DNA from: Schmidtea polychroa
Taxonomy: Eukaryota
Assembly: GCA_044892525.1 (NCBI GenBank)
Contig: CM097885.1
Coordinates: forward strand, 31,684,001 to 31,748,000
Direction of reading: 5' to 3'
Length of the DNA: 64,000 nt
Part shown: positions 1 through 64,000 of the stretch, piece by piece
Numbering within the stretch: position 1 is the stretch's first letter
How the letters are laid out: each line of letters starts with the position of its first letter
The notes under the pieces: generated by a model
Databases searched by the model: none
Seen by the model: the letters and a program-made list of their open reading frames with translations, nothing else
Told to the model about the DNA's origin: nothing
Position numbers and translations under genes: made by a program

Positions 1-951
1 TATTATTATTATTATTATCATTATTATTATTATATTTATTATTATTATTATTATTATAAACTTAGAAGCCTTTTATTCGATGGAAACATTTTGTAATATA
101 ATAGTTTTCAGTTTAGTTAAGATGTTTAGTTTTGTTTTCTTTTAAAATTCATTTTATTCATTTTTATGCACTATAAATTTGATTAAATACTATTACGAAA
201 TTTAAAATAAAGAATTAGAAAAGTAGAATTTGTGAATGTTTCAAAATTCTTTTTTGAAGACTATTTTAAAAATAATTCTAAACTCTAGAAGTCGATATTT
301 CAATTTTCATTTTTTGATGTTTTTATTAATTTGCATTTACATATTTTACAAAATCTATAAGAAAAATGCATAGCTAATTTTTAACGAAATTATGAAAATT
401 TGTCAATTCTCCAATTTTCTTAGAAAATCAAAATATTCCATTGAAGTAAAAAAAGATTTCAAATATGCTTTGCGATGTAATAACGATTTCGTAAATGTTC
501 TCATACAAGGAGGCTAGGATTAGATAGCTGCTATTAAAATTTAAAATGCTTCTTTAAAACAAAATATTGTATATTATATAAATATTTCCATTGGTGATAA
601 TTAATTTCATTAATATGTAAAATGCCCCACTATTTATTCTCAAAATTTGTTGATATGAATATTTTGAATAAAATGAATAACAATGAAAATAAATATTGTT
701 GAATAAAAATCAAATGAACTTCTGTTAATAATAATAAATATAAACCAAAATAGTTTATGAAAATTAATTGTGTTGAATTATTATGACAACAGTATTTGAT
801 ATTAATAATAGATTAGTGAATTGGAAAAATATTAACATAGATTTTTTTTGCTTTTTAGTTGAGAGAATTTAAATATTTTAACTTTATAATTTATTACGAT
901 ATGTATATATTATCTTAATAAAATGTTTTGTTGTTTTGAAACAATTTCAGT

Positions 952-1068
<117 letters not shown>

Positions 1069-1210
1069 TTTTTCAATTTTCACGACTGATTTCCTTTCAA
1101 TTGACATTTTATATTTTAAAAAAACTTGACTATGAATCAGTAATGATATCAGAAAAATATCATTATCTTTATTGATTCATAGTCAAGTTTTTAAATAAAT
1201 ACAATTATTA

Positions 1211-1257
<47 letters not shown>

Positions 1258-1304
1258 AATTTTTATTTATTTATTTTTTTTTAATTTTTTTTATTATTAT
1301 TTAG

Positions 1305-1530
1305 TTTAAAGGTTTATCAAGGAAAAACACAGTACCAGAATACAAAGTTCAAGAAATTCGCAGCAATAATTTAATTCTTTTACATTATAGCCTGTTCAAA
1401 ATTATCTGGGACTGGCTGACTTTATTATCAACATTTTATGTTGCAGTTGTCGTTCCGTATAATGCGGCTTTCCTTGGGGCACGAAATTTAATAGCATGTG
1501 ATATAACAGTTGAGGTTCTTTTTGGAATAG
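1305..1530 (+). CDS. Elk/EAG-family (KCNH) voltage-gated K+ channel, internal exon (pre-S1, S1, S2)
   Basis: After ttag acceptor, reads FKGLSRKNTVPEYKVQEIRSNNLILLHYSLFKIIWDWLTLLSTFYVAVVVPYNAAF...DITVEVLFGI, the PEYK/ILLH/WDWL/TFYVAV pattern of Elk (KCNH3/4/8). Ends G|gtaag (phase 1). The exact acceptor is less certain. Confidence 0.9.
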
Positions 1531-2900
1531 GTAAGTATGATCTTGTATATTATACAATGTATAAGTATATAAAAGCATTACATAATTTTATTAATTACTT
1601 TGAATTTATTAATTACTTTGAATTTATTAATTGATGTTAAAATATAACAAATAGATATTGCAACTAAAATAATAACAAAATCTAGAAGTGTTTTAGGCTG
1701 AAAAATATTATAGAACATTATAAAGTTACATAATAAATTGCTATCATTTGTTATTTTGCGTTCAAATATTTAATGAAATTGTAGTGAAATAGACAAAACT
1801 GGATAATTGAGTTGTTTATTCTCTGTTTCTGTTTACATATAAAACATGAAAAATTTTTTATATACTTTGTTATTACATATTAAAATATTTCTTTTCATTT
1901 TTTCATTACTCTAAGTTTATATTTTTAAAAGTTCAATTTTATGTAAAAGATTTTTTTGATAGTTATTTTTAATTTTTTCTATAGATTTTCATAGAAATTA
2001 ATGAAAGATTGTGTAAAATTTGAATTTGTTTAGAAAAACATTATTGAGGAAATTGAATTAATAAAAAAGGTTATATTTATATTGTATTAATAATTAAATA
2101 ATTATCCTTTTTTGTTATTTTTTTCAAATATATATTATAAAAAGTCATTGCTATATTATTCTTTAATAATTAATATCATGTTTTACAATTTATGTTTTCG
2201 TTCATCTTAAGCAAACGTAGATTTAGAAAAACTCCTTATACCAGTTAAAATTATTGTAGTGAAGGTAATTTACAATGTTTTTAGAACGCCTTTTTGTTGC
2301 AATACAGACTACACGGGAGCAATTTAAGCAATAATTTCATCTATCGACGTTTCCATCGAGTTCATATTATGAGTTCAAGCTATAAAGACAGGACACCATA
2401 TTTTTTAATTTAAAAGTATATTTATAAACAATGAAGACTTTAAATTTCTGAAAAGTTTTTATTTTAAAATAACTATAAGGTTAAATGCTCGACAGATGAC
2501 TTTATATATATATATGAGATCTACATTTTTCAAAATAATACCAAAAAATCAACTAATTTTATTGAAACTGAATTTTTTATTATTAAATTATTTGTATATT
2601 AAAGACGTACACCTCGTTAATTTATTTGGTGATTTCAATTTAAACATTTTCAAAAAAAATAATTAATGGAATAATTCAGAAATAATAAATCAGACAAAAT
2701 GTTAACAATCATCTGTAGAAGAAATAAAAAATTAAATTTTAATTTCTTTTCAAATAAATTTAACTACTGCTGTCGGGAATTTAATTGCTTTTGTAAATGA
2801 ATTGTAAATTATTTGAAAATAATTTTTAAAACATAATTAATTTCAAAAAATTAGTTTTAAAATTTAATAGTCATTTGTTGAAATATGATAAATTATCTTT

Positions 2901-3014
<114 letters not shown>

Positions 3015-4468
3015 TAATTAATTAAACAAACATGATAAAATTATAAGAGAAACACTATGAAACAGATATCTATAGAAAACTAGCTGGTAATGGTCTCTAT
3101 TCTTTTCTAGAAGCTGTTGTATATTTAAGTATATGAGAAATATTTTGAAAAGTTTGATTTTTTCTTTATGGTCTTTATCTTTTACTAAAATTGGTGGAAT
3201 TGCTGACGAAGAATGGATATTCTAAATCATTTTTATTATTGATGATAAAAGAAGTTGTTGATAAATTTAATATAAATTCTAAGGATGTATGATAATGTCT
3301 GGATGTCCTTTGACTCATGTGGGTGAGTTGGTGATGAGGAAAACAAATTTAATTTTAAGTGTAATGGTGATGTGCCTAAATTTGTGTTGGTATTGCCATA
3401 CTCCGAACGTTTTACAGGTTATAAGACAACGATAAGTAAGCAGTTTGGGATTTAAATTATAAAATCGTGTCTAATTCATGTAAAGTTCGCAATATGTTTA
3501 TTAATAAAAAATATGTTTATTAATATCTATTATTTTTCTATCCTATCTGACGATGACAGGAAAACTGCCGAGATATATCGTAAGACGAATGTTAGTGTTA
3601 CGTTTTCTTTTTGCCTTTACAAAATAAAATTAAATTAAGTCCCTACAAAAATAGAACGTCTACATTGTTTTTCCTACATTTTTTTAAGGCAAATGATTTT
3701 ACTATCAAAGTCTCATAAGTTATAGAATTTAAATTTTTTTTTATTATTAGTGGTCCTGTTTCCATACAACAGGTTCTGTTCTTTAATTCATGCAGTTTTT
3801 CCTTACAAGTCATCATGAACTCTGTAAAACTTAAAAATTATTTTAGTATTGATCCTCAGAAAATACTAAGTTCATTTTTATTTTGACCATATCCCAAAAT
3901 GTGTTTTACGTCGGATAATGAATTTTTGATACATAGTCACAATAAAAACTTATAAAAAATTAAAAGAAAATAACAAAATATAAAAGATTTTACTGATAGT
4001 AGAAGGGTTTATTTAAACCGTTGATTTATATAAAACTTTAAAAATACATTGCTTCAAATCGTTCCATCTGGCAATTTCCACAAGGTTTGGGGACTGCAAG
4101 TTATAACATCTTGGCTAAATATAAAAAATGAAAATCTCCTTGAAATATTCCGCCAGTGTAGCTTAAAAAATATATTTAAAAAATAGATGAAAAAATTGCT
4201 CATAATAATTTTTCGCTTAAGAAAGACAATGGGAAAAAATGTCCAAATTAGTAATTTAATCTATAAAAATAATTTCTCATAAAACGTGTTTTTATTGAAA
4301 AATATGTAAAATAATAAATTATTTATTTGATAAATTGTTTCAATAAATTTTATTGTTAAAAGTATATAAATTATTAATAATTATATATTTAATAAGGCTT
4401 TAATCAGATGTGATCTGTTGGTTATAAATTAATAAATAAATTAATTTTTCAATATTTTATTATTTTAG

Positions 4469-4650
4469 ATATTGTGCTGAATTTTAGAACAACATATGTC
4501 AATAAAGCTGGTCAAGTCATTTATGATCCAAAGGCTATCGCGAAGAACTATGCAAAAGGATGGTTTTTCCTTGATCTTCTGGCAGCCGTACCGTTTGACA
4601 TCATAGATTTGCTCTCGAATCAAGAAGCAACGCAAAGTTTTGGCGCTGTG
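4469..4650 (+). CDS. KCNH/Elk channel exon (S2-S3)
   Basis: ttttag|AT completes the Asp codon from the previous exon. Reads DIVLNFRTTYVNKAGQVIYDPKAIAKNYAKGWFFLDLLAAVPFD. Donor gtaaat at 4651, phase 0. Confidence 0.93.
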
Positions 4651-5927
4651 GTAAATTATATTATTCTAACTCAGTGGTTATCTTTTATTATTAGTAAATA
4701 AAATACCAAAAATATCAAACATCTTGTAATCAAATTGTTAGAATAGTCTTGACTATCATAAATTTAATATTAAATAATCAAAATTAATATAAAAATTAAA
4801 GATGGTTGCTTTTTATATTCTCATTTAATTTTACATATACATTATTTTAACCTAATTATGTGGAGGCTAGTGTAGAAGAACAAATACCGTTATATAACAT
4901 GACAATTTAAACAAACTTTTCATTAACTATTCAGAGATCTCTACATCATTTAATGAATTCACAAGAACAACGACTTAATTAATAATATAAACATTTTTAA
5001 TTCGTAACGAAATCTCGTTACAACATCCTTGAAAGTAATTGTCTTTAAAAAATATTAAAGGTTTTATGATTAATCGAAAGAGGAAAAGAAATTTTATTAA
5101 CATATTCCATTTAGTGCTGATAACGAATTGGCCATGAAGATATATAAAGTTTGAAGATATTTATTCGATTATGAACATTTTATTGAATTGAATTCTTTCT
5201 TTCTAATTTAATGATGACATCGAATATCAAGGTAAGAGTTTAAAATCTCAAAAGAATGAAAAGGTTTAACCGCATCTACTAGTAGATACGAAGGACTTTA
5301 TAGCTTCATTTGTCGGTTGCCGATATAATTTTGTATACCAAGGACATGAAAACCTTTTAAAGAAATTATTTTTTGTGTGCTTAAAATAGTTACAGCGTCA
5401 AGTTAAAATGCTTGGAAAAAACTATAATATTAAAACATTTTCAAATCAAATCGACTATAAGCAGAAAAATATATGTACGCTGCTCAATGCATATTATTGA
5501 CATGCAGTTAGAATCAGGAAATGAATGTCAAATACATTCGGTTTAGTTAGGATCCGTGAAAATGAAAATTTACCACACAACTTCGAATTTATTGCACGTC
5601 TTTACAATCAGAAAATATGTCGCATGAATTTGACGTACACATTTTTTGCTTATAGCAGATTTGATTTATAAATGTTGTATCTTGGTTAAATATTTCAATT
5701 TAATATTACATTTCTAATTCTCGTTAATCATGCAATTTATTAATTTAATATTAATTGATAAAAATTGTTCAATTTTTCACATAACACTATAAAAGTTTTT
5801 TGAAGATTTTAAGGAATAAAATAATAATTAAATTCGTTTAACTTTATTGAAAGGAGTTGTTTAGAATTAAGAAATATTGTCTTGAAAATTAAAGATGTCA
5901 TTTAAGAATAAAAAGATGTTTATAAAA

Positions 5928-5979
<52 letters not shown>

Positions 5980-6463
5980 TAAATAATAATAATAGCATTA
6001 ATAATAAAGCTGCACAAAGATTCAATAATAAACGAAATAAATTATATTGATAAAAGTGGTGCTAAAATTTTGTGGTAAATATAAAAATAAAATCTTTAGT
6101 CTAAAATAAAGAAAAAATTAGAAAATGAAATAGTCTTTGAATAGGAAATTTTTAAAATAAATTAATGATTATAAAATAAAATTTCTCAATAGAGATAATT
6201 ATTTAGATATTTTTTTGATTTGGAAAGCAATAATTTTTCCAAGAAATTTTCATTTTTGCCTTATTGAAAATTCAATGAATATTCCATGTAATTGAATAAA
6301 TTTTAAAAGAATATGAAAATGAATTTTATCTGTTCATCTTGAAATTTTCATTAATTTAAAATTCCGTCGTCATATGATCTAACTGCAAATATTAAATGAA
6401 ATTTCATGATATTCAAAATTGCCAAAAATAAATTATATGATTTGCAGTTATATTGGTTTTACC

Positions 6464-6768
<305 letters not shown>

Positions 6769-7599
6769 ACTCAAAATTATAAAAATTTTGACTCTGAAAA
6801 TATAATTATAACATTTTTGCAATCAATGCTAATATATTCCATTTGATTTAAAACCTTTTATGCAATATAGTGAACAAAGATTGAATAAAAAGTAAAAATT
6901 TAAAGATTATTTGTTAGTCAAACACAACCTTATTAAATGAAAGATTATATCTTTTTAACATATTTTTAATAAAATAATTTATAATCCAGGTAAAAAAGAA
7001 TAATAATTTGGAAATTAAATGAAATTAAATTCAAGTTAATAAAAAAACAAAATATAGATTTAAAAGAAATCCAAATGCATATTCACTTAAATTCTTCTTC
7101 ATCACTGCTATAAGTTATTATATTACCTATTTAATAATTTAATCTTACTAATATTCATTGTAAAATAAAAATAATTGTTGTGATCCGTTTTGTTCTATGA
7201 CTGAAAACAAACTAAAATGTACATCACAAACATGGATTCTTGTTACGATGTACAAAAATCGCGTTACAATAAAGGTTTCTGCATTCTTTTAACAGCGTTG
7301 TAGCGAAAACGCGTTACAAGAGTGACACGTCATAGGAGGGTTTACTGCATTTTGATTATTTCTGGTATTTAAACAAAATTATTTGTCTAACGAGTGTGAC
7401 ACCAAAATCGGACAAAGAAATAAATGAATGTATAGGTACTATAGGTATGATTTTGGAGTTATTAACAACCAATCATATTTGTTGAGTAACACACGTGTGA
7501 CGTGATACATTTATTTAGTCAAATTTACATCATTAACAGTAGTAACAGCATCATAGAAAAACTTCGACGTGAACGCGTATTTAACTTTTGGAAGACACA

Positions 7600-8850
7600 C
7601 TGTTAAAAAAAATGCATTCATTGTCCAGCACTTTCTCTCCGAGGGTATTTTACGATCAACTGATGACAAACAGGAACAAAATCCTTTCTAAATCCCAGAG
7701 TGTAGTAATTGGCTGATGAATCCATAAACGGAAAGGTGTTTCCTTCCGCAGGAGGCCAAGAAATATGGCGTTAGTGAGATTATCATTCAGCGTGCTGTGA
7801 AGGAACGGGACTTAAATGTTTCAGAAGAATCCAAGCTCCGCGCTATATCAGTGTACAAAAAGAAGTGCTGAAACTGAGACCGAGAAAGTTCCTCAACCTT
7901 TTGTGCAACAAAATTATCTATTTTAAATTGAAATGTGATTACATCCCCGGGAATGACAATTTTTGACATTGCCTCGGCATCAGATAAAATCTAATTTCGT
8001 AATGAAAAATATTTTCTTGTTCAGCTGATGGTAAGTGATCCTGTAACCATGAATACTGATTTCGTACCAAATTACTGCCGTTCATTAATCATTTCCATGA
8101 TGCATTACGCAAGACCAACGCAGTCCCTAATTCATGAAATCCGTTTATCTAGTTAAATTCCGTTTGTCCCAAAGGAATCCAACTCTTTCAAACTTCCCAT
8201 TGTCACCCAGTGGAAAATTATTGCTCGCTCCTCATAGCTGAGATTTACAGGGACTGATGTGAGACAGATTCCATCCAACAATTACAACGCCGTATCCAGC
8301 GATGCATTCCAACAGTTTCTTAAGCAGCTGCGCAGAATGACTTTAAAACTATCCGAAAACGCCTACGTAGACACCCTGCTTTTGCATTCTTTCCGTATGG
8401 AGTTATCCCACTATTTACTATCTGCACGTATTTTAATATAACAGTAGGCCACTTTCAACCATCATGTCATCGTTAGTGACTAACAATTTTTCCACAGATT
8501 GAGAACTACCTTCTTCGAGTGATTTTTGTAATAATTGGACTAATCGTGTTCCCTATGGATTACGGCAAAAGGCAATCTCGATTAAGTTTAATTTCTTATC
8601 CAAGATCTCAAATTTCCTATAGACTCGAGCAGTTTTGTAACTAGACCAAACGGAGCAACATGATTCACCAAGTCCTCGGCGCTGGCCAGCTTTGTATAGA
8701 GAATTATCTAGTTAATATGATGATCGGTAGTGTGGCTAATTGTTGCATTGAGGCTCAGGACTTTCTTGAGAACTAAAAACATTTTTTTCTTTGGGGGGTT
8801 AGGCACAGTTGAGGCTGATTCGTAATTTCATTAAAATGTATGAATCAACC
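7600..8850 (-). mobile_element. Highly degraded LTR-retrotransposon pol-like remnant
   Basis: GC-richer island. The minus strand gives an RT-like APFGL near 8645-8660 among frequent stops. Boundaries approximate. Confidence 0.4.
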
Positions 8851-9355
8851 CATTTTCTTATTACAGCTTAGGTGTACCAAGTCTTTTCGGTCTCAATAAC
8901 ATAAGTGCCCGAAATACAAAGATTCTTGTATCTAGATCTCTCCATTATTTTTTATTGTATTCGATTGAGTAACTATTTCGTTTGTTTACATTGGTCATTT
9001 TATATAGGTAAATCTTTTATCAAAATATTGAAATTGTAAAAAAAATTAATCAAAATAGATTTTATTTTATTTTCTAGTTATTAGTTTATTATAATATCAT
9101 ATTGGTGTTCATTTATTAACACTGATTTGTAAATGTAATTTTTGATAACTACCGACTATGTTTTATTGTCAAAGTAGGTTGTTTAATAATTTTTTTCAGA
9201 AAAATTAGGTTAGATTTTCGAGGTAGTTTTATCTTTCGAAGAAAGACGATAATAAAAATGTTTATGATAATGTTTGATTTTATTAAATAATATTAACTCT
9301 TCTTCGTTAATTATTACTTAATTAACTTTTAACAATATATATATCGCAAGCTTTG

Positions 9356-9357
<2 letters not shown>

Positions 9358-9431
<74 letters not shown>
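9358..9431. repeat. (TA)n microsatellite
   Basis: Directly visible. Confidence 0.95.
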
Positions 9432-9435
<4 letters not shown>

Positions 9436-10959
9436 GTAAAATATTTTTTTACGGATGTCTAACACTAAAATAATATAAACATTACAAGCTTTGCGATACC
9501 CAATGCAAATCCCAATAGTAGACTAGTTTCGAACTATCATCAGTACTATGCAGGAGACGCGAAGATTTCTCTTCGAGCCAGGTAAGTATACAATATTGCT
9601 AATTCAACTCTATTGCATACTTTACCTGCTACACTGGAAATCACACCACTTGCAAATTAGCTAAATCACAGAAAAAAATATCTGCAAAAAAAGCTTGTAA
9701 TGTTTATATTATTTTAATGTTAGACATCCGTAAAAAATATTTTACTCAATTACAAGTTAAAAATGCTAAAGGTTTACGGATGCACTTGTAAACAGTTTCT
9801 GTGTATGACGGTGTCTCCAGAGACAAATATGATTTTTCATACGCCTTGTTTACAAGTTGGCAGATAGTTTTTCTGTGATTTAGCTAATTTGGAAGTGATG
9901 TGATTTCCAGTGTACCAGGGAAAGTATACAATAGAGTTGAATTAGCAATATTGTATACATATATAATAAAACATTGATTTAGAAATTAATAACAGTCAAT
10001 GAGCTACACTAAATTTCTAATCAGATACAATACATATTATCTTCATTATTTTTATTTACATAAAACCTTCGATAATTCTTGACCATTTCAGAGCATGTTG
10101 AAATAATATGTAGAAAAAGCTTTGAAAGTATGTGTTTTTGTTTAAATTGTGCTCTGGTCCACAAAGGTTGATCAGGTTTTCGTGTATCTTTTTATCATCT
10201 CATACCTTCTTTTTTCTTTGAATTAATCATCAATCCATTTAGAAGCAAATTGAAAAATCCTTTTTGATTCATTATTATAAAACTTTAAGAAACTTCAGAT
10301 AATTTATACAAACTTCTGCAATGATTTACAAATGCAATGCATTAGAAATGCATGATTCTTATTGGTTAAATAAGGGTAAAAATAAAGTTATTATTATAAG
10401 AACTTTTTTTTCAATTTTCACCACTGATTTCTTTTCAATTGACCGTGTATTTATTATTAATATAGTCTCTTTCGAAAAGTTTTAAAGTCTTATAATACAC
10501 AGTTATTTTTCTAAATTGATTTTTAAATACTAAAGATATTTCTCAATTACACCAATGAATACTGCAAAACCTTTAATTACATAAAATACAAATATTTATA
10601 AATAATTTATATAAAAATGAAATATAATTTCTTCGGAAAAAATATTTCGACATTTTTCTCTGTAAATATTTATGTTATTATTTTATCAACAATTAGAAAT
10701 GACAAATAGAAATATATAGAAATCACCAATAAAGCATTTAAACAAAATATTTACAGTCTAGTAAATTTTTACCTTCTCCATTTCAAAAAATATAATTTAA
10801 TATTTTGTGCTTTAGATAAATTATTAATAACTTTTACAGTTCAAATAAAGTTTTGATAATTTTCATAATCCCGTTTTGAAAATTGTTTATTCGTTTGAAT
10901 TTTATTTAATTTTACACAAACCAAATGTTTTACCAAAAATGACGTTAAATATGCAACAT

Positions 10960-11410
10960 CCTTAAAGCTAAACGTACGTTAATAAAGGACTCAGTGGACG
11001 AGTTTGTAGATTTTATCGCATGGATTCACTATTGAAAATATCAACAAATGAGTGATATTTGCGCTTAGAACGTTTTTGTGAATCAGTAAAAGATTATTCA
11101 AAACAAGAAAGACCATCGACATCAAAGACTGATAAAATCATCGACAAAATCAAAGCAACGATCATCGAAAACAAGAAAATGACAATTAATGAGATAATAG
11201 AAGAGACTCCAATTTTTATATACACAGTTCATTGATTATTTGACAATTTGTGGCTAAAATAATATCAATACAATTGTGCACCGAGAAAATAAAAGGGAAT
11301 TGAGTATAAAAGATTGAGTATAAAAGTAGTTGAAGACTGGATTAAACGTTGTCACAAGTGTATTGAATCGGAGGGGGGGGGGGGGTTGCTTAGAAGGTGA
11401 TAAAATTTTA
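10960..11410 (+). mobile_element. Tc1/mariner transposase remnant
   Basis: RPSTSKTDKIIDKIKATIIENKKMTINEI (mariner HTH linker) and C-terminal DWIKRCHKCIESEG...EGD. Confidence 0.7.
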
Positions 11411-11727
11411 ATTAGCTTTGTAATTCAAGTTTAAATTAATGTGACCGAATAATATTTGATAGTGTGAGTCCATATAAAAGTTTTTATTTCATATTTTTTA
11501 TCCAGATTAAAACCTTTTCATATTAGATGATTACCCGTTTTAGCACTGGGGGAAATAATTTACGATTCAATTATTTTTCTTTTTCAATTTGTCTATTGAA
11601 AATGGTAACGTTATGGTAAATTCTAAATAATGAAATATTATCAAACAAATTATAAAAATGTATAAGATAAATATTATTATAAGAACTTTTATTTCTTCCA
11701 ATTTCACCACTGATTATTTTTTCCATT

Positions 11728-11848
11728 GAATTTATTAAAAAGAGAGTTTGAAGACCTTAAATCAGTAATATATCGATGTTTGTTGATATCAACAAACATC
11801 GATATATTACTGATTTATAGTCTTCAAACTCTCTTTTTAATAAATTCA
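11728..11848. repeat. ~120-bp near-perfect hairpin, member of a dispersed MITE-like family
   Basis: TGAATTTATTAAAAAGAGAGTTTGAAGAC...GATATC...GTCTTCAAACTCTCTTTTTAATAAATTCA. Relatives at ~1070-1195, 10390-10445, 27450-27580, 43750-43885, 50075-50255 and 53270-53385. Confidence 0.8.
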
Positions 11849-12924
11849 GTATAGAATAAAATTAAAATAAATGTTTTAATTACAATAACATTTATTGAAA
11901 TTTAAATTATTTTATAAAATTAACTAATGTAATTTATTCACAAAATAATTATTTAAACAAATCTATTTTTCAATTATTACAGTAAAAAAAATCTCAAATG
12001 TTTAAAAAGAACGATTTGGTGAAATTGAGTAAATTTTTCATAAAATTCATTAGAGAAAACTTGATTTTTAGGTGTCATTGAAATAATACTGTCATGTTGT
12101 AGATAAAAAATAAAATTTTGAATATTGGTTTAACCCAATAATAATAGATCACTGACAAATGCACAGATCTTTTAAATGTTAATGTAGAATGAAATTTTTT
12201 ATTAAATTATTTAAAATAAAATATTCGCAATTCATTTGTATTTTGTTTAAATTTCGATTTGAGTAATTGCCAGCATGAAATTTCAAAGAAAATAAATTTA
12301 ACTAAATCATTACTTTAAATAATCAAGAAAAATAAATTTGGAAATTTTTAAGAATACGGAAAATTTATTATTTATCACTGAATTTAAATTTAAATTGTCA
12401 TGAATAGTTATTGAAATTAAAGATAGCAATAATTAGAATATGTCTTTGACAGAACTCTTTCAATTATCCATTTATTATGCTTTTTAATGTCAGTAGCATA
12501 TAATGAGGACTCCAGGACACTTTCAAGGTCATGGAATATCAAGATCAAATATAGGTCAATTGAATCATTTATTTATTTATTTTTTTTTTTTTTAAATTAA
12601 CATTTTATTTAATTACTTCTTTTTAATTTTTTCTTTTTAATTTTTTCATTTTAATTTTATTAATTAATTATTTTATTATGTTTTATTTTAATTTATTACA
12701 TTTAATTAATTTATTAGTTTATTAATATTTTATTTTAATTACTTACGCTATTTAATTATTATTATTATTTTTTATTTATTTATTTATTTTTTTTTTTTTT
12801 AATTAATTAATTTATTTTTTATTTTTATTTAATTACTTCTATTTATTTATTTATTTATTTTATTTTTTTTATTTTTAATTTTCTTAATTAATTATTTTAT
12901 TATGTTTTTATTTTAGTATTATTT

Positions 12925-12963
<39 letters not shown>

Positions 12964-13285
12964 TTTTTTTTTTTTTTTTTAATTTTACATTTACATTATA
13001 TTCTAACAAGAGGTACATTATAACAATAATATTTCAATTTGAATAAAATATTAATTAGAAATTATTTAATTTATTATAAAATAAAACGCTGAGTTAATTT
13101 TAGATAAACCGGATATTAATTTTTCGGAAAAAATAAATAAAATAAACACAAAAATAATATTTCTTACTTGAAACTAATTATCTAAATTAATTGGACAAAT
13201 GAATAATTAAATGATAAAACACATTTTAATTAACTAAGTCAAACAATTCACAATATATATTTTATTATTCACATAAATTTAATTG

Positions 13286-16147
13286 TTAAAGTACTTGTTT
13301 CGATTTGCATTCATTTCTAGACATAGTAGTTGCAATATGCATTTGGCGAATCTTATAGTGACCGTAGGCATAACTTTCATTACAATTGTACCAATACCTT
13401 TTATCGTCCAAACATTGGAGAGCTCGTTTTTCTGTCATGAAAGTATACAACTGATGATTGACACTTCCTATTCTTTTTTGTGGGATGCTCACTGTTCCAC
13501 CATCAGTATACACTTTTTTATAGGCTTCATGTGTAAGATTAGAGTTTGTAAGTCTTATTCCTTTGGCTTTTAGAGTGTTTTTATCGCCTTGGAGTGAGTA
13601 GCACTTGGGTCGAAGAAACACCCATTCTTTATATTGATTTCCTTTATTCTCATCCTTAACTTTCCCGATTACAGAACAAATTTTATCAGAGAACAACGGA
13701 TCGGTCACTGGATAATTTGAAGTATCTAGTAGCCCATCTTCAATCATTTTTGGATATAGTTGTAAGCGTAAATCTACATTTTTACACTCTAAAAAGAAGG
13801 AATCTGTGTCACCAGCTACGATATTAATTTGACAATTGAATTTTTCTCTATAACTCTGTAGTTCTTTATATTGAAATTGGTACATGCGAAGTTTGGATAA
13901 ATCAAGTACGGTTTGTCCAATATACATTGGTCTATCTAAACACACAATTTCCTTATTGAGTATAACAGCAATGAGATCATCCGCAATCTTGATGCTACGA
14001 CGAAACATAGGATGACTACAATAAGTTATCAATCTTTTGCTTTTGCTGCATAATCTCAAATTTATACGTTTCTTCAAGTTTTCCACAGTTTTACCGTATA
14101 AACTGTTGTTCTTTAACTTATAATAATCTCGCTGAAACGAATCCGTACTAGCTGCTCTCATTTTGGTATTGTAATCAATATATCCTTTGAAAATAGCCAC
14201 TTGTTTGAATTCTACAGCACGATTAACTTTTGTGACTTTTGCGCCGTAACTCAACCACTCTGTCAAAACTCTACCATTAACTACATAGTTTTTCTTATGC
14301 TCATGAGTTAACAACAGCTTTTCAACTTTACTACCAGGTGGATAACAAAGCTCAGGAGCTATAGGTAAATCATCTAGCTTATCTTGTATACTATCAGGAA
14401 TGACGATATCAACCTCTAGAACATATCCACGATCTCCATCAAACTCATCCCCATTTGCACATCTTTCAACAATACCATTCATTTCAGTCTGATCATTTAT
14501 CCATCTAAATTCCCCAACAGGAAGTTTTTGCGACAGCGCCCATCCATATAAATTATTAACATCTAGGTATGACATTTGTGTTGATTCATCAGCTTCAACA
14601 TGATGTTTGTTGATAAATGTCATTCCACCACGAATACCAGCTTCAAATAAACGGTAAAGCTCTGGATCTTGAATAAGTTCTACCGGTTCAGGTAACTGTT
14701 TAATAGCTGATGCCCAACTTAATCCGGGTATGGAAACAAACGATAGAGCCTCAAGTCCATCTTCGTCAAATGTTTTTTCTCTGAAAGCTTCAAAAACATC
14801 GGCCAACAGAAAAACATCCAACTTGAGATATACGAGCATGTAATCTAGCAGTGTCTCACAGTTGTATTGTTGCCAGATTCGATTTGCATGTATATAATCT
14901 TCTTGACTAACTCCCTCCCAAATCGGTGGTAATTCTGTTATTGACTGTAAAACATCCATTGATGTAGCCATATCATAAGGAAAAATGGTTTTACAAGTCA
15001 TCATCTGTGATTCGAAAACATCTGAGGTCAGTGGAAGACATGGTAAATTTCTTGATAAATTTGCCAAGCTGCTATTTAAAAATTGTAAAGAATCAATGAA
15101 TCTCATTCTTCTGCCTTTCGATGTCGCTGTAAGTGTGAGAAACTTTTCTGTTGATTGAGGAATAACATTTAAATTCCAATCAGGGAATTTTCCAATTGCA
15201 TATTTTAATATATGATGAATGTCATATCCACGAAGATTATGAAATACAACAGGTAAAGACGGATTGATTCTTCTAGCCAAGTTGCAATCTTGACATGCTG
15301 CTCCGAGATATTGACCAGTAAAATGATCATGATCTCGAACAGGTATATTGATAATCTTTTTACAAAGGTAGCAATGAGTTTGATTCGTAAATTCTTCCTG
15401 CTGTTCCCAAGTGAGTTCCATCATTTCCTTTGATCCATTAATTTTATACCACGGATAAACTATGTCTGTAGCTATATCATCCAATGCTTGTATGAACTGA
15501 ATGATACAGTTTTCCCCAACAAATGTTTCATTTCGGATCGGACAACCTTGATGAAGAAGCACAAATTCAGATGCAATCGGCTCATGTTTTTGGAAGTGTT
15601 TGTCATCTAGAGGTAATATCGATTCAAAGTCCGCGTAGACAACAAACTGCTGTTTTATAGTTTTACTCCAGTCTTTAAATTCGATATATTTATTCTCTGG
15701 CATTGAGTATAGAGTCGTCCGCTCCACATTTTTCCTACAAAGACCTATATGTCTTTCAAAAGCAGGACGTTTTCGAAACCCATGAAGACATGTATGACAC
15801 CATTGTGATTGGATTCTGACTCCTTCTACTCTATCTCTGTAATTCAGCAGTCGATCGAGATTGGTTACAGCCAAAAAATGATAATTTAATTCTAAAATTT
15901 AGTTAATATTTTAATGATTAAAGGAAATATTACCTTCTTCAATCAATAAGAGATATATCTGAGATCCCGTCGAAGTACTTCTATATACCAAGTCAACGAA
16001 CGGATTCTTGAAAATATCATTAGTTTTTTGTTTAATTGGATCTTTATTATATTTGAGAACATTGATCGCTAGATTAGGATTCATTGCTTCAAATTGGCAA
16101 ATGTTAACCAACTTCATTGGAAACCAATCTGATTTCCATTTTAACTC

Positions 16148-16185
<38 letters not shown>

Positions 16186-17277
16186 GAATGATATAAATAT
16201 ATATTACCACTTAAATTATATTTCATTACTCTTTCTCTGTGGTGTTTTATGTCATCATAATGTAATACAGCCAGTATGCCATATAAAAAGCAGAATTGAT
16301 CATTATTTTGAACATTAACTAAAGCCTGACAGTTTTTCAGGTAATTTGGCGTTTTAATGTAACTTGAACCTAAGTAAATATCTTGATTTATATATATAAT
16401 AATGTAAATAAACTTACCAGATACATGTATTATGTCTGATAATTTAGTTAAAATCATAGTAACTTCTAATATTTTATGAATTCTCCACCCACTACTTTGT
16501 TGAGTGTATTTCTCCAACTTTTCTTTTAATTTTTCAATTCCATCATTAATAAATGAAGATGACATTGTAATTGCTTTATTCGACAAACACCATTTTTTAA
16601 TTTCACCATCCTCTTTGATAAACTCTGCACAAAGTCCAAATTGGATTTTTACTGTCCCCATTCGTTGAATATGATCTTCTATTTCTTTGATGAGACAATC
16701 TGGAACAACAATGTCAGGAGAATTAATTGCAGATACATCGCTTGTCAATTCAACACGAGAACCGTTTAAGTCAGACTCCCGACGTGGACACAATTGTATG
16801 TTAGAGTCTCCATTTCCGTAAAATATTGACTTTCGTTTTGTGGTGCCAGAGTTTTGTCTAACTATATTTATAATTAATATTAAACAACTTAAATAACATA
16901 ACTTGTAACATATTCTTTAATCTCCTTAGGATCGTATGATGTATTCATTTTCGATTGTACTATAAAAAATTAATAATTGTTAATAGTAGAAAGAGTATTA
17001 CTTTTAGTGATCATCCTGCTCTTCGTTTCTTCGAATCTTCTAAGATGGTGTCCGTGTTGTCGTACAAACATTAACCACCTACCTGGTGTTATAATGAGAC
17101 ATTCCGGACATATGTAACCCGATAAGGTAGAGTCATTTATCTTGAAATATGATGATGTAACTGATTTACAGTTCTCCACATCTTCATGACTTTCGGCAAT
17201 ACAAAATTTATATAAACTGCATCCGTTCACTAAAAAATAATCATTAATATTAGATAGAGAATAAAAATTTATTCACT
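13286..17277 (-). CDS. polB: Mirror copy of the spliced pPolB gene. Predicted exons 17277, 17229-17002, 16959-16903, 16861-16418, 16369-16208, 16146-15934, 15891-13286
   Basis: ORF translations (862, 99, 229, 86 aa) are identical to those of the right arm, with mirrored splice sites. Confidence 0.9.
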
Positions 17278-17327
17278 TATATAAGTTAAATTAAAAGTTT
17301 AAATGACAAACATTTGAAAAGTTACTG

Positions 17328-17437
17328 CTTATATATTACACATGATTAAATTCTGACCAATCAAAATCAAGGAAGGGGTAGGAAAAATAAATATATTCTG
17401 ACCAATCAAAATCAAGGAAGGGGTAGGAAAAATAAAT
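17328..17437 (-). promoter_or_regulatory. Mirror copy of the putative polB promoter
   Basis: Two copies of TTCTGACCAATCAAAATCAAGGAAGGGGTAGGAAAAATAAAT, plus CTTATATA. Confidence 0.6.
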
Positions 17438-18549
17438 GCATTACATTGCAGTATTTTAAAACTTAAATTTTAAAACACATTTTGACGCTAAAGTTGACTT
17501 ATTTAACATTTTCATAATAATTTAATAAAAATAATGTGTTGAACTCACAAAGTAATATCATTTTTTTTTTTTCATCAAATTGCAAAACAGTAATAACGTT
17601 TTCATAAAATTGTAACAAAGTAATAACATATTTCAGATAAATTTTCAACAGTTGTAAAATATTTATCAAATTGTAACTAAAATAATAAAAATATTGCAAC
17701 AAAGTAATAAAATAATGATGTTAATTGGGACAAATCAATACATTATTTCGAAGACGGACAACAAATTAAAAAAGAATATTGTAATAAATTGTGAAGTCTT
17801 TCAGTAAATTACAACAAAGTAATAACATATTTCGGAAATATTTCACCAGATGTAAAATATTTAAGCAAATTGTTATAAGATTATAAAAATATTGCAACAA
17901 AGTAATAAAATAATACAACATTTTAAACTCTAGATCAATCCATTTTATAGAAAATTAAATTTTATCTCTATAATATATGAATAAATATACAAGGAAATTA
18001 CGTTAACGTATAATAAAACATGTGTGTATTACACACAAAACAAGATACATAATTTCTAATCAATCCATTTTATAGAAAATTAAATTTTATCTATATATTA
18101 TATGAATAAAATCCTAAGAAAATTACGTTAACCGCGCGAAAAATACAAATTTATCGTAAAAACATGTGTGTATTACACACAACATACGAGACATAATTTT
18201 TAATCAAGCTATTTTATAGAAAATTAAATTTTATCTATATATTAAATGAATAAAAATCCAAGAAAATAACGTTAAGCGCGCGAAAAAATACAAATTTATT
18301 GTAAAAACATGTGTGCATTACACACAAAGCACCAAACTGAAATTGTAATTGCGCCGTGTTGTAGAGAATTAAATTCTGCCTATACATTGTTACACTTAAA
18401 TCTCGATCAGACCTGTGAAAAGAGACATAAAAGAGAAAGAACAGTAGAGTAGTATGATTGGTCCCCGCCAGACCAGGTCCCCTCCAGACCACATATACCC
18501 CCTCCCCCCCCCCCTCCCCCCCGGGAAAAATTTTTTTTTTTTTTAAAAT

Positions 18550-20950
18550 AAAAGGTCAAGGTCATTTTTTAATTTAATTTTTTGTTTTAATTAAGTGATC
18601 ATTTAATTTTTCAAGGTCATATTTTAAAATTTAAATGTACAGAGTTCCCGCCAACAAATATTATTAAACGATACCTCATCTTAAAGCTCGGTCTAAGACC
18701 TTTCGATTGATCCATAGAAGGTGTCATCATCATTAATATTAACAAAGTTATTAACATTTAACCAAAAATCATTTTCAAGGTCATATAATTATTAGTGGTC
18801 CAGCGGTGACCTGGTTTTCGTTTGCCCCAAAGTTATCGTTCCCATTATCCGAATTTATTAATCGATAGCTTATTTTGAAGCGTAGTCTAAGACCTTTCAA
18901 TTGAGCCATAGAAGGTATCATCATCATTAACATCGGCAAAGTTATTAAAGTTTTACCGAGACCATTTTTCAAGGTCATTTATTTTTCAAAATATTATTTT
19001 CAAGGTCAAGGTCAAGGTCATTTATTTTTTCAAGGTCATTTATTTTTTCAAGGTCATTTATTTTTTCAAGGTCATTTATTTTTTCAAGGTCATTTATTTT
19101 TTCAAGGTCATATTTTAAAATTTAAATGTACAGAGTTCCCGACAACGATAATTATTCAACGATAGCTCATTTTAAAGCCCAATGCAAGACCTTTCGATTG
19201 ATTCATAGAAGGTATCATCATCATTATTATTGACAAAGTTATTATCAATTAACCAAAAATCATTTTCAAGGTCATATAATTATTAGTGGTCCAGCGGTGA
19301 CCTGGTTTTCGTTTGCCCCAAAGTTATCGTTCCCATTATCCGAATTTATTAATCGATAGCTTAATTTGAAGCTTAGTGCAAGATCTATCTACTGATGTAT
19401 AAATATTATCATCATCATTATTATTGGCAAAATTATTAACGTTTTCCCGAGACCATTTTCAAGGTCATTTATTTTTCAAAATATTATTTCCAAGGTCATT
19501 TATTTTTTCAAGGTCATTTATTATTTCCAAGGTCATTTATTTTTTCAAGGTCATTTTTTTTTTTCAAGGTCATTTTTTAATTTAATTTTTTGTTTTAATT
19601 AAGTGATCATTTAATTTTTCAAGGTCATATTTTAAAATTTAAATGTACAGAGTTCCCGCCAACAAATATTATTAAACGATACCTCATTTTAAAGCTCGGT
19701 CTAAGACCTTTCGATTGATCCATAGAAGGTATCATCATCATTAATATTAACAAAGTTATTAACATTTAACCAAAAATCATTTTCAAGGTCATATAATTAT
19801 TAGTGGTCCAGCGGTGACCTGGTTTTCGTTTGCCCCAAAGTTATCGTTCCCATTATCCGAATTTATTATTTGATAGCTTATTTTGAAGCTTAGTGCAAGA
19901 TCTATCTACTGATGTATAAATATTATCATCATCATTATTATTGGCAAAATTATTAACGTTTTCCCGAGACCATTTTCAAGGTCATTTATTTTTCAAAATA
20001 TTATTATTTCCAAGGTCATTTATTTTTTCAAGGTCGCGTGACTCATCAAGGTCATTCCCAAGGTCATTTTTTTTTTTCAAGGTCATTTTTTAATTTAATT
20101 TTTTGTTTTAATTAAGTGATCATTTAATTTTTCAAGGTCATATTTTAAAATTTAAATGTACAGAGTTCCCGCCAACAAATATTATTAAACGATACCTCAT
20201 TTTAAAGCTCGGTCTAAGACCTTTCGATTGATCCATAGAAGGTATCATCATCATTAATATTAACAAAGTTATTAACATTTAACCAAAAATCATTTTCAAG
20301 GTCATATAATTATTAGTGGTCCAGCGGTGACCTGGTTTTCGTTTGCCCCAAAGTTATCGTTCCCATTATCCGAATTTATTATTTGATAGCTTATTTTGAA
20401 GCTTAGTGCAAGATCTATCTACTGATGTATAAATATTATCATCATCATTATTATTGGCAAAATTATTAACGTTTTCCCGAGACCATTTTCAAGGTCATTT
20501 ATTTTTCAAAATATTATTATTTCCAAGGTCATTTATTTTTTCAAGGTCGCGTGACTCATCAAGGTCATTCCCAAGGTCATTTTTTTTTTCAAGGTCATTT
20601 TTTAATTTAATTTTTTGTTTTAATTAAGTGATCATTTAATTTTTCAAGGTCATATTTTAAAATTTAAATGTACAGAGTTCCCGCCAACAAATATTATTAA
20701 ACGATACCTCATTTTAAAGCTCGGTCTAAGACCTTTCGATTGATCCATGGAAGGTATCATCATCATTAATATTAACAAAGTTATTAACATTTAACCAAAA
20801 ATCATTTTCAAGGTCATATAATTATTAGTGGTCCAGCGGTGACCTGGTTTTCGTTTGCCCCAAAGTTATCGTTCCCATTATCCGAATTTATTATTGGATA
20901 GCTTATTTTGAAGCTTAGTGCAAGATCTATCTACTGATGTATAAATATTA
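18550..20950 (+). repeat. Central non-palindromic spacer: about five tandem ~490-517-bp units rich in CAAGGTCA
   Basis: Marker GTCCAGCGGTGACCTGG recurs at ~18797, 19289, 19806, 20319 and 20831. Roughly 35 CAAGGTCA motifs by eye, all on the + strand, some in 18-bp sub-repeats (TTTATTTTTTCAAGGTCA). Confidence 0.92.
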
Positions 20951-21154
20951 TTATTAACATTATTTTACACACGGGGGGGGGAGAGGGTATATGTGGCCTG
21001 GCGGTGACCTGGTCTGGATGGCCCCAATCATACTACTCTACTGTTCTTTCTCTTTTATGTCTCTTTTCACAGGTCTGATCGAGATTTAAGTGTAACAATG
21101 TATAGGCAGAATTTAATTCTCTACAACACGGCGCAATTACAATTTCAGTTTGGT

Positions 21155-21550
21155 GCTTTGTGTGTAATGCACACATGTTTTTACAATAAATTTGTATTTT
21201 TTCGCGCGCTTAACGTTATTTTCTTGGATTTTTATTCATTTAATATATAGATAAAATTTAATTTTCTATAAAATAGCTTGATTAAAAATTATGTCTCGTA
21301 TGTTGTGTGTAATACACACATGTTTTTACGATAAATTTGTATTTTTCGCGCGGTTAACGTAATTTTCTTAGGATTTTATTCATATAATATATAGATAAAA
21401 TTTAATTTTCTATAAAATGGATTGATTAGAAATTATGTATCTTGTTTTGTGTGTAATACACACATGTTTTATTATACGTTAACGTAATTTCCTTGTATAT
21501 TTATTCATATATTATAGAGATAAAATTTAATTTTCTATAAAATGGATTGA
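21155..21550. repeat. Three degenerate ~120-bp tandem repeats in the inner arm (mirror copy ~17935-18330)
   Basis: TGTGTGTAATRCACACATGTTTT, TTAACGT and ATAAAATTTAATTTTCTATAAAAT each recur three times. Confidence 0.8.
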
Positions 21551-22047
21551 TCTAGAGTTTAAAATGTTGTATTATTTTATTACTTTGTTGCAATATTTTT
21601 ATAATCTTATAACAATTTGCTTAAATATTTTACATCTGGTGAAATATTTCCGAAATATGTTATTACTTTGTTGTAATTTACTGAAAGACTTCACAATTTA
21701 TTACAATATTCTTTTTTAATTTGTTGTCCGTCTTCGAAATAATGTATTGATTTGTCCCAATTAACATCATTATTTTATTACTTTGTTGCAATATTTTTAT
21801 TATTTTAGTTACAATTTGATAAATATTTTACAACTGTTGAAAATTTATCTGAAATATGTTATTACTTTGTTACAATTTTATGAAAACGTTATTACTGTTT
21901 TGCAATTTGATGAAAAAAAAAAAATGATATTACTTTGTGAGTTCAACACATTATTTTTATTAAATTATTATGAAAATGTTAAATAAGTCAACTTTAGCGT
22001 CAAAATGTGTTTTAAAATTTAAGTTTTAAAATACTGCAATGTAATGC

Positions 22048-22157
22048 ATTTATTTTTCCTACCCCTTCCTTGATTTTGATTGGTCAGAATATATTTATTT
22101 TTCCTACCCCTTCCTTGATTTTGATTGGTCAGAATTTAATCATGTGTAATATATAAG
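22048..22157 (+). promoter_or_regulatory. Putative Pol II promoter of polB: two direct repeats (45-bp period) each with an inverted CCAAT box, followed by a TATA-like box
   Basis: ATTTATTTTTCCTACCCCTTCCTTGATTTTGATTGGTCAGAAT at 22048 and 22093. TATATAAG at 22150-22157, ~50 nt before the first splice donor. Confidence 0.6.
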
Positions 22158-22207
22158 CAGTAACTTTTCAAATGTTTGTCATTTAAACTTTTAATTTAAC
22201 TTATATA

Positions 22208-23299
22208 AGTGAATAAATTTTTATTCTCTATCTAATATTAATGATTATTTTTTAGTGAACGGATGCAGTTTATATAAATTTTGTATTGCCGAAAGTCATG
22301 AAGATGTGGAGAACTGTAAATCAGTTACATCATCATATTTCAAGATAAATGACTCTACCTTATCGGGTTACATATGTCCGGAATGTCTCATTATAACACC
22401 AGGTAGGTGGTTAATGTTTGTACGACAACACGGACACCATCTTAGAAGATTCGAAGAAACGAAGAGCAGGATGATCACTAAAAGTAATACTCTTTCTACT
22501 ATTAACAATTATTAATTTTTTATAGTACAATCGAAAATGAATACATCATACGATCCTAAGGAGATTAAAGAATATGTTACAAGTTATGTTATTTAAGTTG
22601 TTTAATATTAATTATAAATATAGTTAGACAAAACTCTGGCACCACAAAACGAAAGTCAATATTTTACGGAAATGGAGACTCTAACATACAATTGTGTCCA
22701 CGTCGGGAGTCTGACTTAAACGGTTCTCGTGTTGAATTGACAAGCGATGTATCTGCAATTAATTCTCCTGACATTGTTGTTCCAGATTGTCTCATCAAAG
22801 AAATAGAAGATCATATTCAACGAATGGGGACAGTAAAAATCCAATTTGGACTTTGTGCAGAGTTTATCAAAGAGGATGGTGAAATTAAAAAATGGTGTTT
22901 GTCGAATAAAGCAATTACAATGTCATCTTCATTTATTAATGATGGAATTGAAAAATTAAAAGAAAAGTTGGAGAAATACACTCAACAAAGTAGTGGGTGG
23001 AGAATTCATAAAATATTAGAAGTTACTATGATTTTAACTAAATTATCAGACATAATACATGTATCTGGTAAGTTTATTTACATTATTATATATATAAATC
23101 AAGATATTTACTTAGGTTCAAGTTACATTAAAACGCCAAATTACCTGAAAAACTGTCAGGCTTTAGTTAATGTTCAAAATAATGATCAATTCTGCTTTTT
23201 ATATGGCATACTGGCTGTATTACATTATGATGACATAAAACACCACAGAGAAAGAGTAATGAAATATAATTTAAGTGGTAATATATATTTATATCATTC

Positions 23300-23337
<38 letters not shown>

Positions 23338-26199
23338 GAGTTAAAATGGAAATCAGATTGGTTTCCAATGAAGTTGGTTAACATTTGCCAATTTGAAGCA
23401 ATGAATCCTAATCTAGCGATCAATGTTCTCAAATATAATAAAGATCCAATTAAACAAAAAACTAATGATATTTTCAAGAATCCGTTCGTTGACTTGGTAT
23501 ATAGAAGTACTTCGACGGGATCTCAGATATATCTCTTATTGATTGAAGAAGGTAATATTTCCTTTAATCATTAAAATATTAACTAAATTTTAGAATTAAA
23601 TTATCATTTTTTGGCTGTAACCAATCTCGATCGACTGCTGAATTACAGAGATAGAGTAGAAGGAGTCAGAATCCAATCACAATGGTGTCATACATGTCTT
23701 CATGGGTTTCGAAAACGTCCTGCTTTTGAAAGACATATAGGTCTTTGTAGGAAAAATGTGGAGCGGACGACTCTATACTCAATGCCAGAGAATAAATATA
23801 TCGAATTTAAAGACTGGAGTAAAACTATAAAACAGCAGTTTGTTGTCTACGCGGACTTTGAATCGATATTACCTCTAGATGACAAACACTTCCAAAAACA
23901 TGAGCCGATTGCATCTGAATTTGTGCTTCTTCATCAAGGTTGTCCGATCCGAAATGAAACATTTGTTGGGGAAAACTGTATCATTCAGTTCATACAAGCA
24001 TTGGATGATATAGCTACAGACATAGTTTATCCGTGGTATAAAATTAATGGATCAAAGGAAATGATGGAACTCACTTGGGAACAGCAGGAAGAATTTACGA
24101 ATCAAACTCATTGCTACCTTTGTAAAAAGATTATCAATATACCTGTTCGAGATCATGATCATTTTACTGGTCAATATCTCGGAGCAGCATGTCAAGATTG
24201 CAACTTGGCTAGAAGAATCAATCCGTCTTTACCTGTTGTATTTCATAATCTTCGTGGATATGACATTCATCATATATTAAAATATGCAATTGGAAAATTC
24301 CCTGATTGGAATTTAAATGTTATTCCTCAATCAACAGAAAAGTTTCTCACACTTACAGCGACATCGAAAGGCAGAAGAATGAGATTCATTGATTCTTTAC
24401 AATTTTTAAATAGCAGCTTGGCAAATTTATCAAGAAATTTACCATGTCTTCCACTGACCTCAGATGTTTTCGAATCACAGATGATGACTTGTAAAACCAT
24501 TTTTCCTTATGATATGGCTACATCAATGGATGTTTTACAGTCAATAACAGAATTACCACCGATTTGGGAGGGAGTTAGTCAAGAAGATTATATACATGCA
24601 AATCGAATCTGGCAACAATACAACTGTGAGACACTGCTAGATTACATGCTCGTATATCTCAAGTTGGATGTTTTTCTGTTGGCCGATGTTTTTGAAGCTT
24701 TCAGAGAAAAAACATTTGACGAAGATGGACTTGAGGCTCTATCGTTTGTTTCCATACCCGGATTAAGTTGGGCATCAGCTATTAAACAGTTACCTGAACC
24801 GGTAGAACTTATTCAAGATCCAGAGCTTTACCGTTTATTTGAAGCTGGTATTCGTGGTGGAATGACATTTATCAACAAACATCATGTTGAAGCTGATGAA
24901 TCAACACAAATGTCATACCTAGATGTTAATAATTTATATGGATGGGCGCTGTCGCAAAAACTTCCTGTTGGGGAATTTAGATGGATAAATGATCAGACTG
25001 AAATGAATGGTATTGTTGAAAGATGTGCAAATGGGGATGAGTTTGATGGAGATCGTGGATATGTTCTAGAGGTTGATATCGTCATTCCTGATAGTATACA
25101 AGATAAGCTAGATGATTTACCTATAGCTCCTGAGCTTTGTTATCCACCTGGTAGTAAAGTTGAAAAGCTGTTGTTAACTCATGAGCATAAGAAAAACTAT
25201 GTAGTTAATGGTAGAGTTTTGACAGAGTGGTTGAGTTACGGCGCAAAAGTCACAAAAGTTAATCGTGCTGTAGAATTCAAACAAGTGGCTATTTTCAAAG
25301 GATATATTGATTACAATACCAAAATGAGAGCAGCTAGTACGGATTCGTTTCAGCGAGATTATTATAAGTTAAAGAACAACAGTTTATACGGTAAAACTGT
25401 GGAAAACTTGAAGAAACGTATAAATTTGAGATTATGCAGCAAAAGCAAAAGATTGATAACTTATTGTAGTCATCCTATGTTTCGTCGTAGCATCAAGATT
25501 GCGGATGATCTCATTGCTGTTATACTCAATAAGGAAATTGTGTGTTTAGATAGACCAATGTATATTGGACAAACCGTACTTGATTTATCCAAACTTCGCA
25601 TGTACCAATTTCAATATAAAGAACTACAGAGTTATAGAGAAAAATTCAATTGTCAAATTAATATCGTAGCTGGTGACACAGATTCCTTCTTTTTAGAGTG
25701 TAAAAATGTAGATTTACGCTTACAACTATATCCAAAAATGATTGAAGATGGGCTACTAGATACTTCAAATTATCCAGTGACCGATCCGTTGTTCTCTGAT
25801 AAAATTTGTTCTGTAATCGGGAAAGTTAAGGATGAGAATAAAGGAAATCAATATAAAGAATGGGTGTTTCTTCGACCCAAGTGCTACTCACTCCAAGGCG
25901 ATAAAAACACTCTAAAAGCCAAAGGAATAAGACTTACAAACTCTAATCTTACACATGAAGCCTATAAAAAAGTGTATACTGATGGTGGAACAGTGAGCAT
26001 CCCACAAAAAAGAATAGGAAGTGTCAATCATCAGTTGTATACTTTCATGACAGAAAAACGAGCTCTCCAATGTTTGGACGATAAAAGGTATTGGTACAAT
26101 TGTAATGAAAGTTATGCCTACGGTCACTATAAGATTCGCCAAATGCATATTGCAACTACTATGTCTAGAAATGAATGCAAATCGAAACAAGTACTTTAA
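22208..26199 (+). CDS. polB: Protein-primed family B DNA polymerase polyprotein (terminal-protein/OTU-like N-terminus, Zn finger, 3'-5' exonuclease with endonuclease VII insert, polymerase). Predicted exons 22208, 22256-22483, 22526-22582, 22624-23067, 23116-23277, 23339-23551, 23594-26199; 1236 aa
   Basis: ExoI YADFES, ExoII HNLRGYD, ExoIII YLKLDV, motif A YLDVNNLYG, motif B KLKNNSLYGK, motif C GDTDS, plus LRPKCYS, KAKGI and DDKRY. Six GT-AG introns of 41-61 nt join the four ORF-track pieces into one 3711-nt frame. The 5' exon model is manual. Confidence 0.9.
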
Positions 26200-26521
26200 C
26201 AATTAAATTTATGTGAATAATAAAATATATATTGTGAATTGTTTGACTTAGTTAATTAAAATGTGTTTTATCATTTAATTATTCATTTGTCCAATTAATT
26301 TAGATAATTAGTTTCAAGTAAGAAATATTATTTTTGTGTTTATTTTATTTATTTTTTCCGAAAAATTAATATCCGGTTTATCTAAAATTAACTCAGCGTT
26401 TTATTTTATAATAAATTAAATAATTTCTAATTAATATTTTATTCAAATTGAAATATTATTGTTATAATGTACCTCTTGTTAGAATATAATGTAAATGTAA
26501 AATTAAAAAAAAAAAAAAAAA

Positions 26522-26560
<39 letters not shown>

Positions 26561-29500
26561 AAATAATACTAAAATAAAAACATAATAAAATAATTAATTA
26601 AGAAAATTAAAAATAAAAAAAATAAAATAAATAAATAAATAAATAGAAGTAATTAAATAAAAATAAAAAATAAATTAATTAATTAAAAAAAAAAAAATAA
26701 ATAAATAAATAAAAAATAATAATAATAATTAAATAGCGTAAGTAATTAAAATAAAATATTAATAAACTAATAAATTAATTAAATGTAATAAATTAAAATA
26801 AAACATAATAAAATAATTAATTAATAAAATTAAAATGAAAAAATTAAAAAGAAAAAATTAAAAAGAAGTAATTAAATAAAATGTTAATTTAAAAAAAAAA
26901 AAATAAATAAATAAATGATTCAATTGACCTATATTTGATCTTGATATTCCATGACCTTGAAAGTGTCCTGGAGTCCTCATTATATGCTACTAATGTCTAT
27001 GATGAATTTCTGTAAATTTATTGATTTTCTGTAATGAAATTTTATTTGTTTGAATTTGTTTTATAATTAAAATGTTTTACATGTGTACAAAAAATTTGCA
27101 AATATTGTATTTTGTGATTATTATTCGTATTTATAAAGAATTAGTAATTGAAGCTTTATTATGTATGAAACAAAAGTTTTATTAGAACTATAAATATTTT
27201 GAAGGAAATTTATAAGTGCTTTTCATTTTAATTATAACAAATTGATCATTAAAATCTTTTATCTTTTACACAATAATCTATTATCTTTTGCAATTTTTAT
27301 TATCATCACTTATTTATGGAAATTATAACAATATTTTGTTTTTTATTTAACATAATGTGATTTTGATAAAGGCTATACCGAAAATTCATGTTAAATATGA
27401 CGTAAATATATAAAGAAATAATAAGAAATTAAATTAAAACTAATAAATAATTATAAGAACTTTTTTCAGTTTTCACCTCTGATTTCTTTTCAATTGACAT
27501 TGTATTAAAAAGATTTGACTTAAATGCTAAAGAAATCGATATCTTTACCAATTCATAGACAAATATTTTTAATAAATTCTATAAATAATAATTTTATATA
27601 TTAAAAAGGTTTTGTGTACTACTGAAAATGACGATAGAATATTCGAGTTTTCTTTTTCTATCCTAATGTATATTTTGTTGTATTTTCAAAGAGCTCTACA
27701 AAATCAAGAGAGGTTGAAAAATGGAAAAATTTTAAATATTGTGTTTGATGAATTTTTCCATTTTCAAAAGTCAGTTAAGCTTCTTAATTCATATTAATTG
27801 CTTTACTTGAAGCAACACTTGATTGTCACATAAACTGACCAGACTTTTCAAGAGTTCTTCAAGTGCAACACAGTTAAAAACCGTTGACAAACCTTTATCA
27901 AAATGCCTTCCACTAAATGATTTCAGTTTTTTACTTTTTGCAATTTCCTTCAGATAACTACAGACCTTCCTGAAACTAGCTAATTTACAACTTTATATAG
28001 TAATTTATTAGTTTTTTATGAGTGATTTTCCCATTGAATTCTGTAATAAATAAAGAATTTATTTTGTCTATGAAGTAGAAGACCTTTTGAAGTTCAATTA
28101 AGTTTAGTTATACGAAGATATAAATTTTTATTTATCTTTATATACTCCATGTTATGATTCGTGTCAAATATTGTCTTCAGGTCAAGACTTATTATTTTTC
28201 CAAGAATTTATAACATAATCTTTGTAACACTACTAAATTGGAACCTTATTCTAGGTAGAATAAGTCATGCATAATTATTATATTTCAACTCCATTATCTC
28301 TAGTATGACTTATAACACTAATATTCAGCTCTAGAAAGTCAAGTACTTGTCAAACAATTCTTTTACTTTAAGGATTAAGGATAAAGTAAAGAGTCTTCCG
28401 TTTTAAATTGAGAAAACCTCATAAGATTGAAATTTAAGAGTCATTTACAAGAAATAGCACCTGCAATAGATTAACTCTCAGAAACCCAGATCCTCAAAAG
28501 TTCCGTGAAACAACTGAGAGACACTTAGAGGTTATAAAGGTTATAAATCATTTAAGAATATATTTGAAATTTTAATCCCGAATTTTGTTTAGCACGTAAA
28601 AAGCTAAATATTCAAAATAAAATAACAATGCCAAGTTTTCACCGAGATTTTGCACAGTAACATTTGAAAAATTTAATTTACATGCAAAAAAATAATAAAT
28701 ATTATGGGTATAAGCAAAACCTTTTTATCATTTTGTTAATTGTAGATTTCATTTTTTTGTATTTAAAACTTAAAACATTTTTATTTTATATATTTTAAAA
28801 ATTAAAAGTCAGAGAGGTCGGAAACCACTGATCTACAGGGTATTTCCAAATTGTTAATAGTCGGCTGATGCTCCAGTAGAACTTGATGTGTTATAAATAT
28901 ACATAAGCTTTTTTTTGTTATATGCATTAATTTTATGGCGTCAATTATAATTTTAACAAATTTATAAAAAATATATATTGTTTGGATATAATGTTAAAAT
29001 CAATCTATGCAACATGTCAAGAAAATGTTATTGTAAGATTGAACCAAAATTATTACCTGACTTCAGATTGTTGAAATATAATCCCTTGTGTGTTAACGTG
29101 TTTGCTAGCGCTAAAGCTTTGATAATAAGGTTGCAATGTTTGAAGCATGAATGTTTAATTACTAACATAAGAAATTGAATCATTCTATTTGTCGATATTT
29201 GTTTGATTGATGATTGTTTAAAACAAAATGTTCTTTCATTTTATATCAATTTAAAAAAATATATAATTCGCCAAGCATTACCAAATTTATGGAGGAAATC
29301 GAGAATTATGGTAAATTCTATTTAATCATTTTCAATGTTAATATTTCATTTATAGGTGCTTATGTCGCTATTATTTTGGAAAGATTGAAGTGTCATTATC
29401 CACAAATGGCTGAAATTCTCAATGGTAAACCATCAACAATGATTCCCGATCTGGCTTACAAGGAGACAATAATTTGGATTTTGGATATTATCCAGCAATT

Positions 29501-29567
29501 CTTGTGGTATATTAAGATGAACTAAATGGTTGTAGAGAAAACATAGCAGAAAAATCAACGACGAAAT

Positions 29568-30420
29568 ATACACGACAAAATCAAAGCAATCAAAAATTAT
29601 CCTTTACCCAAAACAACAAAAGAGCTAAGACGTTTCCTTGGCATGATCAATTTTTATCACAAATACATTCCAAAATGTAGTGAAATGCTAGCTCCTCTCA
29701 AAGAACTGAACAAAATAAAGAGAAACATCAAAATAAATTGGAACTAAAAACTAATAACGCTTTCGAACAGGCAAAAGAAAACCTGAAAAATGCAAGCATC
29801 CTAAGCTATCCCAACCAAGAATTACCATACATAGTCAACACAGATATTTCGGGATTAGCAATGGGCGGAACTATATTCCAAGAAGAAAAAAACGAAAAAA
29901 GATCAATAGCTTTCTTCTCAAAGAAACTCAAAACTCACCAAATGAAATACTCTACTTTTGATAGGGAAGTATTAGCGCTACATTATATAATCAGACATTT
30001 CCAATACCTATTGGAAGGAAAGGATTTCGAAGTGTATACAAATCATAAACCCTTAATAAACGCAATGAACATGAAAAATCCTTCACCGAGACAAATAAGA
30101 CAACTAAACTATATCTCACAATTTAATTGCAAAATAAAATACATAGCAGGTTCAGCTAACATACGTACAGATGCATTATCAAGAATAGAAACTGACATCA
30201 ATGCACTTAACATACCACCCATCATAGAGTTAGAAAATTTAAAAACTAAACAAAAAGAAACACTAATCGAAACTGCAAGGTTGAATTCACTCCAATTGGA
30301 AAAAATATGGTACGACACTTCAAATGACAATTTTAAAAGACAATAAACAAATCAAAATAAACATACGCAGATTAAAACCATATCACGAAAACAAAGCACC
30401 CACATTTAACGATCACCACA
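29568..30420 (+). mobile_element. Ty3/Gypsy pol fragment (RT connection, RNase H)
   Basis: KELRRFLGMINFY, TDISGLAMGG, IAFFSKKL, YSTFDREVLA, VYTNHKPL, IKYIAGSAN, DALSR. Confidence 0.88.
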
Positions 30421-33158
30421 ACTAAAACCCTCAAAACAACCACCCAAAATACAAAACTCAAGAACGAACAGAAACACAGACAAACCAGAAACACAGACAA
30501 ACTAGAAACACATCAGATTCAGCGAAAAAGACTTAAAAAAATTTTTCGACAATAACACAACAATCACATCAGAATACAAAAAGCGTTATAGTAATTGCCT
30601 CAAATAAACAACACAGGCACCCACAAAGTTTAGTTGTACAATTTTTATAATGTGCTTGTACAATTTTTATAATTTATCTTGGTAAATTATCGCTATAGAA
30701 AATTGAATAAAATAAAAAAGTCAATATAGTTAAACAAACAATTTTTGTAAAAATTATATAATCTCAATCAAACTTAATATCAACAATCCTCACCAAATAA
30801 CAAGGTATATTCCATTCAAACTTAATATCAAACAATCCTTACCAAATAACCAGTGCCTACCAGTAGTAACCTTGTCAAAATAAATTGAATAGCTCTCTAA
30901 GCCGTGAAAAGATATAATAACAAGGTTGATTAATTAGTTGATTTTACTTTTAATAAATATTGTAATAATTAATTGTATTATATTATTTTTATTATTCCCT
31001 TTTTTTGGTTGTACAAAGCAATACATACACGCACCCCGATTGTCCCGCTACAATATTTTTCTAAACAGTGACTCTTTCGGGCTCTTCAAGTTTCTGGTAA
31101 TATAATATCACTCATTATACGATTATACTAATGCTTAAATAATCGTATAATGAGTGATGTTATATTAAAACAAATTGAGTTTCCTGACTTTGAAATATTT
31201 CAAGCTACTTTAGTAAACTGTAAAAATATTTATGATTTCTGCAAAACTTTAATAAAGCTTTTATTGAAATATAAATTAAAAAACTACGAAATAATTGTAA
31301 ATTTTTTTGACAGAATTGATGTATATAAAATTAAATTAAAGGAGCGCAATGACGATAAACTGATGAATAGAAATTAGAATTTATCGTACAAAAAAAACAA
31401 ATAGCCGATCTGTTAGAAGGAAGCCGAAAGGTTAACTAATTGATGAGGTATAGATTTCACGTATCAAGCATTAATGAGGGGGGTAGGGGTTATTCATTCA
31501 TAGAATCAAGGAAATGTCGCCCTTATCAGTCCATGTTCATTTTGCAAATTTTTTATACAGAATTTTCTGCAAACAAATTGAAACTTCTCGTGTCTATAGA
31601 TATTACGACGAGTGCAGATGAATGATTCAATCCAAAAATTGAGATTGCTATTTTGATATCTGTCATATATAATTATAAAACGGTAATTTATAAATTTATT
31701 ATTGTAACAGTAAAGCTGAAAAAAATTAAAATAAACAGGTTTCATGAAATTAAAATGACATTTATTTTTAAAAAATAAATGTATACAATTATATATATTT
31801 ATTTATTTATTTATTCTTGTTTTTACGGGCAATGTTTATTCGGTATTAATCGGACATGTATATTTATATTTTATTACATATTTGAGTATTCAAACGGGTT
31901 CACGGACCACCGATAGAAGGTCTATGTCTGTCTTACATGGAGGTCTCAACTAATTAGATCTCGCAATCGATAATTAAAAATTTTGTGAATTCGACCATAT
32001 TAACGATGTATTTCATGTTATATTAAACAACATTCAAATTTATGTCGTCGTTTGTGAATTTTGATGTTCTGCTGGCTCAAATTGTCGAATTTTACCCTTG
32101 AGTGCTCCAACCTTCAACTGGAGTTCTTCCACTTGTCTGAATGATGAGTGCAACTTGACCAGCAGTTTTTTTGCACAATATTGATTTAATTTCTCTGTAG
32201 GTTTCTGTTTTATTTTTCTTTAATCGATTGTGATCATTAGACGTGCAATATTCACTCATATATCTGCTTTGGTCTTTTAATATATACGTTTGTGGTTCGC
32301 ATATCCAATTTTTTCCTATTAGCGTGTCGCATCTATTTCATTGTGTGATGTTTCCAATCTATTCATTAACTGTTTCTCTACCGGTTCGTTGCTAGCATCA
32401 TTTGACTTTAAGGTTCACTGGATTTTATGGGGCTCAGTCTGGATTCTTAAGGACTTTTTTAATGATTCTTATAAGTTAAAGGATTAATGGTTCAAGTTAG
32501 TTATTAATTACTTACTTTAATTTTATTTGGCATAATTATGCGGTTACTGTTTTTACAATGTTATATAGAGGTTGGAAATATGTTATCCTACTTGTGTGCT
32601 TACGAGAGAGAACTAATGAAGTTGCTCGTTCTAATCATGTTGTACGATTATCCATTGTTAGTCCTGTGAACTTATGTGTTCAAAAACCTTTAGTGACCTC
32701 ATGTTACTGGGGCGATATTTTTATTTACCTGTCTAGAAAGGCGTTATGTAATTAGTTTGTTCGAGATTTTTCTAGATTTCTAGTTATGTTGTTTGTTGCC
32801 TGACTATGTTAGCCACGTGTACATGGGCTCTTGAAATGTACTGTTATTCATTATTAATTTATCATTATAACAATCGCTTATTACATTACTGCATTACTTA
32901 TGACTGTAATTCATGGTATCCACTTCGTGTTACCCCTAAAATATTCTGTAGAAGTTGAGCCGATTATTTTACTTACTCGCCTTACGTCGTTTACTGGACC
33001 TCAGTGAAAGGAAACCTTAGTGCTTTGTATCAAGATCAAAGGTTTCACGACTAAGCCTAAGAATTATCCTTCCTCGCGTGCTCCATAGTTTCACAACTTA
33101 CTCATCCTGAGCGTGAAAGCGTAGTTCAAGGACAATGGACTTATTCGAGGCGTTAGGG

Positions 33159-33703
33159 CAGGGGCGTGCAAATGGTGGCCCGTGAAACCATGAAACTCCT
33201 TGATTTTTATCAGAAACTTTTTCCAGCAAGCGAATTTCCAAATCTATCAAGATTTGTTCAAAAGCGACAGGCTTTGATTGGTAGCACTTACAAGTGTGAG
33301 CAGCTATTCTCCAGAATGAAATTCGTTAAATCAGTTCAGAGATCCAGGATAACTGATCATCATCTTGAAAGTTCCTTGCGATTAGCAATATCCGGGATTT
33401 CACCGGACATTAATTCTCTTATGGAGAGTTCAAAGTCACAGAAAGAATAAAATAATTAATCTGTTCATTTTTTGAAATAGTTAAAAGCGGATATTATTTT
33501 ACACTATGCTAACTAGCTGCAGTAATTAAGCGTATAGTGTCCTGTTTTTTTAGATTAAAAGGTAAACCCTAAGAAAAATTCCGCTGAAAAGAAATTGGGT
33601 TTTTTTATTTGAGCGGGGGTTTTTTTTTAAAAATTTTTTCTGGCCCTATAAAAATAATTTTCCTAAAAGTGGCCCTCGGACCACTTTTGGCTGCACACCT
33701 CTG
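33159..33703 (+). mobile_element. Non-autonomous hAT element (SPIN/GTF2IRD2-like) with transposase C-terminal dimerisation remnant
   Basis: 8-bp TSD CGTTAGGG on both sides. Imperfect TIR CAGGGGCGTGCA/TGCACACCTCTG. ORF has GSTYKCEQLFSRMK...RSRITDHHLESSLRL. Confidence 0.9.
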
Positions 33704-34359
33704 CGTTAGGGTGTTCCACCCTCCACAAGACTTTCGTTAGTAAGGGCACGGGAGTTTACAGAATTACATGACAGTACATGACTGAGAAACTGATTTATTT
33801 CAGAAAAATTCTGCAAAATAAATGGCATAAAAGTGGTCAAAATCATCAAATTCCGACCGTATATAAAGTCTAATTTGTGTGTGCTACTTAGTCAATGCAT
33901 TAAAACAAATTCAAATTCTTTTAAATCGATTTTTTTCTAGATTCAATCTTTTCCATTTTCAATGGGGATTTTTGATTATTTAAATTATTTCTAGATTTTT
34001 ATTTTTTATCATTTTGTAATTTCATGTATGATTTCGCATTTTCCTTGAATTTTTGATTATTTCACTATTATTTTTATTTATTTTTATTTTTCTAAATTAA
34101 TTTTCTTATTATCTTACATGATATTTCATTCTTATTTATTATTTCAAATCATCGACTTAAATTTGAATTTGTGTTAACCGTGTTATTTATTTATGTAATG
34201 TTAGTGTTTATTTCGTGCTCTAGTTCTTGCTTTTGTTATTTATTTTAGTTTATTTTAATGCTTATTGATTTCGTGATTATATTCGCCCATTTTACCATAT
34301 TTAATTGATGTTTTCCTTTTTATTTGAATTTAAATTAACATAAGACAATATTTGTATGC

Positions 34360-34612
34360 CAGGGATGGCCAACAAGTCGATCGCCGAGCTATTTTTGGTC
34401 GATCTCAAAATATTTGAAAGTTATACCATTTCTTAAAATTTCTTAATTTGTCAAAAAATGGATTTAATAAAAACATTTTAAATTCTTTCTGTAAATCAAT
34501 TATTTTATTTTATAACTTTATTTATTTACTCGTTCTTTTTTTACTTGGTAGATCAGTATTTATTTTATAATACCAAAGTCGATTGCAAGTTAAAACAAGT
34601 TGGCCACCCTTG
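34360..34612. mobile_element. hAT MITE
   Basis: 8-bp TSD TTGTATGC. TIR CAGGGATGGCCAAC/GTTGGCCACCCTTG. Confidence 0.85.
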
Positions 34613-36959
34613 TTGTATGCTATATTTAACGCATTTCAATGAAATTTCATGTTCATTGTGGGTTCAAATCAGTTTTTAATAGCTACGTGAACCATTTTTC
34701 TGACATTTGATATTCAATTTTTTAATGATATCATACTTACTTTAAAAGAGAGAATATAATTGATAATCATTCAAGATCTCAGACAAAAGATAGAGTAAGA
34801 TATTTCTCATTACTGAATATTTTAAATTTTAAACATAATTTAAAACATAATTTAAAACATAATTAATTTTAAACATATTTTAAATTTCATATTTTTTGTC
34901 TATCCTTCAGTGGTCCATTTTGATTGACCAAAAATGAAAATAAATCATGTTAAATTTTAAATTCCTTCAATGAGAGTGGTAATAATAACCCATATAACTG
35001 TCTATATCGGAAAAGTTTATCGGAAAATTTTAAGTCATTATTTTTATTTTTATATTTATCATGAACTTTCTAGTTTTGTTATAATTAAACAATTTAACAG
35101 GTCTGTGATGTATGATGTATATTGTCACTTTGAATATACAAAACATAAATAATATTAAATAGATTCTACATAAATTTTATTCTATTTTATTTGAATTCAT
35201 TTAAATTAAATTTGCATGTTTTGCTGCATTATTGTAAAATCAATGAGATAATATCTAAAAATAAAAAAGTTTCAAATTAACTTTTTCAATAGAAATTTTC
35301 AATTTAATATTTAAAATCGATTAAAATTGAATATTAAAATTAATTTCAATGGATTTTTAAATGAAATATTTATTAATATTTTTTTAAATTTCAGTTTAAT
35401 TTTGAAATGCTATTTAACTTTATTTTTAAATTATAAATGAAATTTAAAATATAAATTTAATCAAATATTTAATTTTTTTAATTTTAAAGAAATAATTTAA
35501 ATATTTTATTACACAGCATTGAAATGAATAAAATAATTTTCAATGACAATAAAGATAATAAATTCTGAAAAAAATATTTAGATTGAAAATTCATGGTAAT
35601 TATTTATTTATACATCCATTCCCATCGATATTGGAACATATTAACGGTAGAACGGTTTTGTCGTTTGAAATGATCAATTTAGACACATTTCTTGTGAGAA
35701 TAATGTGAGACATGGTGGATTTGTTAAAAGCTAATTCAAATTCATTGCGAATCAAAATGACACTTTTAAACAAATTCTCTTGTAGAATCGAAATAGTCTG
35801 CTAATGAGTTTATTTATAGCATATATATAAATTTAATTTTATGTTTCAAAAGTCATAAAAAACAATAACCTCCTATCAAATGATGGTATCAATGATTCTA
35901 TCTCTTAGAAACCGCAAAACTGTCTACCGATTGAATATTTACATCATTCAGAATATGACAATAAGAATTTAAAAAAGAATTTAAAATATGGCAAATATTT
36001 TTTAAATAAAAAATATATAAAATAACTGAAATGTATTTCAAAAAAAATGATTTTCATCATCAGCCTGTCATCTTAATCGGTGTCGAATATTATATACGGA
36101 AACTCAGAAATATGTTATTGTTATATTCAATAATTTCAGTAAATTTCTTGCTGATTGAATAAAAATTTTGGGGATTGTTTTTTAATCTCTAGTGTCACAC
36201 ATAATATACTTTAACAGCAAATATCAAAGTTTTTGTACACAATTCGAAAATTATTTAATTGGTTGTTTTTTTGCAGTTATTCTTATGTTTATTAATATTA
36301 TTCAAACCATACGATTTGCAAAGTTCCTGAATTTATATGCAAACATATGCGGTATTGTACTCATCACATGTAGATTTGTGCTTTAGAGCCTAATTTTGAT
36401 GAACTTACTCTTTTGAAATTTGGATTTAAAATTGAATACCAAGTTTTATGGCTAAGATTATGTCATATTATTTATTATTGTTCGCATCATTTTAATGAAA
36501 ATTTTTTAATGTAGTTAGAATTAAACAAGCGTTGCACCGAGATTCTTTTGGATATCCTAGGAAAAATTAAATGTAAAAATTTTAGGAACTTTTCAATTTT
36601 AAAATAGTAATTTTCCACTTTAAAAGATGAAGAGAGTCTGATAAAAAATAAACATTTATATATTTATTTTATATTTATTTAAAAAAATGTATTTTTTTTA
36701 CTTTATTTAAACAAATACATATTTTTATTTGGTGATTTATAAAATAATAATAACAGTAGATAGATGTTGAATAATAATATTTAGATTTAAATACGTTGAC
36801 AAATATAAATGGCGAAGGAAGAATTTCATTATAAACTGTAAATAATGTGAAATTTTAATAAGTTAAACCTCAGCAATTTATAAATAAAAGTAAAAATACA
36901 TATCATTATGTTTAAATCTGAAAATATCATATTATTGGCTGTAAACAATGTATAGATAT

Positions 36960-37400
36960 GACAAATTTACAATATTACTTCAATGATATACAGATACAAT
37001 CAATTACAGTTTTATTGATATGAAAAAGCAGATAGCAACAACCTTAGATGGAAAAGTTTTTTTTTGAACTAGAAATCTTGGATTAACCTTTTAATTTAAC
37101 CCCCGAATTTATATTGCAAAAATATAAAATGTCCAAAAATGTCCATATATATGGACAGATGAACATAAAGCCTACTTCAATATTGATGAATACAGTTTTT
37201 ATCATGGCACAGTTTGCCACAAGTATGGCTTTATAAATAAAAGGAATGGAATTAACAATCAAGCTATCGAATCATTCCACAATGAATTAAAGTTAGAAAT
37301 AAAACGAAGGAAAGGTGTTTTAACAGAAAAAAGTCAGGATTTTCTTAATGGATTTTGTTATTATTTTAATAACAGAGCAGTTTTTTCAATGCAGTCTTAA
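36960..37400 (+). mobile_element. Merlin/ISXO2-like DDE transposase remnant
   Basis: WTDEHKAY and HGTVCHKYGFINKRNGINNQAIESFHNELKLEIKRRKGV. Confidence 0.7.
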
Positions 37401-37921
37401 ATTTAATTAAACTTTGATTTTAAATATAATATTTAAATGTATCTTTTGTTAATTTATATTGCAAAATATAAATAAATTTTAAAATATTAATATTTATTAA
37501 ATTATTTGATAATTAATTTATGTTATATCTTATTAATAAAATTTTATTATTTTTCATCCTTTTAATTTAACCCCAGCATTAAGATATATCAAATATATCA
37601 AATATGTGAGAAAATATTTCCAAGTGGGGAGATTTATATTATGTTTTAAAAGCTTAAACTATCATTAATTTATTGTAAAACTTGTTTTGATGAATTAAAT
37701 AATTTGATTTAAAAATAAAATTGTTACAACAATATTTAAAATTTAGATTTAAATAATAATAACTTATCACAAAATAAAACTTTATTTTTCTCTAATATTT
37801 AAACAACTGATATTTTTGAAGAATTTTTTTAAAATGTAAGATTCAGAAGTAAAATTTCATTCATGATACACTTTCATTCACATTACCTTACTAAATTTAT
37901 TAAACATTTGACAGTTTACAT

Positions 37922-38570
37922 TAGTGGTCGCCAACCTTTTAGTACCGAAGAGCACATTCCAAATTATCGATGGTGTAATGGGCACCATTTATTTTTTCAA
38001 GATAAATTTATAGTGACTTTCAAATTAACACTTTAAAGGTCGGCATTTCAAAACCCATACAAAAATGACGCAAATTCGAGTCATCGCCATTACGCAAATA
38101 CTATACAAAACAACATATTTTATTTAAGGTATATTACCTTTATTCAATATAATTATATATACATTGTATATACATGTGGGAAATTTTAAAAGAAGCAATG
38201 GTGGCATTTTTAGATTTCACCAAATGTCGAGTGAAAATCGATTGCTGGCCAGATAAATTTAATTTAAGGTCTCTAATTTTGTTCTTTCTAATTTCTGATT
38301 TAATTGGATAATTAGTATCAAAAGTGCTATGGTTAGAATAGAAGTGACGTTCAACATTATGTTTTTATGCCACTGCAACTGTACTACCGCACAATAAAGA
38401 AACATATTTATCTTTAATACTGACAAAACAATAGGATTCATCCCAATCTGTGTTAAAATTATACGTTCGTTGTCTTTTACTTGCACTCATTTTAGAATAA
38501 AAATTTTTGTAACTTTTAACTTTATAACCTTTCAACTGAATGATCAGAGAAATAATAAATGACAAATTGA
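37922..38570 (-). mobile_element. hAT (SPIN/GTF2IRD2-like) transposase N-terminal remnant
   Basis: MSASKRQRTYNFNTDWDESYCFVSIKDKYVSLLCGSTVAV (degenerate BED-like region). TIR-like TAGTGGTCGCCAACC at ~37922. Confidence 0.65.
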
Positions 38571-40080
38571 TAATTAATTTAATCTAATTTAAAAACAATA
38601 GACAATTAGTGGTCTTGCAAGTGTAAGCAAAATAACAAATTTAAAATCAAAAAAGAGGCGAGTAACATTATGAAAACAAAAGATTAATAATAAATAAAGA
38701 AAATATATAAACACAAATTACAAATAAACCACATTTTTGGATGAAGGAGTTGACCATAAAATTAATTTAATGGTTTTTAAGGGTAGAGAATTTCTTTAAC
38801 CATATTTTAATAAACAACGGGGAAAGAAAAATTATAAAAATATGCTTATTATTATCTAAAAATTTCGAAATCTATCGATTTTAATTTTTTTTTAAATTAA
38901 AAAATTCGCTCAAATTTAAATTATTTTGCTTTATTTACTTTGTTTCTGGTAGCACACATAAAACAGCTTTAATTTTAAAATTTAATATGTTAATTTTTAA
39001 ATACTATTTAAAAAATATTTGGCATAATTAATTTTTAAAAATTACTATTTAATTTCATGGATGTTATTTTCAACCTTAGAAAAAGATGGAAAGAGTTTAC
39101 CCTATCCAGCTGTAATAAAGCTTTGTATTTAAAGTTCCTTGCAAAGCGAGTGTCTTAAAAATCATTCATAGACTTTAAAGCTTGTCAGGAGCAATTAATA
39201 AAAATTGTAGATTACAATAAGTTGATGATAGAATAAAAGCTTTTTTTAGTTATATTTTATTCAGAAAGTATAAAATATTTTAAATTTTAAGAACTTTTAA
39301 TATGTTTAAAGAGTTTAAAAAGAACAAATTTCGGTTGTTTGATAAGTTTTTTAATTAATATGCAATAGGTGTAATGCATTGTAATACATTGAAGATAATT
39401 TTTCCAATTTCTGCACACGAGTTCAGTAATTTTGAAGTTTGGAGAGGTTACTGGACACAGGAAAACATAAAGTAACAACAAGTTTGATTAAATTAATAAA
39501 AAAGCTTTGACTATTATTCGGAAAGGATATTATGTGATAAATTGAGGATTGAATAACAATCCCCCAAAATTACTATTCAATTAACAACGAATATTTTGAG
39601 ATTATTTATTTATTTATTAAATCAAAGCTATTATATAATTATTGGTCTTTATATATTATATTTGACATGTATTAGAAAAGTAGGCATCATGAAAATTATT
39701 TCTAAGATATTTATTTCTATTTCTTTATTTTATTCAATTTTGCGTTAAAATAAAAAAAACTAAAATTTTAATTATTTGAATTCAACAATTCACAAGAATG
39801 TCACCGCGTTACTTACATTAAAAAAACCAGAATTCAATAGAAATAAATTTAGTTTTAATTTTAAATGTTCTTTTTCAATAACTAATACCCAAAAATATTA
39901 AAATATTATTTTCACAAAAAAATTTTATACCGTTCTGCCCATTCGATTTTTACCGAACATGAAATTGAAAAAAATGCAAACTTATTTCAGTTTCTGCTTA
40001 GGTTAATCTTTCAATGGATGTTTACTTTCAATTTTAATCTAATTTATAAAATATACATTATCTTTTTATTGTTTTCTACC

Positions 40081-40290
<210 letters not shown>

Positions 40291-41236
40291 AATATCTGAA
40301 TTAAACACACAATATGCATTTTAAATAAATTTCACCAGAAATAATTAGTAAATATTTAATTAATTAGTTGATTTATTTTCTTCTAAATATTTTCGTGTTG
40401 AATTTCATTATTTTTTTTATCTCTGCTAAACTTTTCCAGCTATTTGAGAAAAACAAAAAAATTGATTTATTTTTCATTTCGTCTGATAAATAATCCGATG
40501 AATTTCCCCGATAATCTGAAATCTGAATTTTTCAGGGTCGACTATTTTTTTTTAATCTATTTATTTTCAATTTATTGAAATATTCGAGTTCTTTGAAAAA
40601 AAACTTATTAAAGCTAACGATTAGCTACACTCAGATTCTTCCCATGGAAATTGTTTGTCTACTGTTTATTTATTTCACTTTCACTATTTCTGTCAAAACG
40701 AACAATTTTCAAAAAGACTAACAGCTTTTAAAATTGCCGCTCTTTTCAAAATTATTAAAAGAAAGAAACGAAGTTTTGATATTGTTAATTATTATTATTT
40801 TAATATTTAATTCACTCAGAACGAAAAAAAAATTATTTTTATATCATAATCATTGATGTAATAATAAAAATAATTGTTAAACGTTTTTATTAAATGTTTG
40901 TTTGTATACATTTCATAATGTTTTGTTTAAATGATTTGAAGAGAAATTAATAAAATGATTTTTATTAAATCAGTTTTTATCAAATTTTAAAATCTGTTCT
41001 ATGATTAATAAAATAAAGAAATATTTATTGGATCCTGACAAAAGCGATTAATATTTAGGTGAAAGTGTGGACAATGATAATGAAGAGGATATTTTTGGAA
41101 ATATTTTATCATTTATAGTGATACATTATATTTTTTACATTTTATTTTTAATTAAAAATATTAAAATTCTATGGATTAATGATGATTTTTGTCTTATATC
41201 ATAGGGAAAGATAGGCTTTGATTAAATTATCTATAC

Positions 41237-41782
41237 CAGCGTTTCCCAAAGTGGGTTCCGTGGACTGATAGCAGGGGTTCGGCGAACTTTTTGTAAATAA
41301 ATAATTTATAAAAAAAAGATTTATAAATAAAGATTAATAAATAATTCTCGATTTTATTCGATCCCATTTAAAATACAGGTGCTTTTACCATTTTCTACTA
41401 CGTATTTGTGCGAAACTGGATTTCATTATTACACTTCTACAAAAACGAAATATCGTGATAGATTGAATTGCTCGGCAGATATGTGCATCCAATTATCAAC
41501 AACCAAATCAGATATAATAAGGATTTGCAAGGAAAAAAAACAACAACACTGTTCGCACTAATAACATTCATAAGTTTAATTTTTTTATATTACTATTCAA
41601 AACTCAAATGAATTTATTTTATTTTTTGTATGATTTTTTTTAATAAATACTATAATTTTCTGTAATACTATAGCTCATATTAATATTCCCGATATTAAAA
41701 TTCTAAGATTTTTGTAAATAGGGTTCCGTCAAAAATTTGAAATCAAAAGGGTGTCGCGGTGAAAAAACTTTGAGAAACGCTG
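41237..41782 (+). mobile_element. Non-autonomous hAT-Charlie/Buster element
   Basis: 8-bp TSD ATCTATAC. TIR CAGCGTTTCCCAAAG/CTTTGAGAAACGCTG. ORF LLPFSTTYLCETGF...KTKYRDRL (hAT dimerisation domain). Confidence 0.9.
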
Positions 41783-42809
41783 ATCTATACTATAAATCTA
41801 AATTGTTAATAAATTGTTAATTTGAATTGAAAATATATAAATAAGTATGGGAAAAAATAATAATAAAATGATAGATCACAACTTTTAATTGCATCTACAA
41901 AGTTTATTAGCTGTCTAAATCAGTGAAAATGAATTCTGGAAAGAATACAAATGTCATATATATTTGAAAATCCAAATTATATACTATGTTAAAACATAAA
42001 CTTTTGAAAAAAAATTATATTTAATTTATATTAATTTATATAAATTTATATTAACATCACATATACCTACTTATACACAAGTAATTTGAAATAACAACGC
42101 CAGTAATCTAGAAATGTTTTTATATTTTTTTAAATATTGTATGCAATAGTTCGCGTTCATAGTCTTTTTAAAACTCAATAATTCATTAGATTTAATAAAT
42201 ATATATAAAAAATAAAAATGTGCCAATGAAAATTAGTCCACGTGCTATAGGTTCGCCATCCTTGATCCATAGGATTATGAAAATTTAAATGTCGATTTTT
42301 TAAATTTATTTCTAAAAAAAATTGTATTTTTTATGCTTCGTTTTACGCGAGTTTCTGGAACCTATCCCCTTACTTTATATGAACTCGAAGTCTCGATTTA
42401 CGCAGATTTTTATTTTCTGAAACCTATCTATCATTTTTGTATGAATTTGAAGTCTCGATTTACGCGGTTTTGATTTGCGCGTTAGTTTCTTGGAACGTTC
42501 CACCGCGTAAATCGAGGGATTGGTTGATGCTGTTTTATTAATAAAATGATATAATATAAATTAAAATTTTATTGACGAAATTAATTATTTCAAGTTGGAA
42601 AATATCATCATCGAGTATGATAGGTATAATAATAGCCTGTCAATTTTCTGGGGGGGGGGGGTAAATCTATATTTGTCAATGTATCAAAATAGAGTTGGTT
42701 ATGTGGGCAATAAGAAATGGGAAAATATTTATATAATTAAATATTAGTGTAATATATAAAGCATTATAAAATTATAAAATTATTAGAAATAGTTTACTGT
42801 TGGTATACT

Positions 42810-43502
42810 CAGAGCCGTAGCTAGGGAAAATTGCGCCCGGGGGAGATTAAAATTTGGCGCCCCTAGTGCCAAAAGAATCCACCACTCCCATTAATTATGT
42901 ACTTACAGGAATGGAATTGGTCTTGAAGAGTCAAATTAAGATGCAAAGCTATACAATGCCTCACCAAACTTATATTATAACGAAAACCAATTAATTATAA
43001 TTATTTATTATACATGTGTATATACAATAATATTGAAATTTTATATACTCCGTATTTATTAAACCTAAGTTCAGAGTTTTGATCATTAAGTTCCTATTAA
43101 GGTTACTATTATAATATATTTGAGAAGATCAAGTGATCAACTTTAACATTTAACATTAAATACTAAATAAAAGAAATTAAAGATAAATTAAATTAAAGAT
43201 TATCATCAATTGTCCTTCCTTCCAGGTTAAGTAGCATTTTCTATGCTCAAAACTGTTTTCATGATCAGCCACATTCGGATTTAGTCGCCCGTTTGCAAAA
43301 ACCTTTAGATAGACCAGAAAAACAGTTTTGTTTTAGTTTAAATTTTGAAAACAGTAAACATGGAAAGCAGAATATAAAAATTTAATATGGAAAAAAGAAA
43401 GAAAAGCAAAAAAAATTTAAATGATCATTTCACAGTTTTGGCGCCCTTAGAATCGGCACCCGGGGTGGTCGCCCCATTCGCCACCTCCTAGCTACGGCTC
43501 TG
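42810..43502. mobile_element. hAT MITE
   Basis: Perfect 16-bp TIR CAGAGCCGTAGCTAGG. 8-bp TSD GGTATACT. Confidence 0.9.
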
Positions 43503-46500
43503 GGTATACTTGCCAGAAAGTGTGAATTAATTTAATTGAAATTTAATCATAAACTGTGTAGAAGTTTGTGAAAATAAAATTTCTTACTATTTCTTGCTAT
43601 TCTTATAGAAAGTTGGAAAATTGTTTAAGCAAAACGTGAAAAATTCAAAATTTTAAAAGAGAAAAACTTTAACATTAATTCATATTGGATTGCTTTTTCT
43701 TCGTCAATCTTTTTGATTTATGAGATAAGTAAAATTTTAAAATAAGAAAAAGGCAGTGCCGAAAATTCGTGAGTATCAAAAACATCGATATATTACTGAT
43801 TTATGGTTTTCAACCTCTTTTTAATAAATTCAACGGAAAAAATAATCAGTGATGAAATTGGAAAAAAAGTTCTTATAAGAAATATATATGTATATATTTT
43901 TGAAAAAATATGGATAATTATCAAAAAGATGAGTGAATTTAGCATTGCTAGATGAATTACAATTAAATATTTGTTTAAAAAATCAAACGGAGACAAAATC
44001 ATGCTAGATCAGTAATATTATTGTCAGTTTTTGTCAGTTTTCATTAGTTTTGATTTGAGATTTTCATAAATATTCTATTTTTGTTTCAGTTATTGTTAGA
44101 TCAGTTTCAATATAAATGTTGCTAAATTTTAATTGCGTCCAATGAAAAGCGGATTGTTGAAAATGTTCTTTTGTTTATTGATAAATAAATGTTTTTAGGA
44201 GAGATGAAAATGTTTATTTTGAATCCTTCAATTGCATTAGCTGTAAAATGCGCACAGAAATGTATAAATATTAATTATATTCTTTCTGTAATTTCGTGTT
44301 TTAATCGAACGATTTTTAATATTCAATTCGCTTAAAGACGGCGTTAATATGTAATTGAAAAACTTTAAATATATTGTTTTAATTAACAACCAGGATAATT
44401 GTTTCTAGGATTTTATAACTTACTTTTCAGAAAATACTTTTTGCACTATAAATAAATTTTGTCCATTACAACATTTACAGCCTTCATTGAAAATGAAAAA
44501 CTCAAAAATTCATTGAAAATTTCAATAATAGTTTAAAGGAAATAAAGGAAATTTAATAATAAAATAATATTACCCATCACATGCTCTATTTCGTCGTCTT
44601 GTTTGAGGTCAAAGTATATAAAAATACGAGCATTATTAAAGACTTCATTAGTTCCTTTTACTTCGTTATCCATTGTGAAACTAACTTACAATTAAACAAA
44701 TTTTATTATTATTATATTTTTAACATTTTGAATTTTGAAAGACTTCAATAAATACCTTTTAGTTTCAAATTTTTCCAACCTTTTATCTCTTAGCAAATAT
44801 GCTGCGATAGCCTTTTGCCTGATCATGTAAACCAGAGTATAGCATGATCATACATGAGAGCAAATTAAATTCCGTTATACCATTCTTACAAAAAAGGTTT
44901 TAGTATGTGAGGATTCTTTTATCTTGTCATGTTCAGGATCGGATTTTTCGATCAGAATCTATCATTAGTCATTACTTTCATAATCGGTCTTTATAACTAA
45001 TTACTTTATTTTTCATGAAATGAAAGAAAACACAATGCCCATATTTACATAATTAATATATTAGAACGTATTATTTAAATTACATATTAGCTTAATTATC
45101 TTGATTCAAAAGGCTTTACATCTACGTACTTAGATCATAGTGAGCTTTTCCGCTTCTTGGAAAAACTGATAAACATCAAATGTACTGGAAAATCAAATAT
45201 ATATTGTTGGGTTTCTATATGTTTTGGCATAAATTCATCTGGCCCAGAGTTTTATCTTATGTAAAATCACAACCCAAATTTTCACAAACAAATACGCAAG
45301 TTCTTAACAAATTTGACAGAAAATTTTTTTAAAATTTCAGTTGAAATCTTTGGCTACGTTTGCCAGCAAATTTTATTCAAATATTTTTATTAAAATTTAA
45401 AATCTTGTTATTTAAGCACTGAAACGTACTTTTAATCGATGAATTTCTCTAATTTCATAATTTTATACACAGTTGTAACATTAATCATCTCAACTCTGCG
45501 ACCATATTAATAATCTATCCACATTTTCGGCAATATCTCTAAATCAATAAACATACATTTTCACTACATTCTATCTAACTGTCCTGCGTGTCAAACTGAG
45601 TGATTTTGTTTTTCAACAGAAATGATTGATGTCATCAACAAAACTTTGATTAATTAATTAATTAATTTGTTTGTATTTTTGAAATTGACAATTATTATTT
45701 TCAACTTTAACTTATCAATTAACACTAATTCCTAAATTTTCTTTTTGAATTTTTGATTTTTTGATTTTATTTAAATTTCTAATTAATTATTTTATATAGA
45801 TTTATCTTTAAATTTTATTTCTAGACTCCCTTATTAAACCTTACATATATATATTGTTGCCATGGCCAATGAAGGTTCTGAAATTCATTAAAAATAATTT
45901 CAATTGTCGTTTCCCAATTGAGATTATTTGGGAAATAAAATCTGTCCTGGTGTTAAAATTTATCTAATGGATAAATAATAAAATTAATAGAGATTTATTT
46001 CAGTTAATTATATCATTTCGGAGGAAAAAATATATATGGAAATATCTGTCAATGTTAAAAATATAAATCGAATTTTTACTTTCAGGTAACAATTGGTTAT
46101 GATTATTTGACGGAATATCTCTATTTATTCGAGGGTTTAGAGTATTTATTCGTGTCTAATTTAATCATTTCATGTTTGCATTTAAAACTCGCTAATTAAA
46201 TGAAATTTAATTTTTATTTTAATATACAATTAATTGTTTTTAGTAGTTAAATTGAGGGAGTGCCGTTTTTAAAACAATTCTAATTTATATTATTTAAAAG
46301 ATTTTTTCCTCGTGTTTATAAATTTTTTAAAAATAATGTTTTAACATTTTTAATTGTTTGAATAGTTCTTTTTTATCTATGACAAATGAAAAGTAATATT
46401 AAATTAGATAATTTCAATAATTCAAATGCTAGGAAAAACCTTTTTTTTAATATTTTTTAACTGGAGTATTATTATTAAAATGTTGAATTAATTTTAAAAT

Positions 46501-47926
46501 AGTTTTACAAATAATTATTCTTAGAAAATATTATTTAAAAGAATCAAGTAATTATTTTGCCCAGTTATTTAAAAGGATTTTACATTCATTTTTAAGTCCA
46601 GTTAAAAATGGATAACTTTGTTAAAAGAATACAAATTAACAATTGCAGTGGAGGAGCAACAATAACTACCAAATAATAAATATTGACATGAAACCAAAGA
46701 TATTGACAAATACTCTCATTAAATATCTTTAGAAATAAATCGAAACCCCCAATAGGTTAAATATCTGATTTAGTGTATAGGTTTTCATATAATAAGTGCA
46801 ATGCCGCATACATTGAAGAGACTTCCCGTCATCTCCGCACCAGCATTTAGGAACATATCCAATGGAAATTTGTGAGTCATATAGTTGAGCATAGGAAAAT
46901 ATGTAAAGATGCAACTGACTTAATATCTTTTAAACTTTTATATAAAGTGGGAAAAAATTTTATGTGAGGTGTTGGTGATTAAATCACAATCCCCACAATT
47001 AAAATTCAATCAGCAACGAATTTATTGAGATTGTTTAATCAACTCATTAAATCATAACTATTACGTCATTAATGTTTCCGTGGATAACTGTTGACATAGA
47101 TTATGATAGCAGACTGATGATGAGGATAATTTCCTTGAAATATATTTTGTTTGTTTGGCTTACTCGAGTTTCATTTGAAATTAAACTGTATATATTTATA
47201 TTACTATTATAAAATAAATATTAATATAGTAAAACATTTTTATCTTTTTTCACCATTGATTTATTTTCATTTGTAAATTTAGATTTCTTAAAAATTATGA
47301 TATAATTTGTGTTGTCATATTTCCACTTTAATATCATATAGAAAATAAATTGTTAATTAATTTTAAAAATTATAATTATATAATTTTATTATGAAAATAT
47401 TTTATAAAAAGAGTCCTGTTTTAAAGAAGGAATGATTGTGCCTTGTAGAAATAAGAAATATAAATGTAATGTACTTAGTAAAATAAATTTCAACCAACCA
47501 TAGCAGAACTTCAACAGCTACTTATTTTTATTTGATATATTTTGGAAAACTTCAAGTCTGACTTCGTACTTTTATTAATCGGCAGCATATCAAGCAGGAT
47601 TTTAAAATTATTAAGAATTAAAAATAATGAAATATTTGAAAAATGACAACTTTACAAACATTAATCGCTTATTAAAAATGTAATTTTAAAATGTAACGGA
47701 AAAGGTTGAAGAATTAAAAATGGTTTAATTTTAAAATAACAATTTTTATGATAATTTTATTTTGAAAATATTTTTCTGAATTTGAATTACAGTAATTTGA
47801 TAATATTGTAATTAATTTTTTTTGTTTTAGTACTTTAAATTGGTGAAGGTCTAATTTTTTTACTCATAAACGTTTTAAGTATTTGCTTACCTTTGATCTG
47901 GTTTTTTTAACATTATAACAATAGAT

Positions 47927-48297
47927 CAGTGGTTCTCAGCCCGTGTTCCGCAATTACGCTTCCAGTTTTCCGCGAAAAAAATGACATTTTATCTTTAAAT
48001 TTGCATTTAAGATACATATCATCAAAAACCTCATTTAATTTTTTTATAAGATGATTCAATAAGAAAGCCGTTACATAGACAAATAAATATACAAATATAA
48101 AAGTGTTTATTGCTTAATTGTTCTTATTGCGTGTGGTATTTTATTTGCTTATAAGAAGGCATTGTTTACGTTTACTACAGATTTATAGTAATTTGTGATT
48201 GGTCACTCATTGTGGGAAAGTATTTTTTTGTCAGTGTTCCCCGTAAAAAAACCGTGTGAATTGTGTTCCGCGCTTTTATATTAATTGAGAACCACTA
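47927..48297. mobile_element. hAT-Charlie-like MITE
   Basis: TIR CAGTGGTTCTCA/TGAGAACCACTA. TSD CAATAGAT/CTATAGAT (one mismatch). Confidence 0.8.
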
Positions 48298-48961
48298 CTA
48301 TAGATGTATCTTATTCCCAAGAAATAATGACGATTATTTATAATTTTGACGAATCTTTTCCATTAGTTAAATTGTTATAGATATTAAACCAACACTTGAA
48401 TACTATAATGGTCAATCCTGAGGTTGACTATCGTGTCTGTGTGCACGTTTTTTTGAAGTTGTTGATATTTATGTGTGGGCACACAGACGCGGACAATAGT
48501 TTTGTTTGAAAGGTGCCTTTTGTCGCGAATTTTTGGAAATAAAGTTTTGAAGGTTTTTCTTAATTTATTTTTAAAATGGCTATAATGGCTCGAAGATATG
48601 GTGATCGAACAACTACCTTTTCACTGGATGGTAGTTTATGTCAAGGTTAATATGCAATGGACGCTTGTGTCATGCTGACAAAATTTCATCTGTTGGGTTG
48701 CGCACACAGATGCGAGGCAAAAAAAGTTTTGTTTAAAAAGTTTTTTTTGTAACGAATTTTTGAATAGAATAAAGATTTTTTGAAAACTTTTTTTTTCATT
48801 ATAAAATGGTTTAACTTAAAGAATGGATATGAATTCATAAGTGTTGACAAAGTAGCTCTAAAAATATTTTTGTTCATTTTAAATCTATCGCATTCAGCAA
48901 TGCAATCTCAATAACTGATCGAGAAGTTCTTTTCAAAATTCCCAAACCTGACAGAGGATCC

Positions 48962-49222
48962 ATGACTCGAATTATGATGTTGGAGATATTTAATGCACCA
49001 ATAGTGTATTTTTCAATTCAAGCAGTTATTTCTTTGTACGCTTCAGGTTGTTCGTCGGGTATCGTTCTTGACTCAAGAGATCCTATATCTCACACTATGG
49101 CAATTTATGAAACATTATCAAGTGGTTCGACAATGTATCTTGGTGTTGCTGTTCTAATGCAAATCTCAACTCTCTTTCAAATTTGTATGACAATTAACCA
49201 GTTAAATATAAGCGAGGAGTAA
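48962..49222 (+). pseudogene. Degraded, internally deleted actin pseudogene fragment
   Basis: [50 protein letters not shown] parallels actin [49 protein letters not shown], then jumps to [16 protein letters not shown] (actin LSGGTTMYPGIADRMQ). Confidence 0.85.
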
Positions 49223-50734
49223 ATTAAGTACAATTTATTTTTTCATTTTAATTATTTTCTCAAAAACTTCATTTCCTTTAAATTGGTAATTATAATAAAA
49301 ATAAGCTTTCATTTGTTTTTCTTTTTTTTCTTTTACTATTTATGGATTAGGATTAGAAAATTTCGAATAAAAGTAGTCGAGAGAAGGAAAATAAGTTTTA
49401 TGAAAGTGATAAACATTAAAAAAGAATTTTTACTTAGACCAAAATATATAAAGGCCTTTTCCAAAATTATCCCACAGAAAATTTTATATAACAGAATTTC
49501 TTTGTGTCAATTAATGGCTCTCATTTTACTAATTTGTACTTTTAATATGTTGCAATATTGAAATAAAAATGCGTTTTATTTCCCTTCTAGACGGTCGATG
49601 CGTTTAGCCGCTATACATCAAAGCTTTGGTTAATCTCTGGGAAAATTATCTATCATTGCAAAAATTGAAATGTTCATATTAATTCAAAAATGACTATTTA
49701 GATAAAATAAAAACATTGAGAAAATCAACATAAAATTACAATATATTAAATATATCATTTACTAATGATTTGTAAATTATTATAGATTTTAAAGATTTAT
49801 TTCAAATATTGTGTAATGATGTAAAATGTGAAAAAGATTTTAAATTAAAAATATTAGTATGCAAAAAATAAAACAAAAATGCAAAAACTGCAAATGTTGA
49901 AAATTTTCAAAATAATACGTTGTTAAACATGCAATGTGATAATTTGGGAAATGTAATTGAAAAAATTTGAAGATTTTTAAAAATTAAATTGGAAAATAAA
50001 TATTTTTACAAAAGATATTTTAAAATACAAGTTTATAGATTTATTCAGTTTAGTCACAGTTCTTCCAATTTTTTTTTCCAATTTCACCACTGATTATTTT
50101 TTCAATTGAATTTATTAAAAAGAGAGTTTGAAGACTATAAATCAGTAATATATCGATGTTTTGAAAAAGGCAGTGCCGAAAATTCGTGAGTATCAACAAA
50201 CATCGATATACTACTGATTTATAGTCTTCAAGCTCTCTTTTTAATAAATTCAATGAAATTATAATGTCATAAATTTGATTTAATACTAACGATTGATAAT
50301 TTATAAATTTTGAGGGAAATAAAGCAACGGATAGTTTGCTATATTCATTTTCATATTTATTGAATTATATATACATCAAAAAACATTATAACTGTTTTAG
50401 TGTTTTAATCTACAACATAATTTTTCAACGGCTTAATTAATATGATAAAAGTACATTGTAATGCAATAAGTTTAGGTCATAAAATAATTTTAATTACAAG
50501 TCAAAACCTTTATTAATTTGTCTTGTTTAAACAAAAATGTAATTGCATTTTTGTCTTTAAAATTTATCTATGTATATTTTATTATTTAAATATTATAATA
50601 TCCGAACAATGTTATTGTAAAATATATAATTAATATTTAAAAATATATACATAAAAAGGCATTATAACGATTTTCCTCATAACAATCATCCTCAACATCC
50701 ATTAAAGATCATCAAGGATATACACGACGTCGAA

Positions 50735-51245
50735 GAACAAGATAGATTTAAACTATGAGCTTTTTAACTGCAGCAACTTTAATATACGCTTTATACCCAC
50801 TAGAGTTCATATTCTTATGTTTTTTCACTTCCTCATGTAACTGGTATTGAGTAATTTACACGCTTGCTGCCTTCCGTTGATGTGTAGACGTTTCTCAGGC
50901 TTCCTCTCAGGAATCAAACACTGATTCCCTATTACTCATTACAACCATGGTACGCATTTATCTTACCATCGAAAGTTTATAGGTCAGCCACTTCAAGAGA
51001 TATGTCGTTAACACAAAGGTCAGTCGATCAGTAAAATTATACAGAGTCATCAAAATACCGTCTTTTAACGGCTTGAAAGATTTATCTAATAAATCCGCCG
51101 CTTCGTGAGTCACTACATTCCTAAAAATATTAGTTCTAGAATTACCACAGTTTTCTTGTGGCAAAGTGATAGAATCTCTCAAATCATAGCTGTTATAGTG
51201 AGTCATCCGCGGTTTCATAATACTAATCTTAGTGTGCTTTAATCT
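50735..51245 (-). pseudogene. Degraded 18S rRNA 5'-region fragment
   Basis: Reverse complements of conserved SSU tracts: GAGCTTTTTAACTGCAGCAACTTTAATATACGCT, GCTGCCTTCC, TTTCTCAGGCT, TTCTAGAATTACCACAGTT. Many substitutions and deletions. Confidence 0.88.
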
Positions 51246-51714
51246 ATAGAATAATTTTTTTCAGTGAAAGTTATTTTAAGTTTGAATAAATAGCAGCGTA
51301 ATTATTATGGTAAAAGTATGAATAAGGCTATTATAGTTTAAATAAAGTTTATTATAAATAGGCCTTGATCATTATTTTTATTATTATTGAAATTTTAATG
51401 ATTTTGTATTTTGTTACTTTATTTTTATTCAATGTTCTTTTGTTTTTGACTCTTTTTGGTTGATTTTTTGAAATGTATATTTTGTCGGTGCATTGTATAT
51501 ACATTTTTTATTATTTAAAAATTTATTAAAAATATCAAAACATTTTATTGACGTTACTGTTAGGAAACAATCATTTAAAATTTGAATTAACTAATTATTT
51601 TAAAATAAGATAATTTCTGAACAAGAAAATATATTAAATATGTAAAAATCAAATATTCGATAAATAAATATAGGAAAATTGCAATAAAATACCACTAAAA
51701 AATAAAAGTCCATA

Positions 51715-51900
51715 TGTGGCAGATTAGTTCGGCGTCAACAGCGATATCCGCTTTCAATTTGGAATCGCTATAATGCTTCTGTGGCTAAAGAATCTAAAAT
51801 GAATAATTCGTGTAAAACATGACATTGTTATTTGGAAAATTTAAAATTCATAAAAAACAGAAATTTTTTAACAACGGTGAAATTGAGTAGCTCAACACAA
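51715..51900 (+). mobile_element. Possible MULE/Mutator transposase C-terminal remnant
   Basis: RYPLSIWNRYNASVAKESKMNNSCKT*H resembles the MULE WN...RTNN..E.WH motif. Confidence 0.45.
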
Positions 51901-52965
51901 ACGTTTCTTTTAAGACGAGAGGGTCTCCATGTGGAAAATTCTAATGCTGAGCAACTCAAATCACCAAATGTAGAGGTGCAACATCCTTTTTAAACTAATA
52001 CAAATTGGTGAATGAAAAGTCTTAATTGATACTATTTTTTAATTTCATTTCTGTTTTTATTTTAGAAAATCAAATTAAATTCAAATAGTAAAAGTTTTGT
52101 TTGGTCTGAAAGTTTTTTCTGGCGTGCGCGATAACTTGTAACAAGTGTGCGGGACTTACAAAACAATTGCTTAGAAGAAACTCTTAGTAGACCATATAAT
52201 TAATATTGATAATAATATTAATTATATCGACAAGATTTTCACAATTAACAAAATAAAGATTAAAAAGAAAAATGATTAAATAATTTGTAATATAAATATT
52301 TTTTTAACAGATACATTATTTTACTAACATTACACTGACATAGTTTTTATGACATAAAAAGCATTAATTGTGAAAACAAAAATTCATTTATTTTAAATTT
52401 GCATTTAGTAGGAGGCAAATAAATTATTTTTTATTTTAGAAATGTAAATCAAATTTTCTATAGCCAGTTATGAATATCATTTATTTGTTGAATTTATATT
52501 TGAAGTTTTTAATATTTGAGTGCGGTAAAATGGTAAAGTTGGTGAGGGGGGGGGCGGCAGAATGATGTTATTTAATACTTTGTAATATGTAGCATTCAAT
52601 GTTATAAATTTGAATTCTTTCAACTTTTTATCTAAAGAAAATTTGGTTCTTTGTAAAAAAACTTTTCATTCATTAAAACAAAAATATTTTATAAACAAAA
52701 AAAAATGAACATTTTTAAATTCTTTTGATTTTCATTTTTACATATATTAAAAATAAATCAAATTTTTGTTTTTCGTTTTTCATTTATGTTTTTTTTTCTA
52801 AAACTAAAATCGATTTAGTGAACGAGAAAATTTATTCGCAAAAACGGAATTCTTCTGCATAATGAAGAGAAATATGAGAATAAAATTTTAAAAACTAGAC
52901 GAATTTGTTTGTCGTTTTATTTTTACTGAAACTAATCTTTTGAAATTAATTAGATAATTTTTTAG

Positions 52966-53167
52966 GGCGCTAGAATCCATATGATGAAGTTAGCTCGCTT
53001 GGTGAGGTTGATTCGATTACTGCAGAAAATAGATCGCTATTCCGAGTATAGCAGCGTTCTGTTGGCTCTTTTGATGTCTGCATTCGCCCTTTGTGCTCAC
53101 TGGCTAGCTTGTGTTTGGTATGTCATTGGAAAAGCAGAATTGTCTAATAATTCTACCAGAAATATCA
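52966..53167 (+). CDS. KCNH/Elk channel exon (S4 voltage sensor, S5)
   Basis: tttag|GGC is phase 0, compatible with the exon ending at 4650. Reads [51 protein letters not shown]. Donor A|gtatat at 53168. Confidence 0.92.
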
Positions 53168-54800
53168 GTATATATTTATTGATTCATTGTATAATGTCTT
53201 ATTTAAATTATTTTTTAATTTCTTTAAAGTATAAAAAATAACATTGCATTTATTAAAAAGCTTGAAAATATATCAAAAAGGACATCGATATATTTACCTA
53301 TTCATAGTCAAGCTTTTCAATAAACACAATGTCAATTGAAAAGAAATCAGTGGTGAAAATTGAAAAAAGTTCTTATAATACTATAAAAAATAATCTTACA
53401 TAAAGGCTGCTCTATTCCGTGCTCAACTCGTATTGTGTGGAAGTATAGCAAGCATTTCGTCGACAGGACGAGTCGCGTCCTTTATCAACTTTTCAGTCTT
53501 TTGTCTTAATAATATTTAATAAAAACTATTGCAACAAATCGTCATGTCATAGTTTATCCTTTTGAAACGCAAATTGTTTGTACGGCCGTTCATTAAAAGG
53601 TTGAGAAATTTCTAGCGAAAAAAAGTCTACAAATATTTTATGTCATACTAAATACTCAGTCAAGTAAGATGGGTATAAAGTCAGATTCGTTTACTGGCTC
53701 ATTTTGAATGTGTGATGAGTTCACTCACCTATTGTGCTTAAAGGGTTAATGAGAATTTAATTTGTTTTATTATTGTAAAATAAATATTGTGCTTATTTTC
53801 AAATATGATTCACTACATGTAAAACTATTATTGAAAATTAAATGTATAATTATGTATTATTGCCTTAATAGTTTAATATTTAATTAAGAATAATTAACCT
53901 TAAGAGGTTACAACTTTTCTCTCCAAGTTGTTTAAGGATCAGCTTTATTGCTTGCCCCTTTGTACCTCGTACTGAAGATTGAAATTATGCAAATTGACCT
54001 TTTGTAAATCATTAATTTTTATTTCTACTTTTAATTAATAAAATATAAATAAAAATTTAAAAACCATATATTAAGCCGTATTTGTTGGAAATAATAAAAA
54101 CATTTAATTTCCTTCTTTTTTTATTTATTAAAATATATTATTAAAACAATAAATTTTAAACTAGCATATAAGCTTGAGCAACTTAATGGATTAATTTAAG
54201 ATTGTTCAATTAACAGTTGATAAAGAATGCGCCAAATATTTGTGGTTATCCTTATTGTTATTGGTCAGTGTCATTTACCGAAAACGCTTTTATCTTCCGA
54301 TTTCAATGATATATAGTTTTTAAATTATTATTAATTTTAATAGTGAAAATTTTTGATTTAGATTAATTACTTTTAGAAAATTGAACAGTTAATTAAATAA
54401 TATTTTTTGTTTTAAATCAACTCTGTAAATGGCTTTTTATGGGTTTATGAGGACTATTAAGTAATTAATCATTTCCTTCTGTACTTACAGCAATTAAATT
54501 TATCCAGCTCTTCAGACATTCGTTTGCGGTTTTCATCGGTGAAACTCGGTTTCGTACTTAATTGAACAATATATCTAAAATAATCTCATTCCTATTAATT
54601 ATCACATAAATTTCATTGAAGGTTTGAATTAAAACAAAATAGTATTTGAACAGTTTTGATTATATTTTTTTTCAATTGAAATTTAAACAACTGAATAAAT
54701 AATAGAGAAATAAATCTGTATTTGTTTTAGGTTATTTTTAAATTAGTTTAAGATTTCAATTAGTGAAAAATGTTTGAAAGTTAATTGACTAAATTTGCAG

Positions 54801-54998
54801 ATTGGTTGCATGATTTGTCGGAGAAAATGGAGACACCATATTCAATGAATTTCAATGCTGGGGGACCGTCGAATATTACAATTTATGTGAGTTCGCTTTA
54901 CTTTACTTGCAGTAGCCTGACAAGTGTTGGATTTGGAAATGTCTCCCCAAATACGAATACAGAGAAAATATTTTCTATTTGCACAATGCTCATTGGAG
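54801..54998 (+). CDS. KCNH/Elk channel exon (pore helix, selectivity filter, start of S6); gene presumably continues beyond the window
   Basis: ttgcag|AT is phase 1. Reads WLHDL...[38 protein letters not shown] with the SVGFGN KCNH filter. Donor G|gtaaat. Confidence 0.95.
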
Positions 54999-55924
54999 GT
55001 AAATGTGGTTTAAAATAAGAATTTTTTGTTTTATTTTAAAAAGATAGAAATAAATGGTATTAGTATAAATATTATTATTACCTAATTAAAATTTCATTCA
55101 AATAATAATACATAATTTACATATGTCATCAACTATAAGCAGAAAATGTGTATGTTGTTCGATGTCTGCACACATACTTGTTAATTGCCTCCAATCAGAA
55201 CTCGAGAACAAATGCATAATTTATCCAGTTCTATTCATATCAACCAAAATGATAGATAAACATAGAATTTTCAATTTATTTACGCTGATTTTTAAAACAA
55301 TCACAAAAAATGTCACGTGAGTCTGATGTATCATAATCTGTTTATTGCAAATTCAATTTAAAAACGGTATATTATTATGTGCCTCTATATGTACGTTTCG
55401 AGTATTGTCAATGACGGTAATGTTTGATCGAGATATTTTTATCCTGTTCTATACATGTAATATGTCAGATTGTTTTATTGAATTATTAGAAAATATAAAA
55501 GATGAAAAGAATCATAAACTTTTAAGTTTTGATTTAGTTGTCTTTTATGACATTTTGAGTGATTGCAAACACTATTCTTTTAAGGGTTTGTAAGGATTTT
55601 TAAGATACATCATAAGAATATAATTTATGATTGTATAAACCCACATATAGACCGATACCATGAATAAATAGTTGCAAATTTTATTAAAATCGATTTTATA
55701 TTAATAATTTTTAATATCACTAATATAATATTTTTAAATAATTTTAATAATAATTTCAATAATAATTCCAAGTTTTCTTTAATTCTTTAACATTCGTTTT
55801 AAAAGTTTTCTAGTTATCGAGTATTAAATTATATCTCATTCAAACAAAAGAGTAGTATGTAGTAAGGACTCCAGCGCACTTTCAAGGTCATGGAATATCA
55901 AGATCAAATATAGACCAATCGAAT

Positions 55925-57050
55925 CATTTATTTTTTAAATTAACATTTTATTTAATTACTTCTTTTTAATTTTTCTTTTTAATTTTATTAATTAATTATT
56001 TTATGATGTTATATTTTAATTACTTACTTTATTTAATTTTTAATTTATTACATTTAATTAATTTATTAGTTTATTAATATTTTATTTTAATTACTTACGC
56101 TTTATTATTATTTATTTTTATTTTTATTTATTTTATTTTATTTTATTTTTTTTTTAATTAATTAATTTATTTTTTAATTTAAATTTTATTTAATTACTTC
56201 TATTTTTTTTTTCTTTTTAATTTTATTAATTAATTATTTTATGATGTTATATTGTAATTACTTACTTTAGTTAATTTTTAATTTATTACATTTAATTAAT
56301 TTATTAGTTTATTAATATTTTATTTTAATTACTTACGCTTTATTATTAATTATTTTTATTTATTATTTTTTTATTTTTTTTATTTTTTTTATTTTTTTTA
56401 ATTAATTTATTTTTTTTTTAATTTAAATTTTATTTAATTACTTCTATTTTTTTTTCTTTTTAATTTTATTAATTAATTATTTTATGATGTTATATTGTAA
56501 TTACTTACTTTAGTTAATTTTTAATTTATTACATTTAATTAATTTATTAGTTTATTAATATTTTATTTTAATTACTTACGCTTTATTATTATTTATTTTT
56601 ATTTTTATTTATTTATTTATTTTTTTTTAATTAATTAATTTATTTTTTAATTTAAATTTTATTTAATTACTTTTATTTATTTTATTTATTTATTTTTTTT
56701 TCTTTTTAATTTTATTAATTAATTATTTTATGATGTTATATTTTAATTACTTACTTTAGTTAATTTTTAATTTATTACATTTAATTAATTTATTAGTTTA
56801 TTAATATTTTATTTTAAAAACTTACGCTTTATTATTATTTATTTTTATTTATTTATTTATTTATTTTTTTTTTTAATTAATTTATTTATTTTTTAATTTA
56901 AATTTTATTTAATTACTTCTATTTATTTATTTTTTTTATTTATTTATTTTTTTTTTCTTTAATTTTCTTAATTAATTATTTTATTATGTTTTTATTTTAG
57001 TATTATTTTATTTATTTATTATTATTATTATTATTATTTTTTTTTTTTAA
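55925..57050. repeat. Subterminal extremely AT-rich ~240-bp tandem array of copy 2 (mirror ~60230-61300)
   Basis: Marker ACTTACGCTTT at ~56092, 56331, 56573 and 56820. AAAGCGTAAG occurs four times in the right arm. Copy 1 has one such marker per arm. Confidence 0.8.
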
Positions 57051-57385
57051 TTTTACATTTACATTATATTCTAACAAGAGGTAAATTATAACAATAATAT
57101 TTCAATTTGAATAAAATTTTAATTAGTAATTATTCAATTTGAATAAAATTTTAATTAGAAATTATTTAATTTATTATAAAATAAAACGCTGAGTTAATTT
57201 TGGATAAACCGGATATTAATTTTTCGGAAAAAATAAATAAAATAAACACAAAAATAATATTTCTTACTTGAAACTAATTATCTAAATTAATTGGACAAAT
57301 GAATAATTAAATGATAAAACACATTTTAATTAAGTAAGTCAAATAATTCACAATATATATTTTATTATTCACATAAATTTAATTG

Positions 57386-59470
57386 TTAAAGTGCTTGTTT
57401 CGATTTGCATTCATTTGTAGACGGAGCAGTTGCAATATGCATTTGACGAATCTTATAGTGACCGTAGGCATAGCTTTCATTAGAATTGAACCAATATCTT
57501 TTATCATCCAAACATTGGAGAGCTCGTTTTTCTGTAATGAAAGTATACAACTGACGATTAACACTTTCTATTCTCTTTTGTTGGATGCTCACTGTTCTAC
57601 CATCAGTATACACTTTTTTATAAGCTTCATGGGTGATATTAGAATTTGTAAGACTTATTCCTTTGGCTTTTAGAGTGTTTTTATCGCTTTGGAGTGAGTA
57701 GCATTTGGGTCGAAGAAACACCCATTCTTTATATTGATTTCCTTTATTCTCATCCTTAACTTTCCCGATTACCGAACAGATTTTATCAGAGAACAACGGA
57801 TCGGTCACTGGATAATTTGAAGTATCTAGGAGCCCATCTTCAATCATTTTTGGATATAGTTGTAAGCGTAAATCAACATTTTTACACTCTAAAAAGAAGG
57901 AATCTGTGTCACCGGCTACGATATTAATTTGACAATTGAATTCTTCTCTATAACTCTGTAGTTCTTTATATTGAAACTGGTACATGCGAAGTTTGGATAA
58001 ATCAAGTACGGTTTGTCCAATATACATTGGTCTATCTAAACACACAATTTCCTTATTGAGTATAACAGCAATGAGATCATCCGCAATCTTAATGCTACGA
58101 CGAAACATAGGATGACTACAATAAGTTATCAATCTTTTGCTTTTGTTGCATAATCTCAAATTTATACGTTTCTTCAAGTTTTCCACAGTTTTACCGTATA
58201 AACTGTTGTTCTTTAACTTATAATAATCTCGCTGAAACGAATCCGTACTAGCTGCTCTCATTTTGGTATTGTAATCAATATAGCCTTTGAAAATAGCTAC
58301 TTGCTTGAATTCTACAGCACGATTAACTTTTGTGACTTTTGCGCCGTAACTCAACCACTCTGTCAAAATTCTACCATTAACTACATAGTTTTTCTTAGGC
58401 TCATGAGTTAACAACAGCTTTTCAACTTTACTACCAGGTGGATAACAAAGCTCAGGAGCTATAGGTAAATCATCTAGCTTATCTTGTATACTATCAGGAA
58501 TGACGATGTCAACCTCTAGAACATATCCACGATCTCCATCAAACTCATCCCCATTTGTACATCTTTCAACAATACCATTCATTTCAGTCTGATCATTTAT
58601 CCATCTAAATTCACCAACAGGAAGATTTTGCGACAGCGCCCATCCATATAAATTATTAACATCTAGGTATGACATTTGTGTTGATTCATCAGCTTCAACA
58701 TGATGTTTGTTGATAAATGTCATTCCACCACGAATAACAGCTTCGAATAAACGGTAAAGCTCTGGATCTTGAATAAGTTCTACCGGTTCAGGTAACTGTT
58801 TAATAGCTGATGCCCAACTTAATCCGGGTATGGAAACAAACGATAAAGCCTCAAGTCCATCTTCGTCAAATGTTTTTTTCTCTGAAAGCTTCAAAAACAT
58901 CGGCCAACAGAAAAACATCCAGCTTGAGATATACTAGCATGTAATCTAGCAGTGTCTCACAGTTGTATTGTTGCCAGATTCGATTTGCATGTATATAATC
59001 TTCTTCACTAACTCCCTCCCAAATCAGTGGTAATTCTGTTATTGACTGTAAAACATCCATTGATGTAGCCATATCATAAGGAAAAATGGTTTTACAAGTC
59101 ATCATCTGTGATTCGAAAACATCTGAGGTCAGTGGAAGACATGGTAAATTTTTTGATAAATTTGCCAAGCTGCTATTTAAAAATTGTAAAGAATCAATGA
59201 ATCTAATTCTTCTGCCTTTCGATGTCGCTGTAAGTGTGAGAAACTTTTCTGTTGATTGAGGAATAACATTTAAATTCCAATCGGGGAATTTTCCAATTGC
59301 ATATTTTAATATATGATGAATGTCATATCCACGAAGATTGTGAAATACAACAGGTAAAGACGGATTGATTCTTCTAGCCAAGTTGCAATCTTGACATGCT
59401 GCTCCGAGATATTGACCAGTAAAATGATCATGATCTCGAACAGGTATATTGATAATCTTTTTACAAAGGT
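57386..59470 (-). pseudogene. polB: 5'-truncated, frameshifted pPolB (left arm of copy 2)
   Basis: 171-aa and 510-aa ORFs are near-identical to copy 1. One extra T in the T-run at 58873-58879 shifts the frame. The gene is truncated at the start of the EndoVII Zn motif. Confidence 0.92.
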
Positions 59471-59891
59471 GACTGATCCATTGTTCTCAGATAAAATTTG
59501 TTCGGTAATCGGGAAAGTTAAGGATGAGAATAAAGGAAATCAATATAAAGAATGGGTGTTTCTTCGACCCAAATGCTACTCACTCCAAGGCGATAAAAAC
59601 ACTCTAAAAGCCAAAGGAATAAGTCTTACAAATTCTAATATCACCCATGAAGCTTATAAAAAAGTGTATACTGATGGTAGAACAGTGAGCATCCAACAAA
59701 AGAGAATAGAAAGTGTTAATCGTCAGTTGTATACTTTCATTACAGAAAAACGAGCTCTCCAATGTTTGGATGATAAAAGATATTGGTTCAATTCTAATGA
59801 AAGCTATGCCTACGGTCACTATAAGATTCGTCAAATGCATATTGCAACTGCTCCGTCTACAAATGAATGCAAATCGAAACAAGCACTTTAA
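59469..59891 (+). pseudogene. polB: C-terminal pPolB fragment (right arm of copy 2)
   Basis: VTDPLFSDKICSVIGKVKDE...KRALQCLDDKRY...KQAL, beginning abruptly at the deletion junction. Confidence 0.92.
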
Positions 59892-61393
59892 CAATTAAAT
59901 TTATGTGAATAATAAAATATATATTGTGAATTATTTGACTTACTTAATTAAAATGTGTTTTATCATTTAATTATTCATTTGTCCAATTAATTTAGATAAT
60001 TAGTTTCAAGTAAGAAATATTATTTTTGTGTTTATTTTATTTATTTTTTCCGAAAAATTAATATCCGGTTTATCCAAAATTAACTCAGCGTTTTATTTTA
60101 TAATAAATTAAATAATTTCTAATTAAAATTTTATTCAAATTGAATAATTACTAATTAAAATTTTATTCAAATTGAAATATTATTGTTATAATTTACCTCT
60201 TGTTAGAATATAATGTAAATGTAAAATTAAAAAAAAAAAATAATAATAATAATAATAATAAATAAATAAAATAATACTAAAATAAAAACATAATAAAATA
60301 ATTAATTAAGAAAATTAAAGAAAAAAAAAATAAATAAATAAAAAAAATAAATAAATAGAAGTAATTAAATAAAATTTAAATTAAAAAATAAATAAATTAA
60401 TTAAAAAAAAAAATAAATAAATAAATAAATAAAAATAAATAATAATAAAGCGTAAGTTTTTAAAATAAAATATTAATAAACTAATAAATTAATTAAATGT
60501 AATAAATTAAAAATTAACTAAAGTAAGTAATTAAAATATAACATCATAAAATAATTAATTAATAAAATTAAAAAGAAAAAAAAAATAAATAAATAAAATA
60601 AATAAAAGTAATTAAATAAAATTTAAATTAAAAAATAAATTAATTAATTAAAAAAAAATAAATAAATAAATAAATAAAAATAAATAATAATAAAGCGTAA
60701 GTAATTAAAATAAAATATTAATAAACTAATAAATTAATTAAATGTAATAAATTAAAAATTAACTAAAGTAAGTAATTACAATATAACATCATAAAATAAT
60801 TAATTAATAAAATTAAAAAGAAAAAAAAATAGAAGTAATTAAATAAAATTTAAATTAAAAAAAAAATTAATTAATTAAAAAAAATAAAAAAATAATAAAT
60901 AAAAATAAAAATAAATAATAATAAAGCGTAAGTAATTAAAATAAAATATTAATAAACTAATAAATTAATTAAATCTAATAAATTAAAAATTAACTAAAGT
61001 AAGTAATTACAATATAACATCATAAAATAATTAATTAATAAAATTTAAATTAAAAAATAAATTAATTAAATAAAAAAAAATAAAATAAAATAAAATAAAT
61101 AAAAATAAAAATAAATAATAATAAAGCGTAAGTAATTAAAATAAAATATTAATAAACTAATAAATTAATTAAATGTAATAAATTAAAAATTAAATAAAGT
61201 AAGTAATTAAAATATAACATCATAAAATAATTAATTAATAAAATTAAAAAGAAAAATTAAAAAGAAGTAATTAAATAAAATGTTAATTTAAAAAATAAAT
61301 GATTCGATTGGTCTATATTTGATTTTGATATTCCATGACCTTGAAAGTGCGCTGGAGTCCTTACTACATACTACTCAAAAGGAATTATATATA

Positions 61394-64000
61394 TGAGGAA
61401 GTTGAAAGATTCTTAAAGATTAATTAGAAATTTTGTTAAAACTTAAAATATATTTTTATTGAAAAATATTTTAAAAAGAAGAACGAAATTTATCATTTTT
61501 AAAAAATATTTTTATCAAAAAATATTTTAAGAAAAACTGAAATTTGTTTAAATAAAAAATTTAAGAAGAGACAAGTTTTTGAGTATATAATTTATTAAAT
61601 AAAATTTATTGAATTATTTAGTGATTTGAAAACGGATGTTGTCACGAATGGGAATCCTAATATGGTGGCAGCGGTAAACACCGACGCGATTACCGAAAGA
61701 TTATTACCAAAGGTGTTCTGTCAAGGTGATGACTTGGAAAAATTCATCAGAAGATCCGAGATTTATTTCGATGCTAAAGGCATCAATAAAAAAGAACAGG
61801 AAAGATTGAATGCATGTATGATCGATGAGGATCTATTGGAGAAATAAGCAAGAAATAATAAGACGTAATAAAGGATATGGAAGGTTTATTGAATTATAAA
61901 AGAGGCGAAGAGATTGAAACATATTTTTAAAAAGTGAAGGACCTTGTTGACCGGTTGTTTGAGAATAAAGAATTTACCAAAGAGAAAATAACAGGAAAGA
62001 TGATAGTATGTGCTGAGAATAAAGAAGTTGAGAAAGAAGTAATATTGCGGAAGATAAAAAGCACAGAGGAGATAAAGGAAACATTAATTTTGATGGATAA
62101 AGTTGACAGGCAGAGAGATCAGATCAACGCTATGAAAGGTTTTGCAAGAGTGGTCTATCGGGATCCACAGAGAAGAGTACAATACAAGCAGAAAGATGAA
62201 AGAGAAGAAGTCAGGTGACGAGAAGAACCAGAGTGATGGCTATGCCACAAAATAGGCGACACGAAAATAGAATGTCCAGTAAGAAGTAAGATAAAGTGCT
62301 GGACGTGTCACAGAAGCGGACATATAAGTGGGAAATGTCCAGATAAAAAAGTTCCAAGATGTTTTGGTTCTGGGAAAGAAGGTCATATAAGAAGGTTATG
62401 TCAAGAACTACGGTGTAAAAGATGCAACAGAAATGGTCATAGATCAGAAGAATGTTATACAATGTCGAGTTACAAGAAATCGATAGAGAAACAAAGACCG
62501 ACAGGAAACAGATACAGCCGGATTAATGGAATCGTGCGTAGAGACAAATGAAGATAATTTTAGTAGGACGTACTCAAACAGCAGGGCTCCACCAGTAGAG
62601 TAGTTGGTTGGAGTCATATACTAACAGAAAGGTGGATGGGATATCCTCAAGTGGTAGAAAAGTGGGAGAATGTAGAAAGGGTAAGTGAGGAAGTATACAG
62701 GTTCCTAAGGAGAGAAAAGTTTGAATAGGAAGTGGAAAGAATTGGAACAATTGAAGGTTAAAGTAACTATCGGAGATATTTCTAAGGAAGTTAGATTCAT
62801 TGTGGCGGAGAAAGTGACACCAGAGGTGATTGAAGGAGTAGAATTACAAGAAGCATTTGGATATAGGCTGGCAAAAAAGAAAGATATCGAATCTAGTGAA
62901 AAAAACAAGAACTATATTTGTAACATCGAAGCAAAAATTGACGCGAGCGTTGGAACATCTAAAGATTGATGAGCATAGTAAATTAAAGGAAATAATAACG
63001 AACAGTGGAAACGTGTTTATGGCGGATAAATGGGATGTGGGTCGCACGCATTTAGTAAAACATAAGATAATTACAAGAGGTGAACCGATAAACATAAAAC
63101 CATATCGTCAACCATTGAATTTGGAAACAAAAATTGAAGAAGCAATACAAAATTTGTACGAAAACGGGATTATACGGAAATTCAACTCCCCATGGAACAC
63201 GCTGTTAATCTGCGTATGGAAAAAAGAGAAAAGGGATTTTAGGCTATGCTTGGATTTCAGACAGAAATTATATTCGTGGATATATGTGGACCAATGCAAG
63301 AAACAAAAGAACGTAAGAAGTAAATAGACTAGTATAATAGACTAGTATAGTAAGTATCAATTCTGTACAGTTATAACAAGACAAAACGAAGAAATAATAA
63401 AGAAAACAATTTAGAAAAACGGATTTTAAGATTTGGGTGACCAAAGGAGATAAGAGTTGATTGTGGGAAGTCGTTTGAATCAGGAATGATGAGAGAATTC
63501 ATAAAGAAACTTGATATTAAGTTATGTTTTTCGAGTCCATACCATCACCAAACAAATGGACAGATAGAAAGACAATTCAGGACAATAAGAGAGCTGATAA
63601 ATGCTACTTTACGAGACAGAAGGAAGGCGGATTGGACAGAGATATTACCAGAAGTCGAATTTGCATTAAATGCAACCAAACAAAAAACGACAGGAACAAG
63701 CCCGGCAGAGATAGTTTTTTGGGAAAAAAATCAGCAGGGAGAAATGGTACGGGTCAAAAGAAAAACAGGTAAAGGAAGAACAAGAAGAACAAACAAGGAA
63801 GAAACACGCAACAAAACCCAGGACAGATATGAGGGATCGAGAAAGTGCACGACAGACGATATATCTTAAGAAACGAGAATGGTAAAAAGATTGAAAGAAA
63901 CGTGGAAAAACTTAAAAATTTTCTTAAGGAGGGGGATATGAGGAAGTTGATAGATTTTTAAAGATTAATTTAGAAATTTTGTTAAAATTTAAAATATATT
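61394..64000 (+). mobile_element. Degenerate, internally deleted Ty3/Gypsy LTR retrotransposon
   Basis: 5' LTR starts TGAGGAAGTTGA at 61394 and recurs at 63939 after the purine tract AAGGAGGGGG. PBS TGGTGGCAGCGGT (tRNA-Leu-like) at 61663. Gag Zn knuckle CWTCHRSGHISGKC, RT start (PINIKPYRQP, SPWNT, RLCLDFR) and integrase SSPYHHQTNGQIER. Many stops. Confidence 0.9.

Follow-up and report, generated by a model that had tools for sequence, protein, structure and literature searches.

Palindromic, polymerase-only elements with Polinton-type ends in Schmidtea polychroa: dispersed copies that probably depend on helper Polintons

How can a mobile element whose only genes are two viral-type DNA polymerase genes be copied and inserted into chromosomes? 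Polintons (Mavericks) have AG-starting ends and a 6-bp target site duplication (TSD). A Polinton-like element of this kind was noted in a 64,000-nucleotide stretch of Schmidtea polychroa DNA (hereafter, the window), located on a 272-Mb contig within a 781-Mb AT-rich genome. The first-pass annotation described a palindromic unit with two outward-facing polymerase genes (pPolB) around a repeat spacer, and proposed that it was either a satellite dependent on other elements or a snap-back derivative. Because it has two viral-type polymerase genes and no other gene, the element probably directs its own copying and relies for integrase on complete Polintons in the same genome.

Self-BLAST of the window gave an inverted match between the two arms of the element (Table 1), covering 6,021 columns at 99.83% identity. 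The arms (2 x 6.02 kb) make up 83% of the 14,500-bp element. The left arm opens with AGTAGCATAT and the right arm closes with ATATGCTACT, giving AGTAG and CTACT termini, and AATGTC abuts the element on each side; the expected chance of a 6-bp flank match is about 9 in 10,000 per locus. The element thus has terminal inverted repeats (TIRs) with AG ends and a 6-bp TSD of the Polinton type, and the size, ends and TSD given in the first-pass annotation were confirmed. Differences between the arms were confined to two 1-base indels, each within a run of T, and eight substitutions, all eight of them in the innermost 50 bp. No terminal hairpin was found at the element end (z -0.25). Tandemly repeated units of roughly 510 bp make up the 2,460-bp spacer, which was annotated as repetitive and had no match in Rfam. 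One motif, TCAAGGTCA, occurred 28 times in the spacer versus 0 times in 44 kb of remaining window DNA. It was rejected as an essential spacer signal since, despite these 28 copies, 12 of the 15 other centres had none and 3 had the motif. A second copy of the same family (family A) in the window has arms of about 1.9 kb with 14 mismatches between them, and its pPolB is 5'-truncated and frameshifted. Plus-strand exons with ion-channel matches flank the 14,500-bp element.

Table 1. Coordinates of features in the window
Feature	Position	Strand	Basis
Left TSD, AATGTC	12486..12491	+	sequence comparison
Entire palindromic element (family A), 14,500 bp	12492..26991	.	self-BLAST, ends
Left arm, AGTAG start; AT-rich low-complexity tract at about 12567-12992	12492..18512	.	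self-BLAST
Left pPolB gene with its main exon frame at 13286-15898; exons farther upstream are the mirror of those in the right arm, and symmetry sets the 5' limit	13286..17229	-	
Inner non-coding part of left arm, putative promoter region; 45-bp duplication, 144-bp tandem repeat; mirror 21158-22135	17350..18328	.	
Spacer, non-palindromic; about five units of roughly 510 bp; 28 TCAAGGTCA, every copy plus-strand	18513..20972	.	
Right arm, CTACT at end	20973..26991	.	self-BLAST
pPolB exon, first identified; Cys-rich, preceded by AG acceptor, without ATG	22256..22483	+	
pPolB exon after 42-bp GT-AG intron	22526..22582	+	
pPolB exon after 41-bp intron	22624..23067	+	
pPolB exon after 48-bp intron	23116..23277	+	
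pPolB exon after 61-bp TA-repeat intron	23339..23551	+	
pPolB main exon, with an endonuclease-VII-like insert besides exonuclease and polymerase motifs	23594..26199	+	
Right TSD, AATGTC	26992..26997	+	sequence comparison
Second family A copy, centrally deleted, 5,525 bp, TSD CAAAAG	55851..61375	.	

Each arm contains one outward-pointing open frame of 870 codons (13286-15898, minus strand; 23587-26199, plus strand), which matched DNA_pol_B_2 in Pfam (PF03175, E 1e-29) and included a weak Endonuclease_7 stretch. Catalytic motifs are present in the main exon. An AlphaFold model of the polymerase (mean pLDDT 77) had phi29 polymerase as its best fold match (E 2e-18), and a search of the PDB by sequence returned 0 matches. 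Motifs and model point to a protein-primed family B polymerase as found in Polintons. The first-pass annotation was correct in placing a polymerase in each arm but missed the splicing: the 870-codon frame is the last exon only, and upstream frames of 100 and 270 codons belong to this gene as additional exons. Metagenomic polymerases without introns (best 57-62% identical) align over 22255-22506, 22602-23276 and 23326-26139, with the frame changing. Five predicted GT-AG introns of 41-61 bp would explain every frame change, and their removal yields six stop-free exons of about 1,236 codons. This gene structure is based on homology and conservation: all ten splice dinucleotides were intact in every one of 28 arm copies, and indels among copies clustered in two of the five introns. 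Because the first exon identified lacks an ATG, the gene must have one or more smaller exons farther upstream, where a start codon was looked for and not located.

When metagenome and viral contigs were scanned for related loci, the single family A protein gave no matches, and an alignment gave 37 metagenome loci and 0 viral loci. The nearest relatives with genomic context (L053, L055 and L057; 52-57% identical) are complete Polintons, encoding capsid, integrase and ATPase frames together with frames that we take to be penton-like and TBP-like.

Only the polymerase was detected in the family A copies read. Three metagenomic Polintons and a genomic Polinton stretch supplied 61 query frames, which were compared with 17 stretches (the two window elements and 15 other centres). 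They matched the polymerase only; integrase, capsid, penton, ATPase and TBP-like genes were not detected in these stretches. The annotated lack of any other convincing gene was upheld, and no hidden integrase or capsid exon was found in the element. The relatives' integrase query had 0 matches in the 17 stretches versus 116 elsewhere in the genome. There was no Pfam match to an adenovirus-like protease in the four arm frames scanned, and the 61-frame query set knowingly included no protease. The family A copies read lack the retroviral-type integrase, capsid and packaging ATPase of an autonomous Polinton, and the family does not belong among autonomous Polintons.

The best 52 of 18,405 main-exon candidates and the best 150 of 4,059 first-exon candidates in the genome were scored; family A counts are lower bounds, because only the best-scoring candidates were scored. 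The 52 main-exon matches were 97-100% identical, and 32 of them formed 16 head-to-head pairs. Among the 150 first-exon matches, 126 (84%) were in 63 head-to-head pairs, 1.8-6.2 kb apart, and none had a direct-orientation neighbour. The window element is not a one-off among normal Polintons, as other copies share its palindromic layout. Nine A/A loci were read at both ends (seven genome copies, the window's second copy and C3:36.52 Mb), and nine of nine had their own distinct 6-bp TSD. In the 15 other centres read, arm inner boundaries and spacers varied from copy to copy. Spacer type and size were common to L035, L040, L042 and L045, which are on different chromosomes, suggesting that palindromes beget palindromes. 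Many short deletion copies also had paired ends, with a TSD read in one, and a full palindrome is therefore unnecessary for insertion.

The two main exons of the same copy showed 0 differences over 2,607 bp in seven of seven copies; between copies, the main exon differed by 8-65 bases. Every one of 32 copy-private variants was present in both arms. In the 15 centres, the inner blocks of the two arms differed by 0-49 mismatches, indicating that arm identity is not universal, and perfect identity could be due in part to consensus polishing. In 20 copies, pN/pS was 0.16 for variants common to at least two copies and 0.41 for singletons, which included 9 stops; these are simple counts versus the window copy, and related copies are not independent. 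The ratios indicate that the family A polymerase has been under purifying selection. In two copies with TSDs (L012/13 and L026/27), one arm's stop codons recurred in the other arm, suggesting either that an element's own polymerase is not always required or that arms were homogenised after insertion.

A complete family A parent, with an A-type polymerase and the missing gene cassette, was not seen among the best 52 of 18,405 and 150 of 4,059 candidates. Upstream sequence of unpaired matches was also sampled. At 5.5 kb upstream of unpaired main-exon matches (19 of 20 sampled), seven had an opposite arm, one a match in the same orientation and 11 no match. At 4.5 kb upstream of unpaired first-exon matches (20 of 24 sampled), five had an opposite arm, one a match in the same orientation, five faced another polymerase and nine had no match. 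Integrase, capsid and ATPase were found in none of these 39 samples, 20 of which were uninformative. The search for an autonomous Polinton sharing the A ends, as proposed in the first-pass annotation, yielded two candidates, a 33.8-kb locus and a 24.8-kb locus on C1. The 33.8-kb locus, the one read, has A ends and an integrase and was rejected: it consists of an A palindrome interrupted in one arm by a nested family C Polinton and in the other by a different insertion. The sole integrase found between A ends is part of this nested Polinton, which is complete and measures about 15 kb.

All four families read (A, B, C and D) start with AGTAG and then diverge. The palindromic layout was also observed in two of these further polymerase lineages, C and D. 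Family C has its polymerase at one end of the element, pointing outward. Of 75 family C matches at 95% identity or more (75 weaker matches were dropped from the census), 27 had an integrase upstream, 22 were in 11 head-to-head pairs, 0 had both and 26 had neither; one of the 11 pairs was in a tandem array and one was ambiguous. Family C serves as the control and is the likely model for how palindromes arise. The family D polymerase is intronless and was 41-51% identical to that of family A in sampled pieces. In similarity rankings of short fragments, other metagenomic polymerases came nearer to it than did A, which ranked 10th-62nd. For family D, 128 of 150 scored matches were in 64 head-to-head pairs. 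In this family separate AGTAG ends lie some 4 kb beyond the polymerase matches, and the pair spacing leaves less than 3 kb, so that a cassette would not fit.

Five of the 20 sampled unpaired first-exon matches faced a family D polymerase, an A arm and a D polymerase lying at about half-plus-half spacing. Such A/D hybrids were rejected as mobile units: the single locus with both ends read had no TSD (GTAAAT versus CAACTT), which leaves hybrid mobility unsupported. These hybrids may be later rearrangements or misjoins. A capsid-bearing family B element, L046, was rejected as a bipartite partner of family A, as it has its own pPolB and its DNA similarity was limited to 53 bp of the polymerase.

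Candidate helpers are present elsewhere in the genome. Capsid, integrase and ATPase queries from the relatives gave 103, 116 and 150 scored genome matches, respectively, with identities of 54-77%. The matching frames were mostly open for capsid and integrase, and most top ATPase matches carried one TGA. Another capsid family gave 126 further matches. The ends of family A and of the integrase-bearing families agreed only over the first 5 bases. Mobile, with Polinton ends, without an integrase and with helper genes elsewhere in the genome, family A has the characteristics of a non-autonomous Polinton satellite.

We consider it likely that family A elements are helper-dependent, polymerase-only Polinton derivatives with a copy-back origin, panhandle-type replication and an integrase acting in trans. 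The parent would have been a Polinton with an outward-pointing pPolB at one end. Replication would copy the polymerase end, switch template and copy back, producing the order end-polymerase-spacer-polymerase-end and dropping the integrase, ATPase and capsid cassette. Derivation from one parental end is seen for family C; no complete A parent was seen among the candidates scored and the upstream samples. During propagation, the spliced pPolB, a presumptive phi29-type protein-primed and strand-displacing enzyme, would prime synthesis at the AGTAG termini of a linear copy. Pairing between the arms of a displaced strand may yield a panhandle, in which both arms would be equalised by copy-back or repair before insertion. 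A retroviral-type integrase from complete AGTAG-ended Polintons would then insert the element, generating the 6-bp TSD. The first-pass alternatives of satellite and snap-back derivative both gain support and seem to be phases of a single process, since family C is complete and palindromic side by side and family A is mostly palindromic and under purifying selection.

Several other explanations were weighed against helper-dependent propagation. A complete family A Polinton, extant or recent, might shed palindromes that integrate once as dead-end by-products, with selection having acted in the parent. Family C does show a mixed complete and palindromic state, spacers vary as though formed repeatedly, and only best-scoring candidates were scored. 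We nevertheless find this origin unlikely: 84% of scored first-exon matches were paired, 0 cassette genes were met in the samples upstream of unpaired matches, the lone integrase between A ends came from a nested family C insertion, and the spacer type and size common to four dispersed copies suggests that palindromes propagate as such. It also seems improbable that the element is real and owes its arm identity to post-insertion host gene conversion, or to assembly polishing, and not to its own replication. The identical stops in both arms of two copies would fit such homogenisation, as would the extreme value of zero single-arm variants in seven copies, but other copies had 1-49 arm mismatches (including the window's second copy), and one-arm insertions were not mirrored in the opposite arm.

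The polymerase palindromes could also be one segment of a multipartite Polinton, with capsid, integrase and ATPase on polymerase-less segments as in bidna-like viruses. Inverted pairs occurred among capsid, integrase and ATPase matches as well, and A and D palindromes most often measure about 13-13.6 kb, close to the length of a complete family C copy (about 15 kb); this size, however, is partly set by geometry and by the pairing window used. Both capsid-bearing elements read (B and C) had their own pPolB and ends unlike those of A after 5 bases, and neither was a shared-end partner segment for family A, making a multipartite arrangement highly improbable. An assembly fold-back artefact has almost no probability. 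Arm identity is indeed very high, and the one A/D hybrid locus without a TSD is a possible misjoin. Direct TSDs in different, unrelated flanks at nine of nine A/A loci, however, cannot be explained by fold-back error; spacers are asymmetric, nested insertions occur in one arm only, and many family C polymerases in the same assembly are not folded back.

Beyond the helper-dependent origin of family A, we advance a broader proposal tentatively, at somewhat less than even chances. Palindromes may form a stable, repeatedly evolved Polinton-satellite class of self-replicating units, with independent origins in at least three polymerase lineages, outnumbering or outliving their complete parents, swapping arms between lineages (as in the A/D hybrids) and parasitising a common pool of integrases and perhaps capsids. 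They would then represent defective-interfering genomes inherited through the germline, or an early step towards a segmented polintovirus.

Copy-back and snap-back defective genomes are known, as is panhandle repair of adenovirus and parvovirus ends. The element resembles such genomes in its palindrome from one end, its likely helper dependence and its identical arms, and differs in being chromosomally integrated, inherited and high-copy, with a selected replicase retained. Linear protein-primed plasmids are capsid-less replicons. Compared with Polintons/Mavericks (adintovirus-type polintoviruses), the element shares pPolB, TIRs, AG ends and the 6-bp TSD; however, it has no integrase, ATPase or capsid, two polymerase genes, 6-kb TIRs (83% of its length) and a polymerase with introns.

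Butterfly polintons that are otherwise complete can have TIRs of about 2 kb in which hexon and adenain lie, and polB-less polintons remain mobile (10.1101/2025.02.07.637071). Like the present element, these have core genes duplicated within TIRs and non-autonomous yet mobile forms, but the defective butterfly elements lose polB, whereas ours keeps it as the sole gene. C. elegans loci with pPolB and a TIR but without integrase were regarded as remnants (10.1101/2024.01.15.575659). In Drosophila Vesanto virus and bidnaviruses, too, PolB has a molecule of its own that is bounded by inverted terminal repeats, although their segments are 3.3-5.8 kb, non-integrated and have terminal sequence in common (PMC8363768). 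Transpovirons are, similarly, capsid-less replicons dependent on other viruses; pPolB has been described as consistently accompanied by a DDE integrase (10.64898/2026.10.13.758929), whereas our element is palindromic and has none.

No polymerase-only palindromic Polinton was found in the full-text literature available (including PMC6431247 and PMC4028283), and neither was a copy-back or snap-back precedent; Repbase, subscription papers and bioRxiv supplements, outside this scope, may hold similar elements. The novelty claimed in the first-pass annotation was slightly overstated, given the gene-bearing TIRs of about 2 kb in butterflies. Elements of this type can be missed by surveys such as one of corals, in which TIRs were limited to 2,500 bp and several hallmark genes were demanded (PMC11131425).

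Polinton replication, with protein priming and a single-strand panhandle, has so far been modelled largely from gene content. Arms of 6 kb that share private mutations may offer a genomic record of a replication intermediate, making the model testable. Polinton functions also appear separable, with the replicase kept under selection in cis and the integrase probably borrowed. Planarian Polintons are piRNA targets (PMC8532177), and a Maverick expansion has been described in Dugesia (10.64898/2025.12.11.693146). In S. polychroa, at least 63 family A and at least 64 family D paired loci, of about 13 kb each, amount to a sizeable long-inverted-repeat load on the host genome.

Exons with Pfam ion-channel matches resembled an EAG/ERG potassium channel, and the main family-A element, a palindromic Polinton derivative carrying only pPolB, appears to sit inside an intron of this EAG/ERG-like gene. 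The spacer of the element (18513-20972) contained 28 copies of TCAAGGTCA, which matches an NR5A/ERR nuclear-receptor site, and a single copy was present at each end (12523; 26952). The motif was missing in 12 of the 15 other family-A centres.

A second family-A copy in the window showed a central deletion: of its two polymerases, one retained only its 3' portion and the other only its tail, and the junction near 59469 had a microhomology of 2 bases. The AT-rich ends of this copy were enlarged as 240-bp repeats. Further window segments jointly held degraded remnants of LTR retrotransposons, among them RNase H, zinc-knuckle and integrase stretches, as well as one hAT, one ISXO2-like transposase and one actin-like fragment.

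Locations of features (G000:C numbers, contigs of the same genome; L numbers, single loci)
Feature	Location	Strand	Detail
Exons, ion channel	window 4414-4698, 52966-53238, 54785-55015	+	Pfam
Second family-A copy	window 55851-61375		TSD CAAAAG
LTR retrotransposon, hAT, ISXO2-like and actin-like pieces, jointly	window 29684-30346, 61391-64000, 33157-33447, 37128-37397, 48848-49222		
A/D hybrid loci	G000:C2:85467704-85481053; L130, L134, L139, L140		
Family-B Polinton	L046:1432-9107 (G000:C1:165.72 Mb)		

Upstream of family-A matches lacking a head-to-head partner, a family-D polymerase faced the family-A arm in 5 of 20 samples. The only such hybrid read at both ends had one D end and one A end, and no TSD was found at that locus. 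Several of the upstream samples had repeats in common (L105, L106, L107 and L110; L124 and L136), which may be further spacer types or nested elements.

The TIRs of family C exceeded 1.1 kb and contained a gene, and a nested copy of this family was inserted in the TA-repeat intron of a family-A polymerase (L084:557-1102 and L093 for both). Family-C polymerase fragments also formed a tandem array at G000:C3:136704097-136736191, with a spacing of ~2.7 kb and two opposed blocks.

The family-B Polinton carried a capsid gene, an intronless pPolB, a 276-bp hairpin at its terminus, an upstream motif of 54 bp in duplicate, and a frame that we take to be PLA2-like plus a truncated integrase. A second capsid match lay 13 kb away in the opposite orientation, suggesting another palindrome whose genes point inward.

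A packaging-ATPase family (for example, G000:C1:224248994 and 224254438) was present in very high copy. Most of the top matches listed shared one in-frame TGA, and some formed inverted pairs; this could reflect a non-autonomous family or readthrough. In a metagenomic Polinton relative, a frame at L055:13480-13977 resembled, by eye, a ubiquitin-conjugating E2 enzyme.

Follow-up and report, generated by a model that had tools for sequence, protein, structure and literature searches.

The 64,000-bp stretch of DNA analysed here (the window) contained a 14,500-bp palindromic, polymerase-only Polinton derivative (E1) whose central spacer carried exactly 35 copies of CAAGGTCA, every one on the plus strand, and the same motif was found at a fixed position inside both ends of E1 and both ends of a smaller sister element (E2). 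A total of 39 copies of CAAGGTCA were present in the window compared to 0.74 expected (mean of 100 dinucleotide shuffles, the largest shuffle giving 3). The 35 spacer copies lay between 18557 and 20816 while the remaining four were at the element ends, each as TTTCAAGGTCA, and no copy was found in the 41,180 bp of flanking DNA outside the elements. Counted from the end, TCAAGGTCA started at base 32 in 4 of 4 element ends. A sequence-only reading of the window had reported about 35 same-orientation central motifs and a copy about 30 bp inside all four ends, and both statements held. The array is tentatively read as a docking array for a host receptor of the NR5A/ERR type which may serve as an enhancer for both polB promoters, with the end copy as an origin helper; we rate this reading somewhat below an even chance.

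By sequence, the motif matched the extended half-site of nuclear receptors, as previously proposed. TCAAGGTCA equals a published ERR element (PMC4978380), matches the Ftz-F1 site and fits the SF-1 (NR5A) consensus YCAAGGYCR (PMC3861103). With the preceding base included, the spacer copies of CAAGGTCA read TCAAGGTCA in 29 cases and CCAAGGTCA in six, and two further copies of TCAAGGTCG were present; these 37 spacer sites and the four terminal sites agreed with TCAAGGTCA / YCAAGGYCR. Single-mismatch variants on the plus strand of the spacer also fell within YCAAGGYCR in 8 of 8 cases (about three independent changes), a fit that arises partly from counting near-matches only since heavily decayed copies within the clusters (TAAGTGATCA, TCAAAATAT) and the second terminal copy break the consensus.

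The terminal copies were embedded in a conserved block. At the left end of E1 this block (12518..12554, plus strand) covered bases 27-63 (37 bp) and contained TCAAGGTCA at bases 32-40 together with the weaker TCAAGATCA. Comparison of the left ends of E1 and E2 showed that 9 of the first 76 bases differed, none of them in bases 27-63 (permutation p = 0.015). The second, weaker terminal copy broke the consensus (TCAAGATCA, and TCAAAATCA at one end), and the one change at the right end of E2 was located in this weaker copy. A motif search placed the other terminal sites at 26952..26960 (minus strand, TCAAGGTCA) for the right end of E1 and at 55882-55890 (plus strand) and 61336-61344 (minus strand) for E2. 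In adenovirus, NF-I binds origin bases 23-36 (PMC8160523), and the elements resemble this origin in having a host-factor-like site in a conserved block at a fixed distance, some tens of bases, from a protein-primed end. They differ in that the factor here would be a nuclear receptor and in the 35-fold internal repetition of the site. Folding of the outer ends into hairpins was no better than that of shuffles; for the inner ends described below, the left was marginal (5 of 200 shuffles) and the right no better than shuffles.

E1 (12492..26991) ended in AGTAGC...GCTACT and was flanked by the 6-bp target-site duplication AATGTC (12486..12491 and 26992-26997, plus strand). Its left arm (12492..18512, plus strand) and right arm (20973..26991, minus strand) were mirror images of each other, differing by two 1-bp indels in T-runs and eight substitutions in 18462-18501. 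The arms, previously taken as identical, were so nearly throughout but not in the innermost ~50 bp next to the spacer, where all eight substitutions were located. Both arms also contained 144-bp repeats (17890..18432, plus strand, mirrored at 21053-21595), of which the innermost copy was degenerate and reached the inner AGTAG end. Intact vertebrate Polintons/Mavericks are described with a 6-bp duplication, (AGT)2-type ends, terminal repeats of 46-1,447 bp, a length of 12.7-24.6 kb and intronless genes (PMC8097293; general background on Polintons is found in PMC6431247, PMC10558129 and PMC11296320). Judged against the part of that description consulted, E1 and E2 showed the 6-bp duplication (AATGTC and CAAAAG, respectively) and the (AGT)2-type end, which was exact in E2 (AGTAGT) and a variant in E1 (AGTAGC), and a protein-primed polB was identified (PF03175, E = 1e-29); the length of E1 was also within the published range. 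E1 was unlike these Polintons in its 6.0-kb arms, in carrying polB in duplicate within the arms with three GT-AG intervals, and in a centre that consisted of a motif array enclosed by a further pair of AGTAGT ends. No integrase, ATPase, capsid or protease frame was found in E1, and its ORFs of at least 120 aa were polB frames only. By its sequence, E1 is a non-autonomous Polinton derivative since relatives at two of 37 related loci (L009 and L011), with polB 52-57% identical to that of E1, carried integrase, A32-type ATPase and TBP-like genes downstream of polB. The TBP-like protein (PF00352) of these autonomous relatives was located at L009:11333-11779 and L011:10321-10764, and a ubiquitin-conjugating-enzyme-like frame was also seen at L009:13480-13974.

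The two protein-primed polB copies pointed outwards, the left at 13286..17272 (minus strand, 5' limit approximate) and its mirror at 22213-26199 (plus strand). GT-AG intervals of 48, 61 and 42 bp were found on the minus strand at 16370-16417, 16147-16207 and 15892-15933 (mirrored within 23068-23593), each after the first base of a codon, and an upstream exon at 16973-17272 resembled the N-termini of homologs. The E1 polB is probably split by introns since its homologs are continuous where the three intervals lie. Each polB gene was preceded by a conserved promoter that the sequence-only reading did not include (17350..17437, minus strand, mirrored at 22048-22135), composed of a pair of 45-bp repeats that each contained an inverted CCAAT box and were followed by a TATA-like box. 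This layout was similar in the relatives L020 and L022. In the relative L002 (61% polB identity), TTTCAAGGTCAT, a 12-base match, was located just upstream of the polB TATA-like box; this single case, noticed post hoc, compares with a shuffle mean of 0.05. Overall, the motif was not enriched among the 37 related loci, in which no element ends were identified (four copies of CAAGGTCA observed, 3.5 expected), and a copy near the start of L037 was at chance level. At L003:1-185, a C-tract and three ~21-bp repeats lay directly 5' of a 5'-truncated polB, an arrangement that resembled another non-autonomous derivative.

The spacer (18513..20972, plus strand, 2,460 bp) was made up of about 4.8 units of ~510 bp, giving five similar units. 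Each unit consisted of a T-rich motif cluster followed by a sub-unit A of 164 bp (five copies, for example 19628..19791, plus strand) and a sub-unit B of 193 bp (four full copies and one partial, for example 19792..19984, plus strand), and each sub-unit carried the motif at its end. This middle level of repetition was absent from the sequence-only reading. T-rich clusters were identified on the plus strand at 18970..19110 (9 sites), 19460-19627 (7 sites), 19977-20140 (6 sites) and 20490-20652 (6 sites), in addition to a cluster of two sites at the array start (18557-18619); the other five of the 35 sites were at the ends of the A sub-units. Spacing between sites was not constant, with values of 6, 12, 18, 19, 31, 34, 36 and 55 bp. 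Of the periods described earlier, those of 18-19 bp and ~510 bp were real, while the 6-bp period was minor and limited to one triplet (19001-19020) and one pair at the array start. Units 3 and 4 were identical (513 of 513 bases), and units 1 and 2 differed from them by 26 and 39 substitutions, respectively. The newest units also contained TGACTCA between motif copies (20039..20045 and 20552-20558, plus strand), which we take to be an AP-1-type site. Sub-units A and B were about 67-73% alike. Their comparison showed a perfect 14-bp block at the motif despite 67% overall likeness; this block could reflect patchy conversion since a second perfect 14-bp block sits in an ATC run.

A coding role for the spacer was rejected, as its longest stop-free frame was 86 codons. 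A structured RNA gene array was also rejected: the Rfam search gave one sub-threshold match (E = 0.52), the tRNA search found none, and folding compared to shuffles gave z = -0.50 for sub-unit A on the plus strand, -0.79 for A on the minus strand and -1.18 for B on the plus strand, the three cases folded. In virus collections, a 27-base array pattern had no matches. The end pattern had 16 matches, at mid-contig positions, and the 18-bp doublet had 38, of which 25 had a Gly-His-Gln-type frame without stops across the translated part, the others being similar low-complexity repeats. One array unit had no match when compared with phages, and a single-protein scan of viral contigs returned nothing.

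Search of public data showed that 19 of the 23 listed runs (8 studies) contained part of the spacer, and four listed runs, all from one study that may have supplied the DNA itself, contained half or more. No RNA run was listed as containing it, which speaks neither for nor against expression. Contigs of four of the 23 listed runs (X1, X5, X10 and X16) were compared with positions 20500-21330, to which 16,696, 2,980, 118 and 17 contigs fitted, respectively. X16 (organism B) was then left out, as 16 of its 17 contigs fitted in part only, and the small-share runs X11-X15 and X17-X19 were also outside the comparison. A 146-base contig of X1, which had 17 other letters and 8 gaps, bridged array, inner end and arm, which shows that the arm-spacer junction exists in a diverged copy; none of the contigs listed spanned the whole tested stretch. 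Among the variant letters listed for sub-unit A5, 11 of 15 equalled unit 2 of the window, so members of the family have unit variants in common. A 6-bp deletion that kept both neighbouring motifs was found in 9 (X1), 4 (X5) and 2 (X10) contigs, i.e. in three of the four runs. At the loose ends listed, motif-broken forms occurred in 24 X1 and 3 X10 contigs and intact forms in 15 X5 contigs. None of the 22 variant places listed on the spacer side fell in a motif, where about two were expected; this difference was not significant, and 73 of 113 places lay outside those listed. Contig depth, which is not equal to copy number, dropped at the inner end in X5, and there was no cover at that point in X10, although a gap in cover carries no weight as evidence. 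Since the contigs show many variants and an arm junction in a diverged copy, the array, as judged from their sequences, is part of a very large and diverse family rather than a one-off satellite. The possibility, raised with the sequence-only reading, of an unrelated satellite absent elsewhere was thus not borne out.

For the docking-array reading, the following mechanism is proposed. The array would be a multi-site platform for a sequence-specific protein, in all likelihood a monomeric nuclear receptor of the host, which would also bind 32 bp from each end. The single end site would aid the start of protein-primed replication, like NFI at adenovirus ends, while the T-rich clusters of six to nine sites, set apart by the two nucleosome-sized sub-units, would keep the chromatin open. 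The central clusters would act as an enhancer common to the two outward-facing CCAAT/TATA polB promoters, which lie 1.1-1.2 kb from the array, and polymerase output would thereby be tied to receptor-expressing cells. A further effect of the spacer may be that the 12-kb palindrome stays imperfect. For moving, the array is probably helpful rather than strictly required, and the end motif could just as well be recognised by a protein that the element encodes. A broader proposal, in which a host NR5A/ERR-type pioneer receptor is a replication and transcription helper of a Polinton lineage, with one site at each end as an origin helper, and a captured nested cassette amplified to 35 sites became the central enhancer or tether of a two-polymerase palindrome, is unlikely to hold in full.

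In mouse, Nr5a2 and Esrrb bind the motif in SINE B1 and on nucleosomes, where entry-exit sites are preferred (bioRxiv 10.1101/2022.05.17.492379, in the portion consulted). SINE B1 is comparable to E1 as a mobile element with TCAAGG(C/T)CA that receptors bind on nucleosomes; it differs in that each small retroelement contributes a single site that serves host genes, whereas in E1 a dense array would serve the DNA element itself. Lone sites spaced at 164 and 193 bp would be in keeping with the preference for nucleosome entry-exit sites. Lengths such as 164 and 193 bp are often found in satellite repeats. In the planarian Schmidtea, Polintons are described as targeted by piRNAs and as released from silencing when cells differentiate (PMC8532177, in the portion consulted), so a tissue-specific factor would be plausible if the host is similar.

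The spacer was found to be bounded by inward-facing Polinton-type AGTAGT ends, which had been missed in the sequence-only reading. AGTAGTATG, the 9 bases with which E2 begins, occurred at 18448 (plus strand) and 21037 (minus strand), facing inward and followed by a C-tract, so that an inverted pair of ends starting AGTAGT encloses the array. The left inner end (18443..18522, plus strand) pointed into the spacer and contained AGTAGAGTAGTATG, an inverted CCAAT box, a GC-rich 16-bp repeat and the C-tract, and the right inner end (20973..21042, minus strand) was its imperfect mirror. The GC-rich stretch is presumably GC-box-like, and the left inner end might serve as a promoter-type module in addition to being an end. 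The other strand of its C-tract fitted a G-quadruplex pattern (18455-18522). The first ~45 bp of sub-unit B, read on the minus strand, resembled the right inner end (30 of 41 columns, a score reached by 0 of 500 shuffles). These features suggest, with moderate confidence, that a gene-less Polinton-type cassette is nested here as the spacer and that DNA near its ends underwent tandem copying. Any target duplication of the spacer's own would be unreadable because its flanks are mirror images. The chances seem about evenly balanced that the array entered as a gene-less AGTAGT-ended cassette, grew by tandem copying of a unit of ~165-195 bp and gave rise to the palindrome by exchange between inverted ends. 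If the nesting is right, exchange between the inverted ends of the cassette on two molecules would account for the palindrome with two polB genes.

The same inner ends leave room for the array as a passenger. On this reading, slippage and unequal exchange amplified the end-proximal signals of a nested gene-less cassette, the central motifs are inactive now, and E1 retains the cassette only since a long palindrome needs a unique loop. This is possible, if rather unlikely. The inward-facing AGTAGTATG with its C-tract, the likeness of sub-unit B to the right inner end, the identity of units 3 and 4, the decayed motif copies and the lack of an array in E2 are all as such a passenger would have them, and 4 of 16 listed X1 and X5 pieces followed the arm to 21047-21054 and then continued into 50-325 letters of other sequence, which fits a module boundary. 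However, these pieces could stem from other copies of the 144-bp repeat, and no loose end or joint was found at 21037-21045 among the 24 of 594 loose ends and 15 of 36 joints listed. The overall likeness between inner and outer ends was also weak (reached by 2-24 of 500 shuffles, with background windows higher), and the motif was retained at many spacings and at the ends of both sub-units.

E2 (55851..61375) was a 5,525-bp sister palindrome with ends AGTAGT...ACTACT and the target duplication CAAAAG. It was without the central part, as both promoter and array were missing, and its junction was near 59470, with 2 bases of microhomology. Its polB had a frameshift near 58875, and both arms contained expanded ~240-bp AT-rich repeats. 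Comparison of its arms showed four synonymous differences in the 10 junction-side codons and one non-synonymous difference in the other 131, and since the differences concentrate at the junction, homogenisation of the arms followed the formation of the junction, except at the inner edge. The innermost 30-50 bp were the divergent part of otherwise near-identical arms in both elements (57779-57803 vs 59469-59500 in E2, 18462-18501 vs 20984-21023 in E1), which hints at arm-to-arm copying that stops before the loop. The arms of E2 could have been evened out during further rounds of copying, in which the array was dispensable, or by conversion in the chromosome. Since chromosomal conversion could give the same result, E2 shows only weakly that the array is dispensable.

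Another reading, which we consider improbable, takes the motifs as iterons or a packaging signal for a Polinton-encoded reader supplied in trans (polymerase/terminal protein, integrase or packaging factor), so that the array improves competition for the element protein and the match to receptor sites is due to chance. The fixed position of the motif inside the conserved terminal block, with weaker repeats behind it, would suit an element protein, and autonomous relatives encode candidate readers (integrase, A32-type ATPase and TBP-like protein). In addition, the inner ends carried CCAG(G/A)(T/C)CA, a repeat related to but different from the motif, as expected if the end signal is family-specific. 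Against chance, the motif is exactly the optimal ERR/Ftz-F1 9-mer and its near-variants fit YCAAGGYCR. The stuffer or packaging role proposed in the sequence-only reading proved weak because size filling would be unnecessary: the arms alone measure 12.0 kb, and the array-less E2 of 5.5 kb has its own target duplication. The proposed flipping of the spacer is sound but without consequence: inversion between the identical arms would return the same element and is thus silent, and flipping as a switch was rejected by symmetry.

It is also conceivable, though very doubtful, that a receptor does bind but the array acts as a sink or tether, titrating a repressing receptor as copies rise or hitching excised DNA to chromatin. 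Parallels are the family of repeats of EBV and receptor titration at the SV40 late promoter. The sequence evidence for a sink or tether is the same as for the docking array, and an enhancer would need fewer than 35 sites, the promoters already having the CCAAT and TATA boxes common to L020 and L022; the location of the array between two divergent promoters and the AP-1-type site in the newest units nevertheless suit an enhancer better. Finally, an unrelated satellite in this copy or an assembly fold-back artefact is highly improbable: 6-kb arms without substitution outside the innermost 50 bp, two identical 513-bp units and the lack of a listed contig spanning the tested stretch would fit it, but E1 and E2 each have direct 6-bp duplications with different outer flanks, eight substitutions lie at the inner arm edge, array and element ends have the motif in common, and the diverged X1 contig bridges array, inner end and arm.

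If the broader proposal of a receptor helper and a captured cassette is true, a candidate host factor for Polinton replication is named, and palindromic Polintons would have arisen when a nested element underwent exchange between its ends. A 9-bp candidate site with a fixed terminal position and 35 internal repeats would bear on the question of the host cells in which these elements become active. Should no receptor bind, what is left is the repeat-filled centre of a palindromic Polinton derivative. One site at the origin and in a tandem enhancer array is known from EBV oriP (family of repeats and dyad) and baculovirus hr, where viral proteins recognise the sites and the genomes are circular; no sequence kinship is claimed. 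In the C. elegans genome, Polinton end repeats have rearranged eri-6/7 and are proposed to drive inversions (bioRxiv 10.1101/2024.01.15.575659). These remnants are similar to E1 in having ends as inversion substrates and polB with a terminal repeat but no integrase; they differ in that their 744-bp repeats act on host genes, and the portion of that report consulted describes no palindromic two-polB unit or motif array. A literature search covering titles and abstract openings, with few subscription papers, found no description of a receptor-motif array or of a palindromic polymerase-only Polinton. The portions of the literature searched likewise named no host factor for Polinton replication or activation, and a search for COUP-TF with adenovirus packaging repeats had no match.

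Other features were also identified in the window. An RT-RNase H frame at 29684-30346 was a degenerate piece of an LTR-retrotransposon, and further degenerate pieces of this kind, with RT- and integrase-like frames (recognised by eye), were located at 61391-64000, adjoining E2. A 65-bp direct repeat was present beside E2 at 61391 and 63936. An actin-like frame fragment was recognised by eye at 48848-49222. Finally, a small dispersed repeat family was found at 11654-11860, 43746-43901 and 50069-50265, with copies 80-91% alike and in both orientations.

Follow-up and report, generated by a model that had tools for sequence, protein, structure and literature searches.

The window, a stretch of 64,000 nucleotides of Schmidtea polychroa DNA, carries a Polinton-type pPolB gene, which comprises a terminal protein, a vOTU protease and a polymerase and is interrupted by six short introns, one of which splits the start codon. 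We consider it likely that this is the protein-primed polymerase gene of a Polinton derivative, whose introns are spliced constitutively by the host to give a single precursor and whose integrase is borrowed. All six introns are of phase 1, and this rule, which also holds for the pPolB genes of related elements, most likely reflects the manner in which the introns arise and multiply and not regulated skipping.

The six introns (Table 1) have GT and AG ends and, from the first to the sixth, lengths of 47, 42, 41, 48, 61, and 42 nt, and their GC content is 7-17% versus 28-37% in the exons. Translated separately in the phase-1 frame, the exons are free of stop codons and add up to 1236 codons, which bears out the intron coordinates and lengths as well as the spliced frame of 1236 residues proposed in an earlier sequence-only reading. 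That reading had also placed all introns in the N-terminal third, and indeed the last one cuts codon 369 of 1236 and is followed by an uninterrupted final exon of 2606 nt. The start codon, which had been claimed to exist only after splicing, agrees with the relatives P0011, P0015, and P0029, in which residue 2, next to the methionine, aligns with the first residue of exon 2, so that the spliced ATG represents the homologous start. The donor of intron 3 is weak, and a phase-blind caller placed it at 22588 and not at 22583, a choice that disrupts the upstream frame. If intron 2, 3, 5, or 6 is retained, a premature stop follows, and therefore unspliced RNA cannot yield terminal protein, protease, and polymerase together; intron 4 alone, which has a length divisible by three and is stop-free in 43 of 45 copies, would be read through when retained.

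Table 1 Features of the palindromic element and of its forward-strand pPolB gene (positions in the window)
Feature	Position	Strand	Remark
Palindromic pPolB-only Polinton derivative, 14.5 kb, ends AGTAG...CTACT	12492..26991	.	
6-bp target-site duplication	12486..12491 (left)	+	right copy 26992-26997
Mirror copy of the six-intron pPolB gene, left arm	13286..17277	-	last exon with 0/2606 differences
Central unit, own AGTAG...CTACT ends, long tandem repeats	18448..21037	.	no integrase, ATPase or capsid match
TATA-like box, predicted	22150..22157	+	about 58 nt upstream of the start codon; from sequence
Start codon base 1, end of exon 1	22208	+	start codon intact in 37/38 copies
Intron 1, phase 1, splits the start codon	22209..22255	+	50 or 51 nt in 38/38 scored copies
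Exon 2, N-terminal domain rich in Cys/His	22256..22483	+	putative zinc binding
Intron 2, phase 1	22484..22525	+	intron of L116/L109 and L121 at most 1 codon away (read by eye)
Exon 3, variable linker	22526..22582	+	no homologue match
Intron 3, phase 1	22583..22623	+	weak donor; least certain boundary
Exon 4, terminal-protein domain	22624..23067	+	LF/PAD-like fold in a relative's model
Intron 4, phase 1, at the terminal-protein/vOTU boundary	23068..23115	+	identical site in L101, L111
Exon 5, first part of vOTU protease, with invariant Cys	23116..23277	+	
Intron 5, phase 1, TA repeat	23278..23338	+	41-113 nt across copies
Exon 6, middle of vOTU	23339..23551	+	
Intron 6, phase 1	23552..23593	+	junction in run X1; identical site in L101, L111, probably P0006
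Exon 7: vOTU His, endonuclease-VII-like insert, exonuclease and polymerase domains	23594..26199	+	
AATAAA, candidate polyadenylation signal, predicted	26219..26224	+	sequence-based

A set of 120 homologous proteins (among the matches listed, E<0.01) covers the exons in order: exon 2 was matched by 11 proteins, exon 4 by 48, exon 5 by 72, exon 6 by 64, and the beginning of exon 7 by 93; exon 3 (57 nt) found no match among these 120 listed homologues. At introns 4, 5, and 6, protein P0002 has exactly one residue between its matches to the adjoining exons (s233/235, s287/289, s358/360), as split codons require, and the DNA of relatives on contigs L098, L099, and L100 is unbroken over the junctions. 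A failure of homologous pPolB N-termini to align across the junctions had been named as counter-evidence to the gene model; at introns 4-6, the uninterrupted relatives do align. Within the host assembly (G000), every one of the 38 full-length copies retains GT and AG at each of the six introns, and distinct indels number 5 per 1211 exon nucleotides versus 32 per 281 intron nucleotides, part of the latter count being alignment noise (TA repeat of intron 5). The N-terminal exons are intact in 31 of the copies, and the exon pN/pS ratio of the 38 is 0.45. If the AT-rich stretches were insertions that break a dead copy, with use confined to exon 7 or to some shorter frame, this would account for the 7 other copies, whose N-terminal exons contain stops or frameshifts, and for the unspliced state of most run contigs; this reading is, however, largely refuted and retains a very small probability, in view of the conserved splice sites, the pN/pS ratio, the intron sites common to distant elements, a spliced junction that is absent from the DNA, and the 380 young gene copies.

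The spliced junction in question is that of intron 6 and was found in X1, a public run whose RNA nature is a guess. Two of its contigs join position 23551 to 23594, and their loose ends, corresponding to 23594-23608 and 23537-23549, give the exact exon 6/7 junction. In the host assembly, 380 sites have GT directly after the end of exon 6 and none has a base other than G there, and since all 380 genomic matches are unspliced, the junction most simply derives from RNA. Of the junction reads that the sequence-only reading called for, a candidate exists for intron 6; for introns 1-5, no spliced junction was present among the matches listed for the four runs X1-X4. The contigs of X2, X3, and X4 run unspliced across introns, with no intron joint among the matches listed; most assembled run contigs are unspliced, and no sequencing run is on record as RNA. 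The read depth of X1 and X2 drops after about position 26280, which was not taken as evidence.

As a host control, 28 short introns were called in myosin and chaperonin genes, limited to 36-75 nt and to the neighbourhood of profile matches. They have a median length of 50.5 nt, 19 of them end with TAG and 16 begin with GTAA, and the pPolB introns resemble them in their GT..AG ends, length, and composition. This resemblance, the end of the frame on retention of introns 2, 3, 5, or 6, and the separation of the protease Cys and His by introns 5 and 6 support the claim that the gene depends on the host spliceosome. The accompanying claim of in-frame exon skipping holds arithmetically, as the internal exons (228, 57, 444, 162, and 213 nt) are all multiples of three; skipped or alternative junctions were not seen among the matches listed for the four runs, and skipping of exon 2 would abolish the ATG. 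In introns as short as 41-61 nt, splice sites are usually paired across the intron, and failed splicing then leads to retention and not to skipping. Constitutive splicing by the host is more likely than exon skipping or cell-type gating, both of which lack support. The sequence-only reading had overlooked the surroundings of the introns, namely the palindromic element devoid of an integrase, the presence of terminal protein and protease in the N-terminal third, and the validity of the phase rule throughout the clade. In the available parts of PMC8532177, planarian Polintons are described as repressed by piRNAs and de-silenced upon differentiation; with such chromatin control documented, splicing need not be the control.

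The phase rule holds in eight related genes, the window gene included, in which 30 of 30 coding introns of pPolB are of phase 1, as opposed to 19, 7, and 2 host introns of phases 0, 1, and 2, respectively (n=28; Fisher p 0.0013 for the six introns of the window gene alone against this control). The count of 30, which leaves out L116 (from the lineage of L109) as well as the intron of L108 (5' UTR, upstream of the ATG), includes shared sites and duplications and corresponds by our estimate to about 10-12 independent positions. On metagenome contigs, the phase-blind caller detected four introns in L101, two in L111, four in L107, and three each in L109 and L121, all of phase 1 and with stop-free chains. 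Two complete families in the host assembly have three and, in L031, five leader introns, all of phase 1 and landing in frame (boundaries by eye). Complete relatives with introns in pPolB are L024 and L109, the latter with integrase, ATPase, and capsid genes. A comparison of intron positions in related elements had been recommended, and it revealed that introns 4 and 6 recur at exactly the same sites in L101 and L111; the elements with these common sites are about 50-56% identical.

It is conceivable that the introns are real and that their uniform phase is due to chance, codon bias, and common descent with no special mechanism. Donor-like words in these coding sequences have a phase-1 share of 0.46-0.60, at which six of six introns would fall in phase 1 with p 0.009-0.047, and homology or duplication links many of the 30 introns; however, twelve independent sites give p ≤0.002 (0.002 at a share of 0.60), and host genes, drawn from the same AT-rich genome, show phase 1 in only a quarter (7/28) of their introns. 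Codon composition weakens the signal and leaves it standing, and we regard this explanation as quite unlikely. The rule seems to be tied to pPolB; elsewhere in a complete element, a phase-0 intron occurs in the protease gene and a phase-1 intron in a small gene (by eye). On the tree, sites 4 and 6 are patchy, being present in the window gene, L101, and L111 and absent in L107, L108, L109, and L121, whose branches are nested next to L101, and site 6 is absent in the nearest row, P0010. As this distribution leaves gain versus loss undecided, a new gain of all six introns within the family is not established. The number of coding introns per pPolB gene ranges from 0 to 6 among relatives that are 50-62% identical.

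The introns were also placed relative to the protein domains. Exon 7 matches PF03175 (E 1e-29) and, below the cut-off of 23.6 bits, PF02945 (21.5 bits); there was no meaningful Pfam match for exons 2, 4, 5, and 6. Structure models were those of natural relatives, namely P0001 and the first 400 residues of L099, and not of the window's own protein. The model of P0001, which is 61% identical, has a mean pLDDT of 87.7 and phi29 polymerase as its top structural match; together with the PF03175 match, this marks the window polymerase as one of the protein-primed family B type. Foldseek gave no PDB match for the N-terminal model at E<=0.001; a wider structural search assigned an LF/PAD-like domain to residues 119-228 of L099 (Z 8.7, rmsd 2.5, 92 aligned residues) and an OTU-like domain to residues 241-372 (many OTU rows, with middling Z scores of up to 6.5). 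Intron 4 maps to residue 234, between these two domains, introns 5 (288) and 6 (359) map between the invariant protease residues Cys260 and His363, which are encoded by exons 5 and 7, respectively, and a linker modelled with low confidence lies between introns 2 and 3. The order terminal protein, vOTU, polymerase is described in the parts seen of 10.1101/2024.03.18.585575. Among viral contigs, a scan with a single protein yielded no relative, and a profile scan yielded 12 distant ones at 25-33% identity.

The position of intron 4 is of relevance for a reading in which the uniform phase was selected for regulated alternative splicing, with skipping or retention around exon 4 leading to separate terminal protein and polymerase from one gene, or to cell-type gating, much as in adenoviruses, which use a shared start exon. 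In its favour, introns 1-4 bound modules, intron 4 lies on the terminal-protein/vOTU boundary, the 43-nt intron at the same site of L101 and L111 would on retention shift the frame right after the terminal protein, and the rule looks specific for pPolB in that a complete relative has a phase-0 intron in its protease gene; in addition, a repeatedly evolved terminal-protein/vOTU split (10.1101/2024.03.18.585575, in part) and a 9-bp ATG leader common to adenovirus pol and pTP (PMC5744146, in part) have been described. However, neither skipping nor any alternative junction shows up among the matches listed for the four runs, and in the window's family 43 of 45 copies have an intron 4 that stays readable when retained; moreover, the close relatives L098, L099, L100, and L108 have no coding intron, and introns 5 and 6 cut within a single domain. 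We therefore consider such regulation improbable. According to the favoured reading of constitutive splicing, the host spliceosome would remove all six introns to give a terminal-protein/protease/polymerase precursor, from which the vOTU would probably free the terminal protein, and the polymerase would copy the linear element from its ends.

With respect to the origin of the phase rule, introns in leaders and linkers are accompanied by visibly duplicated exons in L107 and L031, and here a founder unit of phase-1 intron plus exon may have been duplicated in tandem. Sites 1, 4, 5, and 6 need a route other than tandem duplication. In 22 introns compared by eye, boundary repeats measure 0-3 nt, and no shared family is apparent. 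A stretch of a length divisible by three that begins with GTAA and ends with TAG has a border stop in phases 0 and 2 and none in phase 1; AT-rich readable insertions could have been intronized, and in phase 1 only. It is our tentative hypothesis, possible and somewhat short of an even chance, that at new sites phase 1 alone keeps weakly spliced newcomers of such length readable. Intronization fits intron 4, which is stop-free and divisible by three, and P0006, which looks like a stop-free read-through of the intron at site 6. Against this idea, 7 of the 22 listed introns are divisible by three, which is about chance level, and host introns of this type exist in phase 0 with stops; the published intronization model, as given in the accessible parts of PMC2586383, expects newcomers with stops. 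A more speculative and rather doubtful reading is that the strict phase-1 rule exists because the exons serve as interchangeable in-frame modules and that intron 4 allows splicing or recombination between co-resident families to separate or swap the terminal protein, as a step toward the adenovirus arrangement taken in a polymerase-only, self-copying palindromic satellite.

The forward-strand gene lies in the right arm of a palindrome, the arms of which (12769-18512 and 20973-26716) are 100% complementary across 5744 nt; its central unit occurs in both orientations. AGTAG ends and a 6-bp duplication were present in 11 of 11 elements examined, and the host genome contains hundreds of copies with 380 young gene copies, many copies being head-to-head pairs. 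The host assembly comprises 781 Mb with four large contigs. Eighteen palindromes were tried and 17 measured, with an arm divergence of 0% in 12 and below 0.5% in 16 of the 17 (exception: L053, 1.7%), and between elements the median divergences are 1.4-2.8%. Since seven pairs also have an identical counterpart in another element, private variants common to both arms are found in some pairs only, and part of the arm identity could stem from assembly. The palindrome may have originated from fold-back copying of one end, and the same copying would equalise the arms. A second family, one of those whose complete form is nested in large copies of the present one, also occurs as palindromes of 11.5 and 14.6 kb that comprise its polymerase end and have target duplications, which suggests that folding back has given rise to such forms more than once. 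In the longer forms L043, L044, and L046, the polymerase half is joined to one half of another palindrome, which is mostly non-coding.

The window contains neither a match nor an ORF for an integrase, and among loci L001-L062 integrase matches lie only in nested complete Polintons. Queries for packaging ATPase and capsid had no match in the element and matched other Polintons only, and inspection of the ORFs showed no Ulp1-type protease in its centre. With integrase and virion genes absent, the element is a Polinton replication module and not a complete Polinton. A complete parent of the family was not found in 29 loci plus their extensions. The three largest copies contain nested complete Polintons of other families, each with its own AGTAG ends, for which integrase, ATPase, and capsid genes were identified, and complete Polintons of the same genome with the common AGTAG end are the putative source of an integrase supplied in trans.

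Among the parts seen of 10.1101/2023.08.22.554363, PMC6431247, PMC8502044, and 10.1101/2024.03.25.586562, no spliceosomal introns in pPolB are reported, and our literature search retrieved no report of such introns in animal Polinton pPolB or of a phase rule; Repbase and Kapitonov and Jurka 2006 may annotate such exons. New are the RNA-type junction, the host intron control, the common sites in distant elements, the domain mapping, and the phase rule across relatives. Polinton core genes have been described as intronless, and intron gain is a long-standing question with few clean natural series. The clade presented here is such a series, with shared sites, private sites, and exon-duplication introns that are all of one phase, unlike those of the host, and makes duplication, intronization, parallel gain, and loss testable as models. 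Moreover, the clade includes a polymerase-only Polinton derivative that is actively spreading and probably relies on splicing in the nucleus, and its hundreds of young copies are material for studying element replication.

Terminal inverted repeats starting with AG are a hallmark of Polintons. Giant inverted repeats formed by the copying of one end are features of copy-back (snap-back) defective viral genomes and of linear pPolB plasmids of fungi, and like these the window element has kept the replication gene and lost structural genes; unlike them, it is integrated with target duplications, present in hundreds of chromosomal copies, nuclear, and intron-bearing. With Polintons/Mavericks, including adintoviruses with the Alpha-type OTU-PF03175 PolB, it shares the terminal-protein/vOTU/polymerase precursor, dispersed copies, terminal inverted repeats, and the 6-bp target duplication (PMC8097293, PMC8502044, and 10.1101/2024.03.18.585575, each in part). 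In contrast to complete Polintons, it lacks integrase, ATPase, protease, and capsid genes, and its inverted repeats make up the whole element, each with a polymerase. Intact vertebrate Mavericks are reported to be without introns in the parts seen of PMC8097293, whereas the core gene of the window element has six. Introns inside integrated Polinton-like elements are shared with dinoflagellate Maverick/Polinton-like proviruses, which according to passages in PMC11957031 contain introners from recognisable transposon families; here, in contrast, short AT-rich introns of host style have boundary repeats of 0-3 nt, a single phase, and sites common to divergent elements. Introns inside the start codon are, as stated in sections of PMC1626468, relatively rare but known in eukaryotic genes. 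A parallel for a protein-primed polymerase whose start needs splicing is adenovirus E2B, where pol and pTP are spliced to the 9-bp ATG leader (PMC5744146, in part); in the window gene, however, the intron splits the ATG itself, no shared-leader alternative splicing was seen, and terminal protein and polymerase form a single frame with a vOTU predicted to be active.

The host genome assembly carries a very heavy load of Polintons: a search with one pPolB segment returned 11362 first-look candidates, and several families were recognized, each with many near-identical open copies. The complete Polintons encode a TBP-like gene (L023:6043-6510; PF00352, E 2e-15), and two fragments similar to it are located in the window at 29005-29160 and 36790-37011, both outside the main palindromic element. 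Copies of 28-34 kb (loci L023-L024, L027-L028, and L031-L032) owe their size, in all three examined, to the insertion of a complete Polinton of another family; the insertion site is the pPolB gene, in one case the TA repeat of intron 5. The reverse nesting was also found (L049).

The window itself contains a second, internally deleted copy of the palindromic family, of whose pPolB gene only the 3' part is present, in frameshifted form.

Second palindromic copy in the window
Feature	Position	Ends
Palindromic copy of the main element's family, internally deleted	55851-61375	AGTAG
6-bp target duplication	55845-55850 and 61376-61381	

Between the arms lies a central unit, about 350 bp long and bounded by AGTAG ends of its own, which is found in either orientation (centres of L048, L051-L054, L058, L059, and L061); in the one-armed copy L055 this unit (L055:3253-3631) forms the outer end. 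A distinct palindromic family, about 13 kb in length and for the most part non-coding (L195:1606 to L196:4601; also L197-L204), has AGTAG termini and 6-bp duplications, and the type of its ends is that of the central unit in the window's element. Hybrid elements of about 13.5 kb (L043:188 to L185:2617 and L080:8627 to L188:2688) consist of one half of this non-coding palindrome and one half of the pPolB palindrome, and have two unlike ends, yet a single 6-bp target duplication. On the minus strand of L043:2900-4100, the non-coding family shows GT-AG intron-like stretches and short cysteine-rich frames, possibly a small gene that is decayed or spliced.

Inspection by eye also revealed TRAF-like frames (RING and coiled-coil) adjoining a truncated copy (L047:4984-6805), and decayed LTR-retrotransposon remnants, pol and gag-like, at 29500-30400 and 61650-64000 of the window.

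Small exons flanked by phase-1 introns are duplicated in tandem in the metagenome contig L107 (130-469) and in the leader of the complete Polinton at L031. The repeated exon of L107 bears a Gln-x-Gly-Gly motif that resembles protease cleavage sites.

Follow-up and report, generated by a model that had tools for sequence, protein, structure and literature searches.

Two palindromic Polinton/Maverick derivatives whose arms match within each element, pointing to templating of one arm from the other

Two palindromic elements, here called copy 1 and copy 2, lie in AT-rich, eukaryotic DNA within the window, by which we mean the whole 64-kb stretch that was analysed. Their extents and target-site duplications are as follows.

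12486-12491 and 26992-26997: copy 1 target duplication, AATGTC, perfect on both sides
12492..26991, no strand assigned: copy 1, symmetric palindromic derivative of 14,500 bp with ends AGTAGC...GCTACT
55845..55850, plus strand: left 6-bp target-site duplication of copy 2, CAAAAG
55851..61375, no strand assigned: copy 2, Polinton/Maverick derivative, an asymmetric palindrome of 5,525 bp with ends (AGT)2...(ACT)2
61376..61381, plus strand: right 6-bp target-site duplication of copy 2, CAAAAG

Both palindromes end exactly at the element termini, between unrelated flanks, and the two target-site duplications are perfect but different from each other. Several hallmarks of Polintons/Mavericks were found. 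Both copies are bordered by a 6-bp target-site duplication, and a protein-primed family B polymerase (pPolB; PF03175, E 1e-29) is present in every arm of both copies, oriented towards the terminus. The end motif is exactly (AGT)2//(ACT)2 in copy 2 and a one-base variant of it at both ends of copy 1; this motif is the commonest at Maverick ends according to the available part of PMC8097293. A search for relatives of the polymerase yielded 177 homologues among 1,637 candidates, the best of them 69% identical. Exonuclease- and polymerase-type motifs were located in the copy-1 pPolB ORF, to which we presumptively assign the corresponding exonuclease and polymerase roles.

A Pfam scan of the distinct ORFs of at least 60 amino acids in both elements, using one arm of each mirrored pair, gave polymerase-related matches only; no integrase, packaging ATPase, protease or capsid was found among these ORFs, although genes split by many small introns could escape such a scan. 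Autonomous Polintons have terminal repeats of ~46-1,500 bp that lie outside the genes, whereas the arms here are 6.0 kb and 1.9 kb long and contain pPolB. As in copy-back or snap-back genomes, one end is duplicated in reverse complement around a loop. Judged by these sequence features, both copies are classed as helper-dependent, non-autonomous Polinton/Maverick derivatives rather than autonomous elements.

In copy 1, 6.0-kb arms flank a 2.6-kb centre.

12492..18512, minus strand: copy 1 left arm, with the pPolB main ORF at 13286-15874
18443..21042, no strand assigned: copy 1 centre, a ~513-bp tandem array inside a second pair of Polinton-end-like motifs (AGTAGAGTAGT...)
20973..26991, plus strand: copy 1 right arm, with the pPolB main ORF at 23611-26199 (PF03175, E 1e-29)
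22255..23610, plus strand, mirrored in the left arm: 5' region of the copy-1 pPolB, with homology to N-termini of relatives of 1,100-1,400 amino acids

The right arm differs from the left by no substitution over 21024-26991 (5,968 bp) and by two 1-base homopolymer indels. All eight arm substitutions lie within 51 bp of the inner arm end, in imperfect inner repeats (18462-18501 / 20984-21023), and the perfect match between arms starts 19 bp inside the ends of the central nested element. That central element (18443-21042) resembles a nested, gene-less element of Polinton type, with AGTAG ends accompanied by G/C runs. The sequences flanking it are inverted copies, not direct duplicates, as would follow if an arm had been copied outward from its end. 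The ~513-bp tandem units are rich in CAAGGTCA, which occurs many times in the central array (18540-20900) and also ~30 bp inside each outer end (12492-12540, 55851-55900); we take this motif to resemble a nuclear-receptor half-site.

Five candidate GT..AG mini-introns of 42-61 bp, one of which contains a (TA)15 run, are located in or just before the pPolB 5' part (22209-23593 and the left-arm mirror), and splicing of this part is predicted from the sequence; the candidate exons align with N-termini of full-length relatives. Upstream of pPolB, the copy-1 arms carry 45-bp tandem repeats (17350-17437 / 22048-22135) and 145-bp tandem repeats (17890-18432 / 21053-21595). The 45-bp unit includes a CCAAT box and may possibly mark a promoter region.

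Copy 2 consists of a 1.9-kb stem and a 1.66-kb loop, such that the left arm extends from codon ~169 to the terminus and the right arm begins at codon 723.

55851..57808, minus strand: paired part of the copy 2 left arm, comprising the terminus, four ~240-bp AT-rich units, the 3' flank and pPolB codons 723-862
57809..59470, minus strand: unpaired loop of copy 2, 1.66 kb, pPolB codons ~169-722, 1.6% different from copy 1
59469..59470, no strand assigned: copy 2 strand-switch junction, a 2-bp microhomology (GT)
59469..59498, plus strand: loop-proximal 30 bp of copy 2 with four silent arm mismatches, read as an uncorrected remnant
59469..61375, plus strand: copy 2 right arm, comprising pPolB codons 723-862, the 3' flank, the four AT-rich units mirrored and the terminus
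59624..59884, plus strand, mirror 57393-57653: divergent C-terminal block of copy 2, codons 774-861, with 13 shared amino-acid differences

The left-arm reading frame of copy 2 is disrupted in a homopolymer run near 58875, leaving its pPolB both truncated and broken. No homology longer than 2 bp and no strong hairpin was found at the copy-2 break points, where the best chance matches are 9 bp and predicted folds range from -3.9 to -5.1 kcal/mol. Each copy-2 arm holds four of the ~240-bp AT-rich subterminal units (55926-57000, 60237-61300), and copy 1 has one. The change in this array is common to both copy-2 arms, and the order of units matches between them (L1=R1, L4=R4).

To compare all four arms, an ungapped alignment of 682 bp was used (copy 1, 13027-13708 and 25777-26458; copy 2, 57127-57808 and 59469-60150). 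Among the 37 variable columns, 32 separate the arms by element (26 coding and 6 in the 3' flank) and none by side; these 32 sites are not independent events and come from two elements. The remaining columns are private to the right (three) or left (two) arm of copy 2. Over the same 682 bp, the copy-1 arms show no differences, the copy-2 arms show 5, and arms of different elements show 34-35. The same division by element is seen in the terminal hexamer variant, in the terminal 85 bp and in the number and order of AT-rich units. These data confirm the observation that the arms are alike within an element and that the other element differs.

The initial annotation had described 13 amino-acid differences from copy 1 common to both copy-2 arms within the last ~95 codons. 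The count proved exact and the C-terminal location holds, but the span is slightly shorter, namely the final 89 codons (774-861 of the 862-aa ORF). Its statements that the copy-1 arms have identical translations, and that the copy-2 mismatches cluster next to the junction, were likewise borne out. The clustered mismatches lie 6, 12, 21 and 30 bp from the junction, and the QSD/QGD difference (codon 763) is a change in the left arm only. Having four of the five mismatches within the first 30 of 682 bp has a chance of 1.8e-5, or 6.6e-4 if any 25-bp span is allowed. The distinctive letters belong to the right arm at 59474, 59480 and 59489 and to the left arm at 59498/57779. All four are silent (chance 0.0024), which argues for a coding relative as their source and not random damage; repair-associated random mutagenesis is disfavoured on the same ground. 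Outside this cluster, the copy-2 arms differ by six scattered substitutions, a ~40-bp deletion in one AT-rich unit and homopolymer indels; arm substitutions in copy 2 number 11 in all.

Arms that match are to be expected wherever an element has terminal inverted repeats, and are ordinary on their own. More informative are letters that are rare in the family as a whole. Contigs of four public runs (of 19 listed) were placed on 57812-60120 and covered 40 of 94 variant rows; run X10, with coverage in 17 of 30 bins and nothing from the right arm, was left out. The family is very abundant, with 9,709 contigs in X16 and 2,857 in X1. At 59679, 59710, 59722 and 60075 the copy-2 letter makes up less than 0.3% of the summed contig depth in both of these runs, and the first three of these positions fall in the divergent C-terminal block. 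Two further letters found in both copy-2 arms lie below 4% of depth (all six being among the 19 both-arm variant rows listed). Because letters this rare (<0.3%) sit in both copy-2 arms, one arm was templated from the other. On this point, the 32 by-element and 0 by-side sites, together with the rare letters, uphold the claim of templating in the initial annotation. One copying event per element accounts for everything observed in these two copies, with which repeated panhandle correction, gene conversion and fresh fold-back, as named in that annotation, are all compatible.

The residual depths in X1 are 49 and 51 for both-arm rare letters and 0, 46, 117 and 423 for left-only rare letters, so that the both-arm letters are not at double depth, contig depth being no measure of copy number. 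Each of X1 and X16 is without one or two of the copy-2 letters, and neither run is therefore shown to carry copy 2. At the protein level, H807R, which is one of the rare letters, changes a column where all 59 of 59 aligned homologues carry H, and G803E changes a column with G in 39 of 60 (both among the best 60 of the 120 listed). Copy 1 offers a parallel case: both of its arms encode H at codon 526, a position held by P in 20 of the 20 closest homologues, as well as in copy 2 and an X3 contig. Such rare letters arose once, in a copy that was probably free of selection. The homologues, at no more than 69% identity, polarise few of the 13 amino-acid changes; the majority of columns vary.

Contig joints that skip sequence or change strand within pPolB were seen in X16 and X1 (15 of the 91 rows listed), and these suggest many other deleted or rearranged family copies. 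Beyond these runs, metagenome contigs provided two weakly related loci among 57 candidate stretches (43% over 30 aa), and viral contigs one distantly related locus among 10 (27%); these loci were left out of the comparisons.

Copy 2 also appears to combine two haplotypes. Set against copy 1, the copy-2 left arm has mismatches at 27 of 1661 bases upstream of the junction-equivalent point, compared with 28 of 423 downstream of it (p 3e-7), and a divergence scan singled out a block at 25932-26168 that beats 1000 of 1000 permutations. Replacement changes number 8 in codons 367-773 versus 14 in codons 774-862. Synonymous divergence rises from ~0.04-0.048 (codons 170-773) to 0.17 (codons 774-862; p 0.0017), so relaxed selection alone is insufficient as the cause of the C-terminal excess; dN/dS values of 0.18 versus 0.39 do not differ significantly (p 0.18). 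With X3 contigs as the third sequence, the copy-2 branch carries 15/1541 changes upstream versus 11/226 downstream (p 1.6e-4), and the copy-1 branch carries 9/1541 and 0/226; contigs 24 and 25 of X3 may be separate molecules, and 3 of the 12 contig-24 differences were deduced from a count. The excess on the copy-2 branch downstream implies a copy-2 left arm with a copy-1-like loop and a stem of another haplotype.

The proposal that the density of C-terminal replacements reflects mosaicism is thus supported by the parallel rise in synonymous divergence and by the placement of the excess on the copy-2 branch. It needs tempering, however, as part of the excess belongs to a weakly conserved tail and to standing polymorphism. 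Conservation among the best 60 of the 120 listed homologues is 0.52 and 0.41 in the C-terminal tail versus 0.55-0.73 upstream. Six sites within the block have the copy-2 letter as the commoner one in the family, with the copy-1 letter at 6-30%; two C-terminal haplotypes segregate in the family.

Where the haplotype changes is located less sharply. Synonymous differences between the right arm and copy 1 are even from the junction on (5/33.8, or 0.148, then 10/58.5, or 0.171), and those between the loop and copy 1 are 16/365.5, a split at the junction with p 0.0016. The best change point is codon 774, with a support range of 730-780 (535-777 from synonymous sites alone and 747-780 from replacement sites alone). 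The codons predicted by a switch close to the junction, 730-734, lie at the edge of this range, 40 codons before the best point, and are excluded by replacement sites taken alone. For this reason, a mosaic parent plus a short patch from a third template stays a live option. No significant change point emerged from a free scan restricted to synonymous sites (148 of 1000 permutations). In the 3' flank, copy 1 and the copy-2 left arm differ at only 4 of 253 positions, below the level expected of a second parent.

We consider it fairly probable that copying tied to element replication, before integration at the present site, made the second arm from the first. In this scheme, a single strand would fold back, or the polymerase would switch to the strand just made, near the centre of the element. 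Synthesis or mismatch correction in the long stem would then make the arms identical out to the terminus, and whatever one arm held, rare damaging mutations included, would spread to both. Parental differences would persist only in the 20-50 bp next to the loop. An integrase supplied in trans would insert the product with its 6-bp duplication, after which the arms would diverge slowly, copy 2 having acquired its six scattered arm substitutions in that time. For copy 1, the fold may have formed at the imperfect ends of the central nested element, and the distribution of its mismatches has the shape expected from fold-back priming at an imperfect repeat. Copy 2 could represent an asymmetric copy-back with a 2-bp switch point that drew on two family members, one supplying the copy-1-like loop and the other the stem. 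The most economical version would have the right arm come whole from the second parent and overwrite the left arm to within ~30-35 bp of the junction. Plain racket copying would retain mismatches, and so a step of correction or re-synthesis presumably took place. The timing at replication, the enzymes and the direction of copying are what we infer from these patterns.

The strongest competing account concerns copy 2 alone. Here, copy 2 would be a host-repair deletion of a full palindrome that resembled copy 1 and was already mosaic, its silent junction letters being a short patch from a family copy or a brief polymerase excursion. The 2-bp microhomology at the junction, the large pool of donors (9,709 and 2,857 contigs), a best change point that falls at codon 774 and not at the junction, and the two C-terminal haplotypes that already segregate (copy-1 letter at 6-30%, six sites) all fit such a history. 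Nevertheless, an independent mosaic boundary would have to fall by chance within ~150 bp of the junction-equivalent point, and we regard this account as somewhat unlikely. It still requires templating of the parental arms, and would thus alter the history of copy 2 and leave the main conclusion unaffected. Less likely again is gene conversion in place, in which host recombination keeps the arms of an inserted palindrome alike, least effectively beside the spacer. Under such a process, arms would match within an element and share rare letters, and leftover mismatches would sit at the inner border, all with no re-mobilisation of a damaged precursor. However, the six scattered substitutions, the ~40-bp deletion and the indels in copy 2 indicate that conversion is not fast there, and the formation of the palindromes is left unexplained. 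The difference between copy 1, with 0 substitutions in 5,968 bp, and copy 2 fits age since a one-off reset, although slow conversion is also compatible with it.

The two accounts that dispense with arm-to-arm copying in the animal fare worse. An artefact of assembly or polishing, with arms collapsed or cross-corrected or with fold-back chimeric reads, might be suspected given the identity of the copy-1 arms over 5,968 bp, which extends to a (TA)15 run present in each, and given that none of the listed contigs (31 of 12,739 pieces) spans the copy-2 junction. Yet the palindromes stop exactly at termini flanked by perfect 6-bp duplications and unrelated DNA, copy 2 retains 11 arm substitutions with four in a silent-only cluster, and family-wide mis-mapping would draw the arms to common letters, not to letters below 0.3%. 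We consider an artefact very improbable as the source of the pattern, and it could inflate the arm identity of copy 1. Finally, the arms of each copy might have been acquired independently from very close relatives of one subfamily, with no templating at all, as many by-element sites are common family polymorphisms. This is scarcely credible in light of the four letters below 0.3% in both deep runs that are present in both arms, of AT-unit order and terminal variants that match as well, and of a right arm that differs from the left exactly at the stem end.

Arm-to-arm copying has precedents outside these elements. In adenovirus, panhandle replication and repair of the inverted terminal repeats (ITRs) represent arm-to-arm correction in protein-primed replication, with ITRs that are short and non-coding. 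The palindromes of mammalian Y chromosomes undergo arm-to-arm conversion in place, and are host loci that do not move. Hydra linear mitochondrial DNA, in the accessible part of PMC2518934, shows substitutions between lineages in all terminal-repeat copies of one genome; there the repeats contain part of a gene and a replication-linked cause was proposed, but they are ~200-bp repeats of an organelle chromosome, whereas the arms here are kilobases long and belong to an integrating element. Foldback priming in yeast (PMC10622511, abridged text) shares a short imperfect inverted repeat that seeds a long perfect inverted duplication, which fits the copy-1 centre. In the yeast case, the mismatches of an 11-bp seed are mostly corrected, whereas copy 1 retains 8, and the products are chromosome rearrangements rather than mobile elements.

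Copy-back and snap-back defective viral genomes (PMC13506859) and AAV snapback genomes (PMC10924063), as outlined in the portions available, share with our elements an end duplicated as its reverse complement and dependence on a helper. They also share their shapes, a stem plus loop as in copy 2 and a near-full palindrome as in copy 1. Those described in the same portions are RNA viruses and single-stranded parvoviruses in transient particles, whereas the elements here are double-stranded and integrated with target duplications, and differ further in having a protein-primed polymerase and a two-parent signature. Going by the architecture and the target duplications, our elements may have a copy-back origin through a template switch by the element polymerase, with replication or packaging by a helper.

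Compared with Polintons/Mavericks as covered in the accessible parts of PMC8097293 and PMC10748475, our elements share the 6-bp duplication, the (AGT)2//(ACT)2-type ends, pPolB and matched terminal inverted repeats, and copy 1 falls within the 12.7-24.6 kb size range. Vertebrate repeats in the same sources are 46-1,447 bp long, whereas the arms here measure 6.0 kb and 1.9 kb, and intact vertebrate Polintons are intronless, whereas candidate introns occur here in pPolB. A further difference is that pPolB lies inside both arms here, and that no integrase, ATPase, protease or capsid ORF was found. A literature search over titles and abstract openings, with few subscription papers and with Repbase and supplements outside its scope, returned no palindromic Polinton derivative with polymerase in both arms, a weak negative.

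The standing model of Polinton replication, in the part of PMC4196379 available, involves a racket-like single-stranded intermediate and rests on bioinformatics. A bolder reading, which we hold possible but short of probable, is that the two elements are fossil DNA copy-back Polinton genomes, in which the polymerase switched between co-replicating family members and its own product, and the hairpin was corrected to near the loop and then integrated. If so, the uncorrected zone next to the loop, present in both elements, would preserve a readable trace of the single-stranded racket intermediate, and the length, direction and age of the tracts would be measurable from the sequence of palindromic copies alone. 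With coding arms that are kilobases long, informative sites are numerous enough for templating to be observed directly, its end point to be mapped and recombination among family members to be recognised. Arm identity would date the last reset and not the lineage, and a single step is enough to double a damaged polymerase allele. What we consider useful is that rare alleles in both arms, an uncorrected loop zone in each element and a two-haplotype structure occur together, so that the Polinton replication model can be tested on sister copies.

The surroundings of the elements hold several other features. A host exon for an ion-channel pore is located at 54763-54999 of the window (Pfam Ion_trans_2, E 5e-11), and is presumably similar to EAG/ERG potassium channels. 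It lies 850 bp left of copy 2, and copy 2 may therefore sit in an intron. A degenerate element resembling an LTR retrotransposon occupies 61391-64000, beginning 10 bp right of the copy-2 duplication, and has a 65-bp direct repeat at 61391 and 63936 (94%). Fragments like a zinc knuckle, a reverse transcriptase (RT) and an integrase were recognised in it by eye, the scanned ORFs being without Pfam support. Between the two palindromes, an ORF at 29738-30346 encodes a retrotransposon RNase H-like domain (PF17919, E 2e-27).
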